Positions 1 through 64,000 of a DNA stretch of 64,000 nucleotides are shown one piece after another (positions within the stretch are counted from its first letter, which is position 1; each line of letters begins with the position of its first letter). Location of the stretch: positions 133,038 to 197,037 of the forward strand of contig CAXXPV010000007.1 in assembly GCA_963675935.2 (NCBI GenBank). The letters run 5' to 3'. Under the pieces are notes generated by a model that saw only the letters and a program-made list of their open reading frames with translations, had not been told where the DNA came from and searched no databases. Source of the DNA: Thermoguttaceae bacterium (GTDB taxonomy: Bacteria > Planctomycetota > Planctomycetia > Pirellulales > Thermoguttaceae). The position numbers were made by a program, and so were the translations under genes.

Positions 1-288
1 CCGAAGATGTGATTGGCCCGAGGGGCCTATGACGAATGGGATCGGACGGTTACCTTGCCCTTTCCGCCCGGTTGGCCACCATGTTTGGTGGCACGTCACA
101 GGCCCCTATTTTATTGGTAGGTGCAATTTTCGGCAAGCTTTTTGTTGCCTACACGCGAAAAAGCCTACCTAAACACCCCAACCTCTTTTCTCGCAAACAG
201 TTGCGCCACCGCCCGGAAGAAGCGCAGACGAAACGGCCCTCGACTGCTAGAATTGTATTGGGATTTGTCTGGCCCTTGGGCTTCTTTC

Positions 289-1002
289 ATGTTCAGTTCG
301 CGGATTCTTGCTGACTTGCACGCGGCGGCGCCGTTGGTGGCGCCGTCGTTGCTGGCTTGTGATTTCGCCAAACTCGGCGAAGAAATCCGCCGCGTCGAAC
401 AGGCCGGTGCGAAGCTGCTCCATCTCGACATCATGGACGGACACTTCGTGCCCAATTTGAGCATTGGAGTTCCCGTGGTCGAGGCCGTGCGCCGCTCGAC
501 CCAATTGCCGCTCGACGTGCATCTGATGATTTCCGAGCCGGCTCGCTACGCAAGGCGGTTCCGCGAGGCCGGCGCCGATCTGCTGACGATCCACATCGAA
601 GCGATGCCCGACCCACGGCCGTTGCTCCGCGAAATTCGCGAAATGGGGGCTGTCGCGGGCCTGTCGCTCAATCCGCCCACGCCGGTCGAGTCGGTCGAAA
701 AATATCTCGACGATTGCGACCTCGTGCTGGTGATGAGCGTGATGCCGGGCTTCGGCGGCCAGAAGTTCGATCCCGTGGCGCTCGAAAAACTCCGCCGGCT
801 GCGGGAGATCGGCGGGCCAGGCCTGCTGCTGTCAGTCGATGGAGGCGTGAACGCCGACACGGCCGAAGCGTGCGCCGCGTCCGGCGCCCAACTGCTGGTG
901 ATCGGTTCGGCTTTGTTTTCTCAAGACAATTACGGCCGGTTCCTCGACGAGGTGACCGGGCTTGCCCAATCAGCGAAGGAATCGCTGGTTTCGCGATGTT
1001 AA
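289..1002 (+). CDS. rpe: ribulose-phosphate 3-epimerase
   Basis: ORF 121..1002 trimmed to the ATG at 289. Motifs PSLLACDF, HLDIMDGHFVPN, DVHLM, MSVMPGFGGQKF and VDGGVN are typical of Rpe. Confidence 0.9.
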   Translation: MFSSRILADLHAAAPLVAPSLLACDFAKLGEEIRRVEQAGAKLLHLDIMDGHFVPNLSIGVPVVEAVRRSTQLPLDVHLMISEPARYARRFREAGADLLTIHIEAMPDPRPLLREIREMGAVAGLSLNPPTPVESVEKYLDDCDLVLVMSVMPGFGGQKFDPVALEKLRRLREIGGPGLLLSVDGGVNADTAEACAASGAQLLVIGSALFSQDNYGRFLDEVTGLAQSAKESLVSRC

Positions 1003-1012
1003 GGTATCAAAT

Positions 1013-1597
1013 ATGTTTCAGCTTGTGTTGATTCGTCCAGGCTCGACCGACTACGACGTGCAAGAGCGAATACTCGGCAGTCTGGACATTCCGTTGAACG
1101 AGCAGGGCTTGGCCGAGGCGGTCGAGACGGTGAAACTGCTTGAAGGCAAACCGCTCGAAGCCGTTTTCACGCCCACCTCGCAGCCGTCGCTGCAAACCGC
1201 CGAGATCATCACCAAGGCCCTGAAGATCAAACTCAAGAAGCTCGACCGGCTTCTCAATCACAACCAGGGCCTCTGGCAGGGAATGCTTGTGGAAGAAGTG
1301 CGTCACAAACAGCCGAAGGTGTATCGTCAGTGGCAGGAACAGCCGGAAAACGTCTGTCCGCCGGAAGGCGAGATGCTCGGCGAGGCCGACGATCGAGTGC
1401 GCGGCGCCCTGTTGAAACTGCTGAAGCGCCGGAAAGAGGGCTGCATTGGGCTGGTGCTGCCCGAACCGCTTCTGAGTTTGGCCCGCCGCTTCGTGACCCA
1501 CGAACCGCTGGGCGATTTGTGGACGCCGACGAACCGGCATGAGCGGTTCGAGGTTTTTGAGGTGCAAGTCGAAGAGTTATTGGCCGCGGGAGTTTGA
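1013..1597 (+). CDS. histidine phosphatase (phosphoglycerate mutase-like) family protein; canonical RHG replaced by RPG
   Basis: ORF 962..1597 trimmed to the ATG at 1013. The N-terminus LVLIRPGSTDYDVQERILGSLDIPLNEQG follows the family pattern L.L.RHGeT...G..D.pL...G, but with Pro at the catalytic His position. Confidence 0.6.
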   Translation: MFQLVLIRPGSTDYDVQERILGSLDIPLNEQGLAEAVETVKLLEGKPLEAVFTPTSQPSLQTAEIITKALKIKLKKLDRLLNHNQGLWQGMLVEEVRHKQPKVYRQWQEQPENVCPPEGEMLGEADDRVRGALLKLLKRRKEGCIGLVLPEPLLSLARRFVTHEPLGDLWTPTNRHERFEVFEVQVEELLAAGV

Positions 1598-1602
1598 CGG
1601 AA

Positions 1603-1672
1603 GGGTCTTAGGTCTTAGGTCTTGGGACTTAGGTCTTGGCACAAAGACCTAAGCCCTAAGTCCTAAGACCCC
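1603..1672. repeat. imperfect hairpin built from GGTCTTAGG/GGGACTT-type short repeats; likely terminator/REP-like element, family 1
   Basis: Left arm gggtcttaggtcttaggtcttgggacttaggtctt, loop ggcacaa, right arm agacctaagccctaagtcctaagaccc. It lies directly after the stop at 1597. The same repeat family occurs at 48249-48462 and 59464-59512. Confidence 0.75.
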
Positions 1673-1745
1673 CTTGGTTGCGGCTCTGCCGCGTTAGGCT
1701 GAAGCATAACCTACAACAAGTCAGTCCCCAGCCCCTTTCATACCC

Positions 1746-2597
1746 ATGCCGACACAATCTGCCAATTTGAGCGGTTGGAAGAACATGCTGAAGCGTCCCA
1801 AACGCGGCGTGCCCGAGGGCCTTTGGAAACGTTGCCCCGGCTGCCAGGCGACCATTTTTCGCAAAGAAGCGGAAAAACGGCTGGGCGTCTGCCCTGAGTG
1901 CGACTACCACTGGTACGTCCCCGCCCGGCAGCGCATCGCGCAGGTGCTCGACGAAGGCACGTTCGAGGAATGGGACGCCGACCTGGAATCGGCCGACCCG
2001 CTGGGATTCGTCGATAGCAAGCCGTATCCGACTCGAATTGTCGAGGAGCAAGCCCGGACGGGTTTGCGCGAGGCGGCCGTAACCGGCGCCGGCATGATCC
2101 GCGGCCGCCCCGTGGCGTTCGGTGTCACCGATTCGGCTTTCATCATGGGGAGCATGGGCTCGGTGGTCGGCGAAAAGCTGACCCGGGCCGTCGAGCGGGC
2201 CACGGCGCAACAGTTGCCGCTAATTATCATTTCCGGCTCCGGCGGCGGCGCGCGGATGCACGAGGGCTTGCTCTCGCTGATGCAGATGGCCAAGGTTTCC
2301 GCGGCCTTGGCCCGGCACGATACGGCCGGCGGCCTGTTCATCTCGGTGTTGACCAACCCGACGATGGGCGGCGTGGCGGCCAGTTTCGCTTCGTTGGGCG
2401 ACGTGGTGTTCGCCGAGCCGCGCGCCCTGATCGGCTTCGCCGGCCCGAGAACCATCAAAGCCACGATCCGCATCGAGTTGCCCAAGGGCTTTCAGACGAG
2501 CGAATTCCTGTTGGAACACGGCTTCATCGACCGCATCGTCCGGCGGCAGGATTTGAAGAGCGAACTGGCCAGGACGATCGACTATTGCGGGAAGTAG
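1746..2597 (+). CDS. accD: acetyl-CoA carboxylase carboxyltransferase beta subunit
   Basis: N-terminal zinc ribbon CPGCQ...CPECDYH, followed by a carboxyltransferase core ([25 protein letters not shown]). Confidence 0.9.
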
Positions 2598-2607
2598 GGA
2601 TTCGTCC

Positions 2608-3471
2608 ATGCCCCTGTTCGACCAACTCAAAACGTTTCTCTCCAGCAGCACGCACATGAACGTGTCGAAGCGTTTTGCGCTGCTGCACGAGGCCATTTCG
2701 GGAACGATGTCGAGCTTCTACATGGCCCGCGATCTGCGCGACAATCGCATCGTGGGACTGAAAATTCTCGATCCGAAAAAAACCGTCGCGTTCGAGAGCC
2801 GATTCAAGGGACTCGTCAAACCGTCGGAAGGCGAAATCGCAAGCCAACTGAAACATCCCAACATCGTCGAAACCTTCGAGTTCGGCCTGACGACTGAAGG
2901 GGCGCAATACCTGGTGATGGAGTATCTCGACGGGCCGAACATGAACGCCGCGCTGGCCGCCCACGATCCATGCCTCACAACGCATCGGGTGCATTTCATC
3001 CGCGAGGCCGCTAAAGCCGTCGCGGCTGTTCACGCGGCCGGCTTCATCCACCGCGACATTTGCCCTCGCAACTTTTTGTTGACGAACAAACGTCAAGACA
3101 TCAAGCTGATCGATTTCGGGCTGACCGTTCCGGCCACGGAGTGGTTTATGCAGCCGGGCAATCGGACCGGCACGCCCAACTACATGGCGCCCGAACTGGT
3201 CCGCCGCCACGCGACCGACCAGCGGCTCGACGTGTTCGCCTTCGGCGTGACCGCTTTCGAGTTCTGCACGTTCGAGCTGCCTTGGGTTCGCGGAACGACC
3301 GGCATGGCCGCCATGAGCCACGATCAGCCGCCGATCGACATTCACAAGTATTGTCCCGACATCAACCCTCAGTTGGCCAAGGCGATTCACGCTTGCATCG
3401 AGCCGGAGGTGTCGCGGCGATGTCCCTCGATGGAAGAGTTTTTGCGGATGATTCGGAAGCTGCCCGCGTAG
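2608..3471 (+). CDS. stand-alone Ser/Thr protein kinase domain protein
   Basis: Motifs VGLK (Lys), HRDICPRN catalytic loop, DFG, and TPNYMAPE. The glycine-rich loop is degenerate (ISGTMSSFY). No extra domains. Confidence 0.8.
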   Translation: MPLFDQLKTFLSSSTHMNVSKRFALLHEAISGTMSSFYMARDLRDNRIVGLKILDPKKTVAFESRFKGLVKPSEGEIASQLKHPNIVETFEFGLTTEGAQYLVMEYLDGPNMNAALAAHDPCLTTHRVHFIREAAKAVAAVHAAGFIHRDICPRNFLLTNKRQDIKLIDFGLTVPATEWFMQPGNRTGTPNYMAPELVRRHATDQRLDVFAFGVTAFEFCTFELPWVRGTTGMAAMSHDQPPIDIHKYCPDINPQLAKAIHACIEPEVSRRCPSMEEFLRMIRKLPA

Positions 3472-3538
3472 AACGGAATTCATTCCGTTCATTCTCGTTC
3501 CCGCGCTCCATTCTCGTTCCCACGCTCCGTGTGGGAAC
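3471..3538. terminator. hairpin cluster between convergent genes (REP-like, family CCCACGCTCCGYGTGRGG)
   Basis: Contains aacggaat-tc-attccgtt, a direct repeat cattctcgttccc x2, then the hairpin gttcccacgctccgtgtgggaac. It sits between the stop at 3471 (+) and the stop at 3546 (-). Confidence 0.55.
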
Positions 3539-3545
3539 AAGATGT

Positions 3546-4652
3546 TTACCTTTTCCGCGAGTCAATCATGGCATCCCGCATTTTCTCAATCGCCGCCACT
3601 TGCTCCGCCGTACACGGCACGCCCGCGCCCCGCGGCGGAACATCGGGTACGAGCTGACGGCTAATCTCCGCCAATAACACGTCGATCCCGTTGCCGAGCG
3701 TCGCGCTGGTCGAAACGCCCGGCGGCCGAACGCCCGACGCCGACGGCCGATCGCTTTTGTTATGCGTTAGAACGGCGCGGGGCCACTCGTCGAAAAGCGT
3801 CTGGTCCTCGGCCGACCACGGTTCGCTTCCGTCGGCGACTAGAACCACGAGATCGGCCCGCGAAAGCCGCTCCCTCGCACGTTCGACGCCGATCTGCTCG
3901 ACCGGGTCGCGGGTCGCCCGCAGTCCGGCCGTGTCGCACAGCTCGACCGGCCAGCCGTCGATGGCCGTCGTCAGCGCGACGGCGTCGCGGGTGGTTCCCG
4001 GCTGATCGTGAACGATCGTGCGGGCGTAGCCGGCCAGGGCGTTGATAAGACTGCTCTTGCCGACGTTCGGCCGGCCGGCCAGCACGACGCTCCAAGGGCG
4101 GGTCAGATGTTCGCCCAATTTCGCCCACGACAAAAGCAAGCCGATCCGCCGCTGAGCGGAGAGCGAATCGCCGCGGCCGATGTCGTTCTGGATTTCGTCA
4201 AGTTCGCGCCGCAGCGCCCCGTGATATTGGTCCAAGAGGATGGCGGCGGTTCGCTCGGTGGGAGCTTCGGCCAAGGCTGCGAGCGCGGCGTACTCCTCGC
4301 ACGGAGCGTGAGGAGTACGGGCGGTCGCCCATTCTTGCCACGTCATCGGCTGGCATCCGGCGTCGGCCAACGAATCCTCGATCATCGTCGCGACGGCCCG
4401 CCCGCCGTGGCAATGCAGTTCGACAGCGTCATCGCTCGTGCGGCGCACGACGACTTCCTCGCCGCTTGAGCCGCCGAAGCGGCCCATCACGATTTGATCG
4501 ACGGGATATTCGGCCAGCGGCCGGCCGTCGTGGGCGAGGAATCGCGCGGCGACGGCCTCGACGGCGCCCGGCCCTTCGACGTGCAGCGTGGCCACGGCGC
4601 CGCGACCGAGCGGAGTGAGACGAACGACCATAAGCGGCGGCGGGTTCGGCAT
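3546..4652 (-). CDS. MnmE/TrmE-like tRNA-modification GTPase, short form lacking the C-terminal helical half and the C-terminal CIGK-type motif
   Basis: G domain motifs GRPNVGKSSLINAL, TTRD, DTAG and NKSD. The N-terminal domain resembles the MnmE folate-binding domain. Length is 368 aa and the protein ends ...AIEKMRDAMIDSRKR. Confidence 0.65.
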   Translation of the reverse strand: MPNPPPLMVVRLTPLGRGAVATLHVEGPGAVEAVAARFLAHDGRPLAEYPVDQIVMGRFGGSSGEEVVVRRTSDDAVELHCHGGRAVATMIEDSLADAGCQPMTWQEWATARTPHAPCEEYAALAALAEAPTERTAAILLDQYHGALRRELDEIQNDIGRGDSLSAQRRIGLLLSWAKLGEHLTRPWSVVLAGRPNVGKSSLINALAGYARTIVHDQPGTTRDAVALTTAIDGWPVELCDTAGLRATRDPVEQIGVERARERLSRADLVVLVADGSEPWSAEDQTLFDEWPRAVLTHNKSDRPSASGVRPPGVSTSATLGNGIDVLLAEISRQLVPDVPPRGAGVPCTAEQVAAIEKMRDAMIDSRKR

Positions 4653-4655
4653 GAT

Positions 4656-5294
4656 TCAGGCAACGTCCGGCAGATTGCGCAACACTTCTTCGTAGGTCGA
4701 ATTTTCCGTCAACGTCTTGACAACGATGGGCATCGGCTCCACCCAGATGCCGGGAAGGTCGAGCTCGCCGGGCGTGACGAGGGCAAAGGCAAGTCGCTCG
4801 ACCGGAGGAGTGAACCGAGCGTCAACGCCCGGCTTGTTTCCGCGAGAATCGACGCGATACCAGCCATATTCCTGGAGATACACCGCGTTCAACCCGTGCA
4901 GGCAGAATCGCGGCGATTGGGCGTCAAGCGTGAGCCGCTGGTAGCACAAACCGGCGGGAATCCCGTTGGCGCGGAGCAACGCGGCCAGCAGGTGGCTCTT
5001 GGCATAACAGTAGCCCGTGCCGTGAAGCAGAACGTCGGACGCCCTGCAAGTGATCGGATTGCGACGGAAGTCGAGGCTGTGCTGGATGCCGTCGCGGACG
5101 AACTCGAAGCAGCGCCGGGCCGTTTCAATCTCGTCATGGCCGGCAAGCTCGGCGGCTTTGGCCGCAATCGAGGGATGACCACAGTCGATGAATTCGCCGG
5201 CGGCCAGGTACTTTTTTGGAGTCTCGTTCATCCTTCCCAGCGTACCGGTTTTCGGCTGGTTCATCAACCGGCGGCTTGCGGCATCGGGTGGCAA
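4656..5294 (-). CDS. transglutaminase-like cysteine protease superfamily protein
   Basis: GTGYCYAKSHLLAALLRANGIPAG matches the transglutaminase-core Cys motif, with downstream H and D residues. The start is uncertain; alternative Met codons lie at 5264 and 5231. Confidence 0.7.
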   Translation of the reverse strand: MPPDAASRRLMNQPKTGTLGRMNETPKKYLAAGEFIDCGHPSIAAKAAELAGHDEIETARRCFEFVRDGIQHSLDFRRNPITCRASDVLLHGTGYCYAKSHLLAALLRANGIPAGLCYQRLTLDAQSPRFCLHGLNAVYLQEYGWYRVDSRGNKPGVDARFTPPVERLAFALVTPGELDLPGIWVEPMPIVVKTLTENSTYEEVLRNLPDVA

Positions 5295-5311
5295 TTGCTA
5301 TCCTGCGCCGC

Positions 5312-6286
5312 ATGGCATATTTAATCGGAACCGACGAAGCGGGCTACGGACCCAACCTGGGGCCGCTGGTGATTTCGGCCACCCTCTGGGAAGTGCCGGA
5401 CGGCGTCGGCGTCGAAAATCTGTTCAATCACCTCGGCCACGTCATCGCGCCGGAGCTGCGCAGGCAGGCGGGGAATGCCGCCCCTTCGCCCATCGTCATG
5501 GCCGACTCGAAGGCGATCTTTTCGCCCGACAAAGGGCTGCGGCATTTGGAACGTGGACTCTGGGCGGCGATGGCGCAATGGGGCCATTGTCCGCGAACGT
5601 GGCGCGACGTGTGGCTGGCCCTTGCGCCGGCGGCGCTCGATTCCATGCCGATCGCGCCTTGGTATCGCGATTACGACGCGCCGGCCCCCTCGGCGCACGA
5701 CGCCGCGGAACTCGATGCCACGGGCCAACAGTTGCGCGAAGGGCTGGCCTCGGCCGGCGTGCGGCTTGCAGCCGTGCGGAGCCGGGCGATCTTCGCCCAT
5801 GAGTTCAACGAACTCGTCGATCGTCACCTGTTGAAAAGCACGGCGCTTTCGCACGAAACGCTTGCCTTGGCGGCCGGCCTGATCGAGCCGCTGCCAGCCG
5901 GGCCAATCTCGGTCGTCTGCGACAAGCACGGCGGTCGGAATCGCTACGCGCCGTTTCTAGCCGAACATTTTCCCGACTCGCTGGTCGAGGTTTACGGCGA
6001 GGGACGCGAGCGGAGCGTGTACCGGTTCGGTCCATCGAAGCGCCGCGTCGAAGTGTGTTTTCGCATGAAGGCCGAGTCCTGCTTGCCCGCGGCCTTGGCC
6101 TCGATGGCGTCGAAGTATTTGCGTGAGCTGGCCATGCAGGCGTTCAACGAGTATTGGCGCGGACACGTGCCAGGTTTGCAGCCGACTGCCGGCTATCCGC
6201 AAGACGCCCGGCGGTTTCGCATCGACATCGCCGAAACGCAGAAGCGGTTGCATGTTGATGATCGAGTGCTTTGGCGCGAGAGGTGA
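5312..6286 (+). CDS. divergent RNase HII-like (RNase H2 fold) protein
   Basis: ORF trimmed to the ATG at 5312. Motifs GTDEAGYGP (DEAGRGP-like), MADSK, VVCDKHGG and ALASMASKYLRELAM (like ASIxAKVxRD). A long insertion lies between the motifs. Confidence 0.5.
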   Translation: MAYLIGTDEAGYGPNLGPLVISATLWEVPDGVGVENLFNHLGHVIAPELRRQAGNAAPSPIVMADSKAIFSPDKGLRHLERGLWAAMAQWGHCPRTWRDVWLALAPAALDSMPIAPWYRDYDAPAPSAHDAAELDATGQQLREGLASAGVRLAAVRSRAIFAHEFNELVDRHLLKSTALSHETLALAAGLIEPLPAGPISVVCDKHGGRNRYAPFLAEHFPDSLVEVYGEGRERSVYRFGPSKRRVEVCFRMKAESCLPAALASMASKYLRELAMQAFNEYWRGHVPGLQPTAGYPQDARRFRIDIAETQKRLHVDDRVLWRER

Positions 6287-6289
6287 ACG

Positions 6290-6781
6290 ATGGAACTCTA
6301 CATCATTCGACACGCTTGGGCCGAGCAGCGCAACGATGGACAATGGTCGAACGACGACCTGCGGCCGTTGACCGCGGAAGGTCGGGCGAGATTCGCCAAA
6401 ATGGCCAAGAAGCTCGGCCGCGTCGGCATGATGCCCGAGGTGATCGCCACAAGTCCGCTGGTCCGTTGCGTCGAGACGGCGCGAATCGCGGCGGCCGGTC
6501 GGCCCGACGTCGAAATCGTCGAGCTTGACGAACTGCTGCCGGGCGGTAATTTGGAAGAGTTATTGCGATGGACCGTGGGGCAGGCCCGCGATCATCGAGA
6601 AATCGCGTGGGTGGGCCATGCGCCCGACGTTGGATTGATGACCTCTGCGCTGATCGGCGGTGGCGACGGTCGGATACGTTTCGCCAAGGGGGCCGTGGCG
6701 GCCGTCCGGTTTGACGACTTGCCCTCGCTCGGCGCCGGTGAGCTACAATGGTTTATCGCTGCAAAACTGCTGGGCTGTTAA
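6290..6781 (+). CDS. phosphohistidine phosphatase SixA-like (histidine phosphatase family)
   Basis: LYIIRHAWAE (RHx motif), ATSPLVRCVETA and VGHAPD. The size of about 160 aa is typical of SixA. Confidence 0.7.
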   Translation: MELYIIRHAWAEQRNDGQWSNDDLRPLTAEGRARFAKMAKKLGRVGMMPEVIATSPLVRCVETARIAAAGRPDVEIVELDELLPGGNLEELLRWTVGQARDHREIAWVGHAPDVGLMTSALIGGGDGRIRFAKGAVAAVRFDDLPSLGAGELQWFIAAKLLGC

Positions 6782-6819
6782 TATAGGATTAATATAGAAT
6801 TTTTAAGAGGAGAAGAAAC

Positions 6820-7806
<987 letters not shown>

Positions 7807-7974
7807 TGGGAGGGTAGTCTCCAGCGACGAACATGCCTGCATTCATACTCAGCACTTGACAAATCCCCGGAGTTCGATCAATCTGGAGCCATTCGGGGAG
7901 GACAAGTTCGCAAGGCGGTTTCGACCGCATGAGTCGAAATCGACGACTTCTCTTTGCAACCACTGGAATAGAAA

Positions 7975-8973
7975 ATGGAACGCTATCTGGTCACCGGCTG
8001 CGCCGGATTTATCGCATCGAAAGTCGCCACACTGTTGTTGGACGCCGGCCACTCGGTTGTGGGCATCGACAACCTGAACGACGCCTATGACCCACGACTG
8101 AAGCAATGGCGGCTTGCCCAGTTGCAGACCCGCGATAACTTCAAGTTTCACCAGATTGACATTTCCGATTTCAATGTCTTGGAGCCGATCTTCGCGGCCG
8201 AGGGCAATGGGTCGCCATTTCAGGCCGTGGTCAACTTGGCGGCCCGCGCCGGCGTGCGGCCTTCGGTCGCGAATCCCTGGGTCTATTACCAGTCCAACTG
8301 TCTGGGCACGCTCAACCTGTTGGAAATGTGCCGTCGGCATGGCGTCGGCAAGTTCCTGCTGGCCTCCACGTCGAGCCTCTACGGGTTGCACAACCCGGCG
8401 CCCTACCGGGAAGACGCCGACACGAATCGGCCGTTGTCGCCCTATGCGGCCTCGAAAAAAGCGGCCGAGGCGATGGCCTTCACGTACCATCACTTGCACG
8501 GCATCGACGTTTCGATCCCCCGCTACTTCACGGTTTATGGTCCGGCCGGCCGGCCCGACATGAGCGTCTTCCGTTTCATCCGCCGCATCGCCGAGGGCGA
8601 GCCGATCGTGGTGTTCGGCGACGGATCGCAGAGCCGCGATTTCACGTTTGTCGACGACATCGCGCGGGGCACGGTCGCCGCGCTGCGCCCGCTGGGCTAC
8701 GAAGTCATCAATCTGGGCGGCGACCGGCAGGTCGAACTTCGCGCGGTCATCGACGAGATCGCCCGGCTTGTCGGAAAGAGCCCAGTGATCGAATACCGGC
8801 CGATGCACCGGGCCGACGTTCCGGCGACATGGGCCGACGTGTCGAAAGCGGCCCGACTGCTCGACTGGCGGCCGACCGTTTCAATTGAAGAGGGGCTTCG
8901 CCGTTCGGTCGAGTGGTATCAGGCGAACCGCGAAATGGCCCGCTCGCTCGAACTTTGCGACCGGACGGAGTAG
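7975..8973 (+). CDS. NAD-dependent nucleotide-sugar epimerase (UDP-glucuronate 4-epimerase-like, SDR family)
   Basis: YLVTGCAGFIASKVATLLLDAGHSVVGIDNLNDAYDPRLKQWRL, the YAASK catalytic motif, and RYFTVYGPAGRPDM. Confidence 0.8.
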   Translation: MERYLVTGCAGFIASKVATLLLDAGHSVVGIDNLNDAYDPRLKQWRLAQLQTRDNFKFHQIDISDFNVLEPIFAAEGNGSPFQAVVNLAARAGVRPSVANPWVYYQSNCLGTLNLLEMCRRHGVGKFLLASTSSLYGLHNPAPYREDADTNRPLSPYAASKKAAEAMAFTYHHLHGIDVSIPRYFTVYGPAGRPDMSVFRFIRRIAEGEPIVVFGDGSQSRDFTFVDDIARGTVAALRPLGYEVINLGGDRQVELRAVIDEIARLVGKSPVIEYRPMHRADVPATWADVSKAARLLDWRPTVSIEEGLRRSVEWYQANREMARSLELCDRTE

Positions 8974-9028
8974 CAAGCGGCATTTTGCGACACGGCCTGA
9001 TCAACCGTTCACGGGTCGGAGAAACACC

Positions 9029-9232
9029 GTCATTCTGAGCGAAGCGAAGAATCTCGTCCGCGTCGCTCCCACGGGAGATTCTTCGCTTCGCTCAGAGGAT
9101 GTGATTTTTTCGACTGCTTGACGAGGCACGCGACGTAAGTCGTTATTTCTCGTCGTTTCGGCAACCAAGGAATAAGGACTTACGTCAACGATTCCGCCAG
9201 TCGTCGAAAAAATCACAGCCTCTCAGAATGAC
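9029..9232. repeat. nested palindromes between convergent genes; probable bidirectional terminator/REP cluster
   Basis: Perfect 21-bp stem ctgagcgaagcgaagaatctc (9035-9055) / gagattcttcgcttcgctcag (9075-9095). Second stem gtgattttttcgac (9101) / gtcgaaaaaatcac (9216), enclosing gacgtaagtc/gacttacgtc. Outer arms gtcattctgag (9029) / ctcagaatgac (9232). Confidence 0.8.
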
Positions 9233-9245
9233 CGAGAATAGTCTT

Positions 9246-10892
9246 TCACCGCTTCTTCGCCCGCACTTGTTCCTTGATCCGCTGGATGTGGCCCCGGCCG
9301 AGGGCTTTGACTTCGCAGCCCAGCTCGAAGTAGCGGCGAATCCGCTCATCGGAAAGAATGCCGAAACAATCGACGACGGCCAGCGGCCCGCCTGCCCACT
9401 CGACGATCTTCTCGGGCTCGAGGTCGAGATACTGCTCGTGCGGCACGGCCAAAATCAACGCCTCGGCATGATTGAGCGCAGTCGCCAAATCCTGCTGGAC
9501 GCGGATGTCCTTGAGGCCCTCTTGATTGTGGAAGAACTGCGACCACGAATGGCCCGGCGAGGGATAGACGTCCTGCTTCTCCAACTCGAACCAGTGTTCG
9601 AGGTAGGGGTCGTGGACTCGCATCTCGGCGCCCATCTCGGTGAGCTTGCGGACGACCATTTCGGAACCGCTATAGCGGGTGTCGCCCACGTCCTGGCGAT
9701 AGCTGGCGCCGCAGATCAATACGTCGGCCCCGGCGATGTAGCGTCCCATGTTCCGCAAGGCGTCGCGCGTTAGTTCGGCGACGTGCAATGAGCGAGTGTC
9801 GTTGATATCGACCGCCGTCGGGCTGATCTTGAACACCTGATCGCCGTCCTCAAAGCCGAGGATGTGTTTGTAGGCCCAGTAACCCAGTCCGGCGTCCTTC
9901 GGCAGACAGTAACCGCCGATGCCGGGGCCTGGGAAAATCATGTTGCTGTGCGTCGGCCGCATCTTGATCGCCTTGATGACCTTGATCAGATCGACGCCGT
10001 TCCGCTCGGCGAATAGGCTCCACTCGTTCAAAAACGCCAAAATTGTCGCCCGGTACGAATTTTCGACGATCTTCGTGGTTTCCGACTCGATGGGCCGATC
10101 CATCACCGTAAGTGGAAATTGTTCGGTGTTGATGACCTCGCGCAAGAACTTTTCGACCCTTGCTCGGGCATCGGGATTGCAGCCTGAACAAACTCGCCAG
10201 AAATCGCGGATCGACGAGACGTATTCGCGGCCCGGCATCACACGCTCGAAACTGTGGGCCAGAAGCGGCTCGGTCTCAATGCCGCGACCGGCGAACGCTT
10301 TCTTCATGATCGGCCAGGCGACGAACTCCGTGGTGCCCGGCGCCACGGTCGTCTCGATCAACGTCAGGCAGCGAGGCCCAACATTTTGACCAATGGTCCG
10401 CATGGTGGCCTCGAGCGCGCTCATCTCGGCTTCGCCGTCGCGCATGTTGCCGAGTTCATGCTTCGTGTAGTCGCATTGCACGTCGACGACGACGCAGTCT
10501 GCCAGCTTCAGACAGTCGCTGTTGAAGGTGGCGACGAGAGTTTTCTTGTCCTTCACGCACCGGGCGATCATCGGCGCAACCTCGGGGTCTTCGGCCTTCA
10601 CCGGCGACTCGCCGCGGTTGAGCATCGGAATCTTCCAATAGCTGCGTGTGCTGGGTCGCTGACAGCCGATGACGAACTTGCTCGGCCGGCCGGTCTTCCG
10701 ATCAACTGTGTCGGCAATGATGGCGGCCATGACCGCCCCGACGAAGCCGACGCCCATGACCACAACCACCTCTTTGCCCTCGCGCCGGGCTTGATCGGCC
10801 AGCGTCTGAATCCGCACGAATTCCGAGGCGTAGTCGGCTTCGATAGGAAGAGGGAACTTTTCTCCGGTGGAATTTGTTGAATAGGCGGTCAT
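9246..10892 (-). CDS. nucleotide-sugar dehydrogenase (UDP-glucose/GDP-mannose dehydrogenase family, long form)
   Basis: Rossmann motif VVVVMGVGFVGAVMAAIIA, catalytic-Cys region GIGGYCLPKD, and a C-terminal UDP-binding domain. The start is taken at the ATG at 10892; the ORF extends to 10919. Confidence 0.8.
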   Translation of the reverse strand: MTAYSTNSTGEKFPLPIEADYASEFVRIQTLADQARREGKEVVVVMGVGFVGAVMAAIIADTVDRKTGRPSKFVIGCQRPSTRSYWKIPMLNRGESPVKAEDPEVAPMIARCVKDKKTLVATFNSDCLKLADCVVVDVQCDYTKHELGNMRDGEAEMSALEATMRTIGQNVGPRCLTLIETTVAPGTTEFVAWPIMKKAFAGRGIETEPLLAHSFERVMPGREYVSSIRDFWRVCSGCNPDARARVEKFLREVINTEQFPLTVMDRPIESETTKIVENSYRATILAFLNEWSLFAERNGVDLIKVIKAIKMRPTHSNMIFPGPGIGGYCLPKDAGLGYWAYKHILGFEDGDQVFKISPTAVDINDTRSLHVAELTRDALRNMGRYIAGADVLICGASYRQDVGDTRYSGSEMVVRKLTEMGAEMRVHDPYLEHWFELEKQDVYPSPGHSWSQFFHNQEGLKDIRVQQDLATALNHAEALILAVPHEQYLDLEPEKIVEWAGGPLAVVDCFGILSDERIRRYFELGCEVKALGRGHIQRIKEQVRAKKR

Positions 10893-11409
10893 GGAAGTGC
10901 TTCTTCTGGTCCAAGGCAAAAAGACACGAAAACGAACATTTTCACAATTCTACTCCGGAAAATGCAACGCTGTCGCAGCAAATACCATGCCATGGTAGGA
11001 GCGGACTCCAGCTTTGCAGCCAAACAAAGGCAACGGGACCGTTCACGGGCAGACCGGGGACTGGACCATTTTTCGGCAAATAACATTCCGCCAAAAATCG
11101 GCTGGCCTAAACCAGCCCCCCTTCCTGCGAAAACATGGGGTGCATGCCATGTTTCAGCGTGACATAAGGTGTTGTGATAATAGACGTTAGGCTGTGGCAT
11201 AACCCACAGAAGTTTTCCAGCACGGCACGCCTGGGGGGTGTCGTCTTACTTCGTTGCCGATTTTGTGTTTTATCGCCATAACATCTATCCAGCATGTGAG
11301 TTATGGCAATAATACGCACGTGCAATTCAGAGATTTCGCGATTGGTTCGGATTGCCAAAGTTTTTCACTCCGTTTCCACGATTTTGTACGTGGTTTCGAG
11401 GCATATCTC

Positions 11410-11437
11410 TTGACATGTCCGTGCGTTATGTTCTAAT
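11410..11437 (+). promoter_or_regulatory. sigma70-like promoter candidate upstream of the DUF1559 gene
   Basis: TTGACA (11410-11415), 16-nt spacer, TCTAAT (11432-11437), about 70 nt upstream of the ATG at 11509. Pattern match only. Confidence 0.3.
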
Positions 11438-11508
11438 GGATGAAGGGTTGCCTATCGTGGGCGACATCTGTTTCTTGTCTTTATATCTACGTTCGGGGAG
11501 GACAGTTC

Positions 11509-12594
11509 ATGTGTTCTAAGAGAAGTGTGCGAACCGCATTCACGTTGGTCGAGCTGCTGGTCGTTATCACGATCATCGGCATATTGATTGCGTTGTTGCT
11601 TCCCGCGGTGCAAGCCGCCCGCGAAGCGGCCCGGCGCATGAGTTGCACCAACCAACTCAAGCAGCTCGGTTTGGCCCTGCATAACTACGCGCAGGCTAAC
11701 AAGGTCTTCCCGCCGGGAGCCATCTGTGTGGCGAAAACCACGTATGATTATGATGCATGGGGCGAAGCGATGTCTACCAACACTCCTCGTCATGGAACTA
11801 GTTGGATTTTACAGATTCTGCCATTCATTGAAGCCACGACAATGTTCAAGTCTTGGAACTTTAAGCAACCCGCCGCTAGACAAGGAACATTCAACACCAA
11901 TGATCTAGCGAATTCTTCCAATTTGGGCAACAGCGCGGCTGCTCCCGGTCCATCCGCTATGGATGTGAAGGGATTGTACTGCCCAACGCGGCGGAATACG
12001 CTTCGCGCTGAGGACAGTGCAAACACAATGGCGGCGACTTGGATGACGGGCGGCGGAACCGACTACGGCGGATGTGGAGGACGCCACCATTTGCTGGGTG
12101 CGCCAACATCTATATCCTACACGGTTTCTTCCGCCAGTAATCCGGTAATTCCTACTACGTACCTTCCTACCGACAGCATGCAACAGCGAATTGGCATTTT
12201 CGGTCGCGTCAATATCAGCACTGCGTTTGGCGAAATTAAGGATGGCACGTCGAACACCATCATGATCGGCGAGTTGCAGAGGATCACCGATACAACGCAG
12301 ACGGCGAATATGTCGAAAGATGGCTGGTCCATTGCCGGTTGCCCGACATTATTTGGAACAGGCAACATGTACAAGCAGGATCCATCTACGGGCAAGTGGT
12401 CCGGGACGATGGCCGGTGATGGCAAGGTGATGAACAACTATTTCTACGGCTCTCCCGGCAGCGATCATGCCAATGGCGCTAACTTCGGTCTTGGCGATGG
12501 TTCGGTGCGATACTTTGCCACCGATATGGAATGGGCGGTTTTTGCGTTGATGGGAAGCATGGCCGATAAGACTGCCGTGCAGCCGCCTCAATAG
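11509..12594 (+). CDS. DUF1559 domain protein with prepilin-type N-terminal cleavage/methylation domain
   Basis: [53 protein letters not shown] is the stereotyped planctomycetal DUF1559 N-terminus. The C-terminal end GDGSVRYF is also typical. SD ggggagga lies before the ATG at 11509. Confidence 0.85.
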
Positions 12595-12621
12595 TCGTTT
12601 AACGCAGAGATAATTTGACGT

Positions 12622-12658
12622 GTTGGGGTGGCAGTTCAACTGCCACCCCAACTTTTTT
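12622..12658 (+). terminator. rho-independent terminator (copy 1 of a duplicated module)
   Basis: Stem gttggggtggcag, loop ttcaa, stem ctgccaccccaac, followed by tttttt. It lies 28 nt after the stop at 12594. Confidence 0.75.
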
Positions 12659-12918
12659 ATGCGCTGCCTGCAACATTGTGAAGTAGACCCGACTCCCGCC
12701 ACGACCGCAAAAGCTCGGTCGGTCCTTTGCAAACGGGCTCCCGCAGAAACCGAGTGTGCCCCGGCAAAAAATGCTTGCAATTGGGCCAGCCCTTGTGCTA
12801 AAGTCCCATCAATCAGGACGGGCTGGCCGAGAGATGCGGACAAGCTCGACAGCCCGGTAGGCCAGATGTGGTGCCAACTGTTCCCATTCGTCCGCGATCT
12901 TTAGGGGAGAGTTCAGCG

Positions 12919-13755
12919 ATGGATAATTCAACTGAAATGATTGACCGTGTCGAAAATTGCGATGATTATGCTTCTGCCGGCATCTGGTGCCATGAAACGG
13001 CTTGCGTCGTCCAACCCTCGACAATTGGCCAGAATACCAGTATTGGGCCCTATACGCATGTCATGGCGGGCGCTTCCATCGGAGCCAATTGCCAAATCGG
13101 CCGGAATGTCGTCATTGCTTCCAAGGCGGTTATCGGCGACGGCGTCTTCATTGGGCATAACGTGGTGATCGAGGACGGTGTGCGGCTGGAGTCTGGTGTG
13201 TATTGTGGAGCTGGCGTCGTGTTAACCACGCGGGCCAGACCGCGGAGCGAACGGCTGAGCGGAAAACCATGTGAATCCGCACACAAGGAAGACAGCGAGT
13301 TCATTCCGTCCTACCTTGCCATCGGCCGCCCAAAGCCGATCGGCTTGCGCGAGGTCGCACCATCCTGCGCCGGCATTGATGATGGCTGCCCAAAAGCGAT
13401 CGTCGTGCGCGAGGGCGCGACCCTGGGAGCCAACGCGACACTTATCGGCGGTATTACGGTCCATGATTATGCAATGGTCGAAGCTGGGGCCGTGGTTACC
13501 AATGATGTGCCCCGCTACGCTGTAATGAGCGGCACCCCTGCAAATCGAACCGGATGGCTTTGCCGCTGTACCGAAAAAAGTCTCAACTTTTCTGGCTGCG
13601 TGACGACGGTGTGCCCTGCTTGTTATCGACATTACCGAATGAGTAATCCTGGGCCAGAGGAGTATTCGCCCGGGGAAGAGCGAAACAACCACCATACTAG
13701 CTCTTTCAAGTTCCTAACTCGCGCAAACAAGAAATCACAGCCCATAAAATGTTAG
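12919..13755 (+). CDS. left-handed beta-helix (hexapeptide repeat) sugar N-acetyltransferase, WbpD-like, with internal insertion and C-terminal Cys-rich ribbon
   Basis: Hexapeptide runs IGPYTHVMAGASIGANCQIGRNVVIASKAVIGDGVFIGHNVVIEDGV and GATLGANATLIGGITVHDYAMVEAGAVVTNDVPRYAVMSGTPA. C-terminal GWLCRC...CPACYRHY. ATG at 12919 preceded by aggggaga. Confidence 0.7.
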   Translation: MDNSTEMIDRVENCDDYASAGIWCHETACVVQPSTIGQNTSIGPYTHVMAGASIGANCQIGRNVVIASKAVIGDGVFIGHNVVIEDGVRLESGVYCGAGVVLTTRARPRSERLSGKPCESAHKEDSEFIPSYLAIGRPKPIGLREVAPSCAGIDDGCPKAIVVREGATLGANATLIGGITVHDYAMVEAGAVVTNDVPRYAVMSGTPANRTGWLCRCTEKSLNFSGCVTTVCPACYRHYRMSNPGPEEYSPGEERNNHHTSSFKFLTRANKKSQPIKC

Positions 13756-13832
13756 CTCCTCATTGGACCGTTAAGTCGCAAACTTTTTTGTGCGCGTGTG
13801 ATTTTTGCATTAGATTTCAACAACTTTAGCAC

Positions 13833-13872
13833 GTTGGGGTGGCAGTGTTGAACTGCCACCCCAACTTTTTTT
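13833..13872 (+). terminator. rho-independent terminator (copy 2 of the duplicated module)
   Basis: Stem gttggggtggcag, loop tgttgaa, stem ctgccaccccaac, followed by ttttttt. Both copies are followed by atgcgctg. Confidence 0.75.
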
Positions 13873-14631
13873 ATGCGCTGTCCGCGTCATCACGGGACAG
13901 GACAGAGTCGCACGAGGACGCATCAGTCCTCATGGGGGGGCATATCCGTCGCTTGACAATCCATGAATATTCAATCAGACTGAAATAGTCCGGGTGGGCG
14001 GGGGGGCAAAATTTTGGGCGGAACATCCTTGTGCGATTTTTTCTCGCACATCCACGACTGCCCGCGAAATTACCTCCCAAACCCCACGATGGTGGATCGA
14101 CGGATCCTTCATCTGGTCTGGCCTTATCAAGGAAAATAACGCTATAATCGCATATTTATCGCTTTCGCGAATCGCTGTTCCCTGGACTGAAACAGGGCAG
14201 TCTAGTGTTGGCAAAGTGTGAAACAAACGATACAAACAGTCTTTTGGCGGGGGACGAATGTCACCCACGGGAACGGAGTGTGCGCCGACAGTTCGTCGGA
14301 CAACCTCTTGCGTCGCGGGAAGGGGACATGTCCAAGTTTCCGGCCAGCAGTTTGCCCGCGAAATACGTCTCTTGGCTGAAAAACGGATCAGTCCCCAGTC
14401 GGCACGTGAACGGTTGGAATATGGCTCAAAATTACTTCCCGCTTTTCACCCATCCGCCCGGCACAAGTGCCGGGGCTAAACGGGTCAATGGGAAAGTTGT
14501 TTGCCCCCCAATCCTTATCTCGAAAAACGTGAACTTTCGATTCGCACGGCTCGTCCAACTGTTTTGTACCTTGCGCGGTCGGCCCGATTGGCCGTGCGAG
14601 GCATAAAAACAAGGATCGCACCAAGACATTC

Positions 14632-16788
14632 ATGACCGAATCGTTCAATCCGTATCGCAAATGGCTTGGGATTCCGGAACAGGATCAGCCGGCGAACCAC
14701 TATCGCCTCTTGGGCGTTGAACTATTCGAGTCCGATCCCGACGTGATCGCCAATGCCGCCGACGGCCGGATGGCCCAGCTCAAGAACTATCAGGCGGGCA
14801 AATACTCCCAAGATTCCCAGCGTATTCTCAACGAGATCGCCGCCGCGAAAATCTGCTTGCTTAACCCGGCGAAGAGGGCGGAATACGATCGGAAATTGAA
14901 GCAGATCGTGGCGGCGAAAGGTTCAGACAATGAAGAGATGCGTGATGGGACAAGCGCCGAAGTGGTTTTCCTGGAATTCGCGCCCCGCTCGGCGTTGTCG
15001 TCAATGCCTCGCGCCAGTCGCTGGCATTCTCGCTGGCAGCTTCCATTGATTCTTGGGGGAGCATCCGTTTTATTAATTACCGCAATGGCATTCTGGATGC
15101 GAGAGAACGTCGGCGACACATCGTCCGAGCACGTCCGCGCATCATTGCCCAGCCGGGATAGCACGGCTTTGACGAAGCCGGCCCCCACAGACACCCCCCC
15201 AAAGTCTGCGACGTCCAAAGAGCCTGTGAAGAGCAGCCCGCCGGCGAAGCCGGCGTCAGACCAGGGAAAGAAGCCGGAAAAGCCCCAAGAGGCGCCGACC
15301 AAGCAACCGCCAAGCGAGCCGATCCCTAAGAAGCCGGTCCCACCCGTTAAACCGACCGAGCCAAAAGAAACGCCGTCTCCGGAGCCGGCGGCCGGTCCGA
15401 AGCAATTGGCCGTGCCAAGCGAGGCCGAGCAACAAGCGGCCGAGGCCAAGATACGCGAGATTTTCGGCCGTGAACTTGCCGCGGCGAAGACCGCCGATCA
15501 GAAGCTTGATCTGGCCGCGAAGCTGTCGAAACAAGGGCATGCCACCGCCGACGATCCGGCCGTTCGATACGTGTTGCTGCGCATGGCCGGTGAATGGACC
15601 GCCGGAGCGGGCGAATTGGGAGAAGCCCTCGACATCGTCGATCAGATGCGCGACGGCTATGACATGGACGCCTTGGGCATGAAAGCCGATCTGTTGGCGA
15701 AGGCCGTCGAGGCGAACCGTGCGGCCGGGAAGGGCGAGTCGCACGTTGGGGCAACCATCGACGCCGCCATGACGATCGTGGACGAGGCGGTTGCGGCCGA
15801 CGAATTTGAGACGGCGAGCCGCGCGGGCCGGCTGGCCGTCGCTACGGCTCGCGCCGCCAAGGATACGCAATTGACCCGAGACATGACGACCCGCTTGCGT
15901 GAAGCAGATCGTCTGAAACTCAAGTATTCCACGGTGAAAAAGGCGATCGACTCGCTGGCCGTCAATCCGGCTGACGCCGACGCCAACCTGGCCCTGGGGC
16001 AATGGCGCTGTTTCACAAAGGGCGATTGGGCGAAGGGCTTGCCGCTGTTGCGAAAAGGCTCGGACGCGAACTTGGCGAAACTGGCCGAGCAAGATTTGAC
16101 GCAGCCCAAGGAGGCGGCGGATCAGATCGCGCTGGCCGATGCGTGGTGGGCACTGTCGGAAAGCGAACAAGGCCCGGCGAAGACCGCGGTGCAGACCCAT
16201 GCCGCCCACTGGTACAAGCAGGCCCTTCCACGGCTTCCCAGTCTCGACAAGCTGAAAGTGAAAAAGCGGTTGGAGTCGTTGGCGGCCGCAAGAGAAGCGA
16301 AAAAACAACACGTCGCGTCGTCGTTGTCGGGCCGCGGCGTCGTGCAGAAAGGCAATGTCGCCCTGGCATCCCACGGTTCCAAGGTCAGCGGCATCCAGGA
16401 GCATCCAGAGTATCTCTGTGACGGCGTAACACAGGCTTATGGCTCACCCGAAACTTATGTCCAGACGTCCTTCGGTCAATGTCCATGTGAATGGATTATT
16501 ACGCTCGACAAAATCTATCAATTGCGGGAAATCCGGTTCTTGCTATGGGACAAGAAAGAGCGATATTACACCTACACGATATCCACATCGATTGATGGCA
16601 AGAATTTCACGCCCCTGGTGGACCACAGTCGGGGTCAGTGGTCGTCTTGGCAGAAGATACAGTTCCCACCCAAGCCGATAAAGCAAATTAAACTGACGGG
16701 ATTGTCCAACAGCGGAGCAAAGTTCTTCGCGGTCATCGAATTGGAAGCGTACTGCATCCCGCCAGCATCTTCCGGAAAACAACATTGA
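14632..16788 (+). CDS. membrane protein with N-terminal J-like domain lacking HPD, Pro/Lys-rich linker, helical repeat region and C-terminal discoidin (F5/8 type C)-like domain
   Basis: N-terminus NPYRKWLGIP...HYRLLGV...AKRAEYDRKL is J-domain-like, but no HPD tripeptide is present. TM segment LPLILGGASVLLITAMAFW. The C-terminus (...IRFLLWDKKERYYTYTISTSIDGKNFTPLVDH...FFAVIELEAY) resembles discoidin/carbohydrate-binding domains. Confidence 0.65.
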   Translation: MTESFNPYRKWLGIPEQDQPANHYRLLGVELFESDPDVIANAADGRMAQLKNYQAGKYSQDSQRILNEIAAAKICLLNPAKRAEYDRKLKQIVAAKGSDNEEMRDGTSAEVVFLEFAPRSALSSMPRASRWHSRWQLPLILGGASVLLITAMAFWMRENVGDTSSEHVRASLPSRDSTALTKPAPTDTPPKSATSKEPVKSSPPAKPASDQGKKPEKPQEAPTKQPPSEPIPKKPVPPVKPTEPKETPSPEPAAGPKQLAVPSEAEQQAAEAKIREIFGRELAAAKTADQKLDLAAKLSKQGHATADDPAVRYVLLRMAGEWTAGAGELGEALDIVDQMRDGYDMDALGMKADLLAKAVEANRAAGKGESHVGATIDAAMTIVDEAVAADEFETASRAGRLAVATARAAKDTQLTRDMTTRLREADRLKLKYSTVKKAIDSLAVNPADADANLALGQWRCFTKGDWAKGLPLLRKGSDANLAKLAEQDLTQPKEAADQIALADAWWALSESEQGPAKTAVQTHAAHWYKQALPRLPSLDKLKVKKRLESLAAAREAKKQHVASSLSGRGVVQKGNVALASHGSKVSGIQEHPEYLCDGVTQAYGSPETYVQTSFGQCPCEWIITLDKIYQLREIRFLLWDKKERYYTYTISTSIDGKNFTPLVDHSRGQWSSWQKIQFPPKPIKQIKLTGLSNSGAKFFAVIELEAYCIPPASSGKQH

Positions 16789-18107
16789 CGCCTGTTTTAC
16801 TCAGAAGTTTATATAAGTCAAAGACGGTTCACACCATTGCCGTCATCACCAGCGGCAATTTAATTGCCACGGTAATCGGGGCCGTAGGTTCGGTGGTGCA
16901 AGTGCGTTACGTTGTGCCGGAGGACATGGGAATCCTCCGCACGTTTGCAATTCTTGTTGGCTATCTGACGTTCCTGCACTTGGGAGTCTTCGATGGCCTG
17001 CAGCGTGAGATTCCCTATCAGTTGGGCCGTGGCAACGGAACAAAAGCCGAAGAAGCGGCTTCCGCGTGTTTGGTGTGGATCAAGTTCGTATCTCTTGCCG
17101 GAGTGGCGTTGTTTTTGGCTCTTGCGTTATGGAGCGGTTTTGAAGGCGAATGGATGTTCTTCTGGGGATGGCTCTCCTTCTTGCCGATTATCGTCGCAAC
17201 ATTTTATGGCGGGTATCTTGCGACGACATATCGAACAGGCCAGCAATTCATCATGCTGACGAAAGCGACGCTATGGCAAGCCATTGCGGGGTGTCTGGTT
17301 TTGCCACTTCTGCCCGTATTAGGATACTACGGAGCTTGTCTTCGGGCGTCGGTCGGGTCCATCACCTTCTTATATCTGCTTCATCACTGGCGTCCTCTTA
17401 GGGTTCGCTCCCACTTCAATCGGTCGGCCTTCTTCGAGATTTTGCGCATCGGCCTCCCGCTAAGCGTCACCGGATATGTCGCCACGTCGTTGTGGTATGC
17501 GGTTGAAAGCACATTGGTGTTGGAGATGTTTGGGCTTTATTCTCTCGGGCTGTTTTCGCTCGCCGTTCTCGTTCGGGGCCTGATCGTTCAAGTTGCCCAG
17601 AACACAAATCAGATCATGAACGTAAAAATATGCGAGCAGTATGGACGTTCCCATCGCATCGAGGATTGCTTTCGATTGGCTTTAAGGCCATTGACGCTCG
17701 CCCTTTTAGCGTCGGCGCCGCTGATTGCGATTGGTTGGTTCGCGACTCCTCCCCTGGTGAAGATTGTGGCGCCAAAGTACATTGAGGCCACTTCCATAGC
17801 GCAATGGATGTTATTAACCCTGCCGCTCAGTTTTCTTCAAGTGATGCGGCTGGTTGTGCGAGCGGCGGGCCGCTGGATCGATTGCGCTATCTCCGACGCC
17901 GTCGGATTACCGATATTTATCGGCAGCTCTTACCTGCTGTATTATCTTGGCTATGGCGTCGAGAGCGTCGTGTTCGGCAGTCTGCTGGGCTTGTTTATCA
18001 GTCTGGCGACTACCATATTTCTAGTACGACGACTGGTGCGTCGAGAAATATCTGGTTTTCCAAACGCTGAGGAGTCGATTCTTTGTCTGTCATTAAGAAA
18101 AGTCTGA
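16785..18107 (+). CDS. polysaccharide flippase (Wzx / MOP superfamily-like), multi-pass membrane protein
   Basis: About 12 hydrophobic segments and about 440 aa, in glycan-locus context. The TTG start overlaps the upstream stop; the start is uncertain. Confidence 0.6.
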   Translation: MTPVLLRSLYKSKTVHTIAVITSGNLIATVIGAVGSVVQVRYVVPEDMGILRTFAILVGYLTFLHLGVFDGLQREIPYQLGRGNGTKAEEAASACLVWIKFVSLAGVALFLALALWSGFEGEWMFFWGWLSFLPIIVATFYGGYLATTYRTGQQFIMLTKATLWQAIAGCLVLPLLPVLGYYGACLRASVGSITFLYLLHHWRPLRVRSHFNRSAFFEILRIGLPLSVTGYVATSLWYAVESTLVLEMFGLYSLGLFSLAVLVRGLIVQVAQNTNQIMNVKICEQYGRSHRIEDCFRLALRPLTLALLASAPLIAIGWFATPPLVKIVAPKYIEATSIAQWMLLTLPLSFLQVMRLVVRAAGRWIDCAISDAVGLPIFIGSSYLLYYLGYGVESVVFGSLLGLFISLATTIFLVRRLVRREISGFPNAEESILCLSLRKV

Positions 18108-18997
18108 AGAAGATCGATTGGCTTCGCAATGCCTACTCGCAGTCCCGCCAGTTCTATTGGAAGGTTCTGTACGCGGCGTTTCCAGCTTTGATCAGCAAGC
18201 ATCTGTACCGAAAGAGGATGGGTAAGGCTCTAAATCTGAAGAATCCCCGGGATTTCAATGAAAAACTCCAATGGATGAAGTTGTATTGGCGAAATCCCTT
18301 GGTAGTTCGATGTGCGGATAAATACGAATCGCGAGAATACGTCAAGTCATGCGGATGTGCGAATATATTGAATCCGTTAATCGGGGTGTACAGCAAGGTT
18401 TCCGAGATCGACTGGGAGCGGTTGCCCGATAAATTCGCGATCAAATGCACTCATGGATGCTGTTACAATGTCATTTGCGACGACAAGACCAAGCTGGACA
18501 AGAACCACACGCTTACCCAGCTTCATCGGTGGACAAACACCACGTACGGGCTGGATTCTGCGGAGATTCACTATTTCCGGATAACGCCGCGAATCATTTG
18601 CGAGCGTTATATTGAAACGGATTCGGGGTTGTTGCCCGTCGATTATAAGATGTATTGTTTCAATGGCAAACCCGCATTAACGCTGGTATGCACAGATCGA
18701 AGCACCAAACTAAAGTTGCACTTCATGGACTTGAATTGGCAGAGGATGGACATCGGGGCTGAAAGTTATGGCGACACGGACGTGCCAAAGCGACCGGCTT
18801 GTTTCGACGCCATGATCAAGTACTCCGAAATATTGTCCCGTCCATTCCCCTTTGTGCGAATCGACTATTACGACTTTCAGGGGGAGCCAATCTTCGGCGA
18901 GATGACGTTCACGCCAGCTGCCTGCATGGCGAAGTACTACAATGAGGCGGGCTTGAAGCAACTGGGAGACATGATGCAATTGCCCGGTAGGGCTTGA
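18083..18997 (+). CDS. TupA-like ATP-grasp family protein (glycan-modifying amidoligase-like)
   Basis: LNLKNPRDFNEKLQWMKLYWRNPLVVRCADKYESREYV, KCTHGC and DYKMYCFNGKP match the TupA-like ATP-grasp family seen in capsule/teichuronic loci. Putative TTG start at 18083. Confidence 0.65.
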   Translation: MSVIKKSLKKIDWLRNAYSQSRQFYWKVLYAAFPALISKHLYRKRMGKALNLKNPRDFNEKLQWMKLYWRNPLVVRCADKYESREYVKSCGCANILNPLIGVYSKVSEIDWERLPDKFAIKCTHGCCYNVICDDKTKLDKNHTLTQLHRWTNTTYGLDSAEIHYFRITPRIICERYIETDSGLLPVDYKMYCFNGKPALTLVCTDRSTKLKLHFMDLNWQRMDIGAESYGDTDVPKRPACFDAMIKYSEILSRPFPFVRIDYYDFQGEPIFGEMTFTPAACMAKYYNEAGLKQLGDMMQLPGRA

Positions 18998-19177
18998 GCG
19001 TTGCTGGACACATGACATCTATGGCGGCACACATGACGACCTCGCATACTGTTGCGACGGAGGGAGGCTTGAGAATGTTTCCGCTGGCCAACAGGATTGG
19101 TGTGGTTTTTGTTAGAGAGAAACAAATGGCAACGCCAAGCCTTTATCGGCAGGACTTTTTTTAAAGGCCAACGCTGA

Positions 19178-20212
19178 ATGAATCCGCTTATAAGCATAGT
19201 GATACCCTGCTATAATAGCGCAGATTGCGTCAGCCACGCCATTGATAGTGCTTTGGTGCAAACGTATCCGAACGTCGAGGTGGTGGTCATCGACGATGGC
19301 TCGACCGACGGCAGCTTGGAGGTCATTCGGTCGTTCGGCGACAAGATACGCTGGGAAACGGGCCCGAATCGCGGAGGATGCGCTGCCCGAAACCGCGGCG
19401 TTGAACTGGCCACCGGTGAACTAATCCAGTTCCTCGACGCCGACGATGTGCTATTCCCTGATAAACTCGCTCTGCAAGTTAAGGTTGCGTTGGAGCATCG
19501 CTCCCATACCGTGTACTGCGATTATGAAAGGCGGCTGTTGGACGGTCAAAAACAGGCCGCCGTCTATCACCACTTCACGGAGGATCCGGTGATTCTTATG
19601 CTGCGCACCCTCGTTCTTACGTCATGCCCGCTCCATTGGAAGTCGTCTCTTGCGGGGGTGGGCGGCTTTCGCGTCGGCCTGCGAGCATCCCAAGAATGGG
19701 ACTTGCATTTGCGGCTGGCCTGCAACGGGGTGCAGTTTTATCACATGCCAGGCATCCTGTACGCGCAATGCGAGCGCCACGAAAGCGTGTCAGCGAGCGG
19801 GTTGCGATGTGTCGAAACACGAATCGAGACTACCTGCGATGCCTTTCGTCGGTTGAAAACGCAGGGTGATCTGACGGAATCGCGTGCCAGAACATTCGCC
19901 GTGCGCATGGCGCGAGACGGTCAATTGTTGCTCGTTCACGGGGGTGAAAAAATGGCGGCGGCGAAATGCTTTGAAACGGCGCGAGAGATGCACCCCAGCG
20001 GCGGCATTACGTCGGATTTCGGGTCTTGGACAGATCGAGCGGTTTATCGACTTCTGGGTCCTAGCGCCGTGGTTTGGCGGCATACATGGCGACGACGCAT
20101 GATTGACCGACTCTTGGGCAAACAAGCAAAAAACTGGCTTCGCGAAAAACGCAATCAACTCCGACAATATTTCCCGCCTCCCGCCTTGCCCCCAACGGAC
20201 CGACGAATCTGA
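19178..20212 (+). CDS. family 2 glycosyltransferase
   Basis: ISIVIPCYNSADCVSHAIDSALVQTYPNVEVVVIDDGSTDGS and FLDADD (DxD). Confidence 0.85.
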   Translation: MNPLISIVIPCYNSADCVSHAIDSALVQTYPNVEVVVIDDGSTDGSLEVIRSFGDKIRWETGPNRGGCAARNRGVELATGELIQFLDADDVLFPDKLALQVKVALEHRSHTVYCDYERRLLDGQKQAAVYHHFTEDPVILMLRTLVLTSCPLHWKSSLAGVGGFRVGLRASQEWDLHLRLACNGVQFYHMPGILYAQCERHESVSASGLRCVETRIETTCDAFRRLKTQGDLTESRARTFAVRMARDGQLLLVHGGEKMAAAKCFETAREMHPSGGITSDFGSWTDRAVYRLLGPSAVVWRHTWRRRMIDRLLGKQAKNWLREKRNQLRQYFPPPALPPTDRRI

Positions 20213-20213
20213 C

Positions 20214-21185
20214 ATGATGGTTTCCGTTGTCATTCCGCTGTACAACAAGGCTTCGTGCATCGAACGCGCCTTGCGATCCGTGTTGGCGCAAACTTACGCC
20301 GATTTCGAGTTGATCGTCGTGGACGATGGCTCGAGCGACGGCGGTGGCGAGGTCGTGCGCCGCGTCGGCGATCCGCGCATCCGGCTGGTCGTGCAGGAAA
20401 ACGCGGGCGTCAGCGCCGCGCGGAATCGAGGCGTCGCCGAGGCGAGAACGGAACTGGTTGCGCTGCTCGACGCCGACGACGAGTGGGCGCCGACCTTCCT
20501 GGAGAATGCCTTGGAGGCGATGGGACGTTTTCCCGAGGCGGTCGCGGTGTTCGGCAACTATGTCCGCACGGATACGATGGCCGCGGGCATGGCGTTGGAC
20601 GAAGCCGGCCCTCCCATGCTCGTTGACGACTTATATCGGTTTCATTTGAACCACGACACGGTGATGTGTGCATCTTGCGTTCTTGTCCGGAGAACGGCGA
20701 TGTTGCAGGCGAGTGGATTTCCCGTCGGCCGCAAAGTGGGCGAAGACCTCGACTCGTGGTTTCGACTGGCATGTGTCGGGAAAGCCGTCGTCCTTCCGGA
20801 AATACTCGCGACATATCACACCGGAGTCGGAATCTGCACAACGGCAGTCGGAAATATGGACGTGTGGGACACCTATCAATCGTGGTTGCAGGCGGGAAGA
20901 ATTCCAGAATCTCTGCGATCGTCGGCTCGGGCGTTGGCAGTCCGTTGGCGTCTGAACACCGTGCTGTTCCTGCTGCGAAAAGGCAGGCGTTCCGAGGCGA
21001 AGAGTTTATTGGGTGTTTTACGGTGGAGTGAACTGTGGACGCCGATGGGGTTTACGAGCATGCTCGCATGTCGGGTTCCGCTGATGCCGCACGCGCTGCG
21101 GTGGGGAATCGTTCGCTTTGCCCAAAAATACATTGCTTGCCCCCCTCGTCAAAGGGAATCCTCGGCGGCTCGCCGGCCACGATAA
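20214..21185 (+). CDS. family 2 glycosyltransferase
   Basis: VSVVIPLYNKASCIERALRSVLAQTYADFELIVVDDGSSDGG and LLDADD. The ATG at 20214 lies directly after the upstream stop at 20212. Confidence 0.85.
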   Translation: MMVSVVIPLYNKASCIERALRSVLAQTYADFELIVVDDGSSDGGGEVVRRVGDPRIRLVVQENAGVSAARNRGVAEARTELVALLDADDEWAPTFLENALEAMGRFPEAVAVFGNYVRTDTMAAGMALDEAGPPMLVDDLYRFHLNHDTVMCASCVLVRRTAMLQASGFPVGRKVGEDLDSWFRLACVGKAVVLPEILATYHTGVGICTTAVGNMDVWDTYQSWLQAGRIPESLRSSARALAVRWRLNTVLFLLRKGRRSEAKSLLGVLRWSELWTPMGFTSMLACRVPLMPHALRWGIVRFAQKYIACPPRQRESSAARRPR

Positions 21186-21203
21186 CTGAAAAGCGGCGTA
21201 ACC

Positions 21204-22577
21204 ATGAAAAACGCATCTCCCGCAGCACAACGCGACGGTCTAGTAACATATGTCGGAATCCTGCTTCTTTGCGTCCTCTTTTTGCGAGGCCTGATCCTAA
21301 TGTTCTTCGGCGAACATTGGCAGGTTATTAATGCGACACAGTTCGTGGTGGCGTTCGCGTTGACCGTGTATTGTCTGATGCGACATTCCCGCGACGTTTC
21401 GGCCTTGGCCGGCCGTTGGCTGTTGTGGCTGTTCGCGTATTCGATGGTGATCATCTTCACGTCCTTCAGTTTTGGCGAAGAATCGTTTTTTTGGACTCGC
21501 CATGTATTCTATTTCTCGATTTCCGCGACGTATTTCATGTTTTTTCGCCTTGCCGCCAGATTTCAGGCGACTTTTACCATACTGAAACGCATCCTCATCG
21601 CGTTTGCCTTGATCAATGCCACGATTGGCGTGTGGGGAGTCGCTACGGGCTCGCGCTTGCTGGTTCCCAATGACTCCCTTGCGATGCAAACGACTCTGGT
21701 TGGCACGTTCGGCTATGAGGAAGGCTCAGGACGTTCGGGAGGCTTCACTGGCGAGAACTACGCAGGTGTATGGCAAACGCCCGCGATTGCATGGGCCGGG
21801 CTCCAGATATTTTCGACATCCTTGAGTCTTCTGCCCGCGTCCGTCGCCCTCGCCTCGGGTCTTGCGATCGCGGTGAGTATGTCGCGCACATCGGTTGTCT
21901 GCGGCCTCGCTTCGTTGCTCATAACGATGCTCGTCTCCGTATACCGGAAGGCGCTGGGGTGGCGCACACTCGTGTCCCTAGTCGTTCTGGGGATTGTCGT
22001 TTTAGCCGGCTATCATATATTGGCGTACTTCATGGAAAGCTTCTCGTCCAAGGCGATAGAAATACAAAGGGAACGGTTCTCCCTCGACAGCACGGACATC
22101 AGCAGCGGCCGATTTGACATTTGGCGAGATGCTATAGGAGTCTGCCGGGAGTATCCGTTCTTTGGACGTGGAGTAACCGCCGCCAAAGAGTTAGTGGGCG
22201 CCGTGCCGCACAATGCATTCCTCGACATCCTGGTAAGCACCGGGCTCGTTGGTTTCCTTATTTTCTACGCCCCGCTGGCGTTTCTCGCGTGGCGAATATG
22301 GCATTATAGACGCAGCCTCATGCGTGACGCGAATATCGCTTACATGATTTGCGTTGCGGCGGGGGCGTTCCCCGCGATGATGACGTTGACCTGTGCCTAT
22401 GAGCAACCGATTATGTGGGTTATCTGGGGCCTCCTGGCCGGCTCCGTTGATGTTGCGATGGATAATCGTCGCGCGGCCTTGCGATCGGCATCCGCTCTGC
22501 CACGAAGATCGCCTCCGACGACATTGCAGAGACCGGACTCCACATTGCCCCGACAACAACGAATCCCCGAAAATTGA
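21204..22577 (+). CDS. O-antigen ligase/polymerase (Wzy-like) family membrane protein
   Basis: About 10-12 TM segments. A periplasmic loop ...SRTSVVCG...GRFDIWRDAI...FFGRGV...HNAFLDILVSTGLVGF is typical of the O-antigen ligase (Wzy_C) family. Confidence 0.65.
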   Translation: MKNASPAAQRDGLVTYVGILLLCVLFLRGLILMFFGEHWQVINATQFVVAFALTVYCLMRHSRDVSALAGRWLLWLFAYSMVIIFTSFSFGEESFFWTRHVFYFSISATYFMFFRLAARFQATFTILKRILIAFALINATIGVWGVATGSRLLVPNDSLAMQTTLVGTFGYEEGSGRSGGFTGENYAGVWQTPAIAWAGLQIFSTSLSLLPASVALASGLAIAVSMSRTSVVCGLASLLITMLVSVYRKALGWRTLVSLVVLGIVVLAGYHILAYFMESFSSKAIEIQRERFSLDSTDISSGRFDIWRDAIGVCREYPFFGRGVTAAKELVGAVPHNAFLDILVSTGLVGFLIFYAPLAFLAWRIWHYRRSLMRDANIAYMICVAAGAFPAMMTLTCAYEQPIMWVIWGLLAGSVDVAMDNRRAALRSASALPRRSPPTTLQRPDSTLPRQQRIPEN

Positions 22578-22617
22578 TCGACTGCCGGTCATTGACGACG
22601 CCATCGAGGACGATTCC

Positions 22618-23787
22618 ATGAATCGCATTTTGCATGTTGTCTACCAGATGGACCGCGGCGGGATCGAGACATGGCTCATGCACGTGCTGCGCAACATCGA
22701 CCGCGGCCGGTTTCAGTTCGATTTTCTGGTTCACACGAAAAATAAATGCGCCTACGATGACGAAATCGACGAACTTGGCGGCCGGCTGTTTCACGCTCCG
22801 CATCCTTCCAAGATATGGAGTTATGGAGGTTTCGTGCGGGGTGTGTTGAGAAACAGCGGTCCTTTCGCGGCCGTGCATTGTCACTCACATGCTTTCGATG
22901 GCCACGTGTTGCGTTCGGCCGCCGTCGAACACGTCCCGCTTCGCATTGTCCATTCGCACAACACCAATTTTTATCCGGGACCCGATTTGCTCCACAAAGT
23001 CTACGATCGCATCAATCGGCACTGGACCGCGAAGTACGTTACGACGGGCTTGGCATGTTCGGAAGAAGCGGCAGCCGCGGAATTTGGAGCCGATTGGAAA
23101 AAAGATTCCCGCTGGAGCGTTTTGCCTTGCAGCCTCGACTTCAGCCCCTACAAGGAGCGATTCGATCGGCAAGAAGTTCGCCGTGAATTGGGCATTCCGG
23201 AGCGTGCCCGTGTTGTTGGACATGTAGGAAGGTTTTTCGAGCAAAAGAACCATGTGTTTTTGCTAACGGTATTTCAGACGCTGTGCGAATACGATCCATT
23301 GGCGCATTTGCTCCTCATCGGCGACGGGCCTCTGAGACCATCCCTTGAGCAACAGGCCGCCAACGCGGGAATACGAGATCGAGTAACCTTTGCGGGCGTT
23401 CGGAGCGACGTACCGCGGCTTCTGCTGGCAGCCACCGACGTATTTCTGTTTCCATCGTTGTTCGAGGGGCTGCCGTTGACGCTTTTGGAGGCACAGGCGG
23501 CCGGACTGCCTTGCGTTTGTTCGGACGTAATTACTACGGAAGCTGATCTGGTTCCGCCGCTGATCCATCGGGTGTCGCTGTCCGAAATCCCCGCGGCCTG
23601 GGCGCAAATCACACAAGAACTCCTGGACGCCAGTCCGACAATCAGTCAAGCCGACGCGCTGACGCCCATCCTGGCAAGTAGGTTCAATCTGTGCAATACA
23701 ATTCACCGAATCGAGGATTTGTACTCCTCGATTCAGCCGATCGCCAACAATTCAAACGCGGTCATCCATGGAAATCCACGCCCATGA
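22618..23787 (+). CDS. family 4 (GT-B) glycosyltransferase
   Basis: ILHVVYQMDRGGIETW, GRFFEQKNH and LFPSLFEGLPLTLLEAQAAGLPCV (EX7E). ATG at 22618. Confidence 0.8.
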   Translation: MNRILHVVYQMDRGGIETWLMHVLRNIDRGRFQFDFLVHTKNKCAYDDEIDELGGRLFHAPHPSKIWSYGGFVRGVLRNSGPFAAVHCHSHAFDGHVLRSAAVEHVPLRIVHSHNTNFYPGPDLLHKVYDRINRHWTAKYVTTGLACSEEAAAAEFGADWKKDSRWSVLPCSLDFSPYKERFDRQEVRRELGIPERARVVGHVGRFFEQKNHVFLLTVFQTLCEYDPLAHLLLIGDGPLRPSLEQQAANAGIRDRVTFAGVRSDVPRLLLAATDVFLFPSLFEGLPLTLLEAQAAGLPCVCSDVITTEADLVPPLIHRVSLSEIPAAWAQITQELLDASPTISQADALTPILASRFNLCNTIHRIEDLYSSIQPIANNSNAVIHGNPRP

Positions 23788-24944
23788 AAATTCTCTACCA
23801 AGAATTAGCGAAAAAGAGCGGCGGGCAGGCAAGCTATTGGATGCTGCTTCGGACGCTCGCCAATGAATACCCCGACGACCAATTCATCATTATCACTTCC
23901 AAAGACTCGTTCTATTGGCAGCTTGAGGCATTGCACAATGTCCAAATGATTCCCTTCCACGACGGCGTTTTGAAAGAATTCCAGCGATTTTGGCTGGAAA
24001 CCTTCAGTATACGCCGCATCGCTAAACAATGCGGCGCCCATGTGATATGGACGACCAACATCGGCCCCTACGTGCGCACGGGAGTTCCCCAGGCGCTCAT
24101 GGTACTAAATCCGTATCAGGTTTGTCCCTGGTCGCTCGCTCGCACCCATCCCCGCTCGCGATTGATTGCGGCCGTTCTGCGCTGGTTCTTCCGGCGATCC
24201 CTTCGTTGCTGTGATGCGGTTCAGGTGGAAATGGCGATTCTTGGAGAAGCCGTCCGTCGAATTCCCGGCGCTCCGCCAAGGATCGAGGTGATCCCCAAAG
24301 CGGTCGAATCGTCGGATGATTTCGAGCCGCAACCATTATCCGCCGAAATGCAGAAGTGGTTTGACGGCGGTTTAGGGCATTCGGCGTTCACGTTTCTCTT
24401 CGTGGCCACTTATTCCCCCCACAAGAATCACGCTGCCGTGGTGGCGGCCATGGAACAATTGCGATCACGCGGCGTCATGGCCCGATTGGCGCTTAGCGTC
24501 ACCCAAGAGCAACTATCTCGTTCCTGCAATCCAGAGCTTGTGGCGAGCCTGATCGAAAGCGGTCGTATTTTGCCGCTCGGCTGGCTCGACAAAGTGCATC
24601 TTCGCGCGGTTTACGACGCGTGCGACGCCTGCGTCATGCCCAGCAAGTCGGAGCAGCTTAGTTCGGCGCATCTCGAAGCCATGCACTGGAAAAAACCGCA
24701 AATCTCCGCCGATCTGCCCTATGCGCACGACCTTTGCGGCGATGCCACGCTATACGCCGATCCCGACGATCCCAATGAATGGGCCGACAAAATGCAGTCG
24801 CTCATGCGGGACTCCGAACTGCAAGAACGCCTCGTCGCTGCCGGACTCGACTGCATGAAGACCTTTCCTCAAAGCTGGAAGGAAGTTGCCCACCGAGTGC
24901 GCGCGTTTCTCGCCGAAGTCGCCGGCGAGAGGCAAACCTCGTAA
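23784..24944 (+). CDS. GT-B fold glycosyltransferase (GT4-like)
   Basis: MKILYQ..., FLFVATYSPHKNH and VMPSKSEQLSSAHLEAMHWKKP. ATGA start/stop overlap with the upstream gene. Confidence 0.7.
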   Translation: MKILYQELAKKSGGQASYWMLLRTLANEYPDDQFIIITSKDSFYWQLEALHNVQMIPFHDGVLKEFQRFWLETFSIRRIAKQCGAHVIWTTNIGPYVRTGVPQALMVLNPYQVCPWSLARTHPRSRLIAAVLRWFFRRSLRCCDAVQVEMAILGEAVRRIPGAPPRIEVIPKAVESSDDFEPQPLSAEMQKWFDGGLGHSAFTFLFVATYSPHKNHAAVVAAMEQLRSRGVMARLALSVTQEQLSRSCNPELVASLIESGRILPLGWLDKVHLRAVYDACDACVMPSKSEQLSSAHLEAMHWKKPQISADLPYAHDLCGDATLYADPDDPNEWADKMQSLMRDSELQERLVAAGLDCMKTFPQSWKEVAHRVRAFLAEVAGERQTS

Positions 24945-24975
24945 TTGGAACATCGCTTCGATAGCTGAACTGTTT

Positions 24976-25965
24976 ATGTCGATAAAAACACCGGTCTGGA
25001 AAGACACGCTCTTGCTCGCCGCCGAGCTAGCGGCTCGGAACGTCTATTGGCGAATGCCGCGTCTGCGGGCTTGGGTAAAACGGCGGCAGGCGCGCCGGCG
25101 GGGCGCGCCCCAAGTCGCCGACCACGCGGAGTTCATGGACTATCTCCGCTCCATCGGCGTTGTCAAAGACGCGCTGGTCATGGCCCATTCCTCGACCACT
25201 GGGTTGAGGTTCTCCGATGGTTCGCAACCGGCTTCAGACGTCGTGAACGGAATGAAGACCGCCAAACAACTGCTCGACGACTTGATGGAATTGGTCGGAG
25301 AGACGGGCACTCTGGTCATGCCCACCCATGTCGCTTATCAAACGCGGAAAACCGAAAAAGACGGCGAACCGGAGGAGCCGCTCCGATACGATCCCGCGGC
25401 GAGTTCCTGCAATGTCGGGCTGGCCAATGAGTTGTTTTGGCGGTTGCGAGGCACCCAGCGCAGTTTACACCCGTACAACACGTTGGCGGCAAGGGGGCCG
25501 TTGGCCTCGGAATTGCTTCATGACAATCTCAACGAATCGAAACCGTTGCCGCACGGCATCCACTCCGGTTACTATCGTATATGTCAGCGAAACGGCCTTG
25601 TCGTCAGCATTGGCATTCCCTTGAGGCGGTGCATGACGATCATGCATACCGCCGAAGATGTCCGCGATTCAGATTGGCCAACCCCCGGTTTCTTCGAGGA
25701 AAAAAGGTACATCGTGCGTACGGAAGGACAAGAGCGGGAGTGGATTGTGCGTCAGCGGCGGGCAGAGTATAGCAAGTTCTGTTTGTGCATTCGCAAGTTC
25801 ATGCGTGATCTCATGCGAGAAGGCATTCTCCACGAAGGGGCGGTAGGCGGCGTTCGGGTCGATTGGGCGCATTCCCGCGAGATATTGGATTTTCTATTGG
25901 CTCGCAACGCAAATACTCCGTATCCATACTATTTAACTTGGCTTGTCCGGGGGAACAAACCATGA
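24976..25965 (+). CDS. AAC(3)-family-like N-acetyltransferase fold protein
   Basis: ALVMAHSSTTGL, GTLVMPTH, ANELFWRLRGTQRSLHPYNTLAARG and IGIPLRRCMTIMHTAED resemble the aminoglycoside 3-N-acetyltransferase family pattern. Confidence 0.5.
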   Translation: MSIKTPVWKDTLLLAAELAARNVYWRMPRLRAWVKRRQARRRGAPQVADHAEFMDYLRSIGVVKDALVMAHSSTTGLRFSDGSQPASDVVNGMKTAKQLLDDLMELVGETGTLVMPTHVAYQTRKTEKDGEPEEPLRYDPAASSCNVGLANELFWRLRGTQRSLHPYNTLAARGPLASELLHDNLNESKPLPHGIHSGYYRICQRNGLVVSIGIPLRRCMTIMHTAEDVRDSDWPTPGFFEEKRYIVRTEGQEREWIVRQRRAEYSKFCLCIRKFMRDLMREGILHEGAVGGVRVDWAHSREILDFLLARNANTPYPYYLTWLVRGNKP

Positions 25966-26996
25966 ATCACAAAGATGATATTCGCGTTGCCATACTTTGC
26001 CGCGGACGTGCGCTCTATATCGGGCAACAAGGCGAATTGTATGTTTCCCATCGCTATGCCATCTATCGATCCGACGATTGCGGAAAATCATGGCAACTCG
26101 ATTGTCAAGTGCCTGCATCGGGTTGGAAACCATTGGCGGCCCGGTTTCGACTTGGCGCTCGGCTGTTGCGATACTATATCGCCGCCTTCCAAGTTCTATC
26201 GGACGGGTCGCGGGTGGCCGTGGCACGCGACGGCATCTATCGCGCCGCGCCCGGCGAGACGCGAATGACTTGTTCGTTTCGCTACACGCGTGGTTCCCGT
26301 CCCCTGAATCTTATGGTCGACGGCCAGCGAGTCTTGTTCGGCGAATACGGCAATCTCGACCAATGTGAAGTGCGAATCTACATTTCCGAGGACGGCGGCC
26401 GGACTTTCAACGTCGGTTATCAATTACCGCGAGGCGACGTTCGGCACATTCACAATGTTTTTTACGACCCCCATCGCGATCATTACTGGGTGCTAGCCGG
26501 CGATTACGGCCCTCAAACGGGAATCGCCGCCTTGTCGAAAGACATGAAAAACCTCGATTGGGTCTGCCGCGGCACTCGCCATTGCCGAGCTGTCAGCGTC
26601 GTCAATTTTCCGGATCGCTTTGTCTACGGAACCGATTCCGATCACGAATGCAATTATATCGTCGCCATGGAGAAACAGAGCGGGCGGGTGGAGGATATCC
26701 TAGAAGTGCAGGGCAGTTCCTTGTACGCCGCGTCTTTTGGACCCGTTCACGTCATTTCGACGTGCGTCGAGCCGAATCCAGCTTGTCCGTCGCGAGAGTG
26801 TTCCCTCTACGCGAGCCGCGACGGCGATTGCTGGAATCGCTTCGCCGTCCACCGAAAGGACCGGCATCATCCAACCTACTTTCAATTCGGAACGCTCGTT
26901 CTGCCTTACACATATAACTCACAACCGCGAGGGATGTTCAGCGGGCAAGCCGTGGAAGATCTGGACGACAAGGTGTCGTTCGTGGAATTTGAGTGA
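25962..26996 (+). CDS. BNR/Asp-box beta-propeller protein (sialidase-like fold)
   Basis: Asp-box motifs SDDCGKSW and SEDGGRTF, plus a partial SRDGDCW. No signal peptide is evident. ATGA overlap with the upstream gene. Confidence 0.5.
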   Translation: MNHKDDIRVAILCRGRALYIGQQGELYVSHRYAIYRSDDCGKSWQLDCQVPASGWKPLAARFRLGARLLRYYIAAFQVLSDGSRVAVARDGIYRAAPGETRMTCSFRYTRGSRPLNLMVDGQRVLFGEYGNLDQCEVRIYISEDGGRTFNVGYQLPRGDVRHIHNVFYDPHRDHYWVLAGDYGPQTGIAALSKDMKNLDWVCRGTRHCRAVSVVNFPDRFVYGTDSDHECNYIVAMEKQSGRVEDILEVQGSSLYAASFGPVHVISTCVEPNPACPSRECSLYASRDGDCWNRFAVHRKDRHHPTYFQFGTLVLPYTYNSQPRGMFSGQAVEDLDDKVSFVEFE

Positions 26997-27126
26997 TCCT
27001 TATTGTCGGCGCATGCTTTTCCCAACCCTTATACTTTGCGCGGCTTGAACTGGCACTTTTTCTTCCCTCGGGATAAATGTGCCATCCGTACCTGTGCAAG
27101 GTATAACAACACTCGGACGCTTTCCC

Positions 27127-28146
27127 ATGTTTGACAGTCGAGTTCTTCTGGTGACCGGCGGCACCGGTTCGTTCGGCAACGCCGTCATTCGACGTTTCCT
27201 CAAGACGCAAATCCGCGAGATTCGCGTCTTCAGCCGCGATGAAAAGAAACAAGACGACATGCGCCGGGAGTACGGCTCTCGAACGCTTTCGTTCTACATC
27301 GGCGACGTGCGAAATCCCGACAGCCTCCGCGACGCAATGGCCGACGTGGATTATGTCTTCCACGCCGCGGCGTTGAAACAGGTGCCCTCGTGTGAGTTCT
27401 ATCCGCTCGAAGCCCTGCGCACGAATTCGCTCGGCACCGAAAACGTCATGAGCGCAGCCGTGGCGAACCGCGTGAAGCGGGTCGTCATCCTCAGCACCGA
27501 CAAGGCGGTCTACCCCATCAACGCGATGGGCGTCTCGAAGGCGATGGCCGAGCGGCTGATGGTGGCCAAGTCGCGGGTGGCCTGGAGTTCCGGCACGACC
27601 CTCTGCGGCACGCGCTACGGCAACGTGATGGCCTCGCGCGGTTCGGTCATTCCCCTGTTCATCAAGCAGATCAAGGAAGGCGCGCCGCTGACGATCACCG
27701 ATCCGGCCATGACGCGGTTCATGATGTCGCTCGACGACGCCGTGGACTTGGTGCTTTACGCCTTCCGCCACGCGGTGCCGGGCGACGTTTTCGTCCAAAA
27801 GGCGCCGGCCGCGACGATCGAAACGCTTGCCCTGGCCGTGAAGAAGATTTTCAAGGCCGAGAACCCCGTGCGCGTCATCGGCACCCGGCACGGTGAAAAA
27901 CTCTACGAAACCCTGCTGACCCGCGAGGAAATGCAAAAGGCCGAGGACTGCGGCGGCTACTATCGCATTCCGGCCGACACGCGCGACCTCAACTATGAGG
28001 CGTTTTTCTCCGAGGGCACTCCCGCCATCGCCGAACGCGAGGACTATCACTCGCACAACACGCGCCGGCTCAACGTCGATGAAATGGCGGAAATGCTGTT
28101 GGGTCTGAAATACGTCCAAGAAGAATTGGAGGGATGGCGCTCATGA
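27127..28146 (+). CDS. fnlA: UDP-N-acetylglucosamine 4,6-dehydratase/5-epimerase (FnlA/CapE type)
   Basis: LLVTGGTGSFGNAVIRRFL, IRVFSRDEKKQDDMR, FYIGDVRN, YVFHAAALKQVPSCEFYPLEA, and TRYGNVMASRGSVIP. Confidence 0.85.
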   Translation: MFDSRVLLVTGGTGSFGNAVIRRFLKTQIREIRVFSRDEKKQDDMRREYGSRTLSFYIGDVRNPDSLRDAMADVDYVFHAAALKQVPSCEFYPLEALRTNSLGTENVMSAAVANRVKRVVILSTDKAVYPINAMGVSKAMAERLMVAKSRVAWSSGTTLCGTRYGNVMASRGSVIPLFIKQIKEGAPLTITDPAMTRFMMSLDDAVDLVLYAFRHAVPGDVFVQKAPAATIETLALAVKKIFKAENPVRVIGTRHGEKLYETLLTREEMQKAEDCGGYYRIPADTRDLNYEAFFSEGTPAIAEREDYHSHNTRRLNVDEMAEMLLGLKYVQEELEGWRS

Positions 28147-29270
28147 GAATTCTCGTTACCGGTGCCCGCGGATTCGTCGGCCGCAACCTCGTCCAAGCGT
28201 TGCGGCTGCGGGCCGACGTCGAGCTTTTCGAGTACGATCTCGGTTTCCCCGAGCAGCCGTTTTGCGACGCGCTGACACGGGCCGACGTGGTCTTTCATCT
28301 GGCGGGCGTGAATCGGCCGCCGACGCCCGAGCAGTACGAAGCGGGAAACGCCGGTTTCACCGAGGAAATATGCAACCGGCTCGCCGCGGCCGGCCGCGCG
28401 CCGGCGATCGTGCTGGCCTCGTCGATCCAAGCAGAGTTGGACAATCCCTACGGCCGGAGCAAACTTCACGCCGAGGAATGCCTGCGAAGGTTCTCCGAAA
28501 CCTCGGGCGCTCGGGTGACGATCTTCCGGTGGACCAATTTGTTCGGCAAGTGGTGTCGGCCGAACTACAACTCGGTCACGGCCACGTTCTGTCACAACGT
28601 CGCACATGGATTGCCGCTCCAGATTTCCGATCCCAGCCGCGAGCTTGAACTGGCCTACATCGACGACGTGGTGGCCGCCCTGCTTGGCGCGATTGAGATT
28701 GACGACGATAAAGACCACGAGCGGGTCGCGTTGGCCCAGGTGCATCCGACCTACCGGGTGACGCTTGGAGCATTGGCCGCCGCGGTTCAGTCGTTCCGCG
28801 ATTCCCGGATGAATCTCTTGCTGCCCGACATGAGCGACCGGTTCACCCGCTGCCTCTACGCGACGTATCTTTCGTACCTGCCGGAGAATGAATTCGCGTA
28901 TCCGCTGGACATCAAGAGCGACAACCGCGGCGAGTTGGCCGAGTTTCTGAAATCGCCGGCGTTCGGACAGATATTCGTTTCGCGAACGAAGCCGGGCATC
29001 ACCCGCGGCAACCATTTCCATCATACGAAAGTCGAAAAGTTTTTCGTCGTCGAAGGCGAGGGCATCATCCGATTCCGGCACATCGAGTCGGACGAAATCA
29101 TCGAATATCCGGTGTCCGGCAAGGAATTCCGCGTGGTCGATATTCCGCCGGGCTACACCCACTCGATCGAGAACGTAGGCGCCGGTGAGATGGTCGTGCT
29201 ATTTTGGGCCGACGAGGTCTTCGATCCGACACATCCCGAGACGTATTTCGCAAAGGTGCTGCAAGAGTGA
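28134..29270 (+). CDS. fnlB: FnlB/CapF-type reductase (SDR N-domain plus C-terminal cupin)
   Basis: ILVTGARGFVGRNL, HLAGVNRP, SSIQAELDNPYGRSK and PNYNSVTATFCHN. Cupin end TKPGITRGNHFHHTKVEKFFVVEG...PPGYTHSIENVG...WADEVFDP. The start could be 28143. Confidence 0.8.
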   Translation: MALMRILVTGARGFVGRNLVQALRLRADVELFEYDLGFPEQPFCDALTRADVVFHLAGVNRPPTPEQYEAGNAGFTEEICNRLAAAGRAPAIVLASSIQAELDNPYGRSKLHAEECLRRFSETSGARVTIFRWTNLFGKWCRPNYNSVTATFCHNVAHGLPLQISDPSRELELAYIDDVVAALLGAIEIDDDKDHERVALAQVHPTYRVTLGALAAAVQSFRDSRMNLLLPDMSDRFTRCLYATYLSYLPENEFAYPLDIKSDNRGELAEFLKSPAFGQIFVSRTKPGITRGNHFHHTKVEKFFVVEGEGIIRFRHIESDEIIEYPVSGKEFRVVDIPPGYTHSIENVGAGEMVVLFWADEVFDPTHPETYFAKVLQE

Positions 29271-29321
29271 CGATTAACAAACTGAAGACAGACCACGAAA
29301 TACACGACTTTTAACGGATTA

Positions 29322-29512
29322 CAGAAGACAGACCACGAAATACACGAAATACACGAAAAAGGAAGAATTGATATTAGAGGTTGGTTAGAGCGTCGAGCAA
29401 TAGATGACGGTCTTAAAAACATTATTGTCCTTTGTCTTCCTTTCGTGTATTTCGTGTATTTCGTGGTTAAATAGTTTTTTCCTTTGTTTTCTTTTTGCAT
29501 TTCGTGGTTGAA
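29322..29512. repeat. about 190-bp hairpin-forming repeat, copy 1 (CACGAAATACACGAAA family)
   Basis: accacgaaatacacgaaatacacgaaaaaggaaga ... tcttcctttcgtgtatttcgtgtatttcgtggt, then ttttgcatttcgtggttgaa. An extra partial copy lies at 29284-29307. Confidence 0.8.
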
Positions 29513-29530
29513 TAATGAAATGGAGAAAGC

Positions 29531-29910
29531 ATGATGGGAGAGATCATTTATAAAGACGAGAGTTACGCGATTGTCGGCGCGTGCTTCGAGGTCTATAAGG
29601 AAATGGGTGTGGGTTTCTCGAAGCCGTCTATCAGGAATGTATGGAAATCGAATTGGACATTCAGAGCATCCCATTTCGTCCGCGATCGGAGCTTTTGCTG
29701 AAATACAAGGAGCGTCAGCTTAAACAGAAATACATTCCCGATCTGATTTGCTACGATAAGATCGTCGTCGAACTAAAGGCTGTAAAAGAACTGGCCGACG
29801 AGCATCGCGCCCAAGTCCATAATTACCTGAAAGCAACCGGCATGAAACTCGGACTCCTCGTCAACTTCGGGCATTACCCTAAAGTGGAATACGAACGAAT
29901 CGTAAGATAA
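29531..29910 (+). pseudogene. GxxExxY family (PD-(D/E)xK-like) protein, apparently frameshifted
   Basis: From the ATG at 29531: MMGEIIYKDESYAIVGACFEVYKEMGVGF. The frame is then lost near 29616-29620. The family sequence continues in another frame as (L)EAVYQECMEIELDIQSIPF...ELKAVKEL...HRAQVHNYLKATGMKLGLLVNFG. A 1-nt deletion or a sequencing error would explain this. Confidence 0.7.
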
Positions 29911-29957
29911 ATACGAATGCAACAACAAGTCCATAACAATCACGAAGAATCCTTAAC

Positions 29958-30150
29958 AACCACGAAATACACGAAATAGGGAGAAATAGAAGAATTGATA
30001 AATTGATATTGGAGATTGATTGGAGCGTCGAGTAGCAGATGATTGTCAAAAAACATTATGGCCTTTTGTCTTCCTTTCGTGGATTTCGTGTATTTCGTGG
30101 TTTAATAGTTTTTTGCTTTCTTTGTTTTCTTTTTGCATTTCGTGTTTGAA
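29958..30150. repeat. about 190-bp hairpin-forming repeat, copy 2 (direct repeat of 29322-29512)
   Basis: aaccacgaaatacacgaaatagg...ttgtcttcctttcgtggatttcgtgtatttcgtggtttaatagttttttgc...ttttgcatttcgtgtttgaa. It is collinear with copy 1, with scattered mismatches and small indels. Confidence 0.8.
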
Positions 30151-30170
30151 AAGCGTAGAAGGAATATCGC

Positions 30171-31298
30171 GTGAATAAGCTCAAAGTGGTAACGGTAGTA
30201 GGTACTCGGCCCGAGATTATCCGTCTGTCGCGGGTCATGGCGGCCCTAGACCGTGAGTGCGAACACGTTCTGGTTCATACCGGCCAAAACTACGACTATG
30301 AACTTAACGAGATATTTTTCACCGATCTGGGAATCCGCAAGCCGGACCATTTTCTCAACGCCGCCGGCGCGAACGCGGCCGAAACGATCGGGCAAGTCAT
30401 CGCCAAGTCTGACGCCGTTTTGGCGGAGGTAGCTCCGCAGGCGTTTTTGGTCCTTGGCGACACGAACAGTTGCCTGGCCGCGATTTCAGCGAAACGCCGC
30501 AAAATCCCCGTCTTCCACATGGAGGCCGGCAACCGTTGCTTCGACCAGCGCGTGCCCGAGGAAATCAACCGCAAGATCGTCGATCACACGAGCGACATCA
30601 ACATGCCGTACAGCGACATTTCCCGCGAGTATTTATTGCGGGAAGGCTTGCCGCCGGACCGGGTGATCAAAACCGGCAGTCCGATGTACGAAGTGCTGAT
30701 GCACTACCGCGAAAAAATCGAGCGGTCCGATGTGCTCGAACGATTGAAGCTGAAAGAGCGGGATTATTTCGTCGTCAGCGCCCATCGCGAAGAGAACATC
30801 GACTCGCCGTCGCAATTCGCCAAACTCGTCAAACTGCTCAACGGATTGGCCGAAGTCTATAAGAAGCGGGTGATTGTCTCGACGCATCCGCGGACGCGAA
30901 AGCGAATCGACCGGGATCAGGCGGTGATTGACTCGCGGGTCGAGTTGATGAAGCCGTTGGGTTTCTGCGACTACAACAAGCTGCAATTGAACGCGGCGGC
31001 GGCGTTGTCCGACAGCGGCACGATCAGCGAAGAATCGTCGATCCTGAACTTCCCGGCCTTGAATATCCGCGAAGCCCACGAGCGACCCGAGGGCATGGAA
31101 GAAGCCGCTGTGATGATGACGGGGCTGGAGTTCGAGAATGTCGAGCGCGGTTTGGCCGTTTTGGCCGGGCAAAAGCGGGGCGACGAACGGACGCTGCGGT
31201 TGGTGAACGATTACAGCATGCCCAATGTGTCGGAAAAGGTTGTGCGGATTATTTTGAGCTACACCGATTACGTGAATCGGACGGTGTGGAGGAAGTAA
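30171..31298 (+). CDS. fnlC: UDP-N-acetylglucosamine 2-epimerase, non-hydrolysing (FnlC/CapG/WecB type)
   Basis: [53 protein letters not shown] and [12 protein letters not shown] start with SD gaaggaa. Confidence 0.85.
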
Positions 31299-31324
31299 GG
31301 ACGCGGATTGCCAGCGAAACGTCG

Positions 31325-32545
31325 ATGAAGATACTTTTCGTAACACAGTGGTTTCCTCCGGAACCAGCAAAGCTCCTCCTGGATCTGACGACTTGCGCCC
31401 GCGCCGCGGGGCACGAGTTGACGGTGCTCACGGGGTTTCCGAACTATCCCATGGGAAAACTGTATCCGGGTTATCGGCTGAAGCTGTGGCAGCGGGAAAC
31501 GATCGAGGGCGTTCCGATCATCCGAGTGCCGTTGTATCCCGAGCATAGCGGATCCGCATGGCGGCGTGTGCTCAACTACCTATCGTTTGCGTTATCCGCT
31601 GCGATCATTGGGCCGTGGTTGGTTCCTCGCGTCGATGTAATTCATTTCCACCATCCGCCGTTGACGGCGGCGTTTCCGGCTTGGTTGCTCAGTCGCATGT
31701 CACGTACGCCATTGACGTGCGAAATTCAGGACATGTGGCCGGAGACGCTGGCGGCAACGGGGATGTTGAACAATTCTCGCCTGCTGAAGGTTGTCGGCTG
31801 GTGCGCTAAACGGGTCTATAATGCCACGGATGCGATACGCGTCATCTCGCAAGGCTTTCGCGACAATTTGATTCAAAAGGGCGTCCCCTCTGAAAAAATC
31901 CACGTGATCTCGAATTGGGTGGACGCCGATTTTTACCGTCCGCAGGAGCCCGACCATGCTCTGGCGGAAAAGCTTGGACTGGCCGACCGTTTTAATATCA
32001 TGTTCGCCGGAACGATCGGTTTGGCTCAAGGGCTCGAGACGGTGTTGGACGCCGCGGCCTTGCTGAGCGATTTGCCGCGGTTGCAGTTCGTGCTGGTGGG
32101 CGACGGCGCCGATTCCAGCCGTTTAGAGGAGTTGGCCCGACAACGCGGTTTGAGCAACGTGAAGTTTTTGGGACGCTATCCGGGCGATCAAATGCCCAAG
32201 ATGTATGCCTTGGCCGACGTGCTGCTGATCCACCTTCGCGACGATCCTTTATTCCGCATCACGATTCCACACAAAGTATTTACCTATCTGGCAAGCGCCA
32301 AGCCGATCCTGGCGGCTCTTGAAGGCGATCCAGCCGAAGTGGTTCGGTCGGCCGAGGCGGGCATTGCCTGTCCGCCCAGCAATCCCCAGGCGCTGGCCGA
32401 CGCAGCGCGGCGATTGTACGAAATGCCGTCGGATCAATTGCAAACGATGGGCCGGCGCGGCCGCCTCGCCGTCCGCGAATGCTACGACCGCGATCGTTTG
32501 ATCGGACAAGTATTAACCATGTGGCAATCGGCGATTCAGAAGTAA
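31325..32545 (+). CDS. WbuB-like family 4 glycosyltransferase (L-FucNAc transferase-like)
   Basis: MKILFVTQWFPPEP...GHELTVLTGFPNYPMGKLYPGY and the position directly after fnlABC are typical of WbuB-like enzymes. Confidence 0.75.
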   Translation: MKILFVTQWFPPEPAKLLLDLTTCARAAGHELTVLTGFPNYPMGKLYPGYRLKLWQRETIEGVPIIRVPLYPEHSGSAWRRVLNYLSFALSAAIIGPWLVPRVDVIHFHHPPLTAAFPAWLLSRMSRTPLTCEIQDMWPETLAATGMLNNSRLLKVVGWCAKRVYNATDAIRVISQGFRDNLIQKGVPSEKIHVISNWVDADFYRPQEPDHALAEKLGLADRFNIMFAGTIGLAQGLETVLDAAALLSDLPRLQFVLVGDGADSSRLEELARQRGLSNVKFLGRYPGDQMPKMYALADVLLIHLRDDPLFRITIPHKVFTYLASAKPILAALEGDPAEVVRSAEAGIACPPSNPQALADAARRLYEMPSDQLQTMGRRGRLAVRECYDRDRLIGQVLTMWQSAIQK

Positions 32546-32558
32546 AGGCGGTTTCCGC

Positions 32559-33200
32559 ATGACGCTCTACCAGTGTTTTATGAAACGAACCATGGATATT
32601 GCGGGATCCGCGTTCGGACTCCTGATCCTAGCGCCCGTGCTCTTGCCGGTAGCGGTGATTGTCCGTCTGACGATGGGTTCGCCGGTTTTCTTCTGCCAGC
32701 AACGGCCCGGGCTTTACGGCAAACCCTTTATGATGCGCAAATTCCGCACGATGCGCGACGCCGTGGATGATCGAGGAGACGCATTGCCCGATGGCCAACG
32801 ATTGACCAACGTCGGCCGATTTCTTCGCCGAACGAGTTTGGACGAGTTGCCGGAGTTGTACAATGTATTGCGGGGCGACATGAGCCTTGTGGGGCCTCGC
32901 CCACTGCTGATGCGCTATCTGCCCTATTTCACCCCGCGCGAACAACTGCGTCATACGGTGCGTCCCGGCATTACCGGCTTGGCCCAGATCAATGGCCGCA
33001 ACGAGGCTTCCTGGGATGAACGGTTGGCGAACGATGTCTGGTATGTCGAGCATTGGAGTTTATTTTTGGACATGAAGATCCTCTTCATGACGTTGTTTCA
33101 TGCTTTTCATCAGAAGGGCGTCGTGGTCGATGCTTCCACGATTATGAAAAATCTTGACGAGGAACGGAAAGAATCGATTTCACGCGGGAATCAACCATGA
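32559..33200 (+). CDS. small monotopic phosphoglycosyl transferase (bacterial sugar transferase family, PglC/EpsL-like)
   Basis: KRTMDIAGSAFGLLILAPVLL, FFCQQRPGLYGKPFMMRKFRTM, DELPELYNVLRGDMSLVGPRP and PGITGLAQINGRN. The start may be the Met at 32580. Confidence 0.85.
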   Translation: MTLYQCFMKRTMDIAGSAFGLLILAPVLLPVAVIVRLTMGSPVFFCQQRPGLYGKPFMMRKFRTMRDAVDDRGDALPDGQRLTNVGRFLRRTSLDELPELYNVLRGDMSLVGPRPLLMRYLPYFTPREQLRHTVRPGITGLAQINGRNEASWDERLANDVWYVEHWSLFLDMKILFMTLFHAFHQKGVVVDASTIMKNLDEERKESISRGNQP

Positions 33201-34012
33201 AACGAGTCTGCGACATCCGGCCCGCCGTCGTTGAGAACGCGGATGCGATCGTTTCCGTCATGCGAGACGGATTCGACAGCCGCTTGCTTGAACTGTTCAT
33301 TTACGGGTGCGATGGAATCGCTTCTTTTGTGGCCGAGGAAATTGCGATACAAGACCGCGGCGGCGACTCGCATTTCACCGTCGCTCTTGTCGATGGAGAA
33401 CTGGTGGCATGCGTCGAGTTGAAGCGATTTTCGCGGAGCTTGTTTCTAAACTACATTGCAGTGCGTCCGGCCTTCCGCTCGCAGGGACTGGCGAGGCAGG
33501 TATTGCGCGAAGCAATCGGATTTGCAGGGATGGAGGGGCGACGGGAAATGGCCCTCGACGTGTTAATTCACAATACGACTCCTTGCGAATGGTATGAGCG
33601 GCTCGGATTTCAAACGACCGGGCACACAACCTGGTGGACGATGCCGTTGACGCCGGGACTGGCGGATCCCGTTCTGGTTCGGGGGTATCCTCAGGCCGAG
33701 GCGTGTCAACGCACCTTCGGGTTTTCCATGCTGACCATCACGGCAGCAGGACGCGAATACAGCGTCGGTCGGTTGGGTACGCAATGGTATCGCATCACGG
33801 ATCCTGCGATTATGAGTGTGCCGGGAGCGCTTACGGCATTGTCGCGATTGGATGCCTCGCGCCGCATTTTGCTGTTGACGCCCGATGCAACCACCCTCAT
33901 CAATCCGCAGGCTGAACTAGCAGCCCAATCTCGCCGCATGGCGGTGGCTCTCGACGCACTTCAAACCCGATTGTCGAATCGCTGCAACGACGGCAGGAGT
34001 ACACCGCGATGA
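33197..34012 (+). CDS. GNAT-family N-acetyltransferase domain protein with extra C-terminal domain
   Basis: LNYIAVRPAFRSQGLARQVLREAI matches the acetyl-CoA binding motif (Q/RxxGxG/A). ATGA overlap with the upstream gene. Confidence 0.55.
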   Translation: MKRVCDIRPAVVENADAIVSVMRDGFDSRLLELFIYGCDGIASFVAEEIAIQDRGGDSHFTVALVDGELVACVELKRFSRSLFLNYIAVRPAFRSQGLARQVLREAIGFAGMEGRREMALDVLIHNTTPCEWYERLGFQTTGHTTWWTMPLTPGLADPVLVRGYPQAEACQRTFGFSMLTITAAGREYSVGRLGTQWYRITDPAIMSVPGALTALSRLDASRRILLLTPDATTLINPQAELAAQSRRMAVALDALQTRLSNRCNDGRSTPR

Positions 34013-34944
34013 ATATCACGAAAACCGCTTGCAAAACCGACGCATTTACAAGGCCCTATCGGCTTTATGTGAATGCGAGGACGGCGTTCAAGTCGTTTTT
34101 AACGGCCGTCAAACTCGCGCCCAAGGAAAGTGTGTTGTTGCCGGCCTATGTAGGCTGGTCGGCCAAAGAAGGGTCCGGCGTGTTTGATCCCGTGGCTGAA
34201 CTTGGACTTCCTTACGACTTCTATCGACTTGACGATCGCTTGCACATCGACTTGGATGATCTGGAACATCGTCTTCAAAAGGGCGAGGTGCGCGTGGTGG
34301 TGCTGATTCACTACTTCGGCTATGTCGATCCGCATTACGCGGAGGCAGTCGCGATTGCCCGCCGCTATGGAGCGTGGGTGCTTGAAGACGAAGCGCACGC
34401 CTTGCTCACGGATTGGGTGGGTGGGGCATCCGGCCGCCTGGGCGACGCCGTCATATTTTCGCTTCATAAGATGTTGCCGATGCCCTTAGGCGGCATGCTC
34501 CTGGTTGCCGCGAAGCATGCTCCCTTGCTGGAACGCATTGCCGACGCCGCCGATATGGCGCTGCTGCCCTGGAATTACGATTTTCACGAGATCGCCGCAT
34601 GTCGCCTGCGAAATGCGGCGTATCTGGCGGAGTTATTGAAGCCGCTTGCCGGCGACATTCAGCCGTTGCGGGAATCGTCTTCTCAAGTTGAAATTCCACA
34701 AACATTCCCCGTTGTCGTAAATCGTGTTTCTCGCGATGATTTATACTTCAAATTGAACGAGTCCGGGTTTGGCGTTGTAAGTTTGTATCACACCATGATC
34801 CCCCAAATCAGTCGCGAAGAGTTCCCCGATGCTCATCGAGTCGCCAAAACAATACTCAATCTTCCAGTGCATCAAGACGCCGGCCCTCAACAGCTTGCCG
34901 CCATGGTGCAACAGATGGCGAATCTCTTGCGGACAATGTCTTAA
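34009..34944 (+). CDS. DegT/DnrJ/EryC1/StrS-like PLP-fold protein (short, divergent)
   Basis: ARTAFKSFLTAVKLAPKESVLLPAY..., EDEAHAL and IFSLHKMLPMPLGG (SxHxxK-type Lys). ATGA overlap with the upstream gene. Confidence 0.5.
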   Translation: MNITKTACKTDAFTRPYRLYVNARTAFKSFLTAVKLAPKESVLLPAYVGWSAKEGSGVFDPVAELGLPYDFYRLDDRLHIDLDDLEHRLQKGEVRVVVLIHYFGYVDPHYAEAVAIARRYGAWVLEDEAHALLTDWVGGASGRLGDAVIFSLHKMLPMPLGGMLLVAAKHAPLLERIADAADMALLPWNYDFHEIAACRLRNAAYLAELLKPLAGDIQPLRESSSQVEIPQTFPVVVNRVSRDDLYFKLNESGFGVVSLYHTMIPQISREEFPDAHRVAKTILNLPVHQDAGPQQLAAMVQQMANLLRTMS

Positions 34945-34959
34945 CCACACAAATATCTT

Positions 34960-36033
34960 ATGAACGGCTCAATCCTGACGATCTTGGATGACCTTGGGCC
35001 AGAATGCAAGTCTCGCTGGCGAGAGATGTGGCAATCCTGGCCCGATCGCGAAGTCTACGCCCATCCCGATTACCTGCGGCTTTTCGCCAAGCCCGAAGAT
35101 CGCGTGCTCTGCGCGGCCCTGCAAACCGCCGAGGGTGGCGTGTTGTTTCCGTTCCTCATGCGATCCATCGCCGCTGAACCCTGGGCCGCGTCCGGCGAAA
35201 CGGCCTGGGATGTCATCAGCCCCTACGGCTATGGCGGCGCGTTCGCTTGGAATGCGACCGACGACGACGCCAAGACTTTTTGGAATCAATTTCAGGCGTG
35301 GTGCGAAACGTCGGGCGTCGCCTCGTCGTTCGTGCGGCTGTCGCTCTTTCCCGACCAGATTTTGCCCTTCGACGGCACGGTCGAGACAAAGCAGCAAAAC
35401 ATCGTGCGAAGCCTCGATCTCGATCCTGAAGGTCTGTGGCAAGACTACGAACACAAGGTTCGGAAGAACGTCAACCGCGCAAAAAAAGAAGGATTGACCG
35501 CGGAAATCGACTTGACGGGAAATCGCCTCGAAGAGTTCCTCTCGATCTATCACGCCACGATGGACCGCCGTGAGGCGGATGCGGCCTATTTCTTCCCGCG
35601 GGAATTTTTTGAAACAATTGTGCGGCAACTCGCCGGCCAATATGTGTTTGTCCACGTGTTCGACGGCGCGACGATGGTTTCGACCGAACTGGTTCTCGTC
35701 TCTGCTCGTCACATATACTCCTATCTCGGCGGGACTTTGTCCGACGCCTTTCCTAAACGCGCGAACGATCTTCTGAAACATGAGGCCGTTCTTTGGGGGC
35801 AACAGGCGGGCAAACAAGCCTATGTTTTGGGCGGCGGCTACGGCGGCGACGACGGCATCTACCGCTACAAAAAATCGTTTGCCCCCGCCGGCAGCGTCCC
35901 CTTTCGCGTCGGTATGAAAATACACAACGAATCCGTTTATACACGGTTGGTGCAACAACGCCGCCAATGGGAACAAGGCCGCGGCAATTCGTGGCAACCC
36001 AAGGCGGGTTGGTTTCCTGATTATCGAGCCTAA
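34960..36033 (+). CDS. FemAB-like / GNAT (acetyltransf_6-like) family protein
   Basis: Two-lobed protein of about 357 aa. ...YEHKVRKNVNRAKKEGL..., FVHVFDGATMVSTELVLVSARHIYSYLGGT and YRYKKSF match the FemAB/BioF2-like pattern seen in EPS loci. Confidence 0.5.
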   Translation: MNGSILTILDDLGPECKSRWREMWQSWPDREVYAHPDYLRLFAKPEDRVLCAALQTAEGGVLFPFLMRSIAAEPWAASGETAWDVISPYGYGGAFAWNATDDDAKTFWNQFQAWCETSGVASSFVRLSLFPDQILPFDGTVETKQQNIVRSLDLDPEGLWQDYEHKVRKNVNRAKKEGLTAEIDLTGNRLEEFLSIYHATMDRREADAAYFFPREFFETIVRQLAGQYVFVHVFDGATMVSTELVLVSARHIYSYLGGTLSDAFPKRANDLLKHEAVLWGQQAGKQAYVLGGGYGGDDGIYRYKKSFAPAGSVPFRVGMKIHNESVYTRLVQQRRQWEQGRGNSWQPKAGWFPDYRA

Positions 36034-36042
36034 GAATTATCA

Positions 36043-37188
36043 ATGAGCACTACACCTTCTCCCCGAGTTTATCTGTCTTCCCCGCACATGTCCGGGCACG
36101 AGCGCAATCTCCTGCTCGAAGCGTTCGACTCGAATTGGATCGCGCCGCTTGGGCCCCAGGTCAACGCCTTCGAGAAGGAGTTCGCCGAGAAGATCGGCGT
36201 TGCCAATGCCGTGGCCCTTTCCTCCGGCACGGCCGCGCTGCACCTCTCGCTGATTCTCCTGGGCGTGCAGCCGGGCGATGAAGTGATTACCTCGACGCTC
36301 ACTTTTTCGGCCACGGCCAACGCCATCACCTATCTCGGCGCAAAGCCGGTGTTCATCGACAGCAACCGGGAAACATGGAACATGGACCCCGATCTGCTGG
36401 CCGAAGAACTATCCGCCTGCCGAAAACGCGGCAAGATGCCCAAGGCGGTCGTCCCGGTCGATCTCTACGGCCAGTGTGCCGACTACGACCGCATCCTGCC
36501 CATTTGCCAAGAATACAACGTACCCATTATTGAAGACGCCGCCGAAGCGCTCGGCGCGACCTATCGCGGCAAAATGGCCGGCAACTTCGGCGTGTTGAAC
36601 TGCTTCTCGTTCAACGGGAACAAGATCATCACGACCAGCGGCGGCGGAATGTTGGTCTCCGAGAACAAGGAGTGGATCGACCGCGCGCGGTTCCTTTCGA
36701 CGCAAGCCCGCGACCCCGCGCCGCACTACCAACATTCGCAGATCGGCTACAACTACCGTATGAGCAACCTGTTGGCGGCCGTGGGGCGAGGACAACTCCG
36801 CGTACTCGACGAGCGAGTCGAGCAACGGCGGGCGAATAATCAATTTTACCGCGAGGCGTTCGCCAATCTGCCGGGCATCGGCTTCATGCCGCAGTTCCCC
36901 ACCGGACGCCCCACTTGCTGGCTGACCTGCATCACGGTCGATCCCGAAATGTTCGGCGCCGACCGTGAGGCGATTCGTCTGGCCTTGGATAAGGAAAACA
37001 TTGAGGCTCGGCCCGTTTGGAAGCCAATGCACTTGCAGCCGGTATTCGCCGATTGCCGGGTGCGCGGCGGCCGTGTGGCGGCCGATCTGTTCGACCGCGG
37101 CCTTTGTTTGCCAAGCGGGTCGAATCTTGCGGCCGACGACCGCCTGAGGGTCGCAACGATCGTCAGGCAGGCCAATCCGACAAAATAA
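36043..37188 (+). CDS. DegT/DnrJ/EryC1/StrS family sugar aminotransferase (EpsN/PglE-like)
   Basis: YLSSPHMSGHERNLLLEAFDSNWIAPLGPQVNAFEKEF, SSGTAALHL, IIEDAAEALGA, and FSFNGNKIITTSGGGM (PLP Lys). Confidence 0.85.
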   Translation: MSTTPSPRVYLSSPHMSGHERNLLLEAFDSNWIAPLGPQVNAFEKEFAEKIGVANAVALSSGTAALHLSLILLGVQPGDEVITSTLTFSATANAITYLGAKPVFIDSNRETWNMDPDLLAEELSACRKRGKMPKAVVPVDLYGQCADYDRILPICQEYNVPIIEDAAEALGATYRGKMAGNFGVLNCFSFNGNKIITTSGGGMLVSENKEWIDRARFLSTQARDPAPHYQHSQIGYNYRMSNLLAAVGRGQLRVLDERVEQRRANNQFYREAFANLPGIGFMPQFPTGRPTCWLTCITVDPEMFGADREAIRLALDKENIEARPVWKPMHLQPVFADCRVRGGRVAADLFDRGLCLPSGSNLAADDRLRVATIVRQANPTK

Positions 37189-37209
37189 ATCAACTGGAGA
37201 GTATTTACC

Positions 37210-37449
37210 ATGGCGTTATTTGATCGCGTGGCTGCAATTTTTGAGAAGACTTTCGGCGCGAAGGCCGGCACATTCTCGCTGGACGTGGCGCCCGAGGACA
37301 TCTTGCCCTGGGACTCGCTCGGCCACATGAATCTCGTCACGGAACTGGAAAACGCCTTCGGCATCCAGTTTGAGGTGGATGAAATCACCGAATTGAGTTC
37401 CGGCCGAAAAATCCTCGAAGTCTTGAAGGCGAAGGGAGTGCAAGATTAG
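37210..37449 (+). CDS. acyl carrier protein
   Basis: 79 aa. WDSLGHMNLVTELENAFGIQF carries the DSL phosphopantetheine-attachment motif. Confidence 0.75.
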   Translation: MALFDRVAAIFEKTFGAKAGTFSLDVAPEDILPWDSLGHMNLVTELENAFGIQFEVDEITELSSGRKILEVLKAKGVQD

Positions 37450-37462
37450 CCGTTCCGAGAAC

Positions 37463-38938
37463 GTGGCCGAAGCGATTCTCTCGGGCGGCGGCGACGATGC
37501 GCCCGCCGTCTACCACGGGAGCGCACTGCTCACGCACGGCGAACTGCGAGCCGCCGCCGGAGATTGGCACTTTCGCCTCCGGGAGCGAGGGCTTTCTCTC
37601 GGTGATCGAGTGGGAATTATCTCGGAGAACGGCCCCTTTTTCATCGCGGCCTACTTGGGCGCGATCCGCGCGGGCCTCTGCGCGGTTCCGATGCCCGTCG
37701 ATTGCGCCGACGCCACGTTCGAACGAATCGTCGCCTCCACCGGAATGAAATACCTCATCGTCTCGGCTCGACTTCAACCTCGAATCCAACCGTTCGCCGA
37801 GCGGCTCGGTTTGCCGCTGGAGTCGGAGACCGATGCGCCGCCGCGTGCCGGTCGCGGAATGTTTCCCGCAGTCGAGGTGAACCCGACGCGCGACCTTGCC
37901 GCCATCATGTATACTTCCGGCTCGACGGGCGACGTGAAGGGTGTGATGGTCACGCACCGCAACATCGCGGTCAACACCGAAGACATTTTGAGCTACATGC
38001 GGCTTGGCCCCGATGACCGAGCGATGACGGTCTTGCCATTCTACTATTGTTTTGGAACGTCGCTTTTGCACACGCTTCTGACGGTCGGCGGGTCGCTGGT
38101 GGTCAACAACCGATTCTTGTTTCCCGAAAAAGTGCTCGACGAAATGGAGGAGCGGCGTTGCACGGGGCTGGCCGGCGTTCCCGCAACCTACCAGATACTC
38201 CTCCGCAAAACGCATTTCGCTCGGCGCAAGTTTCCGGCCTTGCGGTGGCTCCAGCAGGCCGGCGGACGACTGCCCAATCCGCTGATCCGCGAAATTCGCC
38301 AATCGCTGCCCGAGGCGAAGCTTTTTATCATGTATGGCCAGACCGAGGCCACCGCGCGGCTGAGCTACCTGCCGCCCGAGTTGCTCGACGAGAAACTCGG
38401 CTCGATCGGCCGCGGTCTGCCGCACACGCGGCTTGAAGTGCTTCGGCCCAACGGTTCACCCATCGAGCCGGGCACGGACGAGGTGGGCGAGATCGCCGCC
38501 GGCGGCGAGAACATCACCCCGGGCTACTGGAACGACCCCGAGGAAACCGCCCGCTATTTCCGCGACGGGCGACTGTTCACCGGCGACATGGCACGAATCG
38601 ACGCCGACGGATTCATTTACATCGTCGAGCGGGCGCGCGACTTCATCAAGGCGATGGGCCATCGCGTCGGCCCGAAAGAAATCGAGGAGACGCTGGCCGA
38701 AATGCCCGACGTTGTCGAGGCGGCGGTCATCGGAGTTCCCGACGAACTGTGCGGCGAGGCAGTCGCGGCCTTCGTCGTCGCCGTCCGTCCGGGACAGCTC
38801 ACGGCCGACGCGGTGCGCGAGCATTGCATGAAGAAGCTGCCCAACTACAAGATACCCAAGCGAGTGGAGTTTCTGCCAAGTCTGCCGAAGACCGGCAACG
38901 GCAAGGTGGATAAGCCGGCGCTGCGAAAATTGCCCTAG
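37463..38938 (+). CDS. AMP-dependent acyl-CoA/acyl-ACP synthetase (ANL superfamily)
   Basis: IMYTSGSTGDVKGV, YGQTEAT, TGDMARIDADGFIYIVERARDFIK, and PKTGNGKVDK. GTG start. Confidence 0.85.
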   Translation: MAEAILSGGGDDAPAVYHGSALLTHGELRAAAGDWHFRLRERGLSLGDRVGIISENGPFFIAAYLGAIRAGLCAVPMPVDCADATFERIVASTGMKYLIVSARLQPRIQPFAERLGLPLESETDAPPRAGRGMFPAVEVNPTRDLAAIMYTSGSTGDVKGVMVTHRNIAVNTEDILSYMRLGPDDRAMTVLPFYYCFGTSLLHTLLTVGGSLVVNNRFLFPEKVLDEMEERRCTGLAGVPATYQILLRKTHFARRKFPALRWLQQAGGRLPNPLIREIRQSLPEAKLFIMYGQTEATARLSYLPPELLDEKLGSIGRGLPHTRLEVLRPNGSPIEPGTDEVGEIAAGGENITPGYWNDPEETARYFRDGRLFTGDMARIDADGFIYIVERARDFIKAMGHRVGPKEIEETLAEMPDVVEAAVIGVPDELCGEAVAAFVVAVRPGQLTADAVREHCMKKLPNYKIPKRVEFLPSLPKTGNGKVDKPALRKLP

Positions 38939-38947
38939 GAGACCATC

Positions 38948-40327
38948 ATGGCGAACATTCTTTGCATTGGAGCGGGCTACGTCGGCGGATCGACGATGGC
39001 GGTCATGGCGCAGAAATGCCCCGAACACCGCTTCACGGTCGTCGATATCAACGCGGCGCGAATTGCCGCATGGCAGTCGAACAACCTGCCCATCTACGAG
39101 CCGGGCTTGCTCGAAGTCGTGCAGGCGATTCGCGGCAAGAATCTGTTCTTCTCAACCGACGTCGATCGCGGCATCGCCGAGGCCGACATCATTTTCGTCA
39201 GCGTGAACACGCCCACCAAAACGTTCGGCCAGGGCGCCGGCCGGGCTGCCGATCTGCAATACTGGGAAAAGACCGCCCGTCAGATCGTTCGCAACGCGAA
39301 CGGTCCGAAAATCGTCGTCGAAAAAAGCACCTTGCCCGTCCGCACCGCCGAGGCGATGGAGCGGATTCTCAACGCGAACAACCGTGGTTTCCATTTCGAC
39401 GTTGTCTCGAATCCCGAGTTTCTGGCCGAGGGCACCGCGGTGGCCGACATGCAATCGCCCGATCGCGTGCTCATCGGCGGCCACCACACGTCCTCCGGTC
39501 AGCGTGCCGTGCAAACAATCGCCGACCTCTACGCCCACTGGGCGCCGCGCGATCGCATCCTCACCACGAATCTCTGGTCGGCCGAGTTGTCGAAACTCGT
39601 CGCCAACGCCTTTTTGGCCCAACGGGTCTCTTCGATCAATTCCATCTCGGCGCTCTGCGAGCGGACCGAGGCCGACGTTGACGAAGTCGCCCGCGCGGTC
39701 GGGTTCGACCCCCGCATCGGCCCGCGATTCCTTCAGGCCGGCGTGGGGTTCGGTGGCTCCTGCTTCAAAAAAGACATCTTGAACCTCGTGTATCTCTGTG
39801 AGCATTACGGGTTGCCGGAAGTCGCCGGCTATTGGCAACAAGTGGTGCTGATGAACGATTATCAGGAAGCCCGGTTCGTCGAGAACATGTTGACGGCGAT
39901 GTTCAACACCGTGGCGGGCAAGCGAATCGCCGTGTTCGGCGCCGCCTTCAAGGCGCACACGAGCGACACCCGCGAGTCGCCGGCCCTGGCCGTGTGCCGA
40001 ATGTTGTTGGAGGAGCGGGCTGACGTTGTAATCAGCGATCCTCACGCCCTGGAGAACGCGCGGCTGGACCTTGGCGACGCGGCCGATCGAGCGACGTTCG
40101 AGCCCGATCCCGTCCGAGCCGCGGCCGGCGCCCACGCCATCGCAATTGTCACCGAGTGGCCGTGCTTCGCCGAACTCGATTACAAGGCGATTTACGCCGA
40201 CATGCTCAAGCCGGCCTTCCTCTTCGACGGCCGAAATCTTTTGGATCACGCGGCGATTCACCAGATCGGTTTCAACGTTTATCCCTTGGGAAAGCCGCCG
40301 TTGCTTCACCACGAACATGAACAGTAG
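38948..40327 (+). CDS. ugd: UDP-glucose 6-dehydrogenase
   Basis: [47 protein letters not shown], and [14 protein letters not shown]. Confidence 0.9.
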
Positions 40328-40480
40328 GCTTTAGTATAACATCGTTGCTTGCGACGTTTTTCTGTTCGTATGAAGCATAATCTACGGCTTGCTTCCATCA
40401 TCGTGGACGCGGATTGATCCAAGTGGTATACTCGATGAAGGGCAGTTCGATGTTTTGCAGTGCTTTTAAGGGAGTCATCC

Positions 40481-40711
40481 GTGGCTGCGATATACCAAGA
40501 CGTGATTTCATTCGAGCCGGGCAAGCGAGCGGGAAAACCCTGCATTCGCGGAATGCGAATCACGGTATATGACGTGCTTTCGTATCTTGCCGCCGGAATG
40601 AGCCATCAGGAAATTCTCGACGATTTTCCCGAATTGACCGAAGTGGACATTCTTGCTTGCCTGAGTTACGCCGCCGACAGCGAACACCGAACGCTCGTGA
40701 CTTGCGCATGA
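40481..40711 (+). CDS. DUF433 domain protein (antitoxin-like)
   Basis: GKRAGKPCIRGMRITVYDVLSYLAAGMSHQEILDDFPELTEVDILACLSYAA is the DUF433 signature. GTG at 40481 preceded by aagggag. Confidence 0.7.
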   Translation: MAAIYQDVISFEPGKRAGKPCIRGMRITVYDVLSYLAAGMSHQEILDDFPELTEVDILACLSYAADSEHRTLVTCA

Positions 40712-40890
40712 AGCTGCTTCTCGATCAGAATATTTCACGCCGATTGGCAAATCACTTGGCGGATGTCTTTCCCGACGCCCGGCATGTGGCAGCACTGGGA
40801 TTGGACCGTGCGTCAGATGACGAAGTGTTTGATCCCAAGTACGAGGAGCTTCTCAGAAACGCTTGGGCGGAAATACGCGATCCTCAATAA
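40708..40890 (+). pseudogene. DUF5615-like (PIN-like partner of DUF433), C-terminally truncated
   Basis: MKLLLDQNISRRLANHLADVFPDARHVAALGLDRASDDEVF matches the family N-terminus, but the ORF ends after 60 aa. ATGA overlap with the DUF433 gene. Confidence 0.5.
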
Positions 40891-40895
40891 CGAAC

Positions 40896-42035
40896 ATGGA
40901 CGCTGATTCCACTACAACAACGGCAGCAGCGCGGATCGAGGCCCTGATCCACGGCCCGCAATACGCCGCGGCGCAGGCCGAGAAAGACGCCGCGTTGACG
41001 CCGCTGCTCCGCCGGCTCTGCCGCGACGCCGCCGGCGCATGCCCCGCCTACGCGCGATTCCTCGCCAAGTTCGGCGGCGACATCGACGCCTGGGCATCGT
41101 CGGCCGACGTTCCCCCGCTGCCGGTCTCGATGTTCAAGGAATTTTTGCTTAGCACCGTTCCGTCTGAAAAGATCGTGCGCGAGTTGCACTCATCTTCGAC
41201 CACCGGCCAGCAGCCGAGCCGAATCGCCATCGACAAGACGACCGCGTTCCGCCAATCGCGCGCCCTGGTGTCGATCTTGAAGGAACATCTCGGCGTCCGC
41301 CGGCGTCCGTTCCTGGTGCTCGACGCGGCCGACGCCGCCGCATCGGGCGATACCCTGACGGCGCGCGGCGCGGCGATTCGCGGCGTCGGCAATTTCGCCT
41401 CGAAAACCACCTTCGCGATGGACCGGGACGCCTCCGGCGGCCTCGCGGCGAATTGGCCTCGCATCGAACGGTTTTTCGCCGAGCATCGCGGCGAGCCTGT
41501 GCTGTTGTTCGGTTTCACGTTCGTCGTTTGGACGCAATTCGTTTTGGAGGCCGAGCGCCGCGGGCTGGTTTTCGACGCGCCCGAGACTATCGCCCTGCAC
41601 TCCGGCGGTTGGAAAAAACTCACGGCCCAAGCGGTATCGAAAGACGAGTTCAGCCGTCGCATGGCAACCGTTCTCGCGTGCGATCCTCGCCGCATTCTCG
41701 ATTTCTACGGCATGGTGGAGCAGGTGGGCGTCGTGTTCGTCGATTGCTCGGCCGGCAACAAGCACGCCCCGGCCTTCGCCGACGTGATCCTGCGCCGCCC
41801 CCTGACATTCGCGCCGGCCGCCATCGGCGAGTCGGGCATCATCGAAGTCATAAGCACGCTGCCGACGAGCTATCCCGGCCACGCGCTGTTGACCGAGGAC
41901 CAAGGCGTGTTGATCGGCGTCGATGATTGTCCTTGCGGCGGGCGCGGCGTCTATTTCCGCTTCACCAGCCGCATCGAACGGGCGGAACTGCGCGGCTGCG
42001 GCGACACCTTCGCACACTCCCGAGAATTGACCTGA
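40896..42035 (+). CDS. LuxE-like acyl-protein synthetase family protein
   Basis: VPPLPVSMFKEFLL...ELHSSSTTGQQPSRIAIDK, LHSGGWKK, YGMVEQVGVVFVDC...KHAP and SYPGHALLTEDQG are collinear with LuxE motifs. Confidence 0.7.
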   Translation: MDADSTTTTAAARIEALIHGPQYAAAQAEKDAALTPLLRRLCRDAAGACPAYARFLAKFGGDIDAWASSADVPPLPVSMFKEFLLSTVPSEKIVRELHSSSTTGQQPSRIAIDKTTAFRQSRALVSILKEHLGVRRRPFLVLDAADAAASGDTLTARGAAIRGVGNFASKTTFAMDRDASGGLAANWPRIERFFAEHRGEPVLLFGFTFVVWTQFVLEAERRGLVFDAPETIALHSGGWKKLTAQAVSKDEFSRRMATVLACDPRRILDFYGMVEQVGVVFVDCSAGNKHAPAFADVILRRPLTFAPAAIGESGIIEVISTLPTSYPGHALLTEDQGVLIGVDDCPCGGRGVYFRFTSRIERAELRGCGDTFAHSRELT

Positions 42036-42106
42036 TCGCGGTAGAAGAGTAAGATATAGAGTACGGTGCGAGGCATTTCCGAAGCCCGTTCGTTTGGAGA
42101 AAAATC

Positions 42107-42343
42107 ATGTCCACCTTGGTGCTAGACCAATCCGCCATTGAAAAATTAAGAACAGTCGTCGTGGGCACGGAAGTTCGGGATGCGCAGGGCGCGCTTGTCG
42201 GCTACTTCCATCCCGCGGTTTCGCCTGAAACCGTCGAACAGTACGAGTGTCCGTTGAGCGAGGAGGAATTGATTCGGATTGCACAAGAAGGTGGTGGACG
42301 GCCCTTGGCCGACATCTTGAGCGACTTAAGGAGCCGCTCGTGA
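42107..42343 (+). CDS. small antitoxin-like protein (partner of the ParE/RelE toxin)
   Basis: 78 aa. Its stop overlaps the GTG start of the downstream toxin (GTGA). No family was recognised by eye. Confidence 0.45.
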   Translation: MSTLVLDQSAIEKLRTVVVGTEVRDAQGALVGYFHPAVSPETVEQYECPLSEEELIRIAQEGGGRPLADILSDLRSRS

Positions 42344-42606
42344 AATACACAGTGGTCTGGTCTCCAGCGGCGGAAAGGAAGCTGGCTTCCATCTGGGTGG
42401 ATGCCGTTAATCGAGAGGTGATCGCCGATGTGGCGAATTCTCTCGACAGTCAATTAACCCGAAGTCCGTACACCGTTGGTGAATCACGGCCCTACGGTCA
42501 GCGGATTGCGCACTGTTTACCGCTTGGAATACGTTTCGAGGTTCACGAAGACGATCGTCTCGTCAGGATACTGACAGTATGGCTCTGCCAGCCTTCCGGT
42601 CGATAA
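42340..42606 (+). CDS. RelE/ParE family type II toxin
   Basis: KYTVVWSPAAERKLASIW...GESRPYGQRIAHCLPLGIRFEVHEDDRLVRILTVW follows the ParE/RelE pattern. Confidence 0.65.
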   Translation: MKYTVVWSPAAERKLASIWVDAVNREVIADVANSLDSQLTRSPYTVGESRPYGQRIAHCLPLGIRFEVHEDDRLVRILTVWLCQPSGR

Positions 42607-42607
42607 T

Positions 42608-43951
42608 ATGCCTCTCTCTGAATCTGAAACTCGCAAAGTGAGCAGAGAAAAAAGAGAGAAGGCCGGAGATACGGTGGGCCCAAGCATAATAAACATCACG
42701 CCCAATGGAATTTTGCCGGCCGGCGATAGCCTCGCGCCGACGATCGAGTCGCTTGAAAACAAGCGGAGTTGGCTCGCCCGCGTTCCGGTCGATCGTCTGC
42801 TGGCGTTGTTCGACGATTTCGCCCGGCGGCTGCCGCGTGACCCGCGCACGTGCCGGCTCGATGGCGTCGCGTTTCTCTCGGCCTGGCTCTCGCGCCGCAA
42901 TCTCGAACAGCTTTTGGCGTTGAACCTCGGCGGCAACACGGCTTATCTCGATGGTTTCGCGCCTCATGGGCGGAACTATCTGGCCGCGAAGCCGCACGGG
43001 CTGGCGGCCATGTGGATGGCCGGCAACGTGCCCACGCTGCCCATGTTTTCGCTCGTGCCGGCGTTGCTGGCCAAAAACGTCTGCCTGGTCAAGCTTGCGC
43101 GGCCCGAGCCGAACGGCATGGACCAACTGCTGGCCGTGCTGGCCGAATCGGAGACCGAGGGTCTTCGCGGCGACGAACTGCTCAAAACCGTCGCCGTCGT
43201 CTGGTTCGACTATCGAAACCGCGCGATGAACGAGCAAATGTCGCTGGCCGCCGATGTCAAAATCGCCTGGGGCGGCGCCGAGGCGATTCGGGCGATCTCC
43301 CTGCTGCCAAGACGCGAACATTGCGTCGAAATCATCTTCGGCCCAAAATACTCGATCGGCGTGATCGGCCGAAAACTGGCCGAGGACGACGCCGCGCTGG
43401 ATTCCGCCGTCGCCTCGTTCGTCCGCGACATCGCCGCGTTCGACCAGCGGGCGTGTTCCGCGCCGCAGACGATCTTCGTCGAGCGGAACGACCGGCGTTC
43501 GCTCCACGAAATCGGCGAGCGGTTCGCCCGGCATCTCGACCGCTTGCCGCCGAAGCCGGAGCTTGACGCCTACACCACCATGCAAATTCTCAACGTCCGC
43601 GCCCGCTGGGCGCTCGACGAGTCGAAGGACGTGATTGCCTCGACCGGCGGGGCGAACTGGACGGTCTGCATGGATCGAGAGGCGTCGCTGAAAGAGGCCG
43701 TACAGTCGCGCACCGTCTTCTTAACCGAAGTGGACTCGTGGCAAGCGATCATTCCGCTTCTCGGGCCGAAGGTGCAGACGGCCGGCATCGCGTTTGGCGA
43801 TCTCGACGAGTCGCTTCGTTTCGCCGAGGCGGCGACGGAGCGCGGCGTTGCCCGATGCGTGCGGCCCGGCATCATGAACAATTACGAGTCGCCCTGGGAC
43901 GGCAAGCTGATTGTCGGGCAACTCGTCCGCTGGGTCACTCTGAAGCCCTGA
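42608..43951 (+). CDS. LuxC-like acyl-CoA (acyl-ACP) reductase family protein
   Basis: AGNVPTLPMFSLVPALLAKNVCLVKLARPEP, DVKIAWGGAEAIRAI, FGPKYSIGVI and AAFDQRACSAPQTIFVE are collinear with LuxC. Confidence 0.7.
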   Translation: MPLSESETRKVSREKREKAGDTVGPSIINITPNGILPAGDSLAPTIESLENKRSWLARVPVDRLLALFDDFARRLPRDPRTCRLDGVAFLSAWLSRRNLEQLLALNLGGNTAYLDGFAPHGRNYLAAKPHGLAAMWMAGNVPTLPMFSLVPALLAKNVCLVKLARPEPNGMDQLLAVLAESETEGLRGDELLKTVAVVWFDYRNRAMNEQMSLAADVKIAWGGAEAIRAISLLPRREHCVEIIFGPKYSIGVIGRKLAEDDAALDSAVASFVRDIAAFDQRACSAPQTIFVERNDRRSLHEIGERFARHLDRLPPKPELDAYTTMQILNVRARWALDESKDVIASTGGANWTVCMDREASLKEAVQSRTVFLTEVDSWQAIIPLLGPKVQTAGIAFGDLDESLRFAEAATERGVARCVRPGIMNNYESPWDGKLIVGQLVRWVTLKP

Positions 43952-43985
43952 CGGCCGTTTCTCGGTCAGGGCCGATCAGTTTTTC
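43945..43985 (+). terminator. weak terminator-like hairpin after the LuxC-like gene
   Basis: Stem gccctgac / gtcagggc (8 bp) overlapping the stop codon, then ccgatcagttttt. The T-tract is displaced from the stem. Confidence 0.3.
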
Positions 43986-44236
43986 ACTGGTGGCAATGCC
44001 GGCGATGGCGTTGCTGCAATCTCGCACAACCCATCCCCCCCCTCGCCAAATAGGATGATGTTGGATTCGGCTGGTGTCAAAACACATTTCACGGGTCGTC
44101 CAGCTCACCCGGTTATTGCGGCGTAGACTTGATCCGCGTCGAAAGGCGGGCGTGCTGCGTGTGTTTTTTTGGCCCCCAGCCACCAGCCCCCAGAGGGGTA
44201 TTGACCCGGTGGCCTACGTCAATTACAGTAGATTTA

Positions 44237-45016
44237 ATGTTCGCCAAGCGGGTGATTCCATGCCTCGACGTGTACCGAGGCCGGGTGGTCAAAGGAACAA
44301 ACTTCCTCAATCTCCGGGATGCCGGAGACCCGGTCGAGGTCGCGGCGCGCTATGAGCAAGAGGGCGCCGATGAGCTTGTGTTTCTTGACATCACCGCCAG
44401 CCACGAGCATCGCGACATCATTCTCGACGTCGTCCGCCGGACCGCCGAGGTGATTTTCATGCCGCTGACCGTCGGCGGCGGGATTCGCACGTTGGACGAC
44501 ATTCGCTCGTTGTTGGTCGCCGGGTGCGACAAGGTATCGATCAATTCGGCGGCGTGCCGCAATCCCGAATTCGTCCGTCAGGCGGCCCGGCGTTTCGGCA
44601 GTCAGTGCATCGTGGTGAACATCGACCCCAAGCGGGTTCTCAAGGACGGCAAGGAGTTTTGGGAGGTGCATATCAACGGAGGCCGCATCGGAACCGGCCT
44701 CGAAGCCGTGGCCTGGGCGCGCGAGGTGGAACAACTTGGCGCCGGCGAGATCGTATTGACCTCGATGGACGCCGACGGCACCCACGACGGTTACGATTTG
44801 GAGATCACCCGGGCCGTGGCCGACGCGGTTTCCGTTCCGGTGGTGGCCAGCGGCGGCGCGGGATGTCCCGACCATTTGGCCGACGCCATCCTGCTCGGAG
44901 GGGCCGACGCCGCGTTGGCCGCGGGTATTTTTCACTTCGGGCAATACGGCATCGAGGAAACAAAACTCGTGATGCAAAAGAGAGGGATTCCCGTGAGAAT
45001 CGTCCAGGCGGTCTAA
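44237..45016 (+). CDS. hisF: imidazole glycerol phosphate synthase cyclase subunit
   Basis: [45 protein letters not shown], and [15 protein letters not shown]. Confidence 0.9.
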
Positions 45017-45190
45017 TGACGAATATCGAAATCCAAATGTCGAAGAAATGACGAAGCTCCAATGACGAATGAGGAAAAGAGTTTTCGACATTTTGATTTC
45101 GGCATTCGGCATTCATTCGACATTTTGATTTCGGCATTCGGCATTCATTCGATATTTTGATTTCGACATTCGACATTTCTAACAATTCAC
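45017..45190. repeat. palindromic/tandem repeat cluster (CGAATGCCGAAATCAAAATGTCGAA family)
   Basis: Left arm gacgaatatcgaaatccaaatgtcgaa. On the right there are about 2.5 tandem copies of cattcgacattttgatttcggcattcggcatt in inverted orientation. Confidence 0.75.
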
Positions 45191-45203
45191 CCCCCGATCT
45201 TCG

Positions 45204-46355
45204 ATGTCTTCATCCGTCGCCGCACCGCAGCAGTTCCTGGGCACGCACCAGGAGTTGGAAATCGACAAGCTCTTTCGGGCCGTCGTGAAACTTTCGGGCA
45301 GCGACTTGCACCTGAAGGTCGATCAGCCGCCGATCGTCCGCGTCAACGGCACCCTCCGGCCCTTGAATCGCCCTCCGGTCAACGACGAAGAAATGGTGCA
45401 GTTGATCTTCCCGATGATCAACATGCAGGAGCGGCGGAAGCGGATTTTCGAGGAGGACGGCGGCGTCGACTTCGCCTACGTGATCGACCTGGACGGCAAG
45501 AAGTGGCGATTTCGCGTCAACGTATTGCAGCAGCTTGGGCACGTCGGCCTGGTCGCCCGGTGCGTGAAGAACACCGTCCCCGATTTCGAGCATCTTTTTC
45601 TCCCGCCGTCGCTTTCCGAGTTGTGCAAGTTTTCGCAGGGGATGATTTTGCTGGCGGGCATCACCGGCTCGGGCAAGAGCACCACGATCGCCTCGATGCT
45701 CGACTGGATCAACCATCGCTACCGCAAGCACGTGCTGACGCTGGAAGACCCGATCGAGTTCACGTTCACCGACGACAAGTGCCTGATCAACCAGCGTGAG
45801 ATCGGCATGGACGTGAAGGATTTCATGACCGGCATGAAGCACGCGGTGCGTGAAGACCCCGACGTGATGCTGGTGGGCGAAATGCGCGACCGCGAAACAT
45901 TCGAGACGGCGATTCAGGCGGCGGAGACCGGGCACTTGGTGTTCGGAACGATCCACGCCTCGACCGCGCCGAGCACCATCGGCCGCATTTTGGACCTTTT
46001 CCCCCAGGGCATGCACACGGCCATCCGCAGCGCGCTGGTGTTCAATATGAAGGCAATTATCGCGCAGAAACTGCTGCCGTCGATCAAGCCGGGCGTCGGC
46101 CGCGTGCCGACCTGCGAGATTATGACGTTCTCGCCGACGATCCGTAAACTGCTTCTCGAGGGGCAAGACGAAAAACTGGCCGACGCCGTCCGCATCAGCA
46201 AGGACGACGGCATGCAGGACTTCACCATGAGTCTGAAAGACCTGGTGGAACGAGACATGATCGACCGACCCACGGCGTTCGAGGTGGCCCCGAACGCCGA
46301 GGCTCTCAAGATGGCGTTGAAGGGCATTGACCTCCGTGAAGCCGGAATTCTGTGA
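45204..46355 (+). CDS. pilT: type IV pilus retraction ATPase PilT
   Basis: Intact Walker A GITGSGKSTT, Asp box LTLEDPIEF, Walker B DPDVMLVGEMRD, and His box TGHLVFGTIHAS. Confidence 0.9.
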   Translation: MSSSVAAPQQFLGTHQELEIDKLFRAVVKLSGSDLHLKVDQPPIVRVNGTLRPLNRPPVNDEEMVQLIFPMINMQERRKRIFEEDGGVDFAYVIDLDGKKWRFRVNVLQQLGHVGLVARCVKNTVPDFEHLFLPPSLSELCKFSQGMILLAGITGSGKSTTIASMLDWINHRYRKHVLTLEDPIEFTFTDDKCLINQREIGMDVKDFMTGMKHAVREDPDVMLVGEMRDRETFETAIQAAETGHLVFGTIHASTAPSTIGRILDLFPQGMHTAIRSALVFNMKAIIAQKLLPSIKPGVGRVPTCEIMTFSPTIRKLLLEGQDEKLADAVRISKDDGMQDFTMSLKDLVERDMIDRPTAFEVAPNAEALKMALKGIDLREAGIL

Positions 46356-46358
46356 TTT

Positions 46359-48245
46359 ATGATGAAACTATGCGGATTCATGCCGAAATGTTTATCCGGC
46401 GGGCTTGCCCGCCGCGTTTGGGATCGCCACTCCGCGCGGCGAGCAAGCTCGTCGGCTAAACGAGGCGATGCTGCGAACGCGAACCTGTGCATCCGCCTCG
46501 CCGCGGCGGCCGTCGCGCTGATCGCCGTGTTCGGTTTCGGCGCCGCCTCGCTTTGGGCGGCCGAAACGTGGTCGGCTTTCCCGCTAGACCCGAAGAATTA
46601 CCGAGGGCCGGGCTTCTATTTCAGCCTGCCTAAGATTCTCGCTTGTTTCCTCCTGTTCCTGCTTTGGGTCAAAACGACCGACTGGGTCAGCATCGATTGC
46701 CAGGAGATCAAGCTGGACTATCTGCGTTGGAACCCGATCGTCGCGGGAACTTTTTTCGTGGCGTTCATTTTGGTGTGGCTGATTCCCTCGTTTTGGATCG
46801 CGTTTCCGCTGCTGGTCGTCGCCTACGTCGCCCCACTGGCCGGTTATATTGTCTATCGAAACTCGAAGGTCGAGAACAACCAGCGTGTGCTTACGCCCGA
46901 ACATCTAAGGTATTGGTTCGCCACGAATTTGAACAAAATGGGCGCGAAGATCGAGGTGGAGAAGAAGGATCCGCACGAGGCCGGCCCTCCGATCAAGGTT
47001 TCCGCCCGAAGCGGCATCGACGAGCGGACTGACAGCGCCCGGCTTCTGTTGGCCCGCCAATCGCCGGGGCTGCTGACCGCGCGGGAGATTCTGGCCGATG
47101 GGCTGGCTGTTCGCGCGTCGGCCGTCATGCTCGATTTCGCGCAGCAAGGCGTGGCGGTTCGCACGATGATCGACGGCGTGTGGATCGCCCGCGAAGGTGT
47201 CGGCCGCGATGTCGGCGATCCCGCGATCGAGTCGCTCAAGTTGCTCTGCGGTCTGAATCCGCAGGACCGTCAGAGCCGTCAGACGGGCGGTTTTTCGGTC
47301 GAATACGAATCGAAGAGTTACGAAGCCACGCTCGTCTCGCAGGGCACTCCGACCGGCGAGCGCGCCCTGGTGCAATTCGTCGAGGGGAAGATTCCCCTGC
47401 GGTCGCTCGATGATTTGGGGATGCGAACGAAACTGCAAGAGCAGCTTCGCGAGGCCCTCAACAAGACGCAGGGTTTCGTTCTACTGTCGGCCATTCCCGG
47501 CGGTGGATTGCGCAGCACCTCAGACGCGGTGCTGCACACCTGCGACCGTTTCACTCGCGAGTTCGCCACCCTCGAAGAGGAAACCAGTCGTTACCAGGCG
47601 GTGGAGAACATCGCGCTGACAACCTACAAGGCGGCCGACGGCGTTTCGCCCATCGACGTGCTGCCGAAGTTCTTCCGCACCGAGCCGGACGTCGCGGTGG
47701 TTCGCGATCTGACCGACGGCGACATGGTGGAATTGCTGTGCGAGGAGATTCCCGACAACCGGCTGATCATCAGCACGATTCGCGCGAAGGACTGCGCGGA
47801 GGCGTTGTTGCGGGTGCTGGCCTTGGGTGTGCCGGCCGACACGCTGGCCAAGTCGGTCACGGCGGTGATGAATCAGCGGTTGGTCCGCAAGCTGTGCGAC
47901 TCGTGCAAGGAGGCCTACGCTCCGGCGCCGCAAATTTTGCAGCAATTGGGCATTCCCGAGGGACGGGTCCAGGCTTTTTACCGGCCGTTCCAGCCGAATC
48001 CCGAGGAGCCGAAGGAACCGTGCCAGGCTTGCGGCGCGATCGGCTACCTGGGCCGCACGGCGATTTTCGAGTTGCTGGTTGTCGGCGACGCGGTTCGCCA
48101 GGCGTTGACCACGAATCCCACGCTCGAATCCGTGCGTCAGGCCGCCCGGCGCGACGGCATGAAGACATTCCAGGAAGAGGGCGTTTTGTTGGTGGCGAAG
48201 GGCACGACTTCGCTGCCGGAGTTGATGAGAGTGTTGAAACAATAG
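46359..48245 (+). CDS. PilB/GspE-family paralog with N-terminal multi-TM domain and degenerate ATPase motifs (probable pseudo-ATPase)
   Basis: The C-terminal two thirds are collinear with GspE/PilB, including the tetracysteine CDSC...CQAC. The catalytic motifs are changed: Walker A is AIPGGGLRST, the Asp box TLEEETS, Walker B EPDVAVVRDLTD and the His box DNRLIISTIRA. The first 170 aa contain several hydrophobic helices. Confidence 0.7.
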   Translation: MMKLCGFMPKCLSGGLARRVWDRHSARRASSSAKRGDAANANLCIRLAAAAVALIAVFGFGAASLWAAETWSAFPLDPKNYRGPGFYFSLPKILACFLLFLLWVKTTDWVSIDCQEIKLDYLRWNPIVAGTFFVAFILVWLIPSFWIAFPLLVVAYVAPLAGYIVYRNSKVENNQRVLTPEHLRYWFATNLNKMGAKIEVEKKDPHEAGPPIKVSARSGIDERTDSARLLLARQSPGLLTAREILADGLAVRASAVMLDFAQQGVAVRTMIDGVWIAREGVGRDVGDPAIESLKLLCGLNPQDRQSRQTGGFSVEYESKSYEATLVSQGTPTGERALVQFVEGKIPLRSLDDLGMRTKLQEQLREALNKTQGFVLLSAIPGGGLRSTSDAVLHTCDRFTREFATLEEETSRYQAVENIALTTYKAADGVSPIDVLPKFFRTEPDVAVVRDLTDGDMVELLCEEIPDNRLIISTIRAKDCAEALLRVLALGVPADTLAKSVTAVMNQRLVRKLCDSCKEAYAPAPQILQQLGIPEGRVQAFYRPFQPNPEEPKEPCQACGAIGYLGRTAIFELLVVGDAVRQALTTNPTLESVRQAARRDGMKTFQEEGVLLVAKGTTSLPELMRVLKQ

Positions 48246-48248
48246 AGA

Positions 48249-48462
48249 GGGTCTTGGGTCTTGGGACTTGGGTCTTGGGACTTAGGTCTTGGGACTTGGG
48301 TCTTGGGACTTGGGTCTTGGGACTTAGGTCTTGGGACTTGGGTCTTGGGACTTGGGTCTTGGGACTTGGGTCTTGGGACTTGGTACGAAGCCCTAAGTCC
48401 TAAGCCCTAAGCCCTAAGCCCTAAGTCCCAAGTCCTAAGCCCTAAGTCCCAAATCCTAAGAC
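48249..48462. repeat. expanded 14-nt tandem repeat (GGGTCTTGGGACTT, about 9-10 units) folding back on an inverted arm (CCCTAAGTCCTAAG units); family 1
   Basis: The left arm 48249 to about 48385 is tandem gggtcttgggactt/aggtcttgggactt. The turn is near ggtacgaa, and the right arm 48391-48462 is the complementary repeat. It lies immediately after the stop at 48245. Confidence 0.85.
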
Positions 48463-48519
48463 GACTGTTTACATCCCCCAAATTCTTACATCCCCCCAAT
48501 TTTCAAATCCCTAGTCACC

Positions 48520-49128
48520 ATGACATTCATCCTCCCGCTTCTGATGATCCTGATTGTCTTCGCGTGCGTGGCAACGTGCTACACGGAGGGAATGTGGAGC
48601 AATGCGATTCGCCTGATCAACGTCGTGACCGCGGCGCTTTTGGCAATGAACTTTTTCGAGCCGGTCGCCCGGTGGCTCTATGATATGCAGCCGTCGTACA
48701 CCTACTTGTGGGATTTTCTTTCGCTCTGGGGGCTGTTCGGCATCTTCATGGTTATCTTCCGCGAGTTGACCAGCGCGCTATCGCGCGTACAGGTCCGGTT
48801 CCTGAAGGTCGCCGACCGGATCGGCAGCGGGCTGCTTTCCGTCTGGATTGGCTGGGTGCTGGTGTGTTTCACGATGACGACGCTGCACACGGCGCCGCTG
48901 GGCCGCAATTTCCTGTTCGAGGGTTTTCAGCCGGAGGAGCGGATGGTGATGGGATTGGGGCCCGATCGGCAGTGGCTGGGCTTCACGCAGAAAATGTCGA
49001 CGGGAGCCTTCAGTTGTTCCGAGCCCAACGAGTTCGACCCGAACGCGGAATTCATGCCGAAGTACGCCACGCGCCGAACCGATCTCGAAAAACACGTTGC
49101 GAGCTCGGACACGTTGCGAGTAAATTAA
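48520..49128 (+). CDS. CvpA-like integral membrane protein
   Basis: Four hydrophobic helices in the first 130 aa with a CvpA-like spacing. Weak assignment. Confidence 0.45.
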   Translation: MTFILPLLMILIVFACVATCYTEGMWSNAIRLINVVTAALLAMNFFEPVARWLYDMQPSYTYLWDFLSLWGLFGIFMVIFRELTSALSRVQVRFLKVADRIGSGLLSVWIGWVLVCFTMTTLHTAPLGRNFLFEGFQPEERMVMGLGPDRQWLGFTQKMSTGAFSCSEPNEFDPNAEFMPKYATRRTDLEKHVASSDTLRVN

Positions 49129-49132
49129 CACC

Positions 49133-49873
49133 ATGCGCCCCAGCGTACCCGACATTCACATCACCGACTCGCAAGACGCGGAATTCGCCGAGTATCGCGC
49201 CCTGCCCGGTCAGGCCGTCGTGGGCTTGATCTTCGGACTGTTGTCGCCGCTGGCGCTGGTCAGTCCGATGCTTTGGATCGTGCCCGTCGTGGGAGTGTTT
49301 TTCGGCGGCTGGGCGCTTCGCCGAATCCAGAAACATCCCGCGGAATACACCGGCCGGACGTTGGCCTGGGCGGGCTTGTCATTCTCGCTGCTGCTGGCCG
49401 CCGCGGCGCCGACCGATTGGCTGGTCTTTCGCCGGATGGTCCGCGACGAAGCCCGGCAGTTTTCGGCCCAGTGGTTCCACTATCTGGCCGACGACCGTCC
49501 GGCGCCGGAGAAGGCTTTTCAATTGACCCTGCCGCCCCAGTCACGCCAACCGCTTGGCGGTTCGCTCTGGGGCTACTATCGCGGCACGCCCAAGCAGCGT
49601 CAGGCGTTGGAAGGCTACGTACAAACGCCCCTGGTGCGCACGCTGCTGGCGCTCGGGCCGAAGGCCGTGGTGCGATTTTACGACACCATCGGCCAGGCGC
49701 ACGACGACAACGAAGATTTCGTCGAACAATGCTACGCCGTCACTTACGAGGAGGGCGGCGAGCTGAAGTCGTTCTTCGTGGGCGTGCAGATGCAACGGAC
49801 GAAGGTTTCCGACGGCGCGTCCGACTGGCGAGTCGTTCAGGCCGCCGGCGGCGTGAAACCCCAAGGATGGTGA
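49133..49873 (+). CDS. hypothetical membrane protein (two or three TM helices plus soluble C-terminal domain)
   Basis: AVVGLIFGLLSPLALVSPMLWIVPVVGVFFGGWAL and LAWAGLSFSLLLAAAAP. Coding-like composition; no family recognised. Confidence 0.5.
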   Translation: MRPSVPDIHITDSQDAEFAEYRALPGQAVVGLIFGLLSPLALVSPMLWIVPVVGVFFGGWALRRIQKHPAEYTGRTLAWAGLSFSLLLAAAAPTDWLVFRRMVRDEARQFSAQWFHYLADDRPAPEKAFQLTLPPQSRQPLGGSLWGYYRGTPKQRQALEGYVQTPLVRTLLALGPKAVVRFYDTIGQAHDDNEDFVEQCYAVTYEEGGELKSFFVGVQMQRTKVSDGASDWRVVQAAGGVKPQGW

Positions 49874-49879
49874 TTCGAG

Positions 49880-50599
49880 ATGTCCGACTACGTGGTCCGC
49901 TATGGAGCGATGCGGTTTTTGGGCGTATTTTCGGCCGCCGCCGGCCGGGAGTGCCGCCGTGGAATGCAGGTCATCGCGCGGACCGACCGCGGACTGGAGA
50001 CCGGCGAGGTGCTTTGCGAGGCCGTGCCCGACGCGGTCGGGCGAATCAAAGACCCCGGCGCCGGCCAAATTCTTCGCGAAATGACCGCCGACGACCGCAA
50101 CGAAGTCAAGCGGCTCGAACAGCAAGCCCGCGAACAGTTCGACATCTGCCGGCAGCACGTCGAGCGGCTCGGCCTGAACATGCAATTGGTCGAAATGGAG
50201 CACCTCTTCGGCGGCGAGCGGGTCGTGGTCTACTATCTGGCCGAGAGCCGGGTGGATTTCCGCGAGTTGGTCCGCGAGTTGGCCGGCGAGTTCCAAACCC
50301 GAATCGAGATGCGCCAGATCGGCGTGCGCGACGAGGCCAAGCTGCTGGCCGACTACGGCGACTGCGGCTGCCCGGTCTGCTGCAATACGCACCTGGCGCA
50401 GATGCCGCCGGTTTCAATGCGGATGGCGAAGCTTCAAAAAGCCACGCTCGATCCGACGAAAATATCGGGCCGCTGCGGCCGCTTGAAGTGCTGCCTCCGC
50501 TATGAATACGACGATTACGAGCAAATGGCGCAAGCGGAGAAAAATGTGCCGCCCGGCGCCGAAGCTCGAACGACAGACAACAAACCAATCGCCGAATAA
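49880..50599 (+). CDS. PSP1 C-terminal domain protein (RicT/YaaT-like)
   Basis: VVRYGAMRFLGVF..., EFQTRIEMRQIGVRDEAKLLADYGDCGCPVCC and GRCGRLKCCLRYE are typical of PSP1/YaaT. Confidence 0.8.
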   Translation: MSDYVVRYGAMRFLGVFSAAAGRECRRGMQVIARTDRGLETGEVLCEAVPDAVGRIKDPGAGQILREMTADDRNEVKRLEQQAREQFDICRQHVERLGLNMQLVEMEHLFGGERVVVYYLAESRVDFRELVRELAGEFQTRIEMRQIGVRDEAKLLADYGDCGCPVCCNTHLAQMPPVSMRMAKLQKATLDPTKISGRCGRLKCCLRYEYDDYEQMAQAEKNVPPGAEARTTDNKPIAE

Positions 50600-50613
50600 G
50601 ACGTACATCCTCC

Positions 50614-51042
50614 ATGCTTGACCCATCGCATCCGATCGCCCTGTTGTTGGAAGAAGATCGACGTTACACGTTCGAGGCTTACGTGTTCCTGTTCGAGGCA
50701 TTGAATTTCGCGCAGAATGTCTTGCGGATGGGGGCGGAAAGCCCGACGGAACCGCTGGCCGAAGATGAACCGCCGCCGGGCGAGGAACACCACGTCACCG
50801 GCCAGGAGCTTTGCGAGGCCATTCGCCTCTACGCGCTCGATCAATACGGCTACATGGCCAAAACGGTGTTGAACAGTTGGGGCATCCGCGGCACCGCCGA
50901 TTTCGGCGAGATCGTTTTTAATTTGATTCGCATCGGGCAGATGCGCAAAACGCCCTCCGACACGCTGGTCGATTTCGACGGCATCTACGACTTCGACGTG
51001 GCGTTCAAGCAGCAGTTCAAGATCGAGCCGGAGGAGGAGTGA
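50614..51042 (+). CDS. Minf_1886-like family protein
   Basis: YTFEAYVFLFEALNFAQ, HVTGQELCEAIRLYALDQYGYMAKTVLNSWGIRGTADFGEIVFNLI. Assigned from memory of the family pattern. Confidence 0.55.
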   Translation: MLDPSHPIALLLEEDRRYTFEAYVFLFEALNFAQNVLRMGAESPTEPLAEDEPPPGEEHHVTGQELCEAIRLYALDQYGYMAKTVLNSWGIRGTADFGEIVFNLIRIGQMRKTPSDTLVDFDGIYDFDVAFKQQFKIEPEEE

Positions 51043-51113
51043 GAGGCTAGGGGTTAGAAAGCCGCTTGCGGCTTCGCAAGAGAATTGTCGGTTTCTCAAT
51101 TTTCACTTTCACC

Positions 51114-51257
51114 ATGTCGCACCGCCTTCCGCACGTTTCGCCGCCCGATTCCGGTCCAACGATCGAGCCGCGTCGCCATCCCTGGCTGTTGGCGGCTACC
51201 GTCGTTCTGGAGATCGCGTGGATCGTCGTCATGGCCGCGCTGGTTATGGTGCGATGA
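51114..51257 (+). CDS. possible small single-TM protein
   Basis: 47 aa. The hydrophobic stretch WLLAATVVLEIAWIVVMAALVMV is the only support. Confidence 0.25.
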   Translation: MSHRLPHVSPPDSGPTIEPRRHPWLLAATVVLEIAWIVVMAALVMVR

Positions 51258-51262
51258 TCGTG

Positions 51263-51327
51263 CCGTACTCCCCACGCTCCGCGTGAGGAAACCGGCGGCT
51301 CGGCCTCACGCGAAGCGTGAGGAGTAC
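51263..51327. repeat. 25-bp-stem palindrome, REP-like (CGTACTCCYCACGCTYCGCGTGAGG family)
   Basis: cgtactccccacgctccgcgtgagg (51263-51287) pairs with cctcacgcgaagcgtgaggagtacg (51303-51327) with 2 mismatches. Each arm is also self-complementary. Confidence 0.8.
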
Positions 51328-51362
51328 GTATTGATTCGCTGATCCTAAAAAGGTGATCCGCC

Positions 51363-51989
51363 ATGAACGCTCGGAGCGACGGCACTTGGCGCGGCGCGAT
51401 CGAGCCCGGCTCCGTCTCCTCGACGCTTTTGGAACAAATCCGCGCCCGCCGGCCCGAGGCCTGGCGCCGCCTGGTCGATCTCTACGGCCCGGTCGTCTAT
51501 CGCTGGTGTCGGCAACTCGGCGTGGCGCGGGCCGACGCGGCCGACGTGGTCCAAGACGTGTTCGCCGCCGTGGCCGCCGGGTTGGATCGGTTTCGACGCG
51601 ACGGCCCGCAACACAGTTTTGGCGCATGGCTGCGCACCATCGCCCGGAGCAAGGTCGGCGATCATTTCCGACGCTGTCGCGGCCATCTCGGCGCGGAAGG
51701 CGGCACCGACGCCCAGCAGCGGTGGCTCAGTCTTCCGGAGTCGGCCGAGGAGTCCTCTTCGCGCGACGCCCGGCTCGACGTGGACTCGCGTTTCGTCCAT
51801 CGCGCGCTCGACGTGGTTCGGGCGGAGTTCGAGCCGCGCACGTGGGACGCTTTTTGGCGCGTGGTGGTCGATGGCCTTGCGCCGGGCGACGTGGCCGATG
51901 CGTTGGCGATGAGTCTTCCGGCGGTCTATCAGGCGAAATCCCGCGTGTTGCGCCGGCTTCGACGCGAATGGAACGACGCGGGCGAATGA
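51363..51989 (+). CDS. ECF-type RNA polymerase sigma factor (sigma-70 family)
   Basis: Region 2: WRRLVDLYGPVVYRWCRQLGVARADAADVVQDVFAAV...FGAWLRTIARSKVGDHFRR. Region 4: ALAMSLPAVYQAKSRVLRRLR. Confidence 0.85.
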   Translation: MNARSDGTWRGAIEPGSVSSTLLEQIRARRPEAWRRLVDLYGPVVYRWCRQLGVARADAADVVQDVFAAVAAGLDRFRRDGPQHSFGAWLRTIARSKVGDHFRRCRGHLGAEGGTDAQQRWLSLPESAEESSSRDARLDVDSRFVHRALDVVRAEFEPRTWDAFWRVVVDGLAPGDVADALAMSLPAVYQAKSRVLRRLRREWNDAGE

Positions 51990-52003
51990 GCCGCAAAAAT
52001 GTG

Positions 52004-52088
52004 ATTGTTCAGCCGGCGAACTTGTTCGCCGCGTTTTTCGTCGAGATCGTCGATTATTCGCAGCGAACAAGTTCGCCGGCTAAACAAT
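52004..52088. repeat. 26-bp-stem hairpin directly downstream of the sigma gene
   Basis: attgttcagccggcgaacttgttcgc (52004-52029) pairs with gcgaacaagttcgccggctaaacaat (52063-52088) with 1 mismatch; 33-nt loop. Confidence 0.8.
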
Positions 52089-52329
52089 GGTGGAAAATGG
52101 CAAAAATGCTGTCAGACGCCCGCGTTAGACATTATAGTGATCGCGTCAAAATAGCTTGACTATTTTTTGGAACACTAATCCCCACTAATTGTCACTAATA
52201 GAAAGAGAATTAGCGAAGATTAGCGAAGATTAGTGTTCCGGGTGTTGTTTTTGAGATGTTGTAAAAATTGATCAAGTTATTATGACGCATCATCCCGTCC
52301 ATCCGGTCGTAGGCTGAAAGGATAACGCC

Positions 52330-55300
52330 ATGCCGTCCGTGGAATGCCCGAAACGCGACGAACTACTCGATTATCTCGCCGGCAAAATGCCGGACGACGC
52401 CTCCGATTCGGTTGCCGAGCATCTGGAATCTTGCACGGAGTGCCAGGCGGAACTGGCCACGCTTTCGGATGTCGAGGACACGCTGGTGGCCCGACTTCGC
52501 GGGGCGAACGTCGCCGACCCGTTTTTGGACGAGTCGGAATGCGGGCGGGCGGTTCTTCAAGCCAAGGGGGGAAAAGGGGACAGTCCCCATTTGTGCGAAG
52601 CACCCGAAGGGCCGTTCCGGCAAATGGGGACTGTCCCCTTTTCCCCGGAACCGTCCGAAACGTCGCTGCCGGGCCAGCTTGGCGAATATCGCCCTATCGA
52701 ACGGCTCGGCGCCGGCGGCATGGGCGCGGTCTACCGTGCCCTACATAGCCGGCTCGACCGCGTCGTCGCCCTGAAGGTTTTGCCCCGGGCGCGAACCGAC
52801 GACCCGCGGGCCATCGTGCGTTTCGAGCGCGAAATGAAGGCCATCGGACGCCTCGACGATCCGCACATCGTTCGGGCTTACGACGCCCGCGAGATCGACG
52901 GCCGGCTCGTGCTGGTCATGGAATTTGTCGAAGGGCTGGACCTCGGCAAGATCGTCCGCCGGCTAGGCAGCGTTCCGGCAGCCGACGCCAGCGAGCTTGC
53001 CCGGCAGGCGGCGCTCGGGCTGCAGGCCGCCCACGAACACGGCATGGTCCACCGTGATGTAAAACCGTCGAACCTGATGCTGACGCCCGAGGGTGTTGTC
53101 AAGGTGCTCGATCTGGGCTTGGCGCGATTCCAACTTGTGCCGGACGGGGGACTGTCCCAATTTTCGCTGCCGCAGGACTCTCCTTTGCCGATTGACCCAG
53201 CCGCGAAAATGGGACTGTCCCCTTCCTCGCAGCATGACGCCCAGCGGGAAAAGGGGACAGGCACCGTCGCCGCAAACCTTATCGGCAGTGAAAACCAGAC
53301 CGGGCGACGGAGCCAGTCCCCTTTTCCCGACGACGAAGCGACCGACACGGGCCAGGCGATGGGCACGGCCGACTACATGGCCCCGGAGCAGGCGGCCGAC
53401 AGTCACGCGGTCGATATCCGGGCCGACGTTTACAGTCTCGGGGCCACGCTCTACAAGTTGCTTTCCGGCCATGCGCCGTTCGACGCGCCGGGCCAGCAGG
53501 GTACGTTCGAGAAGCTGCTGGCCCATCGTCAAACGCCGCTGCCGCCGATCCGTCGCTATTGTCCCGACATTCCGGCGGGCCTTGTCGCGGTGGTCGAGCG
53601 GATGCTATCGAAAGACCCGGCAGCCCGCTACGCGACGCCGCTTGAAGCGTCCGAGGCGCTCGCGCCGTTTTGCATCGGGGCCGATTTGCCGGCGTTGTTG
53701 CGCCGGGCGATGGAGGCGAAAGCGGAGATTGCCTCACCAAAACCGCTCGCGGTTTCGCAACGACGGAAGCCGCGTCTTTCTCATGCGATTGTTCTTCTTT
53801 TGGTCGGCGTCTTCTGCTTTGCCGCGGGCGTTTTGATTACGATCACGAAAGACGGAAAGCAGATGAGCGTTGAAGTCCCCTTGGAGAGTACCACACGGAT
53901 CGGCGCAGACAGGAAGGTTGACGTGACGTTGCCCGGCGAGACCAAACGTCCTGCTTCCACTGCGGCGACGATTGGCAAATCGCCACAAAACACCGCTCTC
54001 GAATTTGAAATTGCAAGAGTTGCCGCCGAATTGGCCGCGCAACAGGCGCTTCTGGAGAGCGTGGACAAGAACAAGCCGCCTCGCGATGAATACCTCGCCT
54101 TGATCGCAAACGATCCTATCGCGAAGCGACTGGATGCGGAAGTCGCATTGAAGAGAGCAGACTTGGAGGCCGAAAAGAATGCCGTTCCAAGTTCCAATAG
54201 CGAGATCAGCCCCATCGTCGAGCGCACTCGCAAGGAATTTCTAACGCTGAGCAAACTTTACGACGAACGTTGCCACGAGCTGGCGCAAAAGGCTCGCGAT
54301 AACGAGCGTTCGCGAATTACCAACGAAATTGTGAGGCTTGCGGCGGAGTTGACGAGTTTGCAGCAGCAAGAGAAACAACAACCGATTCCGCAAGCGGTGG
54401 CGTCTGCGACACGTTTACCGCCCGTGGTTACGGTTGCCCATCCAACGGTCCGCGAAATCACCGACCATTTCGACTGTGCCGGCCGCATCCAGCCGATCCA
54501 AACGGCGGAGGTTCGACCGCAGGCAAACGGCCGCCTGACGAAGGTTCATTTCCAGGTGGGCGCGATGGTGAAGAAGGGCGACGTGCTGATGGAAATGTCC
54601 TCGGCCGAAGCGACGCCGACTGCGAAAATCACCGCCCCGATCGACGGTCGGATCAGCCAAATTGTGCCGCTTACGATTGGAAAGCTCATTACGGCCGACA
54701 GCGAAGAGCCTTTGGCCACGATCGTTTCGCTCGATTCGGTGTATGTTTGTTTTCCCGTTGACCAGAACACGGTTTTGCAATTACGGCGCAAGATGAAGCC
54801 AAACGCGCCGCTTACGGTTTTGTGCGGCGCGGCGGCCAACAACGAAGATTTTCCTTACCAAGGCAAGGTCGAGTCGGTCGATGTGCCCGTGAGTCCCGAC
54901 ATCGGCGCGGCCCAATGGCGCGCCGCGATTGTCAACAAGGACGGTTCGCTGCTGCCGGGCATGTTTGTCCGCGTGCGGCTGCTTACGGGCGCGCCCCGCA
55001 AGGCGTTGCTGATTCCCATGCAGGCGGTTAGCCGAACGGATCGAGGAGAACCTTCCGTTTTTGTGGCGAAGCAAGTTGCCAATCCTGGTCAATATGGCGC
55101 ACACAACATCGTCGAACGCCGCATAGTCAAACTCGGACAAGCAGAAAAGAAGAATCTGTGGGTCGTGGAGGAAGGGCTGACTGAGGGCGATAGCGTCGTA
55201 GTGTCGAATTCGGAAAACTTGCGCCCTGACATGATTATCTCCCCGATGGAACAGCCACCCACCGGGCCTATTTTCCAATTCGGCCCGATTGCCGAGAAAT

Positions 55301-58300
55301 TTTTGGACGTTGTGAGCGACGGCAACGGTGGGCAAGGGCTTAGACTTGATCTGCTCGGCGGCCGTGTCGTCGATCTGCCGAAAGGCTTTCATCGCCAGGG
55401 AGACAAGTTGCAGGATCTCTGGTGCGCCGATAATTGCATCGACGTGTTTTTTTCGTCCACGGAGACTCTCAATCCCAATTCCGTCAATCGCCCGCTTCTG
55501 TTGGTCTCCTGTCGGAAGCCCGCGGGAATTTTTACCAAACGATTGGAAGACGTGACCAACGCAGATGTCTACAATGCCTACGTTCGCTTGAAAGACGCCC
55601 CAGGCTTCAAAACTTGCGCGATTGCGGGCTTTCCGATTGTATTTGCCGCCGAAACGAGCAATGGCGACGTGCATATCGTGGAAGCCAGCGGTTTTGTGGA
55701 TGGCAAGAACCGCGTGAAGGTTCGGTACATGTTGTCGCAACCGCAACAAGCCAAGGCATCGAACTCCGTGGATGCACCGGCCGTCAACTCCGCCGCGGAC
55801 CTGAAGGCCCTGCAAGGCCCGTGGAAAGTCGTCCGCGTGGAAAAGGGAAAGGACGCTGACTCCTCTTGGCAAAGAATCCTTGGATACGATTTCGGGGCCA
55901 CGGACCCTGCCGCCGTCAATCGCTTCGACTTCGAAGAAAACATGCTGAAAGTCATGGCTTTCTCGCAAGGCTCCCTATGCGAGTTTCACTACCGCATCGA
56001 TCCAACAGCGACGGCCAAGGCCATCGATTTTTCCCACGGCTCCTTCGCCGCCAACAAGGAAGGTGACTTGGGCGCGGTCGGCATTTATCAGCTCGACGGT
56101 GATCGATTGAAGATTTGCCTGACGCGATACATGCTTTCGCTGAAGACCGACCAACGTCCCAAGCAATTCGCCGTCGCGCCCGGCTCGTCGGACATTCTGT
56201 TTACCCTCGAACGATTTTCTCTTCCAGAAGACTACAAAGTAATCCAGGACACATGGTCGCATTACTGGGCGGTGGTCAGTCAGATCGACGATGGGAAACC
56301 CATCCCGGCGGAAAAACTCCGTACAAGGGAATGTCTGTTTCAGGGCAACTCCGCATTCTGGATACACGATCTGAATCCCCAAGGATTATCTCACCACGAG
56401 ATAGCCAGAGGTCAGTACGTTCTCGATGCGGCGAAGCAGCCGAAAGAACTTTCGGTCTTCGATTATGGAGAATCGAGAGAGCAAGACCTCCACGGCATCT
56501 ACAAGCTCGATGGCGAGCGGCTGACCATTGCCTATCGCAAGGGCGGCCAACGACCGGCGACGTTCGAGTCGAAGCCCGGTTCCGGCGTCACGTTGTTGGA
56601 GTGTCGCAAGACAAAACGGCCGAGGCCGGCGCCAATCGCCGACGCCGAAAGCAACACGGGAATGGGCCTAATCAACAAAATAGGGACGCCGGGCGGCGGA
56701 ATGGGCGGCGGCCCGACGGCTACCGTCAACTCCGCCGCCGAATTCAAGGCGTTGCAAGGCTCCTGGAAGGTCGTGCGTGTCGAGAAGGAAAAGGACGCCG
56801 AGGCATCCTGGCCCATGCAGGGCAGAAACATGAGCGTCGCCAAGCTGGATCGCCTGCATTGCAGCGACAACTATCTGGACCTTGTAAGCTTGCAGGACGG
56901 CTCCGCCGCAACCTTGCGCTATCGCATCGACCCGGCGGCATCGCCCAAAACGATCGATCTTTTTGAACAAGGTCAGGGCGACGAGATTGGAGTCGCGGTT
57001 GCGCTCGGTTGCTATGAGGTTAAGGGCGACCGATTGACGATTCGATTGGCAAGATTCCTGCCCGTCGTGAAGGGCAATCAGCGACCGGGGAGCGTTGGCG
57101 ACAAGTCGGCTTCCGGCTCCATTCTGTTCCAGCTCGAACGCCATCAGCCTTCCGAGGACGAGAAAGCGATTCAAGGCAATTGGACCATCGCCGACCTGAC
57201 CGAGGACGGCAAGGTTCGGACCGAAGGAAATCTCGGTCCCAGAAAAATTCGGTTTACGGATGAGTTTTTCAACGTCGAATCGGTTTTTTCACCGGAAACA
57301 GTCAGGGATTTGTATTACGGCGTCTTTGCCCTGGATCCGCACGGCACGCGGGAGTCGAACACTTCTGTGCGGATTGCAAACACTGACAAGCGATTCATTC
57401 GCGTGAATAAGTCCATTACCCTTTTCAACAACCGTCTGGAGATTGACCCGGACGGCGATGGGCCGACAAAACTGGAGAAACTGCATGGCATCTACAAGTT
57501 CGATGGCGACCGCCTGACCATTGCCTATCGCAAGGGTGACAAACCGCCCGAGATGTATGAGTCGAAGCCCGGCTCGGACGTTACGTTGTTGACGCTCAAA
57601 CGAGGCGTTCCGACAGAATCGACCGGCGGAATTGGCATGCCAGGAATGGGCATGCCGGGTGGCGGAATGATGATGCCGGCGCAGCCCAAGGAGCCGCCGC
57701 TGCAATTTGGCCCGGTGGTTGAGCGGGCGATCAACACATGGCGCGAACACGCGGGAAACGATGCGATTGATCTGGTGGGCGGAAAACTCATCAATCTGCC
57801 AAAAGACTTCAGCACATTATCGGCCGAAAAGCAGGGCAAATGGTGCGAGGATAACAACGTCGATCTGGCAAACATGGACCTTGATTTTGACCTCGGCACT
57901 CCAAAGACTCGCAATAAGATGGCTCTTGTGCCCGAGGGAATGAAGCTCGCCGCGATCTGGGTTGAACGATGGAATAACGATGTCACCCGCGAAGAACTGT
58001 GCGCAGCGCTCGCATCGGCAACGCCGGGTAAAGTGGTCAGTCCCAACGGCGGCTTTATTTCGGAGCCTGTGTCCGTGATCGATCGAAAAGGCGTCGTTTA
58101 CTTCGCAATGGAGGGCGACCATGTGCTGCCCGCCACGTTCGCGTTCCAAACTCGTAAAGGCGAATTGGGCCTCATGCAGGTGCTTCGCTACACGGAACAA
58201 CCAATCGGGCTGCGGATTCGCTATAAGCTGGCGAAGCCGGCGACGGAAGCCCCCGACATGCAAAAAACCGACGACCCGGCGGCCGCCGTCTCGGCGTTCC

Positions 58301-59106
58301 TGGAGGCAGTTCGATCCGGCAACGAGAAGATGGCCGCCAAGATGCTCAGCTCGCGGGCCAGGGAAAAGTCCGCGAATCGCTCCGTCACGCCGCCGGCCAG
58401 CAGCACCGCGAAATTCACGGTCGGCAAAGTAGAGTATGTAAACGACGACGGGGCGCGAGTCGCCACGACCTGGACCGATCTCGATGCGAATGGGCAACTC
58501 AAAACCGACGAGGCGATCTGGGTGATGCGTCGAGAGCACGGCGGCTGGCGGATTACCGGCGTGGCCGCGGCGGTCTTTCCAGGTGAGCCGCCGGTATTAC
58601 TCAACTTTGAAGACCCGGAAGACATGTGGCGGAAACAGCAGTGGATACGGGAGGAGATGCGTCGGAGGACGGAGAAGCCGCAGGAAGTGCCTACGCCACC
58701 GGACGGTGCTCGCAAGCACACCGCCGCGCGCAAAATTGGACTCGACGCCTTGGACAACAAGGATGCACACGAGTTTGTGGAAGTGTTGTTTCCTTTTCCA
58801 TCCGGCAAGGAAACGCCGTGGAATCAAGTTCAGCAATTTCTGGCCGACTCGAAACCATTTCTCGGACCGGACGGCAAGTGTTCGTTTTCCTCCACGGGAA
58901 TGATCGTTACCGATGAAGCCGGTCGTATTCGGAAAATCCGCGACCAAGTCAAACCGATTGGATCGGCCGCCGTGCCGAAAGTTAAGACGCCCGCAGTCAA
59001 TCCCGCAGCCGAAGCGAAAACGTCGAAAGCGACGACGAAAGACAAGCCGGATAGTTCCGACAAGCAATCGGTCCTGTCTCCGTTGCGCGAAAAAACCGCT
59101 CGGTAG
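52330..59106 (+). CDS. 2,258-aa multidomain protein: zf-HC2 anti-sigma motif, Ser/Thr kinase, TM helix, coiled coil, HlyD-like membrane-fusion domain, two paralogous X modules, four TIGR03067-like domains, NTF2-like domain
   Basis: aa 31-38 HLESCTEC (H-x3-C-x2-C). aa 120-447 kinase (GAGGMGAVY, VALK, HRDVKPSN, DLG, YMAPE). aa 485-505 TM (AIVLLLVGVFCFAAGVLITI). aa 697-965 MFP-like (VTVAHP...AEVRPQANGRLTKVHFQVGAMVKKGDVLMEM...ITAPIDGRI...LLPGMFVRVRL...VVEEGLTEGDSVVV). Four domains end in GIY(K/Q)(L/F)DG(D/E)RL..., RP..FES/KPGS and ...L.R. Confidence 0.85.
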   Translation: MPSVECPKRDELLDYLAGKMPDDASDSVAEHLESCTECQAELATLSDVEDTLVARLRGANVADPFLDESECGRAVLQAKGGKGDSPHLCEAPEGPFRQMGTVPFSPEPSETSLPGQLGEYRPIERLGAGGMGAVYRALHSRLDRVVALKVLPRARTDDPRAIVRFEREMKAIGRLDDPHIVRAYDAREIDGRLVLVMEFVEGLDLGKIVRRLGSVPAADASELARQAALGLQAAHEHGMVHRDVKPSNLMLTPEGVVKVLDLGLARFQLVPDGGLSQFSLPQDSPLPIDPAAKMGLSPSSQHDAQREKGTGTVAANLIGSENQTGRRSQSPFPDDEATDTGQAMGTADYMAPEQAADSHAVDIRADVYSLGATLYKLLSGHAPFDAPGQQGTFEKLLAHRQTPLPPIRRYCPDIPAGLVAVVERMLSKDPAARYATPLEASEALAPFCIGADLPALLRRAMEAKAEIASPKPLAVSQRRKPRLSHAIVLLLVGVFCFAAGVLITITKDGKQMSVEVPLESTTRIGADRKVDVTLPGETKRPASTAATIGKSPQNTALEFEIARVAAELAAQQALLESVDKNKPPRDEYLALIANDPIAKRLDAEVALKRADLEAEKNAVPSSNSEISPIVERTRKEFLTLSKLYDERCHELAQKARDNERSRITNEIVRLAAELTSLQQQEKQQPIPQAVASATRLPPVVTVAHPTVREITDHFDCAGRIQPIQTAEVRPQANGRLTKVHFQVGAMVKKGDVLMEMSSAEATPTAKITAPIDGRISQIVPLTIGKLITADSEEPLATIVSLDSVYVCFPVDQNTVLQLRRKMKPNAPLTVLCGAAANNEDFPYQGKVESVDVPVSPDIGAAQWRAAIVNKDGSLLPGMFVRVRLLTGAPRKALLIPMQAVSRTDRGEPSVFVAKQVANPGQYGAHNIVERRIVKLGQAEKKNLWVVEEGLTEGDSVVVSNSENLRPDMIISPMEQPPTGPIFQFGPIAEKFLDVVSDGNGGQGLRLDLLGGRVVDLPKGFHRQGDKLQDLWCADNCIDVFFSSTETLNPNSVNRPLLLVSCRKPAGIFTKRLEDVTNADVYNAYVRLKDAPGFKTCAIAGFPIVFAAETSNGDVHIVEASGFVDGKNRVKVRYMLSQPQQAKASNSVDAPAVNSAADLKALQGPWKVVRVEKGKDADSSWQRILGYDFGATDPAAVNRFDFEENMLKVMAFSQGSLCEFHYRIDPTATAKAIDFSHGSFAANKEGDLGAVGIYQLDGDRLKICLTRYMLSLKTDQRPKQFAVAPGSSDILFTLERFSLPEDYKVIQDTWSHYWAVVSQIDDGKPIPAEKLRTRECLFQGNSAFWIHDLNPQGLSHHEIARGQYVLDAAKQPKELSVFDYGESREQDLHGIYKLDGERLTIAYRKGGQRPATFESKPGSGVTLLECRKTKRPRPAPIADAESNTGMGLINKIGTPGGGMGGGPTATVNSAAEFKALQGSWKVVRVEKEKDAEASWPMQGRNMSVAKLDRLHCSDNYLDLVSLQDGSAATLRYRIDPAASPKTIDLFEQGQGDEIGVAVALGCYEVKGDRLTIRLARFLPVVKGNQRPGSVGDKSASGSILFQLERHQPSEDEKAIQGNWTIADLTEDGKVRTEGNLGPRKIRFTDEFFNVESVFSPETVRDLYYGVFALDPHGTRESNTSVRIANTDKRFIRVNKSITLFNNRLEIDPDGDGPTKLEKLHGIYKFDGDRLTIAYRKGDKPPEMYESKPGSDVTLLTLKRGVPTESTGGIGMPGMGMPGGGMMMPAQPKEPPLQFGPVVERAINTWREHAGNDAIDLVGGKLINLPKDFSTLSAEKQGKWCEDNNVDLANMDLDFDLGTPKTRNKMALVPEGMKLAAIWVERWNNDVTREELCAALASATPGKVVSPNGGFISEPVSVIDRKGVVYFAMEGDHVLPATFAFQTRKGELGLMQVLRYTEQPIGLRIRYKLAKPATEAPDMQKTDDPAAAVSAFLEAVRSGNEKMAAKMLSSRAREKSANRSVTPPASSTAKFTVGKVEYVNDDGARVATTWTDLDANGQLKTDEAIWVMRREHGGWRITGVAAAVFPGEPPVLLNFEDPEDMWRKQQWIREEMRRRTEKPQEVPTPPDGARKHTAARKIGLDALDNKDAHEFVEVLFPFPSGKETPWNQVQQFLADSKPFLGPDGKCSFSSTGMIVTDEAGRIRKIRDQVKPIGSAAVPKVKTPAVNPAAEAKTSKATTKDKPDSSDKQSVLSPLREKTAR
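52568..52646. repeat. perfect 26-bp inverted repeat embedded in the coding sequence (GGGGACWGTCCCC family)
   Basis: ggggaaaaggggacagtccccatttg (52568-52593) and caaatggggactgtccccttttcccc (52621-52646) are exact reverse complements. Translated in frame as ...GKGDSPHLCEAPEGPFRQMGTVPFSP... Confidence 0.9.
53146..53222. repeat. imperfect inverted repeat of the GGGGACWGTCCC family inside the kinase activation segment
   Basis: gggggactgtcccaattttcgc (53146-53167) against gcgaaaatgggactgtcccc (53203-53222). Confidence 0.75.
53246..53328. repeat. 26-bp inverted repeat (2 mismatches) of the same family inside the kinase activation segment
   Basis: gggaaaaggggacaggcaccgtcgcc (53246-53271) against ggcgacggagccagtccccttttccc (53303-53328). 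Confidence 0.8.
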
Positions 59107-59289
59107 GCCAAAGTGATGCGCGATGCTGTTTCAACAACGCCGTGAATCGCCACACCAGGGCCGATCGATTTTTCCATAAACGGCGACGGGAGTCGCCTTC
59201 TACAATCTGAAGCCACGACCGGAAGTATTCGCGGCACATTCGGGCGAAACGGGCAAACACCTCGGCCGCCAACGTCTGCATCGCGAGAA

Positions 59290-59426
59290 GCCGCTACGGT
59301 GTCTGCCGGCGTGTTTTGGAACAAATCAATGTATTGGAACGCCAAACCGGCTTGAGTCAGAGCGGTTTCGAGCGTGCCGGCCGCCTCTTGCGGCATGTGG
59401 CGAAGGATAAGAACCGTGGGTTTCAT
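59290..59426 (-). pseudogene. possible remnant of a class-I glutamine amidotransferase N-terminus
   Basis: MKPTVLILRHMPQEAAGTLETALTQAGLAFQYIDLFQ looks like a GATase1 start with SD gagga. Similarity is lost afterwards, and the long ORF 58830..59669 overlaps the end of the giant gene. Confidence 0.3.
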
Positions 59427-59463
59427 CACGGAGTACATCCTCAAAGTTTGGGCGCGGCCATGC

Positions 59464-59512
59464 GGGAAGGGGGGCTTGGGACCAAGACCCAAGTCCCAAG
59501 ACCTAAGAACCC
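59464..59512. repeat. short copy of repeat family 1 (CCCAAGTCCCAAGACCTAAG)
   Basis: gggcttgggaccaagacccaagtcccaagacctaagaaccc. Confidence 0.6.
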
Positions 59513-59674
59513 AATTAGTTGTAGCGATGCCGCGTAATGCTGATTTAATAGGCAAGACCGGCCATTGCTTTACGCAAAAGGGCAACGCCCCCTTTTGCCG
59601 ATCCCTCCGGTTTGCTAGGCTATAAATAGCGATTTCCCATTCATTGATTGATCCCCGGACAACGAGCAATTTTG

Positions 59675-60121
59675 ATGCCAGACAACGCCCTGCCGACGCT
59701 CTCGAAACCCGTGTGCCGCAGCAAAATGCGGCGCAAAGACCTTCGGCCGGGCGAAATCCTTTGCACCCACTGCGCGGCCAAGTGCTGCCGCTACTTCGCC
59801 CTGCCCATCGACAAGCCCACGGATTGGCAGGACTTCGATTACATCCGCTGGTACCTGTTGCACGAGGGCGCGGCCATCTTCACCGACGAGGAAGGCTGGT
59901 ATCTCCTGGTCCACAATTGCTGCAAGCACCTCGGCGAAGACAACCTCTGCGGCATCTACGAAACTCGTCCGCAAATCTGCCGCGACTACACCACAGCCAA
60001 TTGCGAATACGACGACGAGTGGGTGTACGACCATTATTGGGAAACGCCGGAGCAGATCGAGGAGTATGCCGAAGCGATCCTCGGCCCCCGCGAGGAAATA
60101 AGTGCGACGAACGAAACGTAA
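59675..60121 (+). CDS. YkgJ-family (UPF0153) cysteine-cluster protein
   Basis: CTHCAAKCCRYF (CxxCxxCC), then HNCCKHLGEDNLCGIYETRPQICRDY. Start taken at the ATG at 59675; the ORF opens at a TTG at 59648. Confidence 0.75.
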   Translation: MPDNALPTLSKPVCRSKMRRKDLRPGEILCTHCAAKCCRYFALPIDKPTDWQDFDYIRWYLLHEGAAIFTDEEGWYLLVHNCCKHLGEDNLCGIYETRPQICRDYTTANCEYDDEWVYDHYWETPEQIEEYAEAILGPREEISATNET

Positions 60122-60177
60122 AATATATTTTACGCGGCAAGAGAATAAAGCCGCGATAGCCAACAGCGGCGATCGTT

Positions 60178-60428
60178 AAAAGCCGCGAAGCGGCGATAGT
60201 CAATAGCCAGGGGCGTGAGGCCCTGGAACCAAAGACGGTTCATGAGTGGAAGCCCCGCAGGGGCGGCAGAAGTCACTGCCGCCGCTTCGCGGTTTTTGCG
60301 AGTCGTCTACTTTTCCCACCAGGGGCTTACGCCCCTGGCTATTGACTACCGTCCCTTCGGGACTAACAATCACCTCGACAATCACGCGCATCACCAGCCG
60401 GGGACTACCGTCCCTTCGGGACTAACAA
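60178..60428. repeat. cluster of inverted and direct repeats between ykgJ-like and hisS
   Basis: ccgcgaagcggcg (60183) pairs with cgccgcttcgcgg+ttttt (60280). gtcaatagccaggggcgtgaggccctgg (60199-60226) is inverted at 60319-60346. The direct repeat gactaccgtcccttcgggactaacaa lies at 60343-60368 and 60403-60428. Confidence 0.75.
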
Positions 60429-60460
60429 CGTGATTTGCTTACCCATTACCCACTAATCCC

Positions 60461-61798
60461 GTGACTGAACGCATCACCCCACGCACATTAAAAGGTTTCC
60501 GCGACTATCCGCCGGAGGCGATGATCCCGCGCGAGCGGCTCATCGAAACCGCCCGGCGAGTCTATCGCTCCTACGGCTTCTCGCCGATCGACACCCCGGC
60601 GCTCGAATATCTCGAAATCCTCTCGGGCAAGGGCAGCGACGAAACCGACAAGCAGCTCTACAAGTTTCAGGACCACGGCGGACGCTGGGTCGGCCTGCGG
60701 TTCGATCTGACGGTTCCGCTGGCGCGGTTCGTCGCGCAACATGCCAATGAACTAGGCACGCCCTTCAAGCGATACCACATCGCCGCGGTCTGGCGTGGCG
60801 AAAACACGCAACGCGGCCGCTATCGCGAGTTCATGCAGTGCGATTTCGACACCATCGGCACACGCTCCACGGCCGCCGACATCGAAACCGCGCTGGTCAT
60901 CCACGACTTGTTCCATGCCATCGGCTTCGCCGACTTCACCATTCGCATCAATAACCGCATGGTGCTTTCCGGCCTGCTGGAGCGGCTCGGGCTGGCCGAC
61001 CGCTCGACGGCCGTGCTTCGCGCCTTGGACAAGCTCGGCAAAATCGGCCCCGAGGCCGTGGCCGAGGAAATGGTTTCGGTCGCCGGCGCCACGTTGGAGC
61101 AGGCCAAGCAGGTGTTGCGGCTCTCGGAAATCACCGGCGGCAACGACGACGTTTTGCGACAGGTGGAATCGCTCGTGGCCGGCAGCGAGATCGGGCTCTC
61201 CGGCGTCGCAAAGCTGAAGGAGACGCTCGACGGCGCGACGGCCGCCGGCGTTCCGCCCGAACGATTGCGGCTCGATCTCTCGATCGCCCGGGGATTGGAT
61301 TACTACACCGGCACGATCTTCGAGACTTTTTTGGACGCCCTGCCGGGCATCGGCAGCGTCTGCTCCGGCGGACGTTACGACAATCTGGCCGGACTGTTCA
61401 CCGCGCAAGAGTTGCCGGGCATCGGCGCGTCGCTGGGCCTCGACCGACTGCTGGCCGCGATGGAAGAGTTGGGCATGATCGAAAAGATCGCCACGCCGGC
61501 CCCGGTGCTCATTCCGTTTTTCGACAAAGACCGCCTGCACGATTATCTGCGGCTGGCCGCCACGTTGCGTCGCTCGGGCATCGGCGTCGAAGTCTATCCC
61601 GACGCCAAAAAACTCGGCCAGCAACTCAAGTACGCCGACCGCCGCGGCTTCCGCATCGCCTTGATCGCCGGCGGCGACGAGTTCCAGTCGGGCGTATGTC
61701 AGGTGAAGGATTTGCGATCTGGCGAGAAGCAGGACGTGCCGCTGGCCGACGACGCAGCGGCGATTGTCGCGGCGGTAAAAGGTATCCTGGAGAAATAG
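60461..61798 (+). CDS. hisS: histidine--tRNA ligase
   Basis: LKGFRDYPPEAM, LRFDLTVPLARF, YHIAAVWRGENTQRGRYREFMQCDFD, GGRYDNL, and a C-terminal anticodon-binding domain. GTG start. Confidence 0.9.
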   Translation: MTERITPRTLKGFRDYPPEAMIPRERLIETARRVYRSYGFSPIDTPALEYLEILSGKGSDETDKQLYKFQDHGGRWVGLRFDLTVPLARFVAQHANELGTPFKRYHIAAVWRGENTQRGRYREFMQCDFDTIGTRSTAADIETALVIHDLFHAIGFADFTIRINNRMVLSGLLERLGLADRSTAVLRALDKLGKIGPEAVAEEMVSVAGATLEQAKQVLRLSEITGGNDDVLRQVESLVAGSEIGLSGVAKLKETLDGATAAGVPPERLRLDLSIARGLDYYTGTIFETFLDALPGIGSVCSGGRYDNLAGLFTAQELPGIGASLGLDRLLAAMEELGMIEKIATPAPVLIPFFDKDRLHDYLRLAATLRRSGIGVEVYPDAKKLGQQLKYADRRGFRIALIAGGDEFQSGVCQVKDLRSGEKQDVPLADDAAAIVAAVKGILEK

Positions 61799-61801
61799 GG
61801 C

Positions 61802-61840
61802 TTGACTTCCGTTGTGAGTGTTGTACAATACCCACAACGG
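61802..61840 (+). promoter_or_regulatory. sigma70-like promoter overlapped by an 8-bp inverted repeat (candidate operator of the XRE gene)
   Basis: TTGACT (61802-61807), 16-nt spacer, TACAAT (61824-61829). The pair ccgttgtg (61809-61816) / cacaacgg (61833-61840) flanks the -10 element. Confidence 0.4.
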
Positions 61841-61898
61841 AGTGAGGATTGTAGCGAAAAGCCCTTTCCACCACCCCTTGTAGGGTAAGGGATAACTA

Positions 61899-62264
61899 AT
61901 GAACACTTTTGCCAGTTTGCTCAAAAAGCTGCGGGCCGAACGCGGGCTGACCTTGCGAGAGTTTTGCCTCCAGAACCAGTTCGATCCGGGCAATTACAGC
62001 CGGCTCGAGCGCGGCTTGTATCCACCGCCCCAAAGTCACGAGCAGATCGAGAAATACGCCCGTGCCTTGGGATTGCAGGAAGGCTCCGAAGAATGGATGG
62101 AGCTTTTCGACGTCGCGGCGGCGGCGCGGGGCGAAATCCCCCGCGATCTGCTGACCGACGCCGAACTTGTGGAAAAGCTGCCGGTCCTTTTCAGGACGTT
62201 GCGAGGGCAACCCGTCTCGCCCGAAAAGCTCGAACAACTGGCCGAGTTGATTCGCAGGAGTTGA
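61899..62264 (+). CDS. XRE-family helix-turn-helix transcriptional regulator
   Basis: FASLLKKLRAERGLTLREFCLQNQFDPGNYSRLERG is a Cro/C1-type HTH. Confidence 0.7.
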   Translation: MNTFASLLKKLRAERGLTLREFCLQNQFDPGNYSRLERGLYPPPQSHEQIEKYARALGLQEGSEEWMELFDVAAAARGEIPRDLLTDAELVEKLPVLFRTLRGQPVSPEKLEQLAELIRRS

Positions 62265-62298
62265 ATCTTCTCCAAATGCTGTCGGGAGGATAGCCCTC

Positions 62299-62928
62299 AT
62301 GGACCTACGATTGACGACGGTTGCCACGTTTTGCACGCCGGAAGACGCTGAGGTAGCTCGTCTTGTCTTGGAAGACAACGGCATCGCCACCAGCCAGGAA
62401 GGTGCGAATACCGTCGGTATGCTTTGGTACTACGGGAACGCGACCGGTTGGGTCAAGCTCCAGGTGGCCGAAGCCGACGCAGCTCGCGCCCGCGAAATCT
62501 TGTCGCTGCGGTTGGACAATGAAAACGCGGACAAACCGCCTCGTCGCTGTCCGAAATGTGGCGTCAAGGTTCCTGCGGGCTATGCCATTTGCTGGGCCTG
62601 CGAATCGCCGATCGCCGAGGCGAAGGAACCGAGTTCTGCGCCGCCCGATGGAAGCTCATCGCCCATTCAAGACATCGACGAGGACGACGAGGACGAACCG
62701 CCGACCGCTGTCGGCGACGCGATGGCGTGGCGGGCATTTGTCGCTGCGATTTTCGGCGTGGTTTTTTGCCCGCCGCTATTGAGCTTTTATTCCGGCTGGA
62801 TTCTTCTGAAAATCGCGATTCAAAATCATCCCTTGAGTCGAAAGGGCCATCGAAGTTATTATGTGGCGATGGTCGTCGATCTGGGAGTATGCTGCGCGGT
62901 AGGGTGGTTTATGCGGCATTGCATATAG
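62299..62928 (+). CDS. membrane protein with DUF2007-like N-domain, zinc ribbon and C-terminal TM helices
   Basis: N-terminal TVATFCTPEDAEVARLVLEDNGIA, CPKCGVKVPAGYAICWAC, an acidic linker, then two hydrophobic helices (AFVAAIFGVVFCPPLLSFYSGWILL, YYVAMVVDLGVCCAVGWF). Confidence 0.5.
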   Translation: MDLRLTTVATFCTPEDAEVARLVLEDNGIATSQEGANTVGMLWYYGNATGWVKLQVAEADAARAREILSLRLDNENADKPPRRCPKCGVKVPAGYAICWACESPIAEAKEPSSAPPDGSSSPIQDIDEDDEDEPPTAVGDAMAWRAFVAAIFGVVFCPPLLSFYSGWILLKIAIQNHPLSRKGHRSYYVAMVVDLGVCCAVGWFMRHCI

Positions 62929-63014
62929 AATTCATCGCCTCGGCGGGAGACTTGCGAAACCGCAAGCGGTTTTCTATTCTAATCCCTAGCCCCCAACTCT
63001 AGCCCCTCTTCCTC

Positions 63015-63593
63015 ATGGCCAATCGCGACAACCACTACGAAGCGGCCTTCGAGCAGTTCCTGCGCGATCGCGGCGTGCCCTATGTCGCCGTCGATGAGGC
63101 CAAGCGAAGCCTGTTGAGCGACGGCGGCTCGCTGAAAAGCCTCGACTTCATCGTCTCCGGCACGGCTTGCGAGAACGACGGAGCCATGCGGCCGACTCGC
63201 TGGCTGATCGACGTGAAGGGCCGGCGATTTCCGTCGGGCGATATCCAAAAACAGTATTGGAAAAATTGGAGCACCCGCGACGACCTGCAAAGTCTGGCCC
63301 AATGGGAAAAGCTATTCGGCTCCGATTTTCGCGGGCTGTTCGTTTTTGCCTACGACGTGCTGGGCGATCGGTCGCCGCTGCCGGTCGAGGAGCTACACGA
63401 GTTTCGTGGCAGCGCGTACGGCTTCATTGCGGTGCCGCTTCTCGACTACGCCGGCCATGCGCGGCCGATCTCTCCGAAATGGGACACCTGGGCGATGCCG
63501 GCCGCCGAGTTCCGCAGATATGCCCGGCCGCTGACGGCACTGCTGGGGCTTCAGCCGCAAACCAACGTGGCAATTGGAAATTCCGCGAGTTGA
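63015..63593 (+). CDS. HYExAFE family protein (PD-(D/E)xK nuclease-like motifs)
   Basis: N-terminus NHYEAAFEQFLR. The pattern LDFIV ... LIDVKGRRF fits D...(D/E)xK. Confidence 0.6.
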   Translation: MANRDNHYEAAFEQFLRDRGVPYVAVDEAKRSLLSDGGSLKSLDFIVSGTACENDGAMRPTRWLIDVKGRRFPSGDIQKQYWKNWSTRDDLQSLAQWEKLFGSDFRGLFVFAYDVLGDRSPLPVEELHEFRGSAYGFIAVPLLDYAGHARPISPKWDTWAMPAAEFRRYARPLTALLGLQPQTNVAIGNSAS

Positions 63594-63611
63594 TGACCAA
63601 CTATCGCGCTA

Positions 63612-64000
63612 TTATCGTACGCGGCAGCGGAACCGAAGAATGCCGCCGTGGCCCGGCTCGAGCGGTTTCAACACTTCGCAACGCACCACGAGCGAATCGC
63701 CCTCGTTCGGCACCGTCGAAAACTTCGCATCGACGCTGCACTGTCCGCTGTCGGGCACGAATTCGAGCCGCGTGCTCAGGCTGTCGAGGATCGTCACGTG
63801 GTTGATCGTCTCGTTGCCGGTGTTGTCGAAGCGGATCGTGAAGTCCACCGTATCGCCCGGCTCGGCGAACGGAGTCGAAGCCACCTTGTAGATCAGCAGC
63901 TTTGGGCAGCCCGGCGGCGAATCGACCGTATAGGTCAGTTGAGTCTTGTCGAACTTCACCACCGACGCGGCTACCTTGGAATCGAGAACAACCTGCACGG
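63612..64000 (-). CDS. DUF11 (conserved repeat) domain protein, C-terminal part; gene continues beyond the window
   Basis: GDTVDFTIRFDNTGNETINHVTILDSLSTRLEFVPDS is a typical DUF11 repeat. The ORF is open to the window edge. Confidence 0.6.
   Translation of the reverse strand, partial: VQVVLDSKVAASVVKFDKTQLTYTVDSPPGCPKLLIYKVASTPFAEPGDTVDFTIRFDNTGNETINHVTILDSLSTRLEFVPDSGQCSVDAKFSTVPNEGDSLVVRCEVLKPLEPGHGGILRFRCRVR

Follow-up and report, generated by a model that had tools for sequence, protein, structure and literature searches.

How a single protein of 2258 residues, encoded directly after an ECF sigma gene in a Thermoguttaceae bacterium, might control that sigma factor is the question raised by this locus, which lies in a 64 kb stretch of one contig (hereafter the window; Table 1). 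The gene pair is real: the giant ORF is a single frame without interruption, 340 nt separates it from the sigma gene, ORF calls and HMM matches identify both products, and the exact sigma factor (P0248) and the giant protein are both recorded in the NCBI/ENA collection, on a contig of 286 798 bp. The giant protein runs from an anti-sigma domain (residues 1–80) through a cytoplasmic kinase and a transmembrane (TM) helix into about 1750 extracytoplasmic residues, assembled from interchangeable modules: a helical spacer, a hairpin-less MFP module, two copies of an uncharacterized domain (X1 and X2), four TIGR03067 domains and a possible NTF2-like domain. An earlier reading of the sequence alone (the sequence-only reading) saw here one polypeptide that joins sequestration and phosphorylation of a sigma factor to a transport-adaptor stalk; as a whole, that interpretation is partly supported. 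We consider that the pair probably forms an ECF sigma/anti-sigma module, the giant protein serving as an anti-sigma factor that crosses the membrane once and is equipped with a kinase and a sensor. The union of sequestration and kinase in one chain is the best reading because the anti-sigma domain is genuine and its link to the sigma gene is specific and conserved.

Table 1. Features of the locus, with positions in the window.
Feature	Position	Strand	Remarks
ECF sigma gene	51363..51989	+	208 aa; ORF call and Sigma70_r2/TIGR02937 matches
AT-rich spacer	51990..52329	+	340 nt, 44% GC; consensus matches only
Terminator-like hairpin in spacer	52014-52031		consensus match only
Sigma70-like promoter match in spacer	52109-52138		consensus match only
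Three CACTAAT in spacer	52173-52199		10-nt phase
Three ATTAG(C/T)G in spacer	52209-52235		facing the CACTAAT copies
Giant ORF	52330..59106	+	2,258 aa; anti-sigma domain, kinase, one TM helix, mosaic extracytoplasmic region
Predicted class I zinc-binding anti-sigma domain	52330..52569	+	aa 1-80; ligands C6, H31, C35, C38
Perfect 26-nt inverted repeat, 27-nt loop	52568..52646	+	in-frame, anti-sigma/kinase linker; peptide GKGDSPHLCEAPEGPFRQMGTVPFS
Hanks-type Ser/Thr kinase domain	52675..53679	+	aa 116-450; ~75-aa insert in activation segment
Second palindromic element	53245..53329	+	27-nt arms, 93% complementary; inside activation-loop insert
Single TM helix	53776..53850	+	aa 483-507; preceded by basic stretch SQRRKPR
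Strain-variable block	53934..57046	+	aa ~535-1572; coiled coil, MFP, X1, first TIGR03067 copies
Heptad-like helical spacer	53992..54399	+	aa ~555-690; from sequence
RND-type MFP module without alpha-hairpin	54409..55251	+	aa 694-974; MP strand, lipoyl, beta-barrel, MP domains
X1, first copy of uncharacterized ~185-aa domain	55282..55779	+	starts 'QFGP..E'
Four TIGR03067 domains	55792..57567	+	aa 1155-1281, 1296-1415, 1469-1587, 1606-1746
X2, second copy of uncharacterized domain	57691..58263	+	aa 1788-1978
Possible NTF2-like domain	58255..58599	+	aa 1976-2090; sub-threshold matches
C-terminal tail	58600..59106	+	aa 2091-2258; Lys/Pro/Ala-rich end

The N-terminal H-x3-C-x2-C motif, previously proposed to be of zf-HC2 type, recurs at the equivalent position in about 100 of the 120 best homologues. 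Across 50 diverse homologues H31, C35 and C38 never vary, and at least 90% keep C6, so the motif is not a chance occurrence. The zf-HC2 model itself gave a divided answer, with the whole-protein scan (18.1 bits) falling under the Pfam cut-off of 22.2 but the isolated N-terminus passing it at 22.9 bits; of the N-termini of 50 homologues, 42 matched (best E 1.9e-9). A profile of the module matched the solved anti-sigma domains of ChrR (residues 1–55; E 2e-6), DdvA (1e-5), RslA (2.6e-4) and RsiW (0.014). Helices are predicted at residues 9–17, 22–34, 36–58 and 64–80; an AF2 model (pLDDT only 76) displays a four-helix layout, for which eight of the ten best Foldseek matches in the PDB are ECF anti-sigma domains in complex with a sigma factor, with E-values that are not significant (0.35 or above) for this small helical module. 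By these profile and ligand comparisons, the N-terminus is a genuine class I anti-sigma domain of the ZAS type, which would bind zinc and the sigma factor. Its ligands share their N-terminal position and spacing with those of ChrR, which we take to be H6, H31, C35 and C38 (Rhodobacter sphaeroides numbering), with cysteine instead of histidine at position 6. The four predicted helices and the location of the gene directly after an ECF sigma gene likewise recall ChrR, RsrA, RslA and RsiW; whereas known ZAS proteins are small and soluble, or have a simple sensor domain or TM segment attached, the domain here continues into a complete Hanks kinase and then the 1750 extracytoplasmic residues.

Linkage of the kinase gene to the adjacent sigma gene, a survey of which the sequence-only reading had proposed, is conserved across 77 Planctomycetota loci and specific to the zinc module. 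A sigma homologue lies upstream of 44 of the 59 module-bearing kinases (41 directly, on the same strand, and three via tandem kinase arrays) versus five of the 25 without the motif (Fisher p 6e-6). Two of these five are frameshift fragments of module-bearing kinases and another (L047) retains a zinc-less module; the 15 module-bearing kinases with no sigma gene detectable within reach are mostly from Isosphaeraceae. Over 27 pairs, sigma distances correlate with those of the module (r = 0.77) and of the kinase N-lobe (r = 0.63); the partial correlation with the module given the kinase is 0.58 (permutation p 5e-4) and that with the kinase given the module is 0.13. This mirror-tree comparison may overstate the link, as the mean distances of sigma and module (0.55 and 0.59) indicate similar evolutionary rates, against a slower kinase lobe (0.32).

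The kinase domain matches Pkinase with an E-value of 5.7e-42 and has every catalytic motif expected of it (G127xGxxGxV, K149, H241RDVKPSN, D261LG and A351PE); it is apparently active. With HRDxKPxN present in 57 of 61 long family representatives, the intact motifs argue that the kinase is under selection. The one hydrophobic segment detected agrees with the single TM helix noted earlier, and the basic stretch preceding it predicts an N-in topology. Two palindromic elements lie within the ORF: the linker repeat (dG -63.4, z -8.1) recurs at the same site in L001, L002, L005 and L027, and the second element (dG -52.4, z -6.1) lies within the activation-loop insert.

The sigma factor matches Sigma70_r2 (E 3e-13) and, over residues 32–202, the ECF model TIGR02937 (61.5 bits; cut-off 42.9). 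Its region 2.2 reads D58-A-A-D61-VVQDVF; the acidic DAAD is kept in the sigma family and Ser/Thr is absent at this site. In contrast, ECF43 sigmas lack the acidic DAED and are activated by phosphorylation of a Thr found there instead (PMC8999054). An ECF43-like sigma is thereby ruled out, and the analogy with that group drawn in the sequence-only reading does not hold. Given the retained acidic residues, the sigma factor should be competent for core binding and therefore need an inhibitor (cf. PMC8999054). A Ser/Thr patch at residues 17–21 is also conserved, with the family pattern S-(T/I)-S-S-(S/T)-L-L. Co-transcription of the two genes is not assured, since the spacer holds both a terminator-like hairpin and a promoter-like site. 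The CACTAAT and ATTAG(C/T)G repeats of the spacer are absent at homologous loci, and a search for a promoter motif common to the regions upstream of the sigma genes found none.

Pairing of an ECF sigma with a Hanks kinase is common in Planctomycetes, and kinase-linked ECFs include ECF43 (EcfP/PknT of Vibrio parahaemolyticus and EcfK/PknS of Xanthomonas citri) and the planctomycetal ECF59–62 and ECF217 (PMC7826278, PMC8999054). As in those groups, the Hanks kinase encoded after the ECF sigma gene here crosses the membrane once. The published account gives such groups no anti-sigma factor and has them activated by direct phosphorylation (PMC7826278), a model that counts against the anti-sigma reading, whereas the kinase here itself bears an anti-sigma domain. 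The zinc module might instead be a scaffold that docks the sigma factor for the kinase without inhibiting it, phosphorylation (for example at S17–S21) then activating the sigma factor by ECF43-like positive control. Linkage and co-variation reveal an interaction but not its sign, the N-terminal Ser/Thr pattern is conserved and published models prefer phosphorylation-driven activation (PMC7826278, PMC8999054); however, the solved relatives of the module (ChrR, RslA, RsiW and DdvA) are all inhibitors, and with the acidic region 2.2 retained extra charge is not obviously required for binding core RNA polymerase, so that we regard a scaffold as rather unlikely. It is more improbable still that the zinc module is unrelated to the sigma factor, perhaps a redox or dimerization zinc finger, and that the kinase simply acts as PknT does on EcfP. 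The sub-threshold whole-protein zf-HC2 score and the published absence of anti-sigma factors from kinase-linked groups (PMC7826278) would fit such an arrangement, but the module profile matches solved anti-sigma domains, the presence of the module predicts that of the sigma gene, the sigma factor co-varies with the module but, after correction for the module, no longer with the kinase, and region 2.2 offers no Ser/Thr at the ECF43 phospho-site.

The extracytoplasmic part is best read as a fast-evolving mosaic sensor. The four TIGR03067 domains proposed earlier were confirmed by HMM (163 bits over four copies) and match the model of Planctomycetota proteins bearing this domain, which has no assigned function; a Gly/Met-rich linker separates copies two and three. 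X1 and X2 are 27% identical. X1 has no Pfam match, and a confident AlphaFold model of X2 (pLDDT 90.7, pTM 0.86) has no significant neighbour in the PDB (best E 0.056, TM ~0.4). The suggested NTF2-like domain is weak: two families match the region, DUF4440 (E 0.0067) and DUF4878 (E 0.07), but neither reaches its cut-off. No Pfam or NCBIfam match was obtained for the C-terminal tail or for the helical spacer, and a stretch homologous to the latter is present in L005 and L027.

The HlyD/MFP-like region was borne out by TIGR01730 (162.9 bits; cut-off 94.9) and by an alignment of residues 694–760 and 764–974 with AcrA 35–100 and 173–377 (E 2.5e-28). It shares the MP strand, lipoyl, beta-barrel and membrane-proximal domains of AcrA and MexA. 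Unlike in those proteins, the alpha-hairpin (AcrA ~100–172) is deleted, just three residues joining the lipoyl halves; the module has no lipoprotein or TM anchor of its own, lacks neighbouring pump or channel genes and is both strain-variable and embedded midway along a receptor kinase. At the hairpin site, 48–69 residues remain in the 16 homologues for which both halves of the MFP were measurable, and both the position of the MFP and the module order differ among homologues. A sibling strain with flanks 98.8–99.1% identical lacks the whole coiled-coil, MFP and X1 block, its sequence being unalignable over 53934..57046, and its copy of the giant gene is interrupted by a group II intron; the MFP block is also missing from the syntenic orthologue L006. 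This divergence at exactly the repeat-rich middle, together with the intron, the two palindromic elements and the numerous frameshifts in these genes in related long-read MAGs, could point to an assembly chimera of paralogous TIGR03067/X repeats or to a functionless, decaying gene. Such an origin is very improbable, as the frame is open for 6.8 kb across both junctions (~53 934 and ~57 046), there is no break in GC content at the right junction, domain boundaries are intact and the combination of kinase, MFP and TIGR03067 modules has been assembled independently dozens of times, from several sources. The absence of a pump gene noted earlier is correct for the window, where other ORFs are at most 718 aa and those tested belong to polysaccharide synthesis, T2SSE and housekeeping functions; the related MFP-kinases that were checked likewise have none within 10 kb. 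Least probable of all is a working pump adaptor serving an RND/ABC transporter and outer-membrane channel encoded elsewhere, coupling efflux to signalling or forming part of an export machine: the TIGR01730 score, the well conserved beta-barrel and MP domains (pump contacts in AcrA) and the AcrA-sized hairpin of the 16 measurable kinases would fit it, and the secretin-N, ExbD, Poly_export and SecDF-head domains of other family members hint at an envelope-machine theme, but the hairpin for a TolC-like channel, any nearby pump, a fixed position for the MFP and the block itself in the sibling strain and in L006 are all lacking. The envelope-spanning adaptor stalk of the sequence-only reading is thus not upheld, and for the MFP block we favour a degenerate module for sensing or oligomerization, acquired recently, over a pump component.

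For the favoured sigma/anti-sigma pair, we infer a scheme that extends from sigma binding to the direction of control. The anti-sigma domain would hold the co-encoded sigma factor at the inner face of the membrane; the extracytoplasmic modules would take up a signal, probably by ligand binding or a change of oligomeric state, which would then switch the kinase. The kinase may act in cis, on its own linker or anti-sigma domain, or on the conserved Ser/Thr patch near the N-terminus of the sigma factor; this phosphorylation would release or license the sigma factor. This would be a cis-fused counterpart of Mycobacterium tuberculosis PknB, which phosphorylates the ZAS anti-sigma factor RshA and so releases SigH (PMC8999054, PMC13147305). 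As with PknB on RshA and RseA, a Hanks kinase would control a ZAS anti-sigma factor, here presumably by cis-phosphorylation; PknB is a global kinase separate from the anti-sigma factor, whereas here one polypeptide is dedicated to one neighbouring sigma factor.

The N-terminal zinc module occurs in about 2470 clusters (50% identity), the long members of which are nearly all kinases; dozens of these fusions also carry MFP and TIGR03067 modules, under database names that include 'RND family efflux transporter MFP subunit'. The literature searched contains no characterized member, as the sequence-only reading had supposed, but the uniqueness that it implied fails, since the zinc-module/kinase fusion is a very large, uncharacterized Planctomycetota family numbering thousands. 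The fusion of an anti-sigma domain with a kinase seems to have been overlooked, given that the same literature describes kinase-linked ECF groups as being without anti-sigma factors.

The N-terminal zinc motif of the giant protein, the 2,258-aa product of the large ORF, is a genuine class I (ZAS/zf-HC2) anti-sigma domain, predicted to bind zinc and a sigma factor. The H-x3-C-x2-C motif and a fourth ligand about 25 residues before its histidine are all present (C6, H31, C35, C38). Across 50 diverse homologous N-termini G18, H31, C35 and C38 are invariant, and C6, P7, L12, D50, R57 and E68 are conserved in at least 90%. The zf-HC2 model scored 18.1 bits in the whole-protein scan and 22.9 bits with the isolated N-terminus (cut-off 22.2), and 42 of the 50 N-termini matched it individually. 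A search of the PDB with the family profile retrieved ChrR (residues 1-55, E = 2e-6), DdvA (1e-5), RslA (2.6e-4) and RsiW. This comparative evidence settles the status of the domain despite the sub-threshold score in the whole-protein scan, confirming the zf-HC2 assignment of the sequence-only reading. In an AlphaFold (AF2) model of the module, helices span residues 9-17, 22-34, 36-58 and 64-80 (mean pLDDT 76); eight of its ten best Foldseek matches in the PDB were ECF anti-sigma domains, at non-significant E values (≥0.35).

The architecture is not unique. The module occupies the same place in about 100 of the 120 best homologues, preceding extracytoplasmic domains as varied as RND-type membrane-fusion-protein (MFP) regions, TIGR03067, WD40, LRR, secretin-N, ExbD, Poly_export and the SecDF head, and a profile search of 1.84 billion representative proteins returned 2,471 clusters at E ≤1e-10. 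Among new representatives 400 aa or longer, 57 of 61 carry HRDxKPxN, indicating that the anti-sigma domain in this version is essentially a kinase appendage. Some proteins from the profile search repeat the zinc module in tandem, with four or five copies: in P0122 five, with a 52-aa period, lie ahead of a kinase domain, whereas P0158, P0198 and P0201 lack a kinase motif and carry a hydrophobic stretch close to the C-terminus.

All relatives found belong to Planctomycetota metagenome-assembled genomes (Planctomycetia, Pirellulaceae, Thermoguttaceae, Isosphaeraceae). Linkage was surveyed at 77 Planctomycetota loci with 10-kb flanks, the contigs being scanned with a 300-aa alignment of close relatives; scanning with a 95-aa N-terminal alignment failed, as no stretch was conserved enough. 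A sigma homologue lies upstream on the same strand for 44 of 59 informative module-bearing kinases (41 directly, three through an array of tandem kinases with a sigma gene at its head; none for 15) compared with five of 25 kinases without the motif (none for 20; Fisher p = 6e-6). Two of these five are frameshift fragments of module-bearing kinases, and one of the five, at locus L047, retains a zinc-less form of the module. The pairing noticed beside one ECF sigma gene is therefore conserved across Planctomycetota, and the link between module and sigma is specific. Pairwise distances over 27 pairs correlate between sigma and module with r = 0.77 and between sigma and kinase N-lobe with r = 0.63; the partial correlation of sigma and module given the kinase is 0.58 (permutation p = 5e-4), that of sigma and kinase given the module 0.13. 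Published values are 0.82 for ECF/anti-sigma pairs and 0.5-0.6 for negative controls (PMC7406223). Tandem arrays of three to five module-bearing kinases on one strand occur in Isosphaeraceae and related Planctomycetota MAGs (loci L060, L063, L067, L072 and L074). A single sigma gene heads the array where its start is visible (L072, L074), which suggests that several sensors converge on one sigma.

The best-supported reading, which we consider probable, is sequestration relieved by a kinase in cis. The anti-sigma domain would hold the neighbouring sigma at the membrane, the mosaic periplasmic region would sense a signal that switches the kinase, and the kinase, by phosphorylating the anti-sigma domain, the linker or the sigma itself, would bring about sigma release. 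Anatomy, linkage and co-variation enter this model as observations; binding, the sign of control, the kinase substrate and the signal are the parts that we infer. In Mycobacterium tuberculosis PknB acts on RshA and SigH (PMC8999054; PMC13147305), a parallel to the proposed control, whereas here kinase and anti-sigma domain are fused in cis. The main rival retains the interaction to which linkage and co-variation point and turns the module into a site at which the sigma is docked for activating phosphorylation; it appears rather unlikely. Release from sequestration is the reading that we retain.

ECF sigma factors are a major bacterial signalling route, with dozens per Planctomycetota genome, many of them paired with kinases. 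Such pairing in Planctomycetes is already known for groups ECF59-62 and ECF217 (PMC7826278; PMC8999054), and classifications treat kinase-paired ECF sigmas as lacking an anti-sigma factor and purely phosphorylation-activated (PMC7826278). The sigma encoded in the window matches the ECF superfamily (TIGR02937, 61.5 bits, cut-off 42.9, aa 32-202; Sigma70_r2, E = 3e-13) and has sigma2 and sigma4 regions only (ECF, group 4); the NCBIfam planctomycete subfamilies TIGR02984 and TIGR02989 score far under their cut-offs. In ECF43 sigmas region 2.2 has no acidic DAED and carries a Thr whose phosphorylation activates the sigma (PMC8999054; PMC8103513). The analogy with ECF43 drawn from the sequence fails: region 2.2 reads D58-A-A-D61-VVQDVF, with the two aspartates kept in 41 and 44 of 49 family members, and the window sigma has no Ser/Thr at the ECF43 phospho-site. 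An N-terminal S-(T/I)-S-S-(S/T)-L-L patch is conserved across the 49-member family and is a possible candidate target of the kinase. Control by phosphorylation only is improbable beside the co-variation of sigma with module, and sequestration relieved in cis remains preferred.

The Hanks kinase (aa 116-450; Pkinase 144.4 bits, cut-off 31.7, E = 5.7e-42) has a complete catalytic motif set (G-loop 127, VAIK Lys 149, HRD 241, DFG/DLG 261, APE 351) and is predicted to be active; its activation segment has an insert of about 75 aa. A single hydrophobic helix (aa 483-507) is preceded by basic residues, predicting a cytoplasmic N-terminus. Both the kinase and the single membrane helix had been read correctly. 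The reading frame of the giant ORF runs through two long palindromic (REP/MITE-like) elements, one in the linker between anti-sigma domain and kinase (26-nt arms 100% complementary, dG -63.4, z -8.1) and one within the activation-loop insert. Their arms encode peptides such as GKGDSPHL.../...MGTVPFS, which recur elsewhere in the homologues P0004, P0010 and P0027. The core GGGACWGTCCC is found at the same linker site in loci L001, L002, L005 and L027 and, beyond the part of the gene that encodes anti-sigma domain and kinase, in L001, L003, L014 and L027. These elements resemble the in-frame palindromic elements of Rickettsia. Matches of the linker element to microRNA families in Rfam score far under gathering and reflect only the long perfect hairpin.

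Features in and around the sigma-kinase locus (nt positions count within the window, aa positions within the giant protein)
Feature	Position (nt)	Strand	Position (aa)	Remark
Polysaccharide-biosynthesis cluster	~9000-44000			
Two T2SSE ATPase genes	45204-48245			after the polysaccharide cluster
ECF sigma gene	51363-51989	+		ORF, 208 aa
CACTAAT/ATTAG(C/T)G array	52173-52235			sigma-kinase spacer
Giant ORF	52330-59106	+		2,258 codons, uninterrupted; same strand as sigma
Palindromic element, linker	52568-52646			in frame
Palindromic element, activation-loop insert	53245-53329			in frame
X1, unnamed domain, first copy	55282-55779	+	985-1150	
X2, unnamed domain, second copy	57691-58263	+	1788-1978	
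Acido-Lenti-1 RNA motif (RF01687)	60181-60226	-		
Acido-Lenti-1 RNA motif (RF01687)	60319-60364	+		
CACTAAT	60451			immediately upstream of hisS

The sigma gene and the giant ORF are separated by 340 nt. An assembly chimera or a decaying gene is very unlikely. NCBI/ENA record identical sigma and giant proteins, both on one 286,798-bp contig. The surrounding genes are unrelated. Two T2SSE ATPases, CvpA, a DUF4190 protein, PSP1 and the polysaccharide-synthesis cluster lie upstream; a CxxCxxCC-type ORF and histidyl-tRNA synthetase lie downstream. The large polysaccharide cluster contains glycosyltransferases, a Wzy-like polymerase, two UDP-glucose/GDP-mannose dehydrogenases, an AMP-binding enzyme, a LuxC-type acyl-CoA reductase and an F5/8 type C domain protein. 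Two oppositely oriented RF01687 matches (43 and 56.5 bits, gathering threshold 37) sit in the spacer between the CxxCxxCC-type ORF and the histidyl-tRNA synthetase gene. The sigma-kinase spacer is AT-rich (44% GC) and contains three CACTAAT facing three ATTAG(C/T)G, each in 10-nt phase; this resembles an operator array and is not present in the homologous loci. A 57-aa ORF between the sigma and kinase genes of the sibling strain (window 51986-52159) is considered spurious because it is confined to that strain. A dyad motif search (two 4-mers 14-19 nt apart) upstream of 51 sigma genes gave no signal beyond shuffled controls (maximum 7, controls 5-6), and no autoregulatory ECF promoter can be proposed.

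Beyond the membrane, the four TIGR03067 domains described from the sequence are confirmed (163.3 bits, cut-off 40.15; four stretches within aa 1155-1746). Two copies of an unnamed extracytoplasmic domain of about 185 aa, X1 and X2, begin with QFGP.(I/V)E and end with R(I/V)RYKL, and the domain is conserved in many family members. The AlphaFold model of X2 (pLDDT 90.7, pTM 0.86) has no significant Foldseek neighbour in the PDB; the best match is HmuY-like (E = 0.056, TM ~0.4), and homology to HmuY on the basis of such weak matches was not accepted. The anatomy originally proposed was essentially right, with the possible NTF2-like region (aa 1976-2090) having sub-threshold matches only (DUF4440 17.3 bits, cut-off 25.2; DUF4878 13.9 bits, cut-off 24.1).

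The MFP block itself appears from comparison to be an accessory, degenerate module. The family match is firm (TIGR01730, 162.9 bits, cut-off 94.9, aa 694-974), with lipoyl, beta-barrel and membrane-proximal domains present and an AcrA alignment spanning AcrA residues 35-100 and 173-377. In AcrA an alpha-helical hairpin of about 72 residues contacts the outer-membrane channel (TolC), whereas the giant protein has only three residues at this site (aa 761-763); 48-69 residues are kept in the 16 homologous kinases where both MFP halves are measurable. As first noted, the 64-kb window has no pump gene: no transporter gene was found among the ORFs tested (largest other ORF 718 aa), nor near the related MFP-kinases at L001, L002, L027 and L039. 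Module order varies among homologues, with the MFP C-terminal, after the TIGR03067 domains or duplicated, and an MFP is missing from the syntenic orthologue L006 (PSP1-orf142-sigma-kinase). The sibling-strain contig L078, reached through cluster representative P0139, shares the gene order of the window and is 98.8-99.1% identical to it in nucleotide sequence on either side, but is completely different across window 53934-57046; there the TM helix leads almost directly into a TIGR03067 domain, with no coiled coil, MFP or X1. This difference marks the extracytoplasmic region as a rapidly rearranging mosaic. The HlyD/MFP assignment thus stands as a family match and lapses as to the hairpin and a co-encoded transporter; with the hairpin gone, no transporter genes found, the order shuffled and the block absent in L006 and L078, the envelope-spanning adaptor stalk is not supported. 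A real pump adaptor, for which the family match would speak, is very unlikely, and the MFP piece alone is no evidence for a new envelope-spanning machine.

In L078 a group II intron reverse transcriptase/maturase ORF (RVT_1 + GIIM; 10758-12161 of ena:ERZ21831265:ctg81495l) lies antisense within the orthologous kinase gene, and the intron splits the gene into ORFs of 564 and 1,095 aa. A BNR/Ycf48-like gene, not present in the window, is conserved downstream of the MFP-kinases of this clade (L001 14608-16824, L002 15546-18068, L027 17147-20185). Locus L001 also encodes a BlaR1-type M56 signal transducer to which five Poly_export domains are fused (2267-6175, minus strand), a further reuse of envelope-machine domains in a sensor.

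Databases already contain MFP-kinase proteins under misleading names. In the literature searched, coverage of which was incomplete, no description of a zf-HC2-kinase fusion was found, so an earlier one is possible. The architecture is common, and the MFP, which catches the eye first, is a degenerate addition to it. We tentatively suggest that the kinases next to ECF sigma genes across Planctomycetota, rather than being simple sigma kinases, are a large overlooked receptor class. The class would number at least ~2,500 clusters at 50% identity; its members would join a zinc anti-sigma domain to a Hanks kinase in cis, and the kinase would gate sigma release from its own polypeptide. If true, these ECF groups would cease to count as 'anti-sigma-less, phosphorylation-activated' and count instead as 'anti-sigma/kinase-fusion regulated', and a one-protein pathway would run from receptor to transcription factor, with a plug-and-play periplasmic sensor that varies even between strains. 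If these kinases do carry an anti-sigma domain, current views of how several ECF groups are regulated need revision, and a simple testable model, sequestration relieved by a cis kinase, is available. The module-shuffled sensor regions, which differ between strains whose flanks are ~99% identical, bear on how bacterial sensing diversifies.

Follow-up and report, generated by a model that had tools for sequence, protein, structure and literature searches.

To our knowledge, palindromic repeats carried in frame within genes are a textbook phenomenon for Rickettsia only, with scattered intragenic REPs elsewhere. The Rickettsia palindromic elements (RPEs; Ogata et al. 2000, as summarised in PMC10969869 and PMC3733652) are approximately 100-150 bp long, occur in Alphaproteobacteria and have no known associated transposase. 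REPs tagged with GTAG or CGTC are short, GC-rich, high-copy palindromes that are mostly extragenic, with some intragenic cases that contribute 20-30 extra residues, as in Opitutus terrae (PMC3733652). Bacterial MITEs, a class of small non-autonomous repeats, can give rise to in-frame fusions (PMC10969869), and mitochondrial genes of Nematomorpha contain perfect coding inverted repeats of up to 284 bp, both arms of which are translated (PMC6649704). For planctomycetes, our search of the literature on palindromic elements and MITEs found nothing specific, and when full texts were searched for the core motif described below, the hits were only unrelated eukaryotic primer sequences.

Here we describe three hairpin elements, E1-E3, within a kinase gene of a Thermoguttaceae bacterium; the 64-kb stretch of DNA that was analysed around them is called the window. 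These elements are a new bacterial example of the palindromic “selfish” DNA inside genes that was first seen in Rickettsia. We consider it highly probable that E1-E3 represent dispersed hairpin-repeat families that were inserted in the kinase gene and are tolerated there as disordered, translated loops.

The host gene and its hairpin elements

The features of the locus, in window coordinates or in amino acids (aa) of the host protein, are:

51363-51989, forward strand: upstream ECF-type sigma factor gene (Pfam Sigma70_r2), a sigma / anti-sigma-kinase pair with the host gene
52330-59106, forward strand: host ORF of 2258 aa, from the ORF list, identical to database protein P0241
aa 10-39, forward strand: zf-HC2 anti-sigma N-terminus of the host ORF (Pfam match)
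aa ~118-436, forward strand: Hanks-type Ser/Thr kinase domain of the host ORF (Pfam and PDB matches)
52568-52646, forward strand: E1, 79-nt hairpin, peptide GKGDSPHLCEAPEGPFRQMGTVPFSP, in the linker that joins the anti-sigma zinc finger to the kinase domain
53110-53388, forward strand: activation segment from DLG (aa 261-263) to APE (aa 351-353), 93 aa, from a codon-level comparison of the window with related loci L001-L005
53146-53224, forward strand: E2, imperfect hairpin with arms GGGGACTGTCCCAATTTTCGC / GCGAAAATGGGACTGTCCCC, peptide GGLSQFSLPQDSPLPIDPAAKMGLSPS, in the activation segment
53245-53329, forward strand: E3, 85-nt hairpin, peptide REKGTGTVAANLIGSENQTGRRSQSPFP, in the activation segment
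53341-53349, forward strand: T338-D-T340, conserved activation-loop threonines, retained directly C-terminal of the inserts

The host protein matches PF00069 (Pkinase) in Pfam in two separate stretches (E=5.7e-42), and its PDB matches are StkP, PknE, PknA and PknB, with E values of ~1e-41 to 1e-44 over the catalytic core. The catalytic lysine, HRD, DLG (DFG), T-x-T region and APE of Hanks-type kinases are all there, and VALK, HRDVKPSN, DLG and APE are invariant in alignments of kinase homologues. The ORF also has a hydrophobic stretch that is predicted to span the membrane and a region like HlyD (a Pfam HlyD hit). Repeats in the ORF may resemble TIGR03067, a likeness that comes from a homologue with that source name and not from a domain hit of its own. 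Unlike StkP, PknB, PknA and PknE, the host kinase is fused with an anti-sigma zinc finger and with a C-terminal region that is very long, and it has 72 additional residues that PDB alignments place between DLG+6 and the T-x-T region.

A preliminary description of this DNA had placed three palindromic elements in frame in the kinase gene, and the 2258-aa ORF does read through all three, with the same peptides as were quoted there. The arms of E1 (52568-52593 and 52621-52646), described as exact 26-nt reverse complements, are 100% complementary over 26 nt around a 27-nt loop; the family module within this hairpin is 75 nt, or 25 codons (52570-52644), and E1 of the host gene is free of stops in all six frames. 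The two further inverted repeats of the GGGGAC(A/T)GTCCCC family that had been proposed are E2 and E3. E2 is a single imperfect hairpin whose two arms span 53146-53223 with their cores 63 nt apart, and E3 has 27-nt arms (53245-53271 and 53303-53329) that are 93% complementary around a 31-nt loop. E3 has outer arms of the E1 type (GGGAAAAGGGGACAG / CAGTCCCCTTTTCCC) and a unique inner part; CGTC occurs in E3 only inside this inner arm. One reading considered for E3 was a solo AAAAGGGGA-CAG-TCCCCTTTT palindrome that a nested element had interrupted, duplicating CAG. No family of the inner hairpin was found among the 320 loci compared, and for this reason the idea of a nested insertion stays speculative.

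RNA folding, a check that the preliminary description had proposed, found all three elements far more stable than shuffled sequence (E1, -63.4 kcal/mol, z -9.1; E2, -37.0, z -4.6; E3, -52.4, z -7.1), and 0 of 200 shuffles folded as well as E1, E2 or E3. A role as intrinsic terminators was rejected, as a consensus scan of 51900-53900 (short stem rich in GC, loop of 3-8 nt, then a T-run) flagged none of them. Rfam 15 gave only sub-threshold matches to generic hairpins (miRNA models) in the window, and none of its families matched the element copies of 10 related loci. Across the 64-kb window there are four occurrences of the core GGGACWGTCCC, every one inside the host gene; this count is marginal alone (0.99 expected, four reached by 5 of 100 shuffles) and was treated as non-significant and not counted as evidence. 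The elements themselves are clustered rather than random, with three in one gene and none in the remaining 62 kb. If the inserts are translated, GDSPHLCEAPEGPFR and QMGTVPFSPEPSETSLPGQLGEYR are the tryptic peptides to be expected.

Position of the inserts in the kinase

The activation segment is 93 aa long inclusive of DLG and APE, compared with 33 aa in the positional ortholog (L005/P0007), and the extension consists of E2 and E3. The preliminary description had the positions of DLG and APE and the abnormal length right; its figure was about 88 aa, and 93 aa is the inclusive count. The same segment is 30-39 aa long in 80 of 111 homologues, and repeat-derived inserts occupy the same spot of the activation loop in approximately 10 of the 111. 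Five or more separate lineages of the kinase family have inserts of the E2/E1 type at this site, after DLGLARF[HY]xx.

In the AlphaFold model the kinase core has a pLDDT above 90, while aa 272-340 have a pLDDT below 50 and no secondary structure, and PDB kinases align on either side of a 72-aa gap at the inserts. The insert peptides are predicted on this basis to occupy a surface or loop position that is compatible with the kinase fold. Directly beyond them, T338 is invariant in the kinase alignment, and TDTGQAMGTADYMAPE aligns with the StkP activation-loop positions that were mutated (to A or E) in deposited constructs; by this alignment, T338 and T340 are the probable phospho-acceptors. The inserts had been placed exactly where phosphorylation controls the kinase. 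They do lie within the activation segment, but N-terminal to the retained T338-x-T340, which corresponds in the alignment to the StkP/PknB phospho-threonines.

Insertion history in related loci

The positional ortholog, which shares the PSP1-DUF-sigma-kinase synteny and is 55% identical, carries none of E1, E2 and E3 (there is no insert in its N-terminal linker). Alignment of orthologs had been named earlier as a check, and this insert-free ortholog identifies the three segments as lineage-specific insertions; together with the dispersed families described below, it bears out the claim that repeat elements colonised a coding region. In a neighbor-joining tree of the kinases the sisters P0007 and P0009 are insert-free, and E2 is common to the window, P0002 and P0003.

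Copies in other loci document how freely the elements are placed. In L002, 75 nt identical to E1 (100%; 10826-10900) lie in the activation loop of a kinase that is only 48% identical, and the homologue of the window's ECF sigma factor gene in the same locus contains a 97% E1 copy as a clean 25-codon insertion in the linker between sigma2 and sigma4. This 25-aa insertion is present in the L002 protein alone in the sigma-factor alignment. A 98.6% copy of E1 is read in a different frame in L004, and a 91% copy has the reverse orientation in L003. The E2 arms of L003 are identical to those of the window at 49 of 49 nt with a diverged loop, whereas the flanking kinase sequences of the two agree at just 46-56% of third codon positions. 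L004 has an intergenic E2 copy (7969-8024), and in its kinase only six residues, GGLSPS, are left of the E2 insert; this in-frame core-to-core collapse is a visible outcome of recombination. Among FeS-protein alleles of JGI sample 3300075153, a filled/solo difference is also apparent at the protein level between P0262 and P0215/P0263.

The E1 and E2 repeat families

An E1-specific 23-mer recovered at least 120 loci from JGI metagenomes, and E2-type copies were found in several planctomycete genomes. Copies that are identical or nearly so also occur between genes and in other orientations and frames. E1 peptides are present in 284 database proteins, many of which have unrelated Pfam domains; an RND pump, PurL, UbiD, GT9 and an RM enzyme are among the further host genes. 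One element gives different peptides in different hosts, and no Pfam model matched the insert peptides. E1-E3 are in this respect members of dispersed hairpin families that lie in frame in unrelated intact genes, and in the kinase they are predicted to occupy loop positions.

The elements had been called intergenic in type, a term that does not hold for E1. Coding-like ORFs span 50 of 110 E1 copies in frame (approximately 45%), compared with 302 of 530 random positions (57%), both scored by the same home-made codon log-odds test, and 78 of 87 complete copies (90%) are free of stops in six frames, compared with 4% of 83-nt windows of the source genome. E1 is an element compatible with coding DNA rather than a stray from intergenic sequence. 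Among the broader set of elements with a GGGACWGTCCC pair, only approximately 10% are intragenic. All six classes of frame and orientation are in use among intragenic E1 copies, and the favoured frame is that of the window (KGDSPH...QMGTVPF; 21 of 38).

At the DNA level, the inner 60 nt of E1 are approximately 98% conserved in an alignment of 85 distinct copies. Pairs of the outer stem have changed on both sides in 14-23 of the 85 copies, with few unpaired cells, and the asymmetric 27-nt apex (TGCGAAGCA / CCCnnnGGG / CCGTTCCGG) is almost invariant. The core has a wider distribution than the families. As a spaced pair, GGGACWGTCCC was found in 56 stretches in IMG/VR, compared with 15, 1, 0 and 4 for four control palindromes of the same composition, and hairpin repeats that contain it are found in many phyla. 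Complete genomes of isolates, for example Bacillus salacetis, have hairpin repeats with the same core that do not belong to the E1 or E2 families.

Persistence of hairpin repeats in coding DNA

E1-E3 come from families of hairpin repeats with a self-complementary core, GGGGAC(A/T)GTCCCC, that are dispersed in Pirellulales/Thermoguttaceae-like planctomycetes, and we propose that they entered the kinase gene after its divergence from the insert-free ortholog. Their distribution alone suggests that they spread by some copy mechanism and are mobile. In this proposal the elements persist because they are compatible with translation. E1 would owe its compatibility to its 25 codons, its freedom from stops in six frames and its Gly/Pro/Ser/Thr-rich peptides; such a module, with flexible peptides, is suited to harmless insertion in genes. 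The pre-kinase linker and the stretch of activation loop N-terminal to T338/T340 would be tolerant landing sites. The ribosome would read through the elements and would therefore make a kinase with disordered loops of 25-30 aa. We infer that the inserts are translated in vivo, and they are presumably neutral or nearly so for the kinase.

The conservation of these elements as DNA raises a different explanation, in which they function as nucleic acid (a protein-binding site, an RNase III, pausing or attenuation signal, or a cruciform or recombination site that diversifies kinase loops) and the peptide is a by-product. We regard such a function as possible, if unlikely. It would account for E2 arms that are 100% identical where synonymous sites are approximately 50% identical, for the co-varying outer stems and invariant asymmetric apex of E1, for the very stable folds, and for a core that is found in many phyla and is in excess over controls as a pair in IMG/VR. 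However, recent spread or gene conversion would yield the same pattern without a host function, and correction of palindromes by template switching produces covariation of arms without selection. The copies also share no context, being found inside unrelated genes as well as between genes; the consensus scan did not flag the hairpins as terminators, and they match no Rfam family. The earlier suggestion that the elements were exapted is not supported, with conservation at the DNA level and frames that differ between copies. That the extended activation loop is kept for a regulatory role of the protein, such as autoinhibition, docking or extra phospho-sites, seems to us quite improbable: the arms of the elements are conserved as DNA but their loop parts vary freely, the same element is read in different frames in different kinases, the E2 insert of L004 has shrunk to GGLSPS, the insert region is predicted to be disordered, and sigma factors, transporters, PurL and other proteins carry the elements as well. 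A regulatory role would fit the Ser/Thr-rich composition of the inserts and their presence at one site in at least five kinase lineages. It would also fit the preference for the window's E1 frame, but this bias is equally explained by the purging of frames that are more basic and rich in Cys and Trp.

Translational bypass elements exist in some yeast mitochondria, and very stable hairpins within a coding region could mean that the transcript loses the segments or that the ribosome skips them. Six-frame freedom from stops in 90% of E1 copies and an exact 25-codon insertion would then be needless, the bias in frame use implies that the peptide is under selection, and matching take-off and landing codons are not evident, so that we find this reading highly implausible. 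Finally, the source is a metagenome assembly and the core count in the window is marginal, as would be the case for an assembly artefact or for ancestral sequence that merely looks palindromic. The probability of either is negligible. E1-E3 are unchanged in an independent sister-strain assembly (L001, ~99% nucleotide identity), which makes an artefact unlikely; copies of the families come from hundreds of contigs and many samples; and the positional ortholog has none of the elements. Both readings were rejected on the identity of L001 and the insert-free ortholog.

Some observations count against insertion and tolerance of dispersed repeats, our preferred reading. The three elements are clustered in one gene, and the identity of the E2 arms, the almost invariant apex of E1 and the covariation of its outer stem are signs of constraint that a purely passive passenger would not lead one to expect. 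The unexplained DNA conservation together with the cross-phylum core points to a mechanism of recognition or maintenance. The most economical suggestion is that hairpin-driven template switching, or gene conversion, keeps the arms perfect. A bolder hypothesis, which we consider rather unlikely, is that GGGACWGTCCC hairpins are an undescribed superfamily that crosses phyla, of which E1 and E2 are coding-adapted planctomycete branches, and that perfect stems are maintained through recognition of the core and the asymmetric apex by a conserved protein or a replication-linked mechanism. If this were true, the modules would be a general generator of disordered loops because they are free of stops in all frames and consist of whole codons, and they would time and again reshape regulatory loops, for example the activation segments of kinases and the linkers of sigma factors.

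The families provide a concrete and repeatable route for the evolution of loop length and disorder in signalling proteins, with collapse footprints such as GGLSPS still visible. They are also a warning for annotators that odd low-complexity inserts and short “hypothetical” ORFs in such genomes are derived from repeats.

Comparison with known palindromic elements

The name REP-like, under which the elements were previously introduced, is not appropriate, as the defining GTAG/CGTC tag is absent. No RAYT gene or REPtron was seen in the DNA examined. Neither the E1 consensus (GGGAAAAAGGGGACAGTCCCCATTTG...) nor the E2 arms have a terminal GTAG or CGTC, unlike REPs, and E1 lies inside genes at nearly the rate of a random position, whereas REPs are predominantly extragenic. 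The REPs of Opitutus terrae do share with the planctomycete elements a host from the PVC superphylum. MITEs differ from E1 in that E1 is one whole hairpin, and its copy-specific flanks are inverted (complementary) rather than direct repeats; no direct target duplication was present in the alignment of E1 flanks, and the DNA examined yielded no parent IS. The ORFs between paired E1 copies (L222, L244 and L273), judged by eye, are CbiM/Q-like, CheR/CheA-like and cobalamin genes, with no transposase. The coding palindromes of Nematomorpha are organellar, much longer than E1-E3 and not a dispersed family across unrelated genes and genomes.

The closest analogues are the intragenic REPs and the RPEs, and it is the RPEs that E1-E3 resemble as a functional class; this likeness is drawn from published descriptions of RPEs, and we claim no membership in the Rickettsia families. 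RPEs and E1-E3 are both dispersed palindromes with a large share of in-frame copies in unrelated genes, which add a short peptide and preserve the host protein. E1-E3 differ from RPEs in their length of 75-85 nt, their occurrence in Planctomycetota, the self-palindromic GGGGACWGTCCCC core in each arm and the conserved asymmetric apex, and E1 differs further in being free of stops in six frames and in the use of both orientations. Next to the RPEs, E1 represents a distinct and very well conserved family in free-living planctomycetes, with almost no avoidance of coding DNA relative to random positions on the same contigs.

Hairpin elements in the kinase gene

One open reading frame contains the whole region. 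Its product has a zf-HC2 anti-sigma finger at aa 10-39, a protein kinase domain split in two stretches, and HlyD-like barrel-sandwich matches (all Pfam), and an ECF-type sigma factor gene adjoins the kinase gene on its upstream side.

52330-59106: host ORF, 2258 aa
52568-52593 and 52621-52646: arms of element E1, 26 nt each, exact reverse complements, 27-nt loop
53146-53224: element E2, imperfect hairpin with GGGACTGTCCC in each arm
53245-53271 and 53303-53329: arms of element E3, 27 nt each, 93% complementary
52004-52088 and 52169-52239: two hairpin repeats, both intergenic, in the 340-nt spacer from the ECF sigma gene to the kinase start
9034-9096, 9091-9226, 29332-29467, 29958-30102, 48254-48462, 60178-60364: six hairpin repeats of other families

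The arms, peptides, DLG (aa 261-263), APE (aa 351-353) and activation segment of about 90 aa given in the preliminary description are all correct. RNA folding, which it had proposed as a check, is predicted to be stable for E1, E2 and E3 (-63.4, -37.0 and -52.4 kcal/mol; z-scores -9.1, -4.6 and -7.1), with an equally good fold in none of 200 shuffles; on the opposite strand the stability is the same. The 64-kb window has four copies of the 11-nt core, the self-complementary GGGACWGTCCC, all inside the kinase gene; against shuffles this count is only marginal.

The spacer hairpins are unrelated in sequence to E1-E3; the arms are 30 nt (93% complementary) in the first kind and 31 nt (81%) in the second, which is built from TTAGCGAAGA-type units. 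The six further repeats include two members of a ACCACGAAATACACGAAAT family, separated by about 600 nt, and a palindrome with 80-nt arms (48254-48462), and no coding-like ORF was found to span any of them. In contrast to E1-E3, all eight of these unrelated repeats are intergenic; within the window only the GGGGACWGTCCCC family is intragenic.

Two blocks of the host kinase, aa ~118-265 and aa 338-436, align with solved structures of StkP, PknE, PknA and PknB (E ~1e-41 to 1e-44), and the gap between the blocks is 72 residues in the host versus about 8 in solved Hanks kinases. The second block starts with T338-D-T340, which match StkP activation-loop positions changed to A or E in deposited constructs, and T338 is invariant in the alignment of relatives. 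E2 and E3 thus lie within the activation segment, as originally described, but N-terminal to T338 and T340, the likely phospho-acceptors, both of which are retained. In the AlphaFold model (64 homologues) the core has pLDDT >90, while aa 272-340 have pLDDT <50 and no secondary structure.

A sister strain (L001), elsewhere about 99% identical in nucleotides, has a different 3.3-kb segment (L001 11604-14937 versus window 53933-57047), which carries the reverse transcriptase gene of a group II intron in the opposite orientation (L001 11758-13161). Its kinase ORF stops at 564 aa and lacks the HlyD-like part.

Repeated insertion at one site

The closest homologues, where named, come from Thermoguttaceae, Pirellulales or Planctomycetota. 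The positional ortholog (P0007, locus L005) is 55% identical and shares the upstream PSP1 - DUF - sigma synteny, but it spans DLG to APE in 33 aa and has nothing inserted in the N-terminal linker. The DLG-APE segment measures 30-39 aa in 80 of 111 homologues and exceeds 50 aa in about ten, with repeat-derived peptides at the same spot. The ortholog comparison suggested earlier thus supports the view that E1-E3 are lineage-specific repeat insertions into a coding region, read as loops. All three are unchanged in the sister strain, which argues against an assembly artefact.

The history of the inserts was traced on an NJ tree, a crude one, built from the kinase core. The clade of the window kinase, P0002 (from locus L004) and P0003 has E2 in common, and its sisters P0007 and P0009 lack it. 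P0120, P0052, P0005, P0065 and P0019 fall in other clades amid insert-free kinases, yet their E2- or E1-type inserts occupy the same site, indicating that it was colonised repeatedly. At the E2 site of L004, GGGGGACTGTCGCCTTCC (10799-10816, peptide GGLSPS) looks like the exact remnant expected from in-frame deletion between the two E2 cores. These cores lie 63-66 nt apart; being palindromes themselves, they form direct repeats as well as inverted ones. FeS-protein alleles with at least 92% identity show, at the protein level, a comparable pair of a solo and a full form.

The GGLSPS footprint in L004 is directly followed by a copy of E1 and by a small third palindrome. A further family of short palindromes, GGTGGCAGTTGAACTGCCACC (peptide VAVELPPQR, L004 ~10915-10935), recurs in the activation loops of P0002, P0004, P0093 and P0120.

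A repeat family compatible with coding DNA

The 75-nt E1 module (52570-52644) is 100% identical to L002 10826-10900, located in the activation loop of a kinase with only 48% protein identity to the host. The adjoining ECF sigma factor gene (L002 8946-9641) carries a 97% copy (9329-9400) that inserts exactly 25 codons, PEKGDSPHLCEAPGGPFRQMGAVPF, into the sigma2-sigma4 linker, and four orthologs lack these 25 residues; of the filled/empty comparisons, this is the cleanest. In L004 a 98.6% copy is read in another frame (GERGQSPFVRRTRRAVPANGDCPLSP), and L003 has a 91% copy, reversed, at the same N-terminal linker site as in the window. The L003 kinase has the E2 arms, with 100% identity, in its activation loop, and L004 contains an intergenic copy of E2. 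Scanning JGI metagenomes with an E1-specific 23-mer gave at least 120 loci, and the 85 distinct copies aligned are near-invariant internally (consensus GGGAAAAAGGGGACAGTCCCCATTTGTGCGAAGCACCCnnnGGGCCGTTCCGGCAAATGGGGACTGTCCCCTTTTTCCC).

We scored copies as intragenic with a codon log-odds model trained on Pfam-supported genes of L001-L005, the ORF being coding-like on both sides. Coding-like ORFs span 50 of 110 E1 copies in frame; for 75-nt positions picked at random from these loci the count is 302 of 530. In other words, E1 barely avoids coding DNA, and the label "intergenic-type" is not supported. E1 copies use all six orientation and frame classes, with the KGDSPH...QMGTVPF reading favoured (21/38), and stop codons are absent from all six frames in 78 of 87 complete copies, a property of only 4% of this genome's 83-nt windows and 0.5% of shuffles. 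A six-frame E1 peptide query matched 284 proteins, among them kinases, sigma factors, response regulators, histidine kinases, ABC proteins, AIR synthase-related proteins, GatB and DUF2344.

Possible constraint at the DNA level

The window and L003 have identical E2 arms (23/23 and 26/26 nt), whereas flanking kinase third codon positions are only 46-56% and the E2 loop about 50% identical. The outermost three to four E1 stem pairs are copy-specific yet complementary (alignment of E1 copies, columns 9-13 and 85-89); at columns 11-13 with 85-87 both sides have changed in 14-23 of 85 copies, with at most 7 unpaired. The flanks thus form inverted repeats, not direct ones, which is unusual for transposition, and no direct target duplications were seen in the flank alignment. 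The asymmetric 27-nt apex, three 9-nt mini-hairpins (TGC-GAA-GCA, CCC-nnn-GGG, CCG-TTC-CGG), is invariant except for the central triloop.

Arm identity, stem covariation, invariant apex and the lack of target duplications do not fit a passive passenger. Such features could stem from recent spread, from copy-to-copy gene conversion or from correction of palindromes through template switching, which is a known mode of mutation; recognition by some factor could also produce them. We consider E1-E3 probably translated, tolerated insertions; the description of them as "exapted" is not supported, and an added nucleic-acid-level function of the hairpins is possible but rather unlikely.

The core motif elsewhere

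Among the matches listed in GTDB genomes, the paired core (GGGACWGTCCC-N25-55-GGGACWGTCCC) occurs in many phyla, its hosts including Planctomycetota, Actinomycetota, Bacillaceae, Prevotella, Omnitrophota, Saccharibacteria, Nitrospirota, Burkholderiales and others. Only about 10% of those listed are intragenic by the codon log-odds test, with in-frame matches in real genes for an RND pump, PUFA/PKS linkers, PurL, a GT9 fusion, UbiD and an RM enzyme. IMG/VR holds 56 paired-core stretches, versus 15, 1, 0 and 4 for four palindromes of the same composition. The matches are heterogeneous, among them hairpins, tandem iterons and a phage/Nitrospirota family that has a GTAG and a conserved bulge.

That family reads GGGGACTGTCCC-RGAATTACGG, a small hairpin, then CCGTAGATTC-GGGACTGTCCCC, with the bulge adjoining GTAG in the stem; its cores share the central base, giving a T.T or A.A mismatch if the long hairpin formed. 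Several copies occur per viral contig in IMG/VR (L137, L161, L176, L167, L135), and others in MAGs of Nitrospirota, Thermodesulfovibrionales and Deltaproteobacteria (L016, L032, L075, L076). Bacillaceae loci (L053, L057, L063, L064, L079, L101) have apparently intergenic pairs of short self-palindromes, e.g. CTAAAAGGGACAGTCCCTTTTAG, with a conserved TTAACGCGTT-like spacer; they have the core in common with the planctomycete elements, and their flanks are unrelated.

Relation to known repeats

No Rfam family covering these repeats was found in the region and related loci, nor any mention of GGGACWGTCCC in the literature searched. E1-E3 are not classical MITEs, there being no target-site duplication and, in the DNA examined, no parent IS. 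The "REP-like" label is not supported, and the elements fall outside the REP superfamilies as defined: they have no GTAG or CGTC tag and are not mainly extragenic, and no RAYT gene was seen in the DNA examined. E1-E3 belong with coding-compatible palindromic repeats. They are functionally like the Rickettsia palindromic elements, and similar behaviour is known for some GTAG/CGTC REPs located inside genes, as in Opitutus terrae (PMC10969869, PMC3733652).
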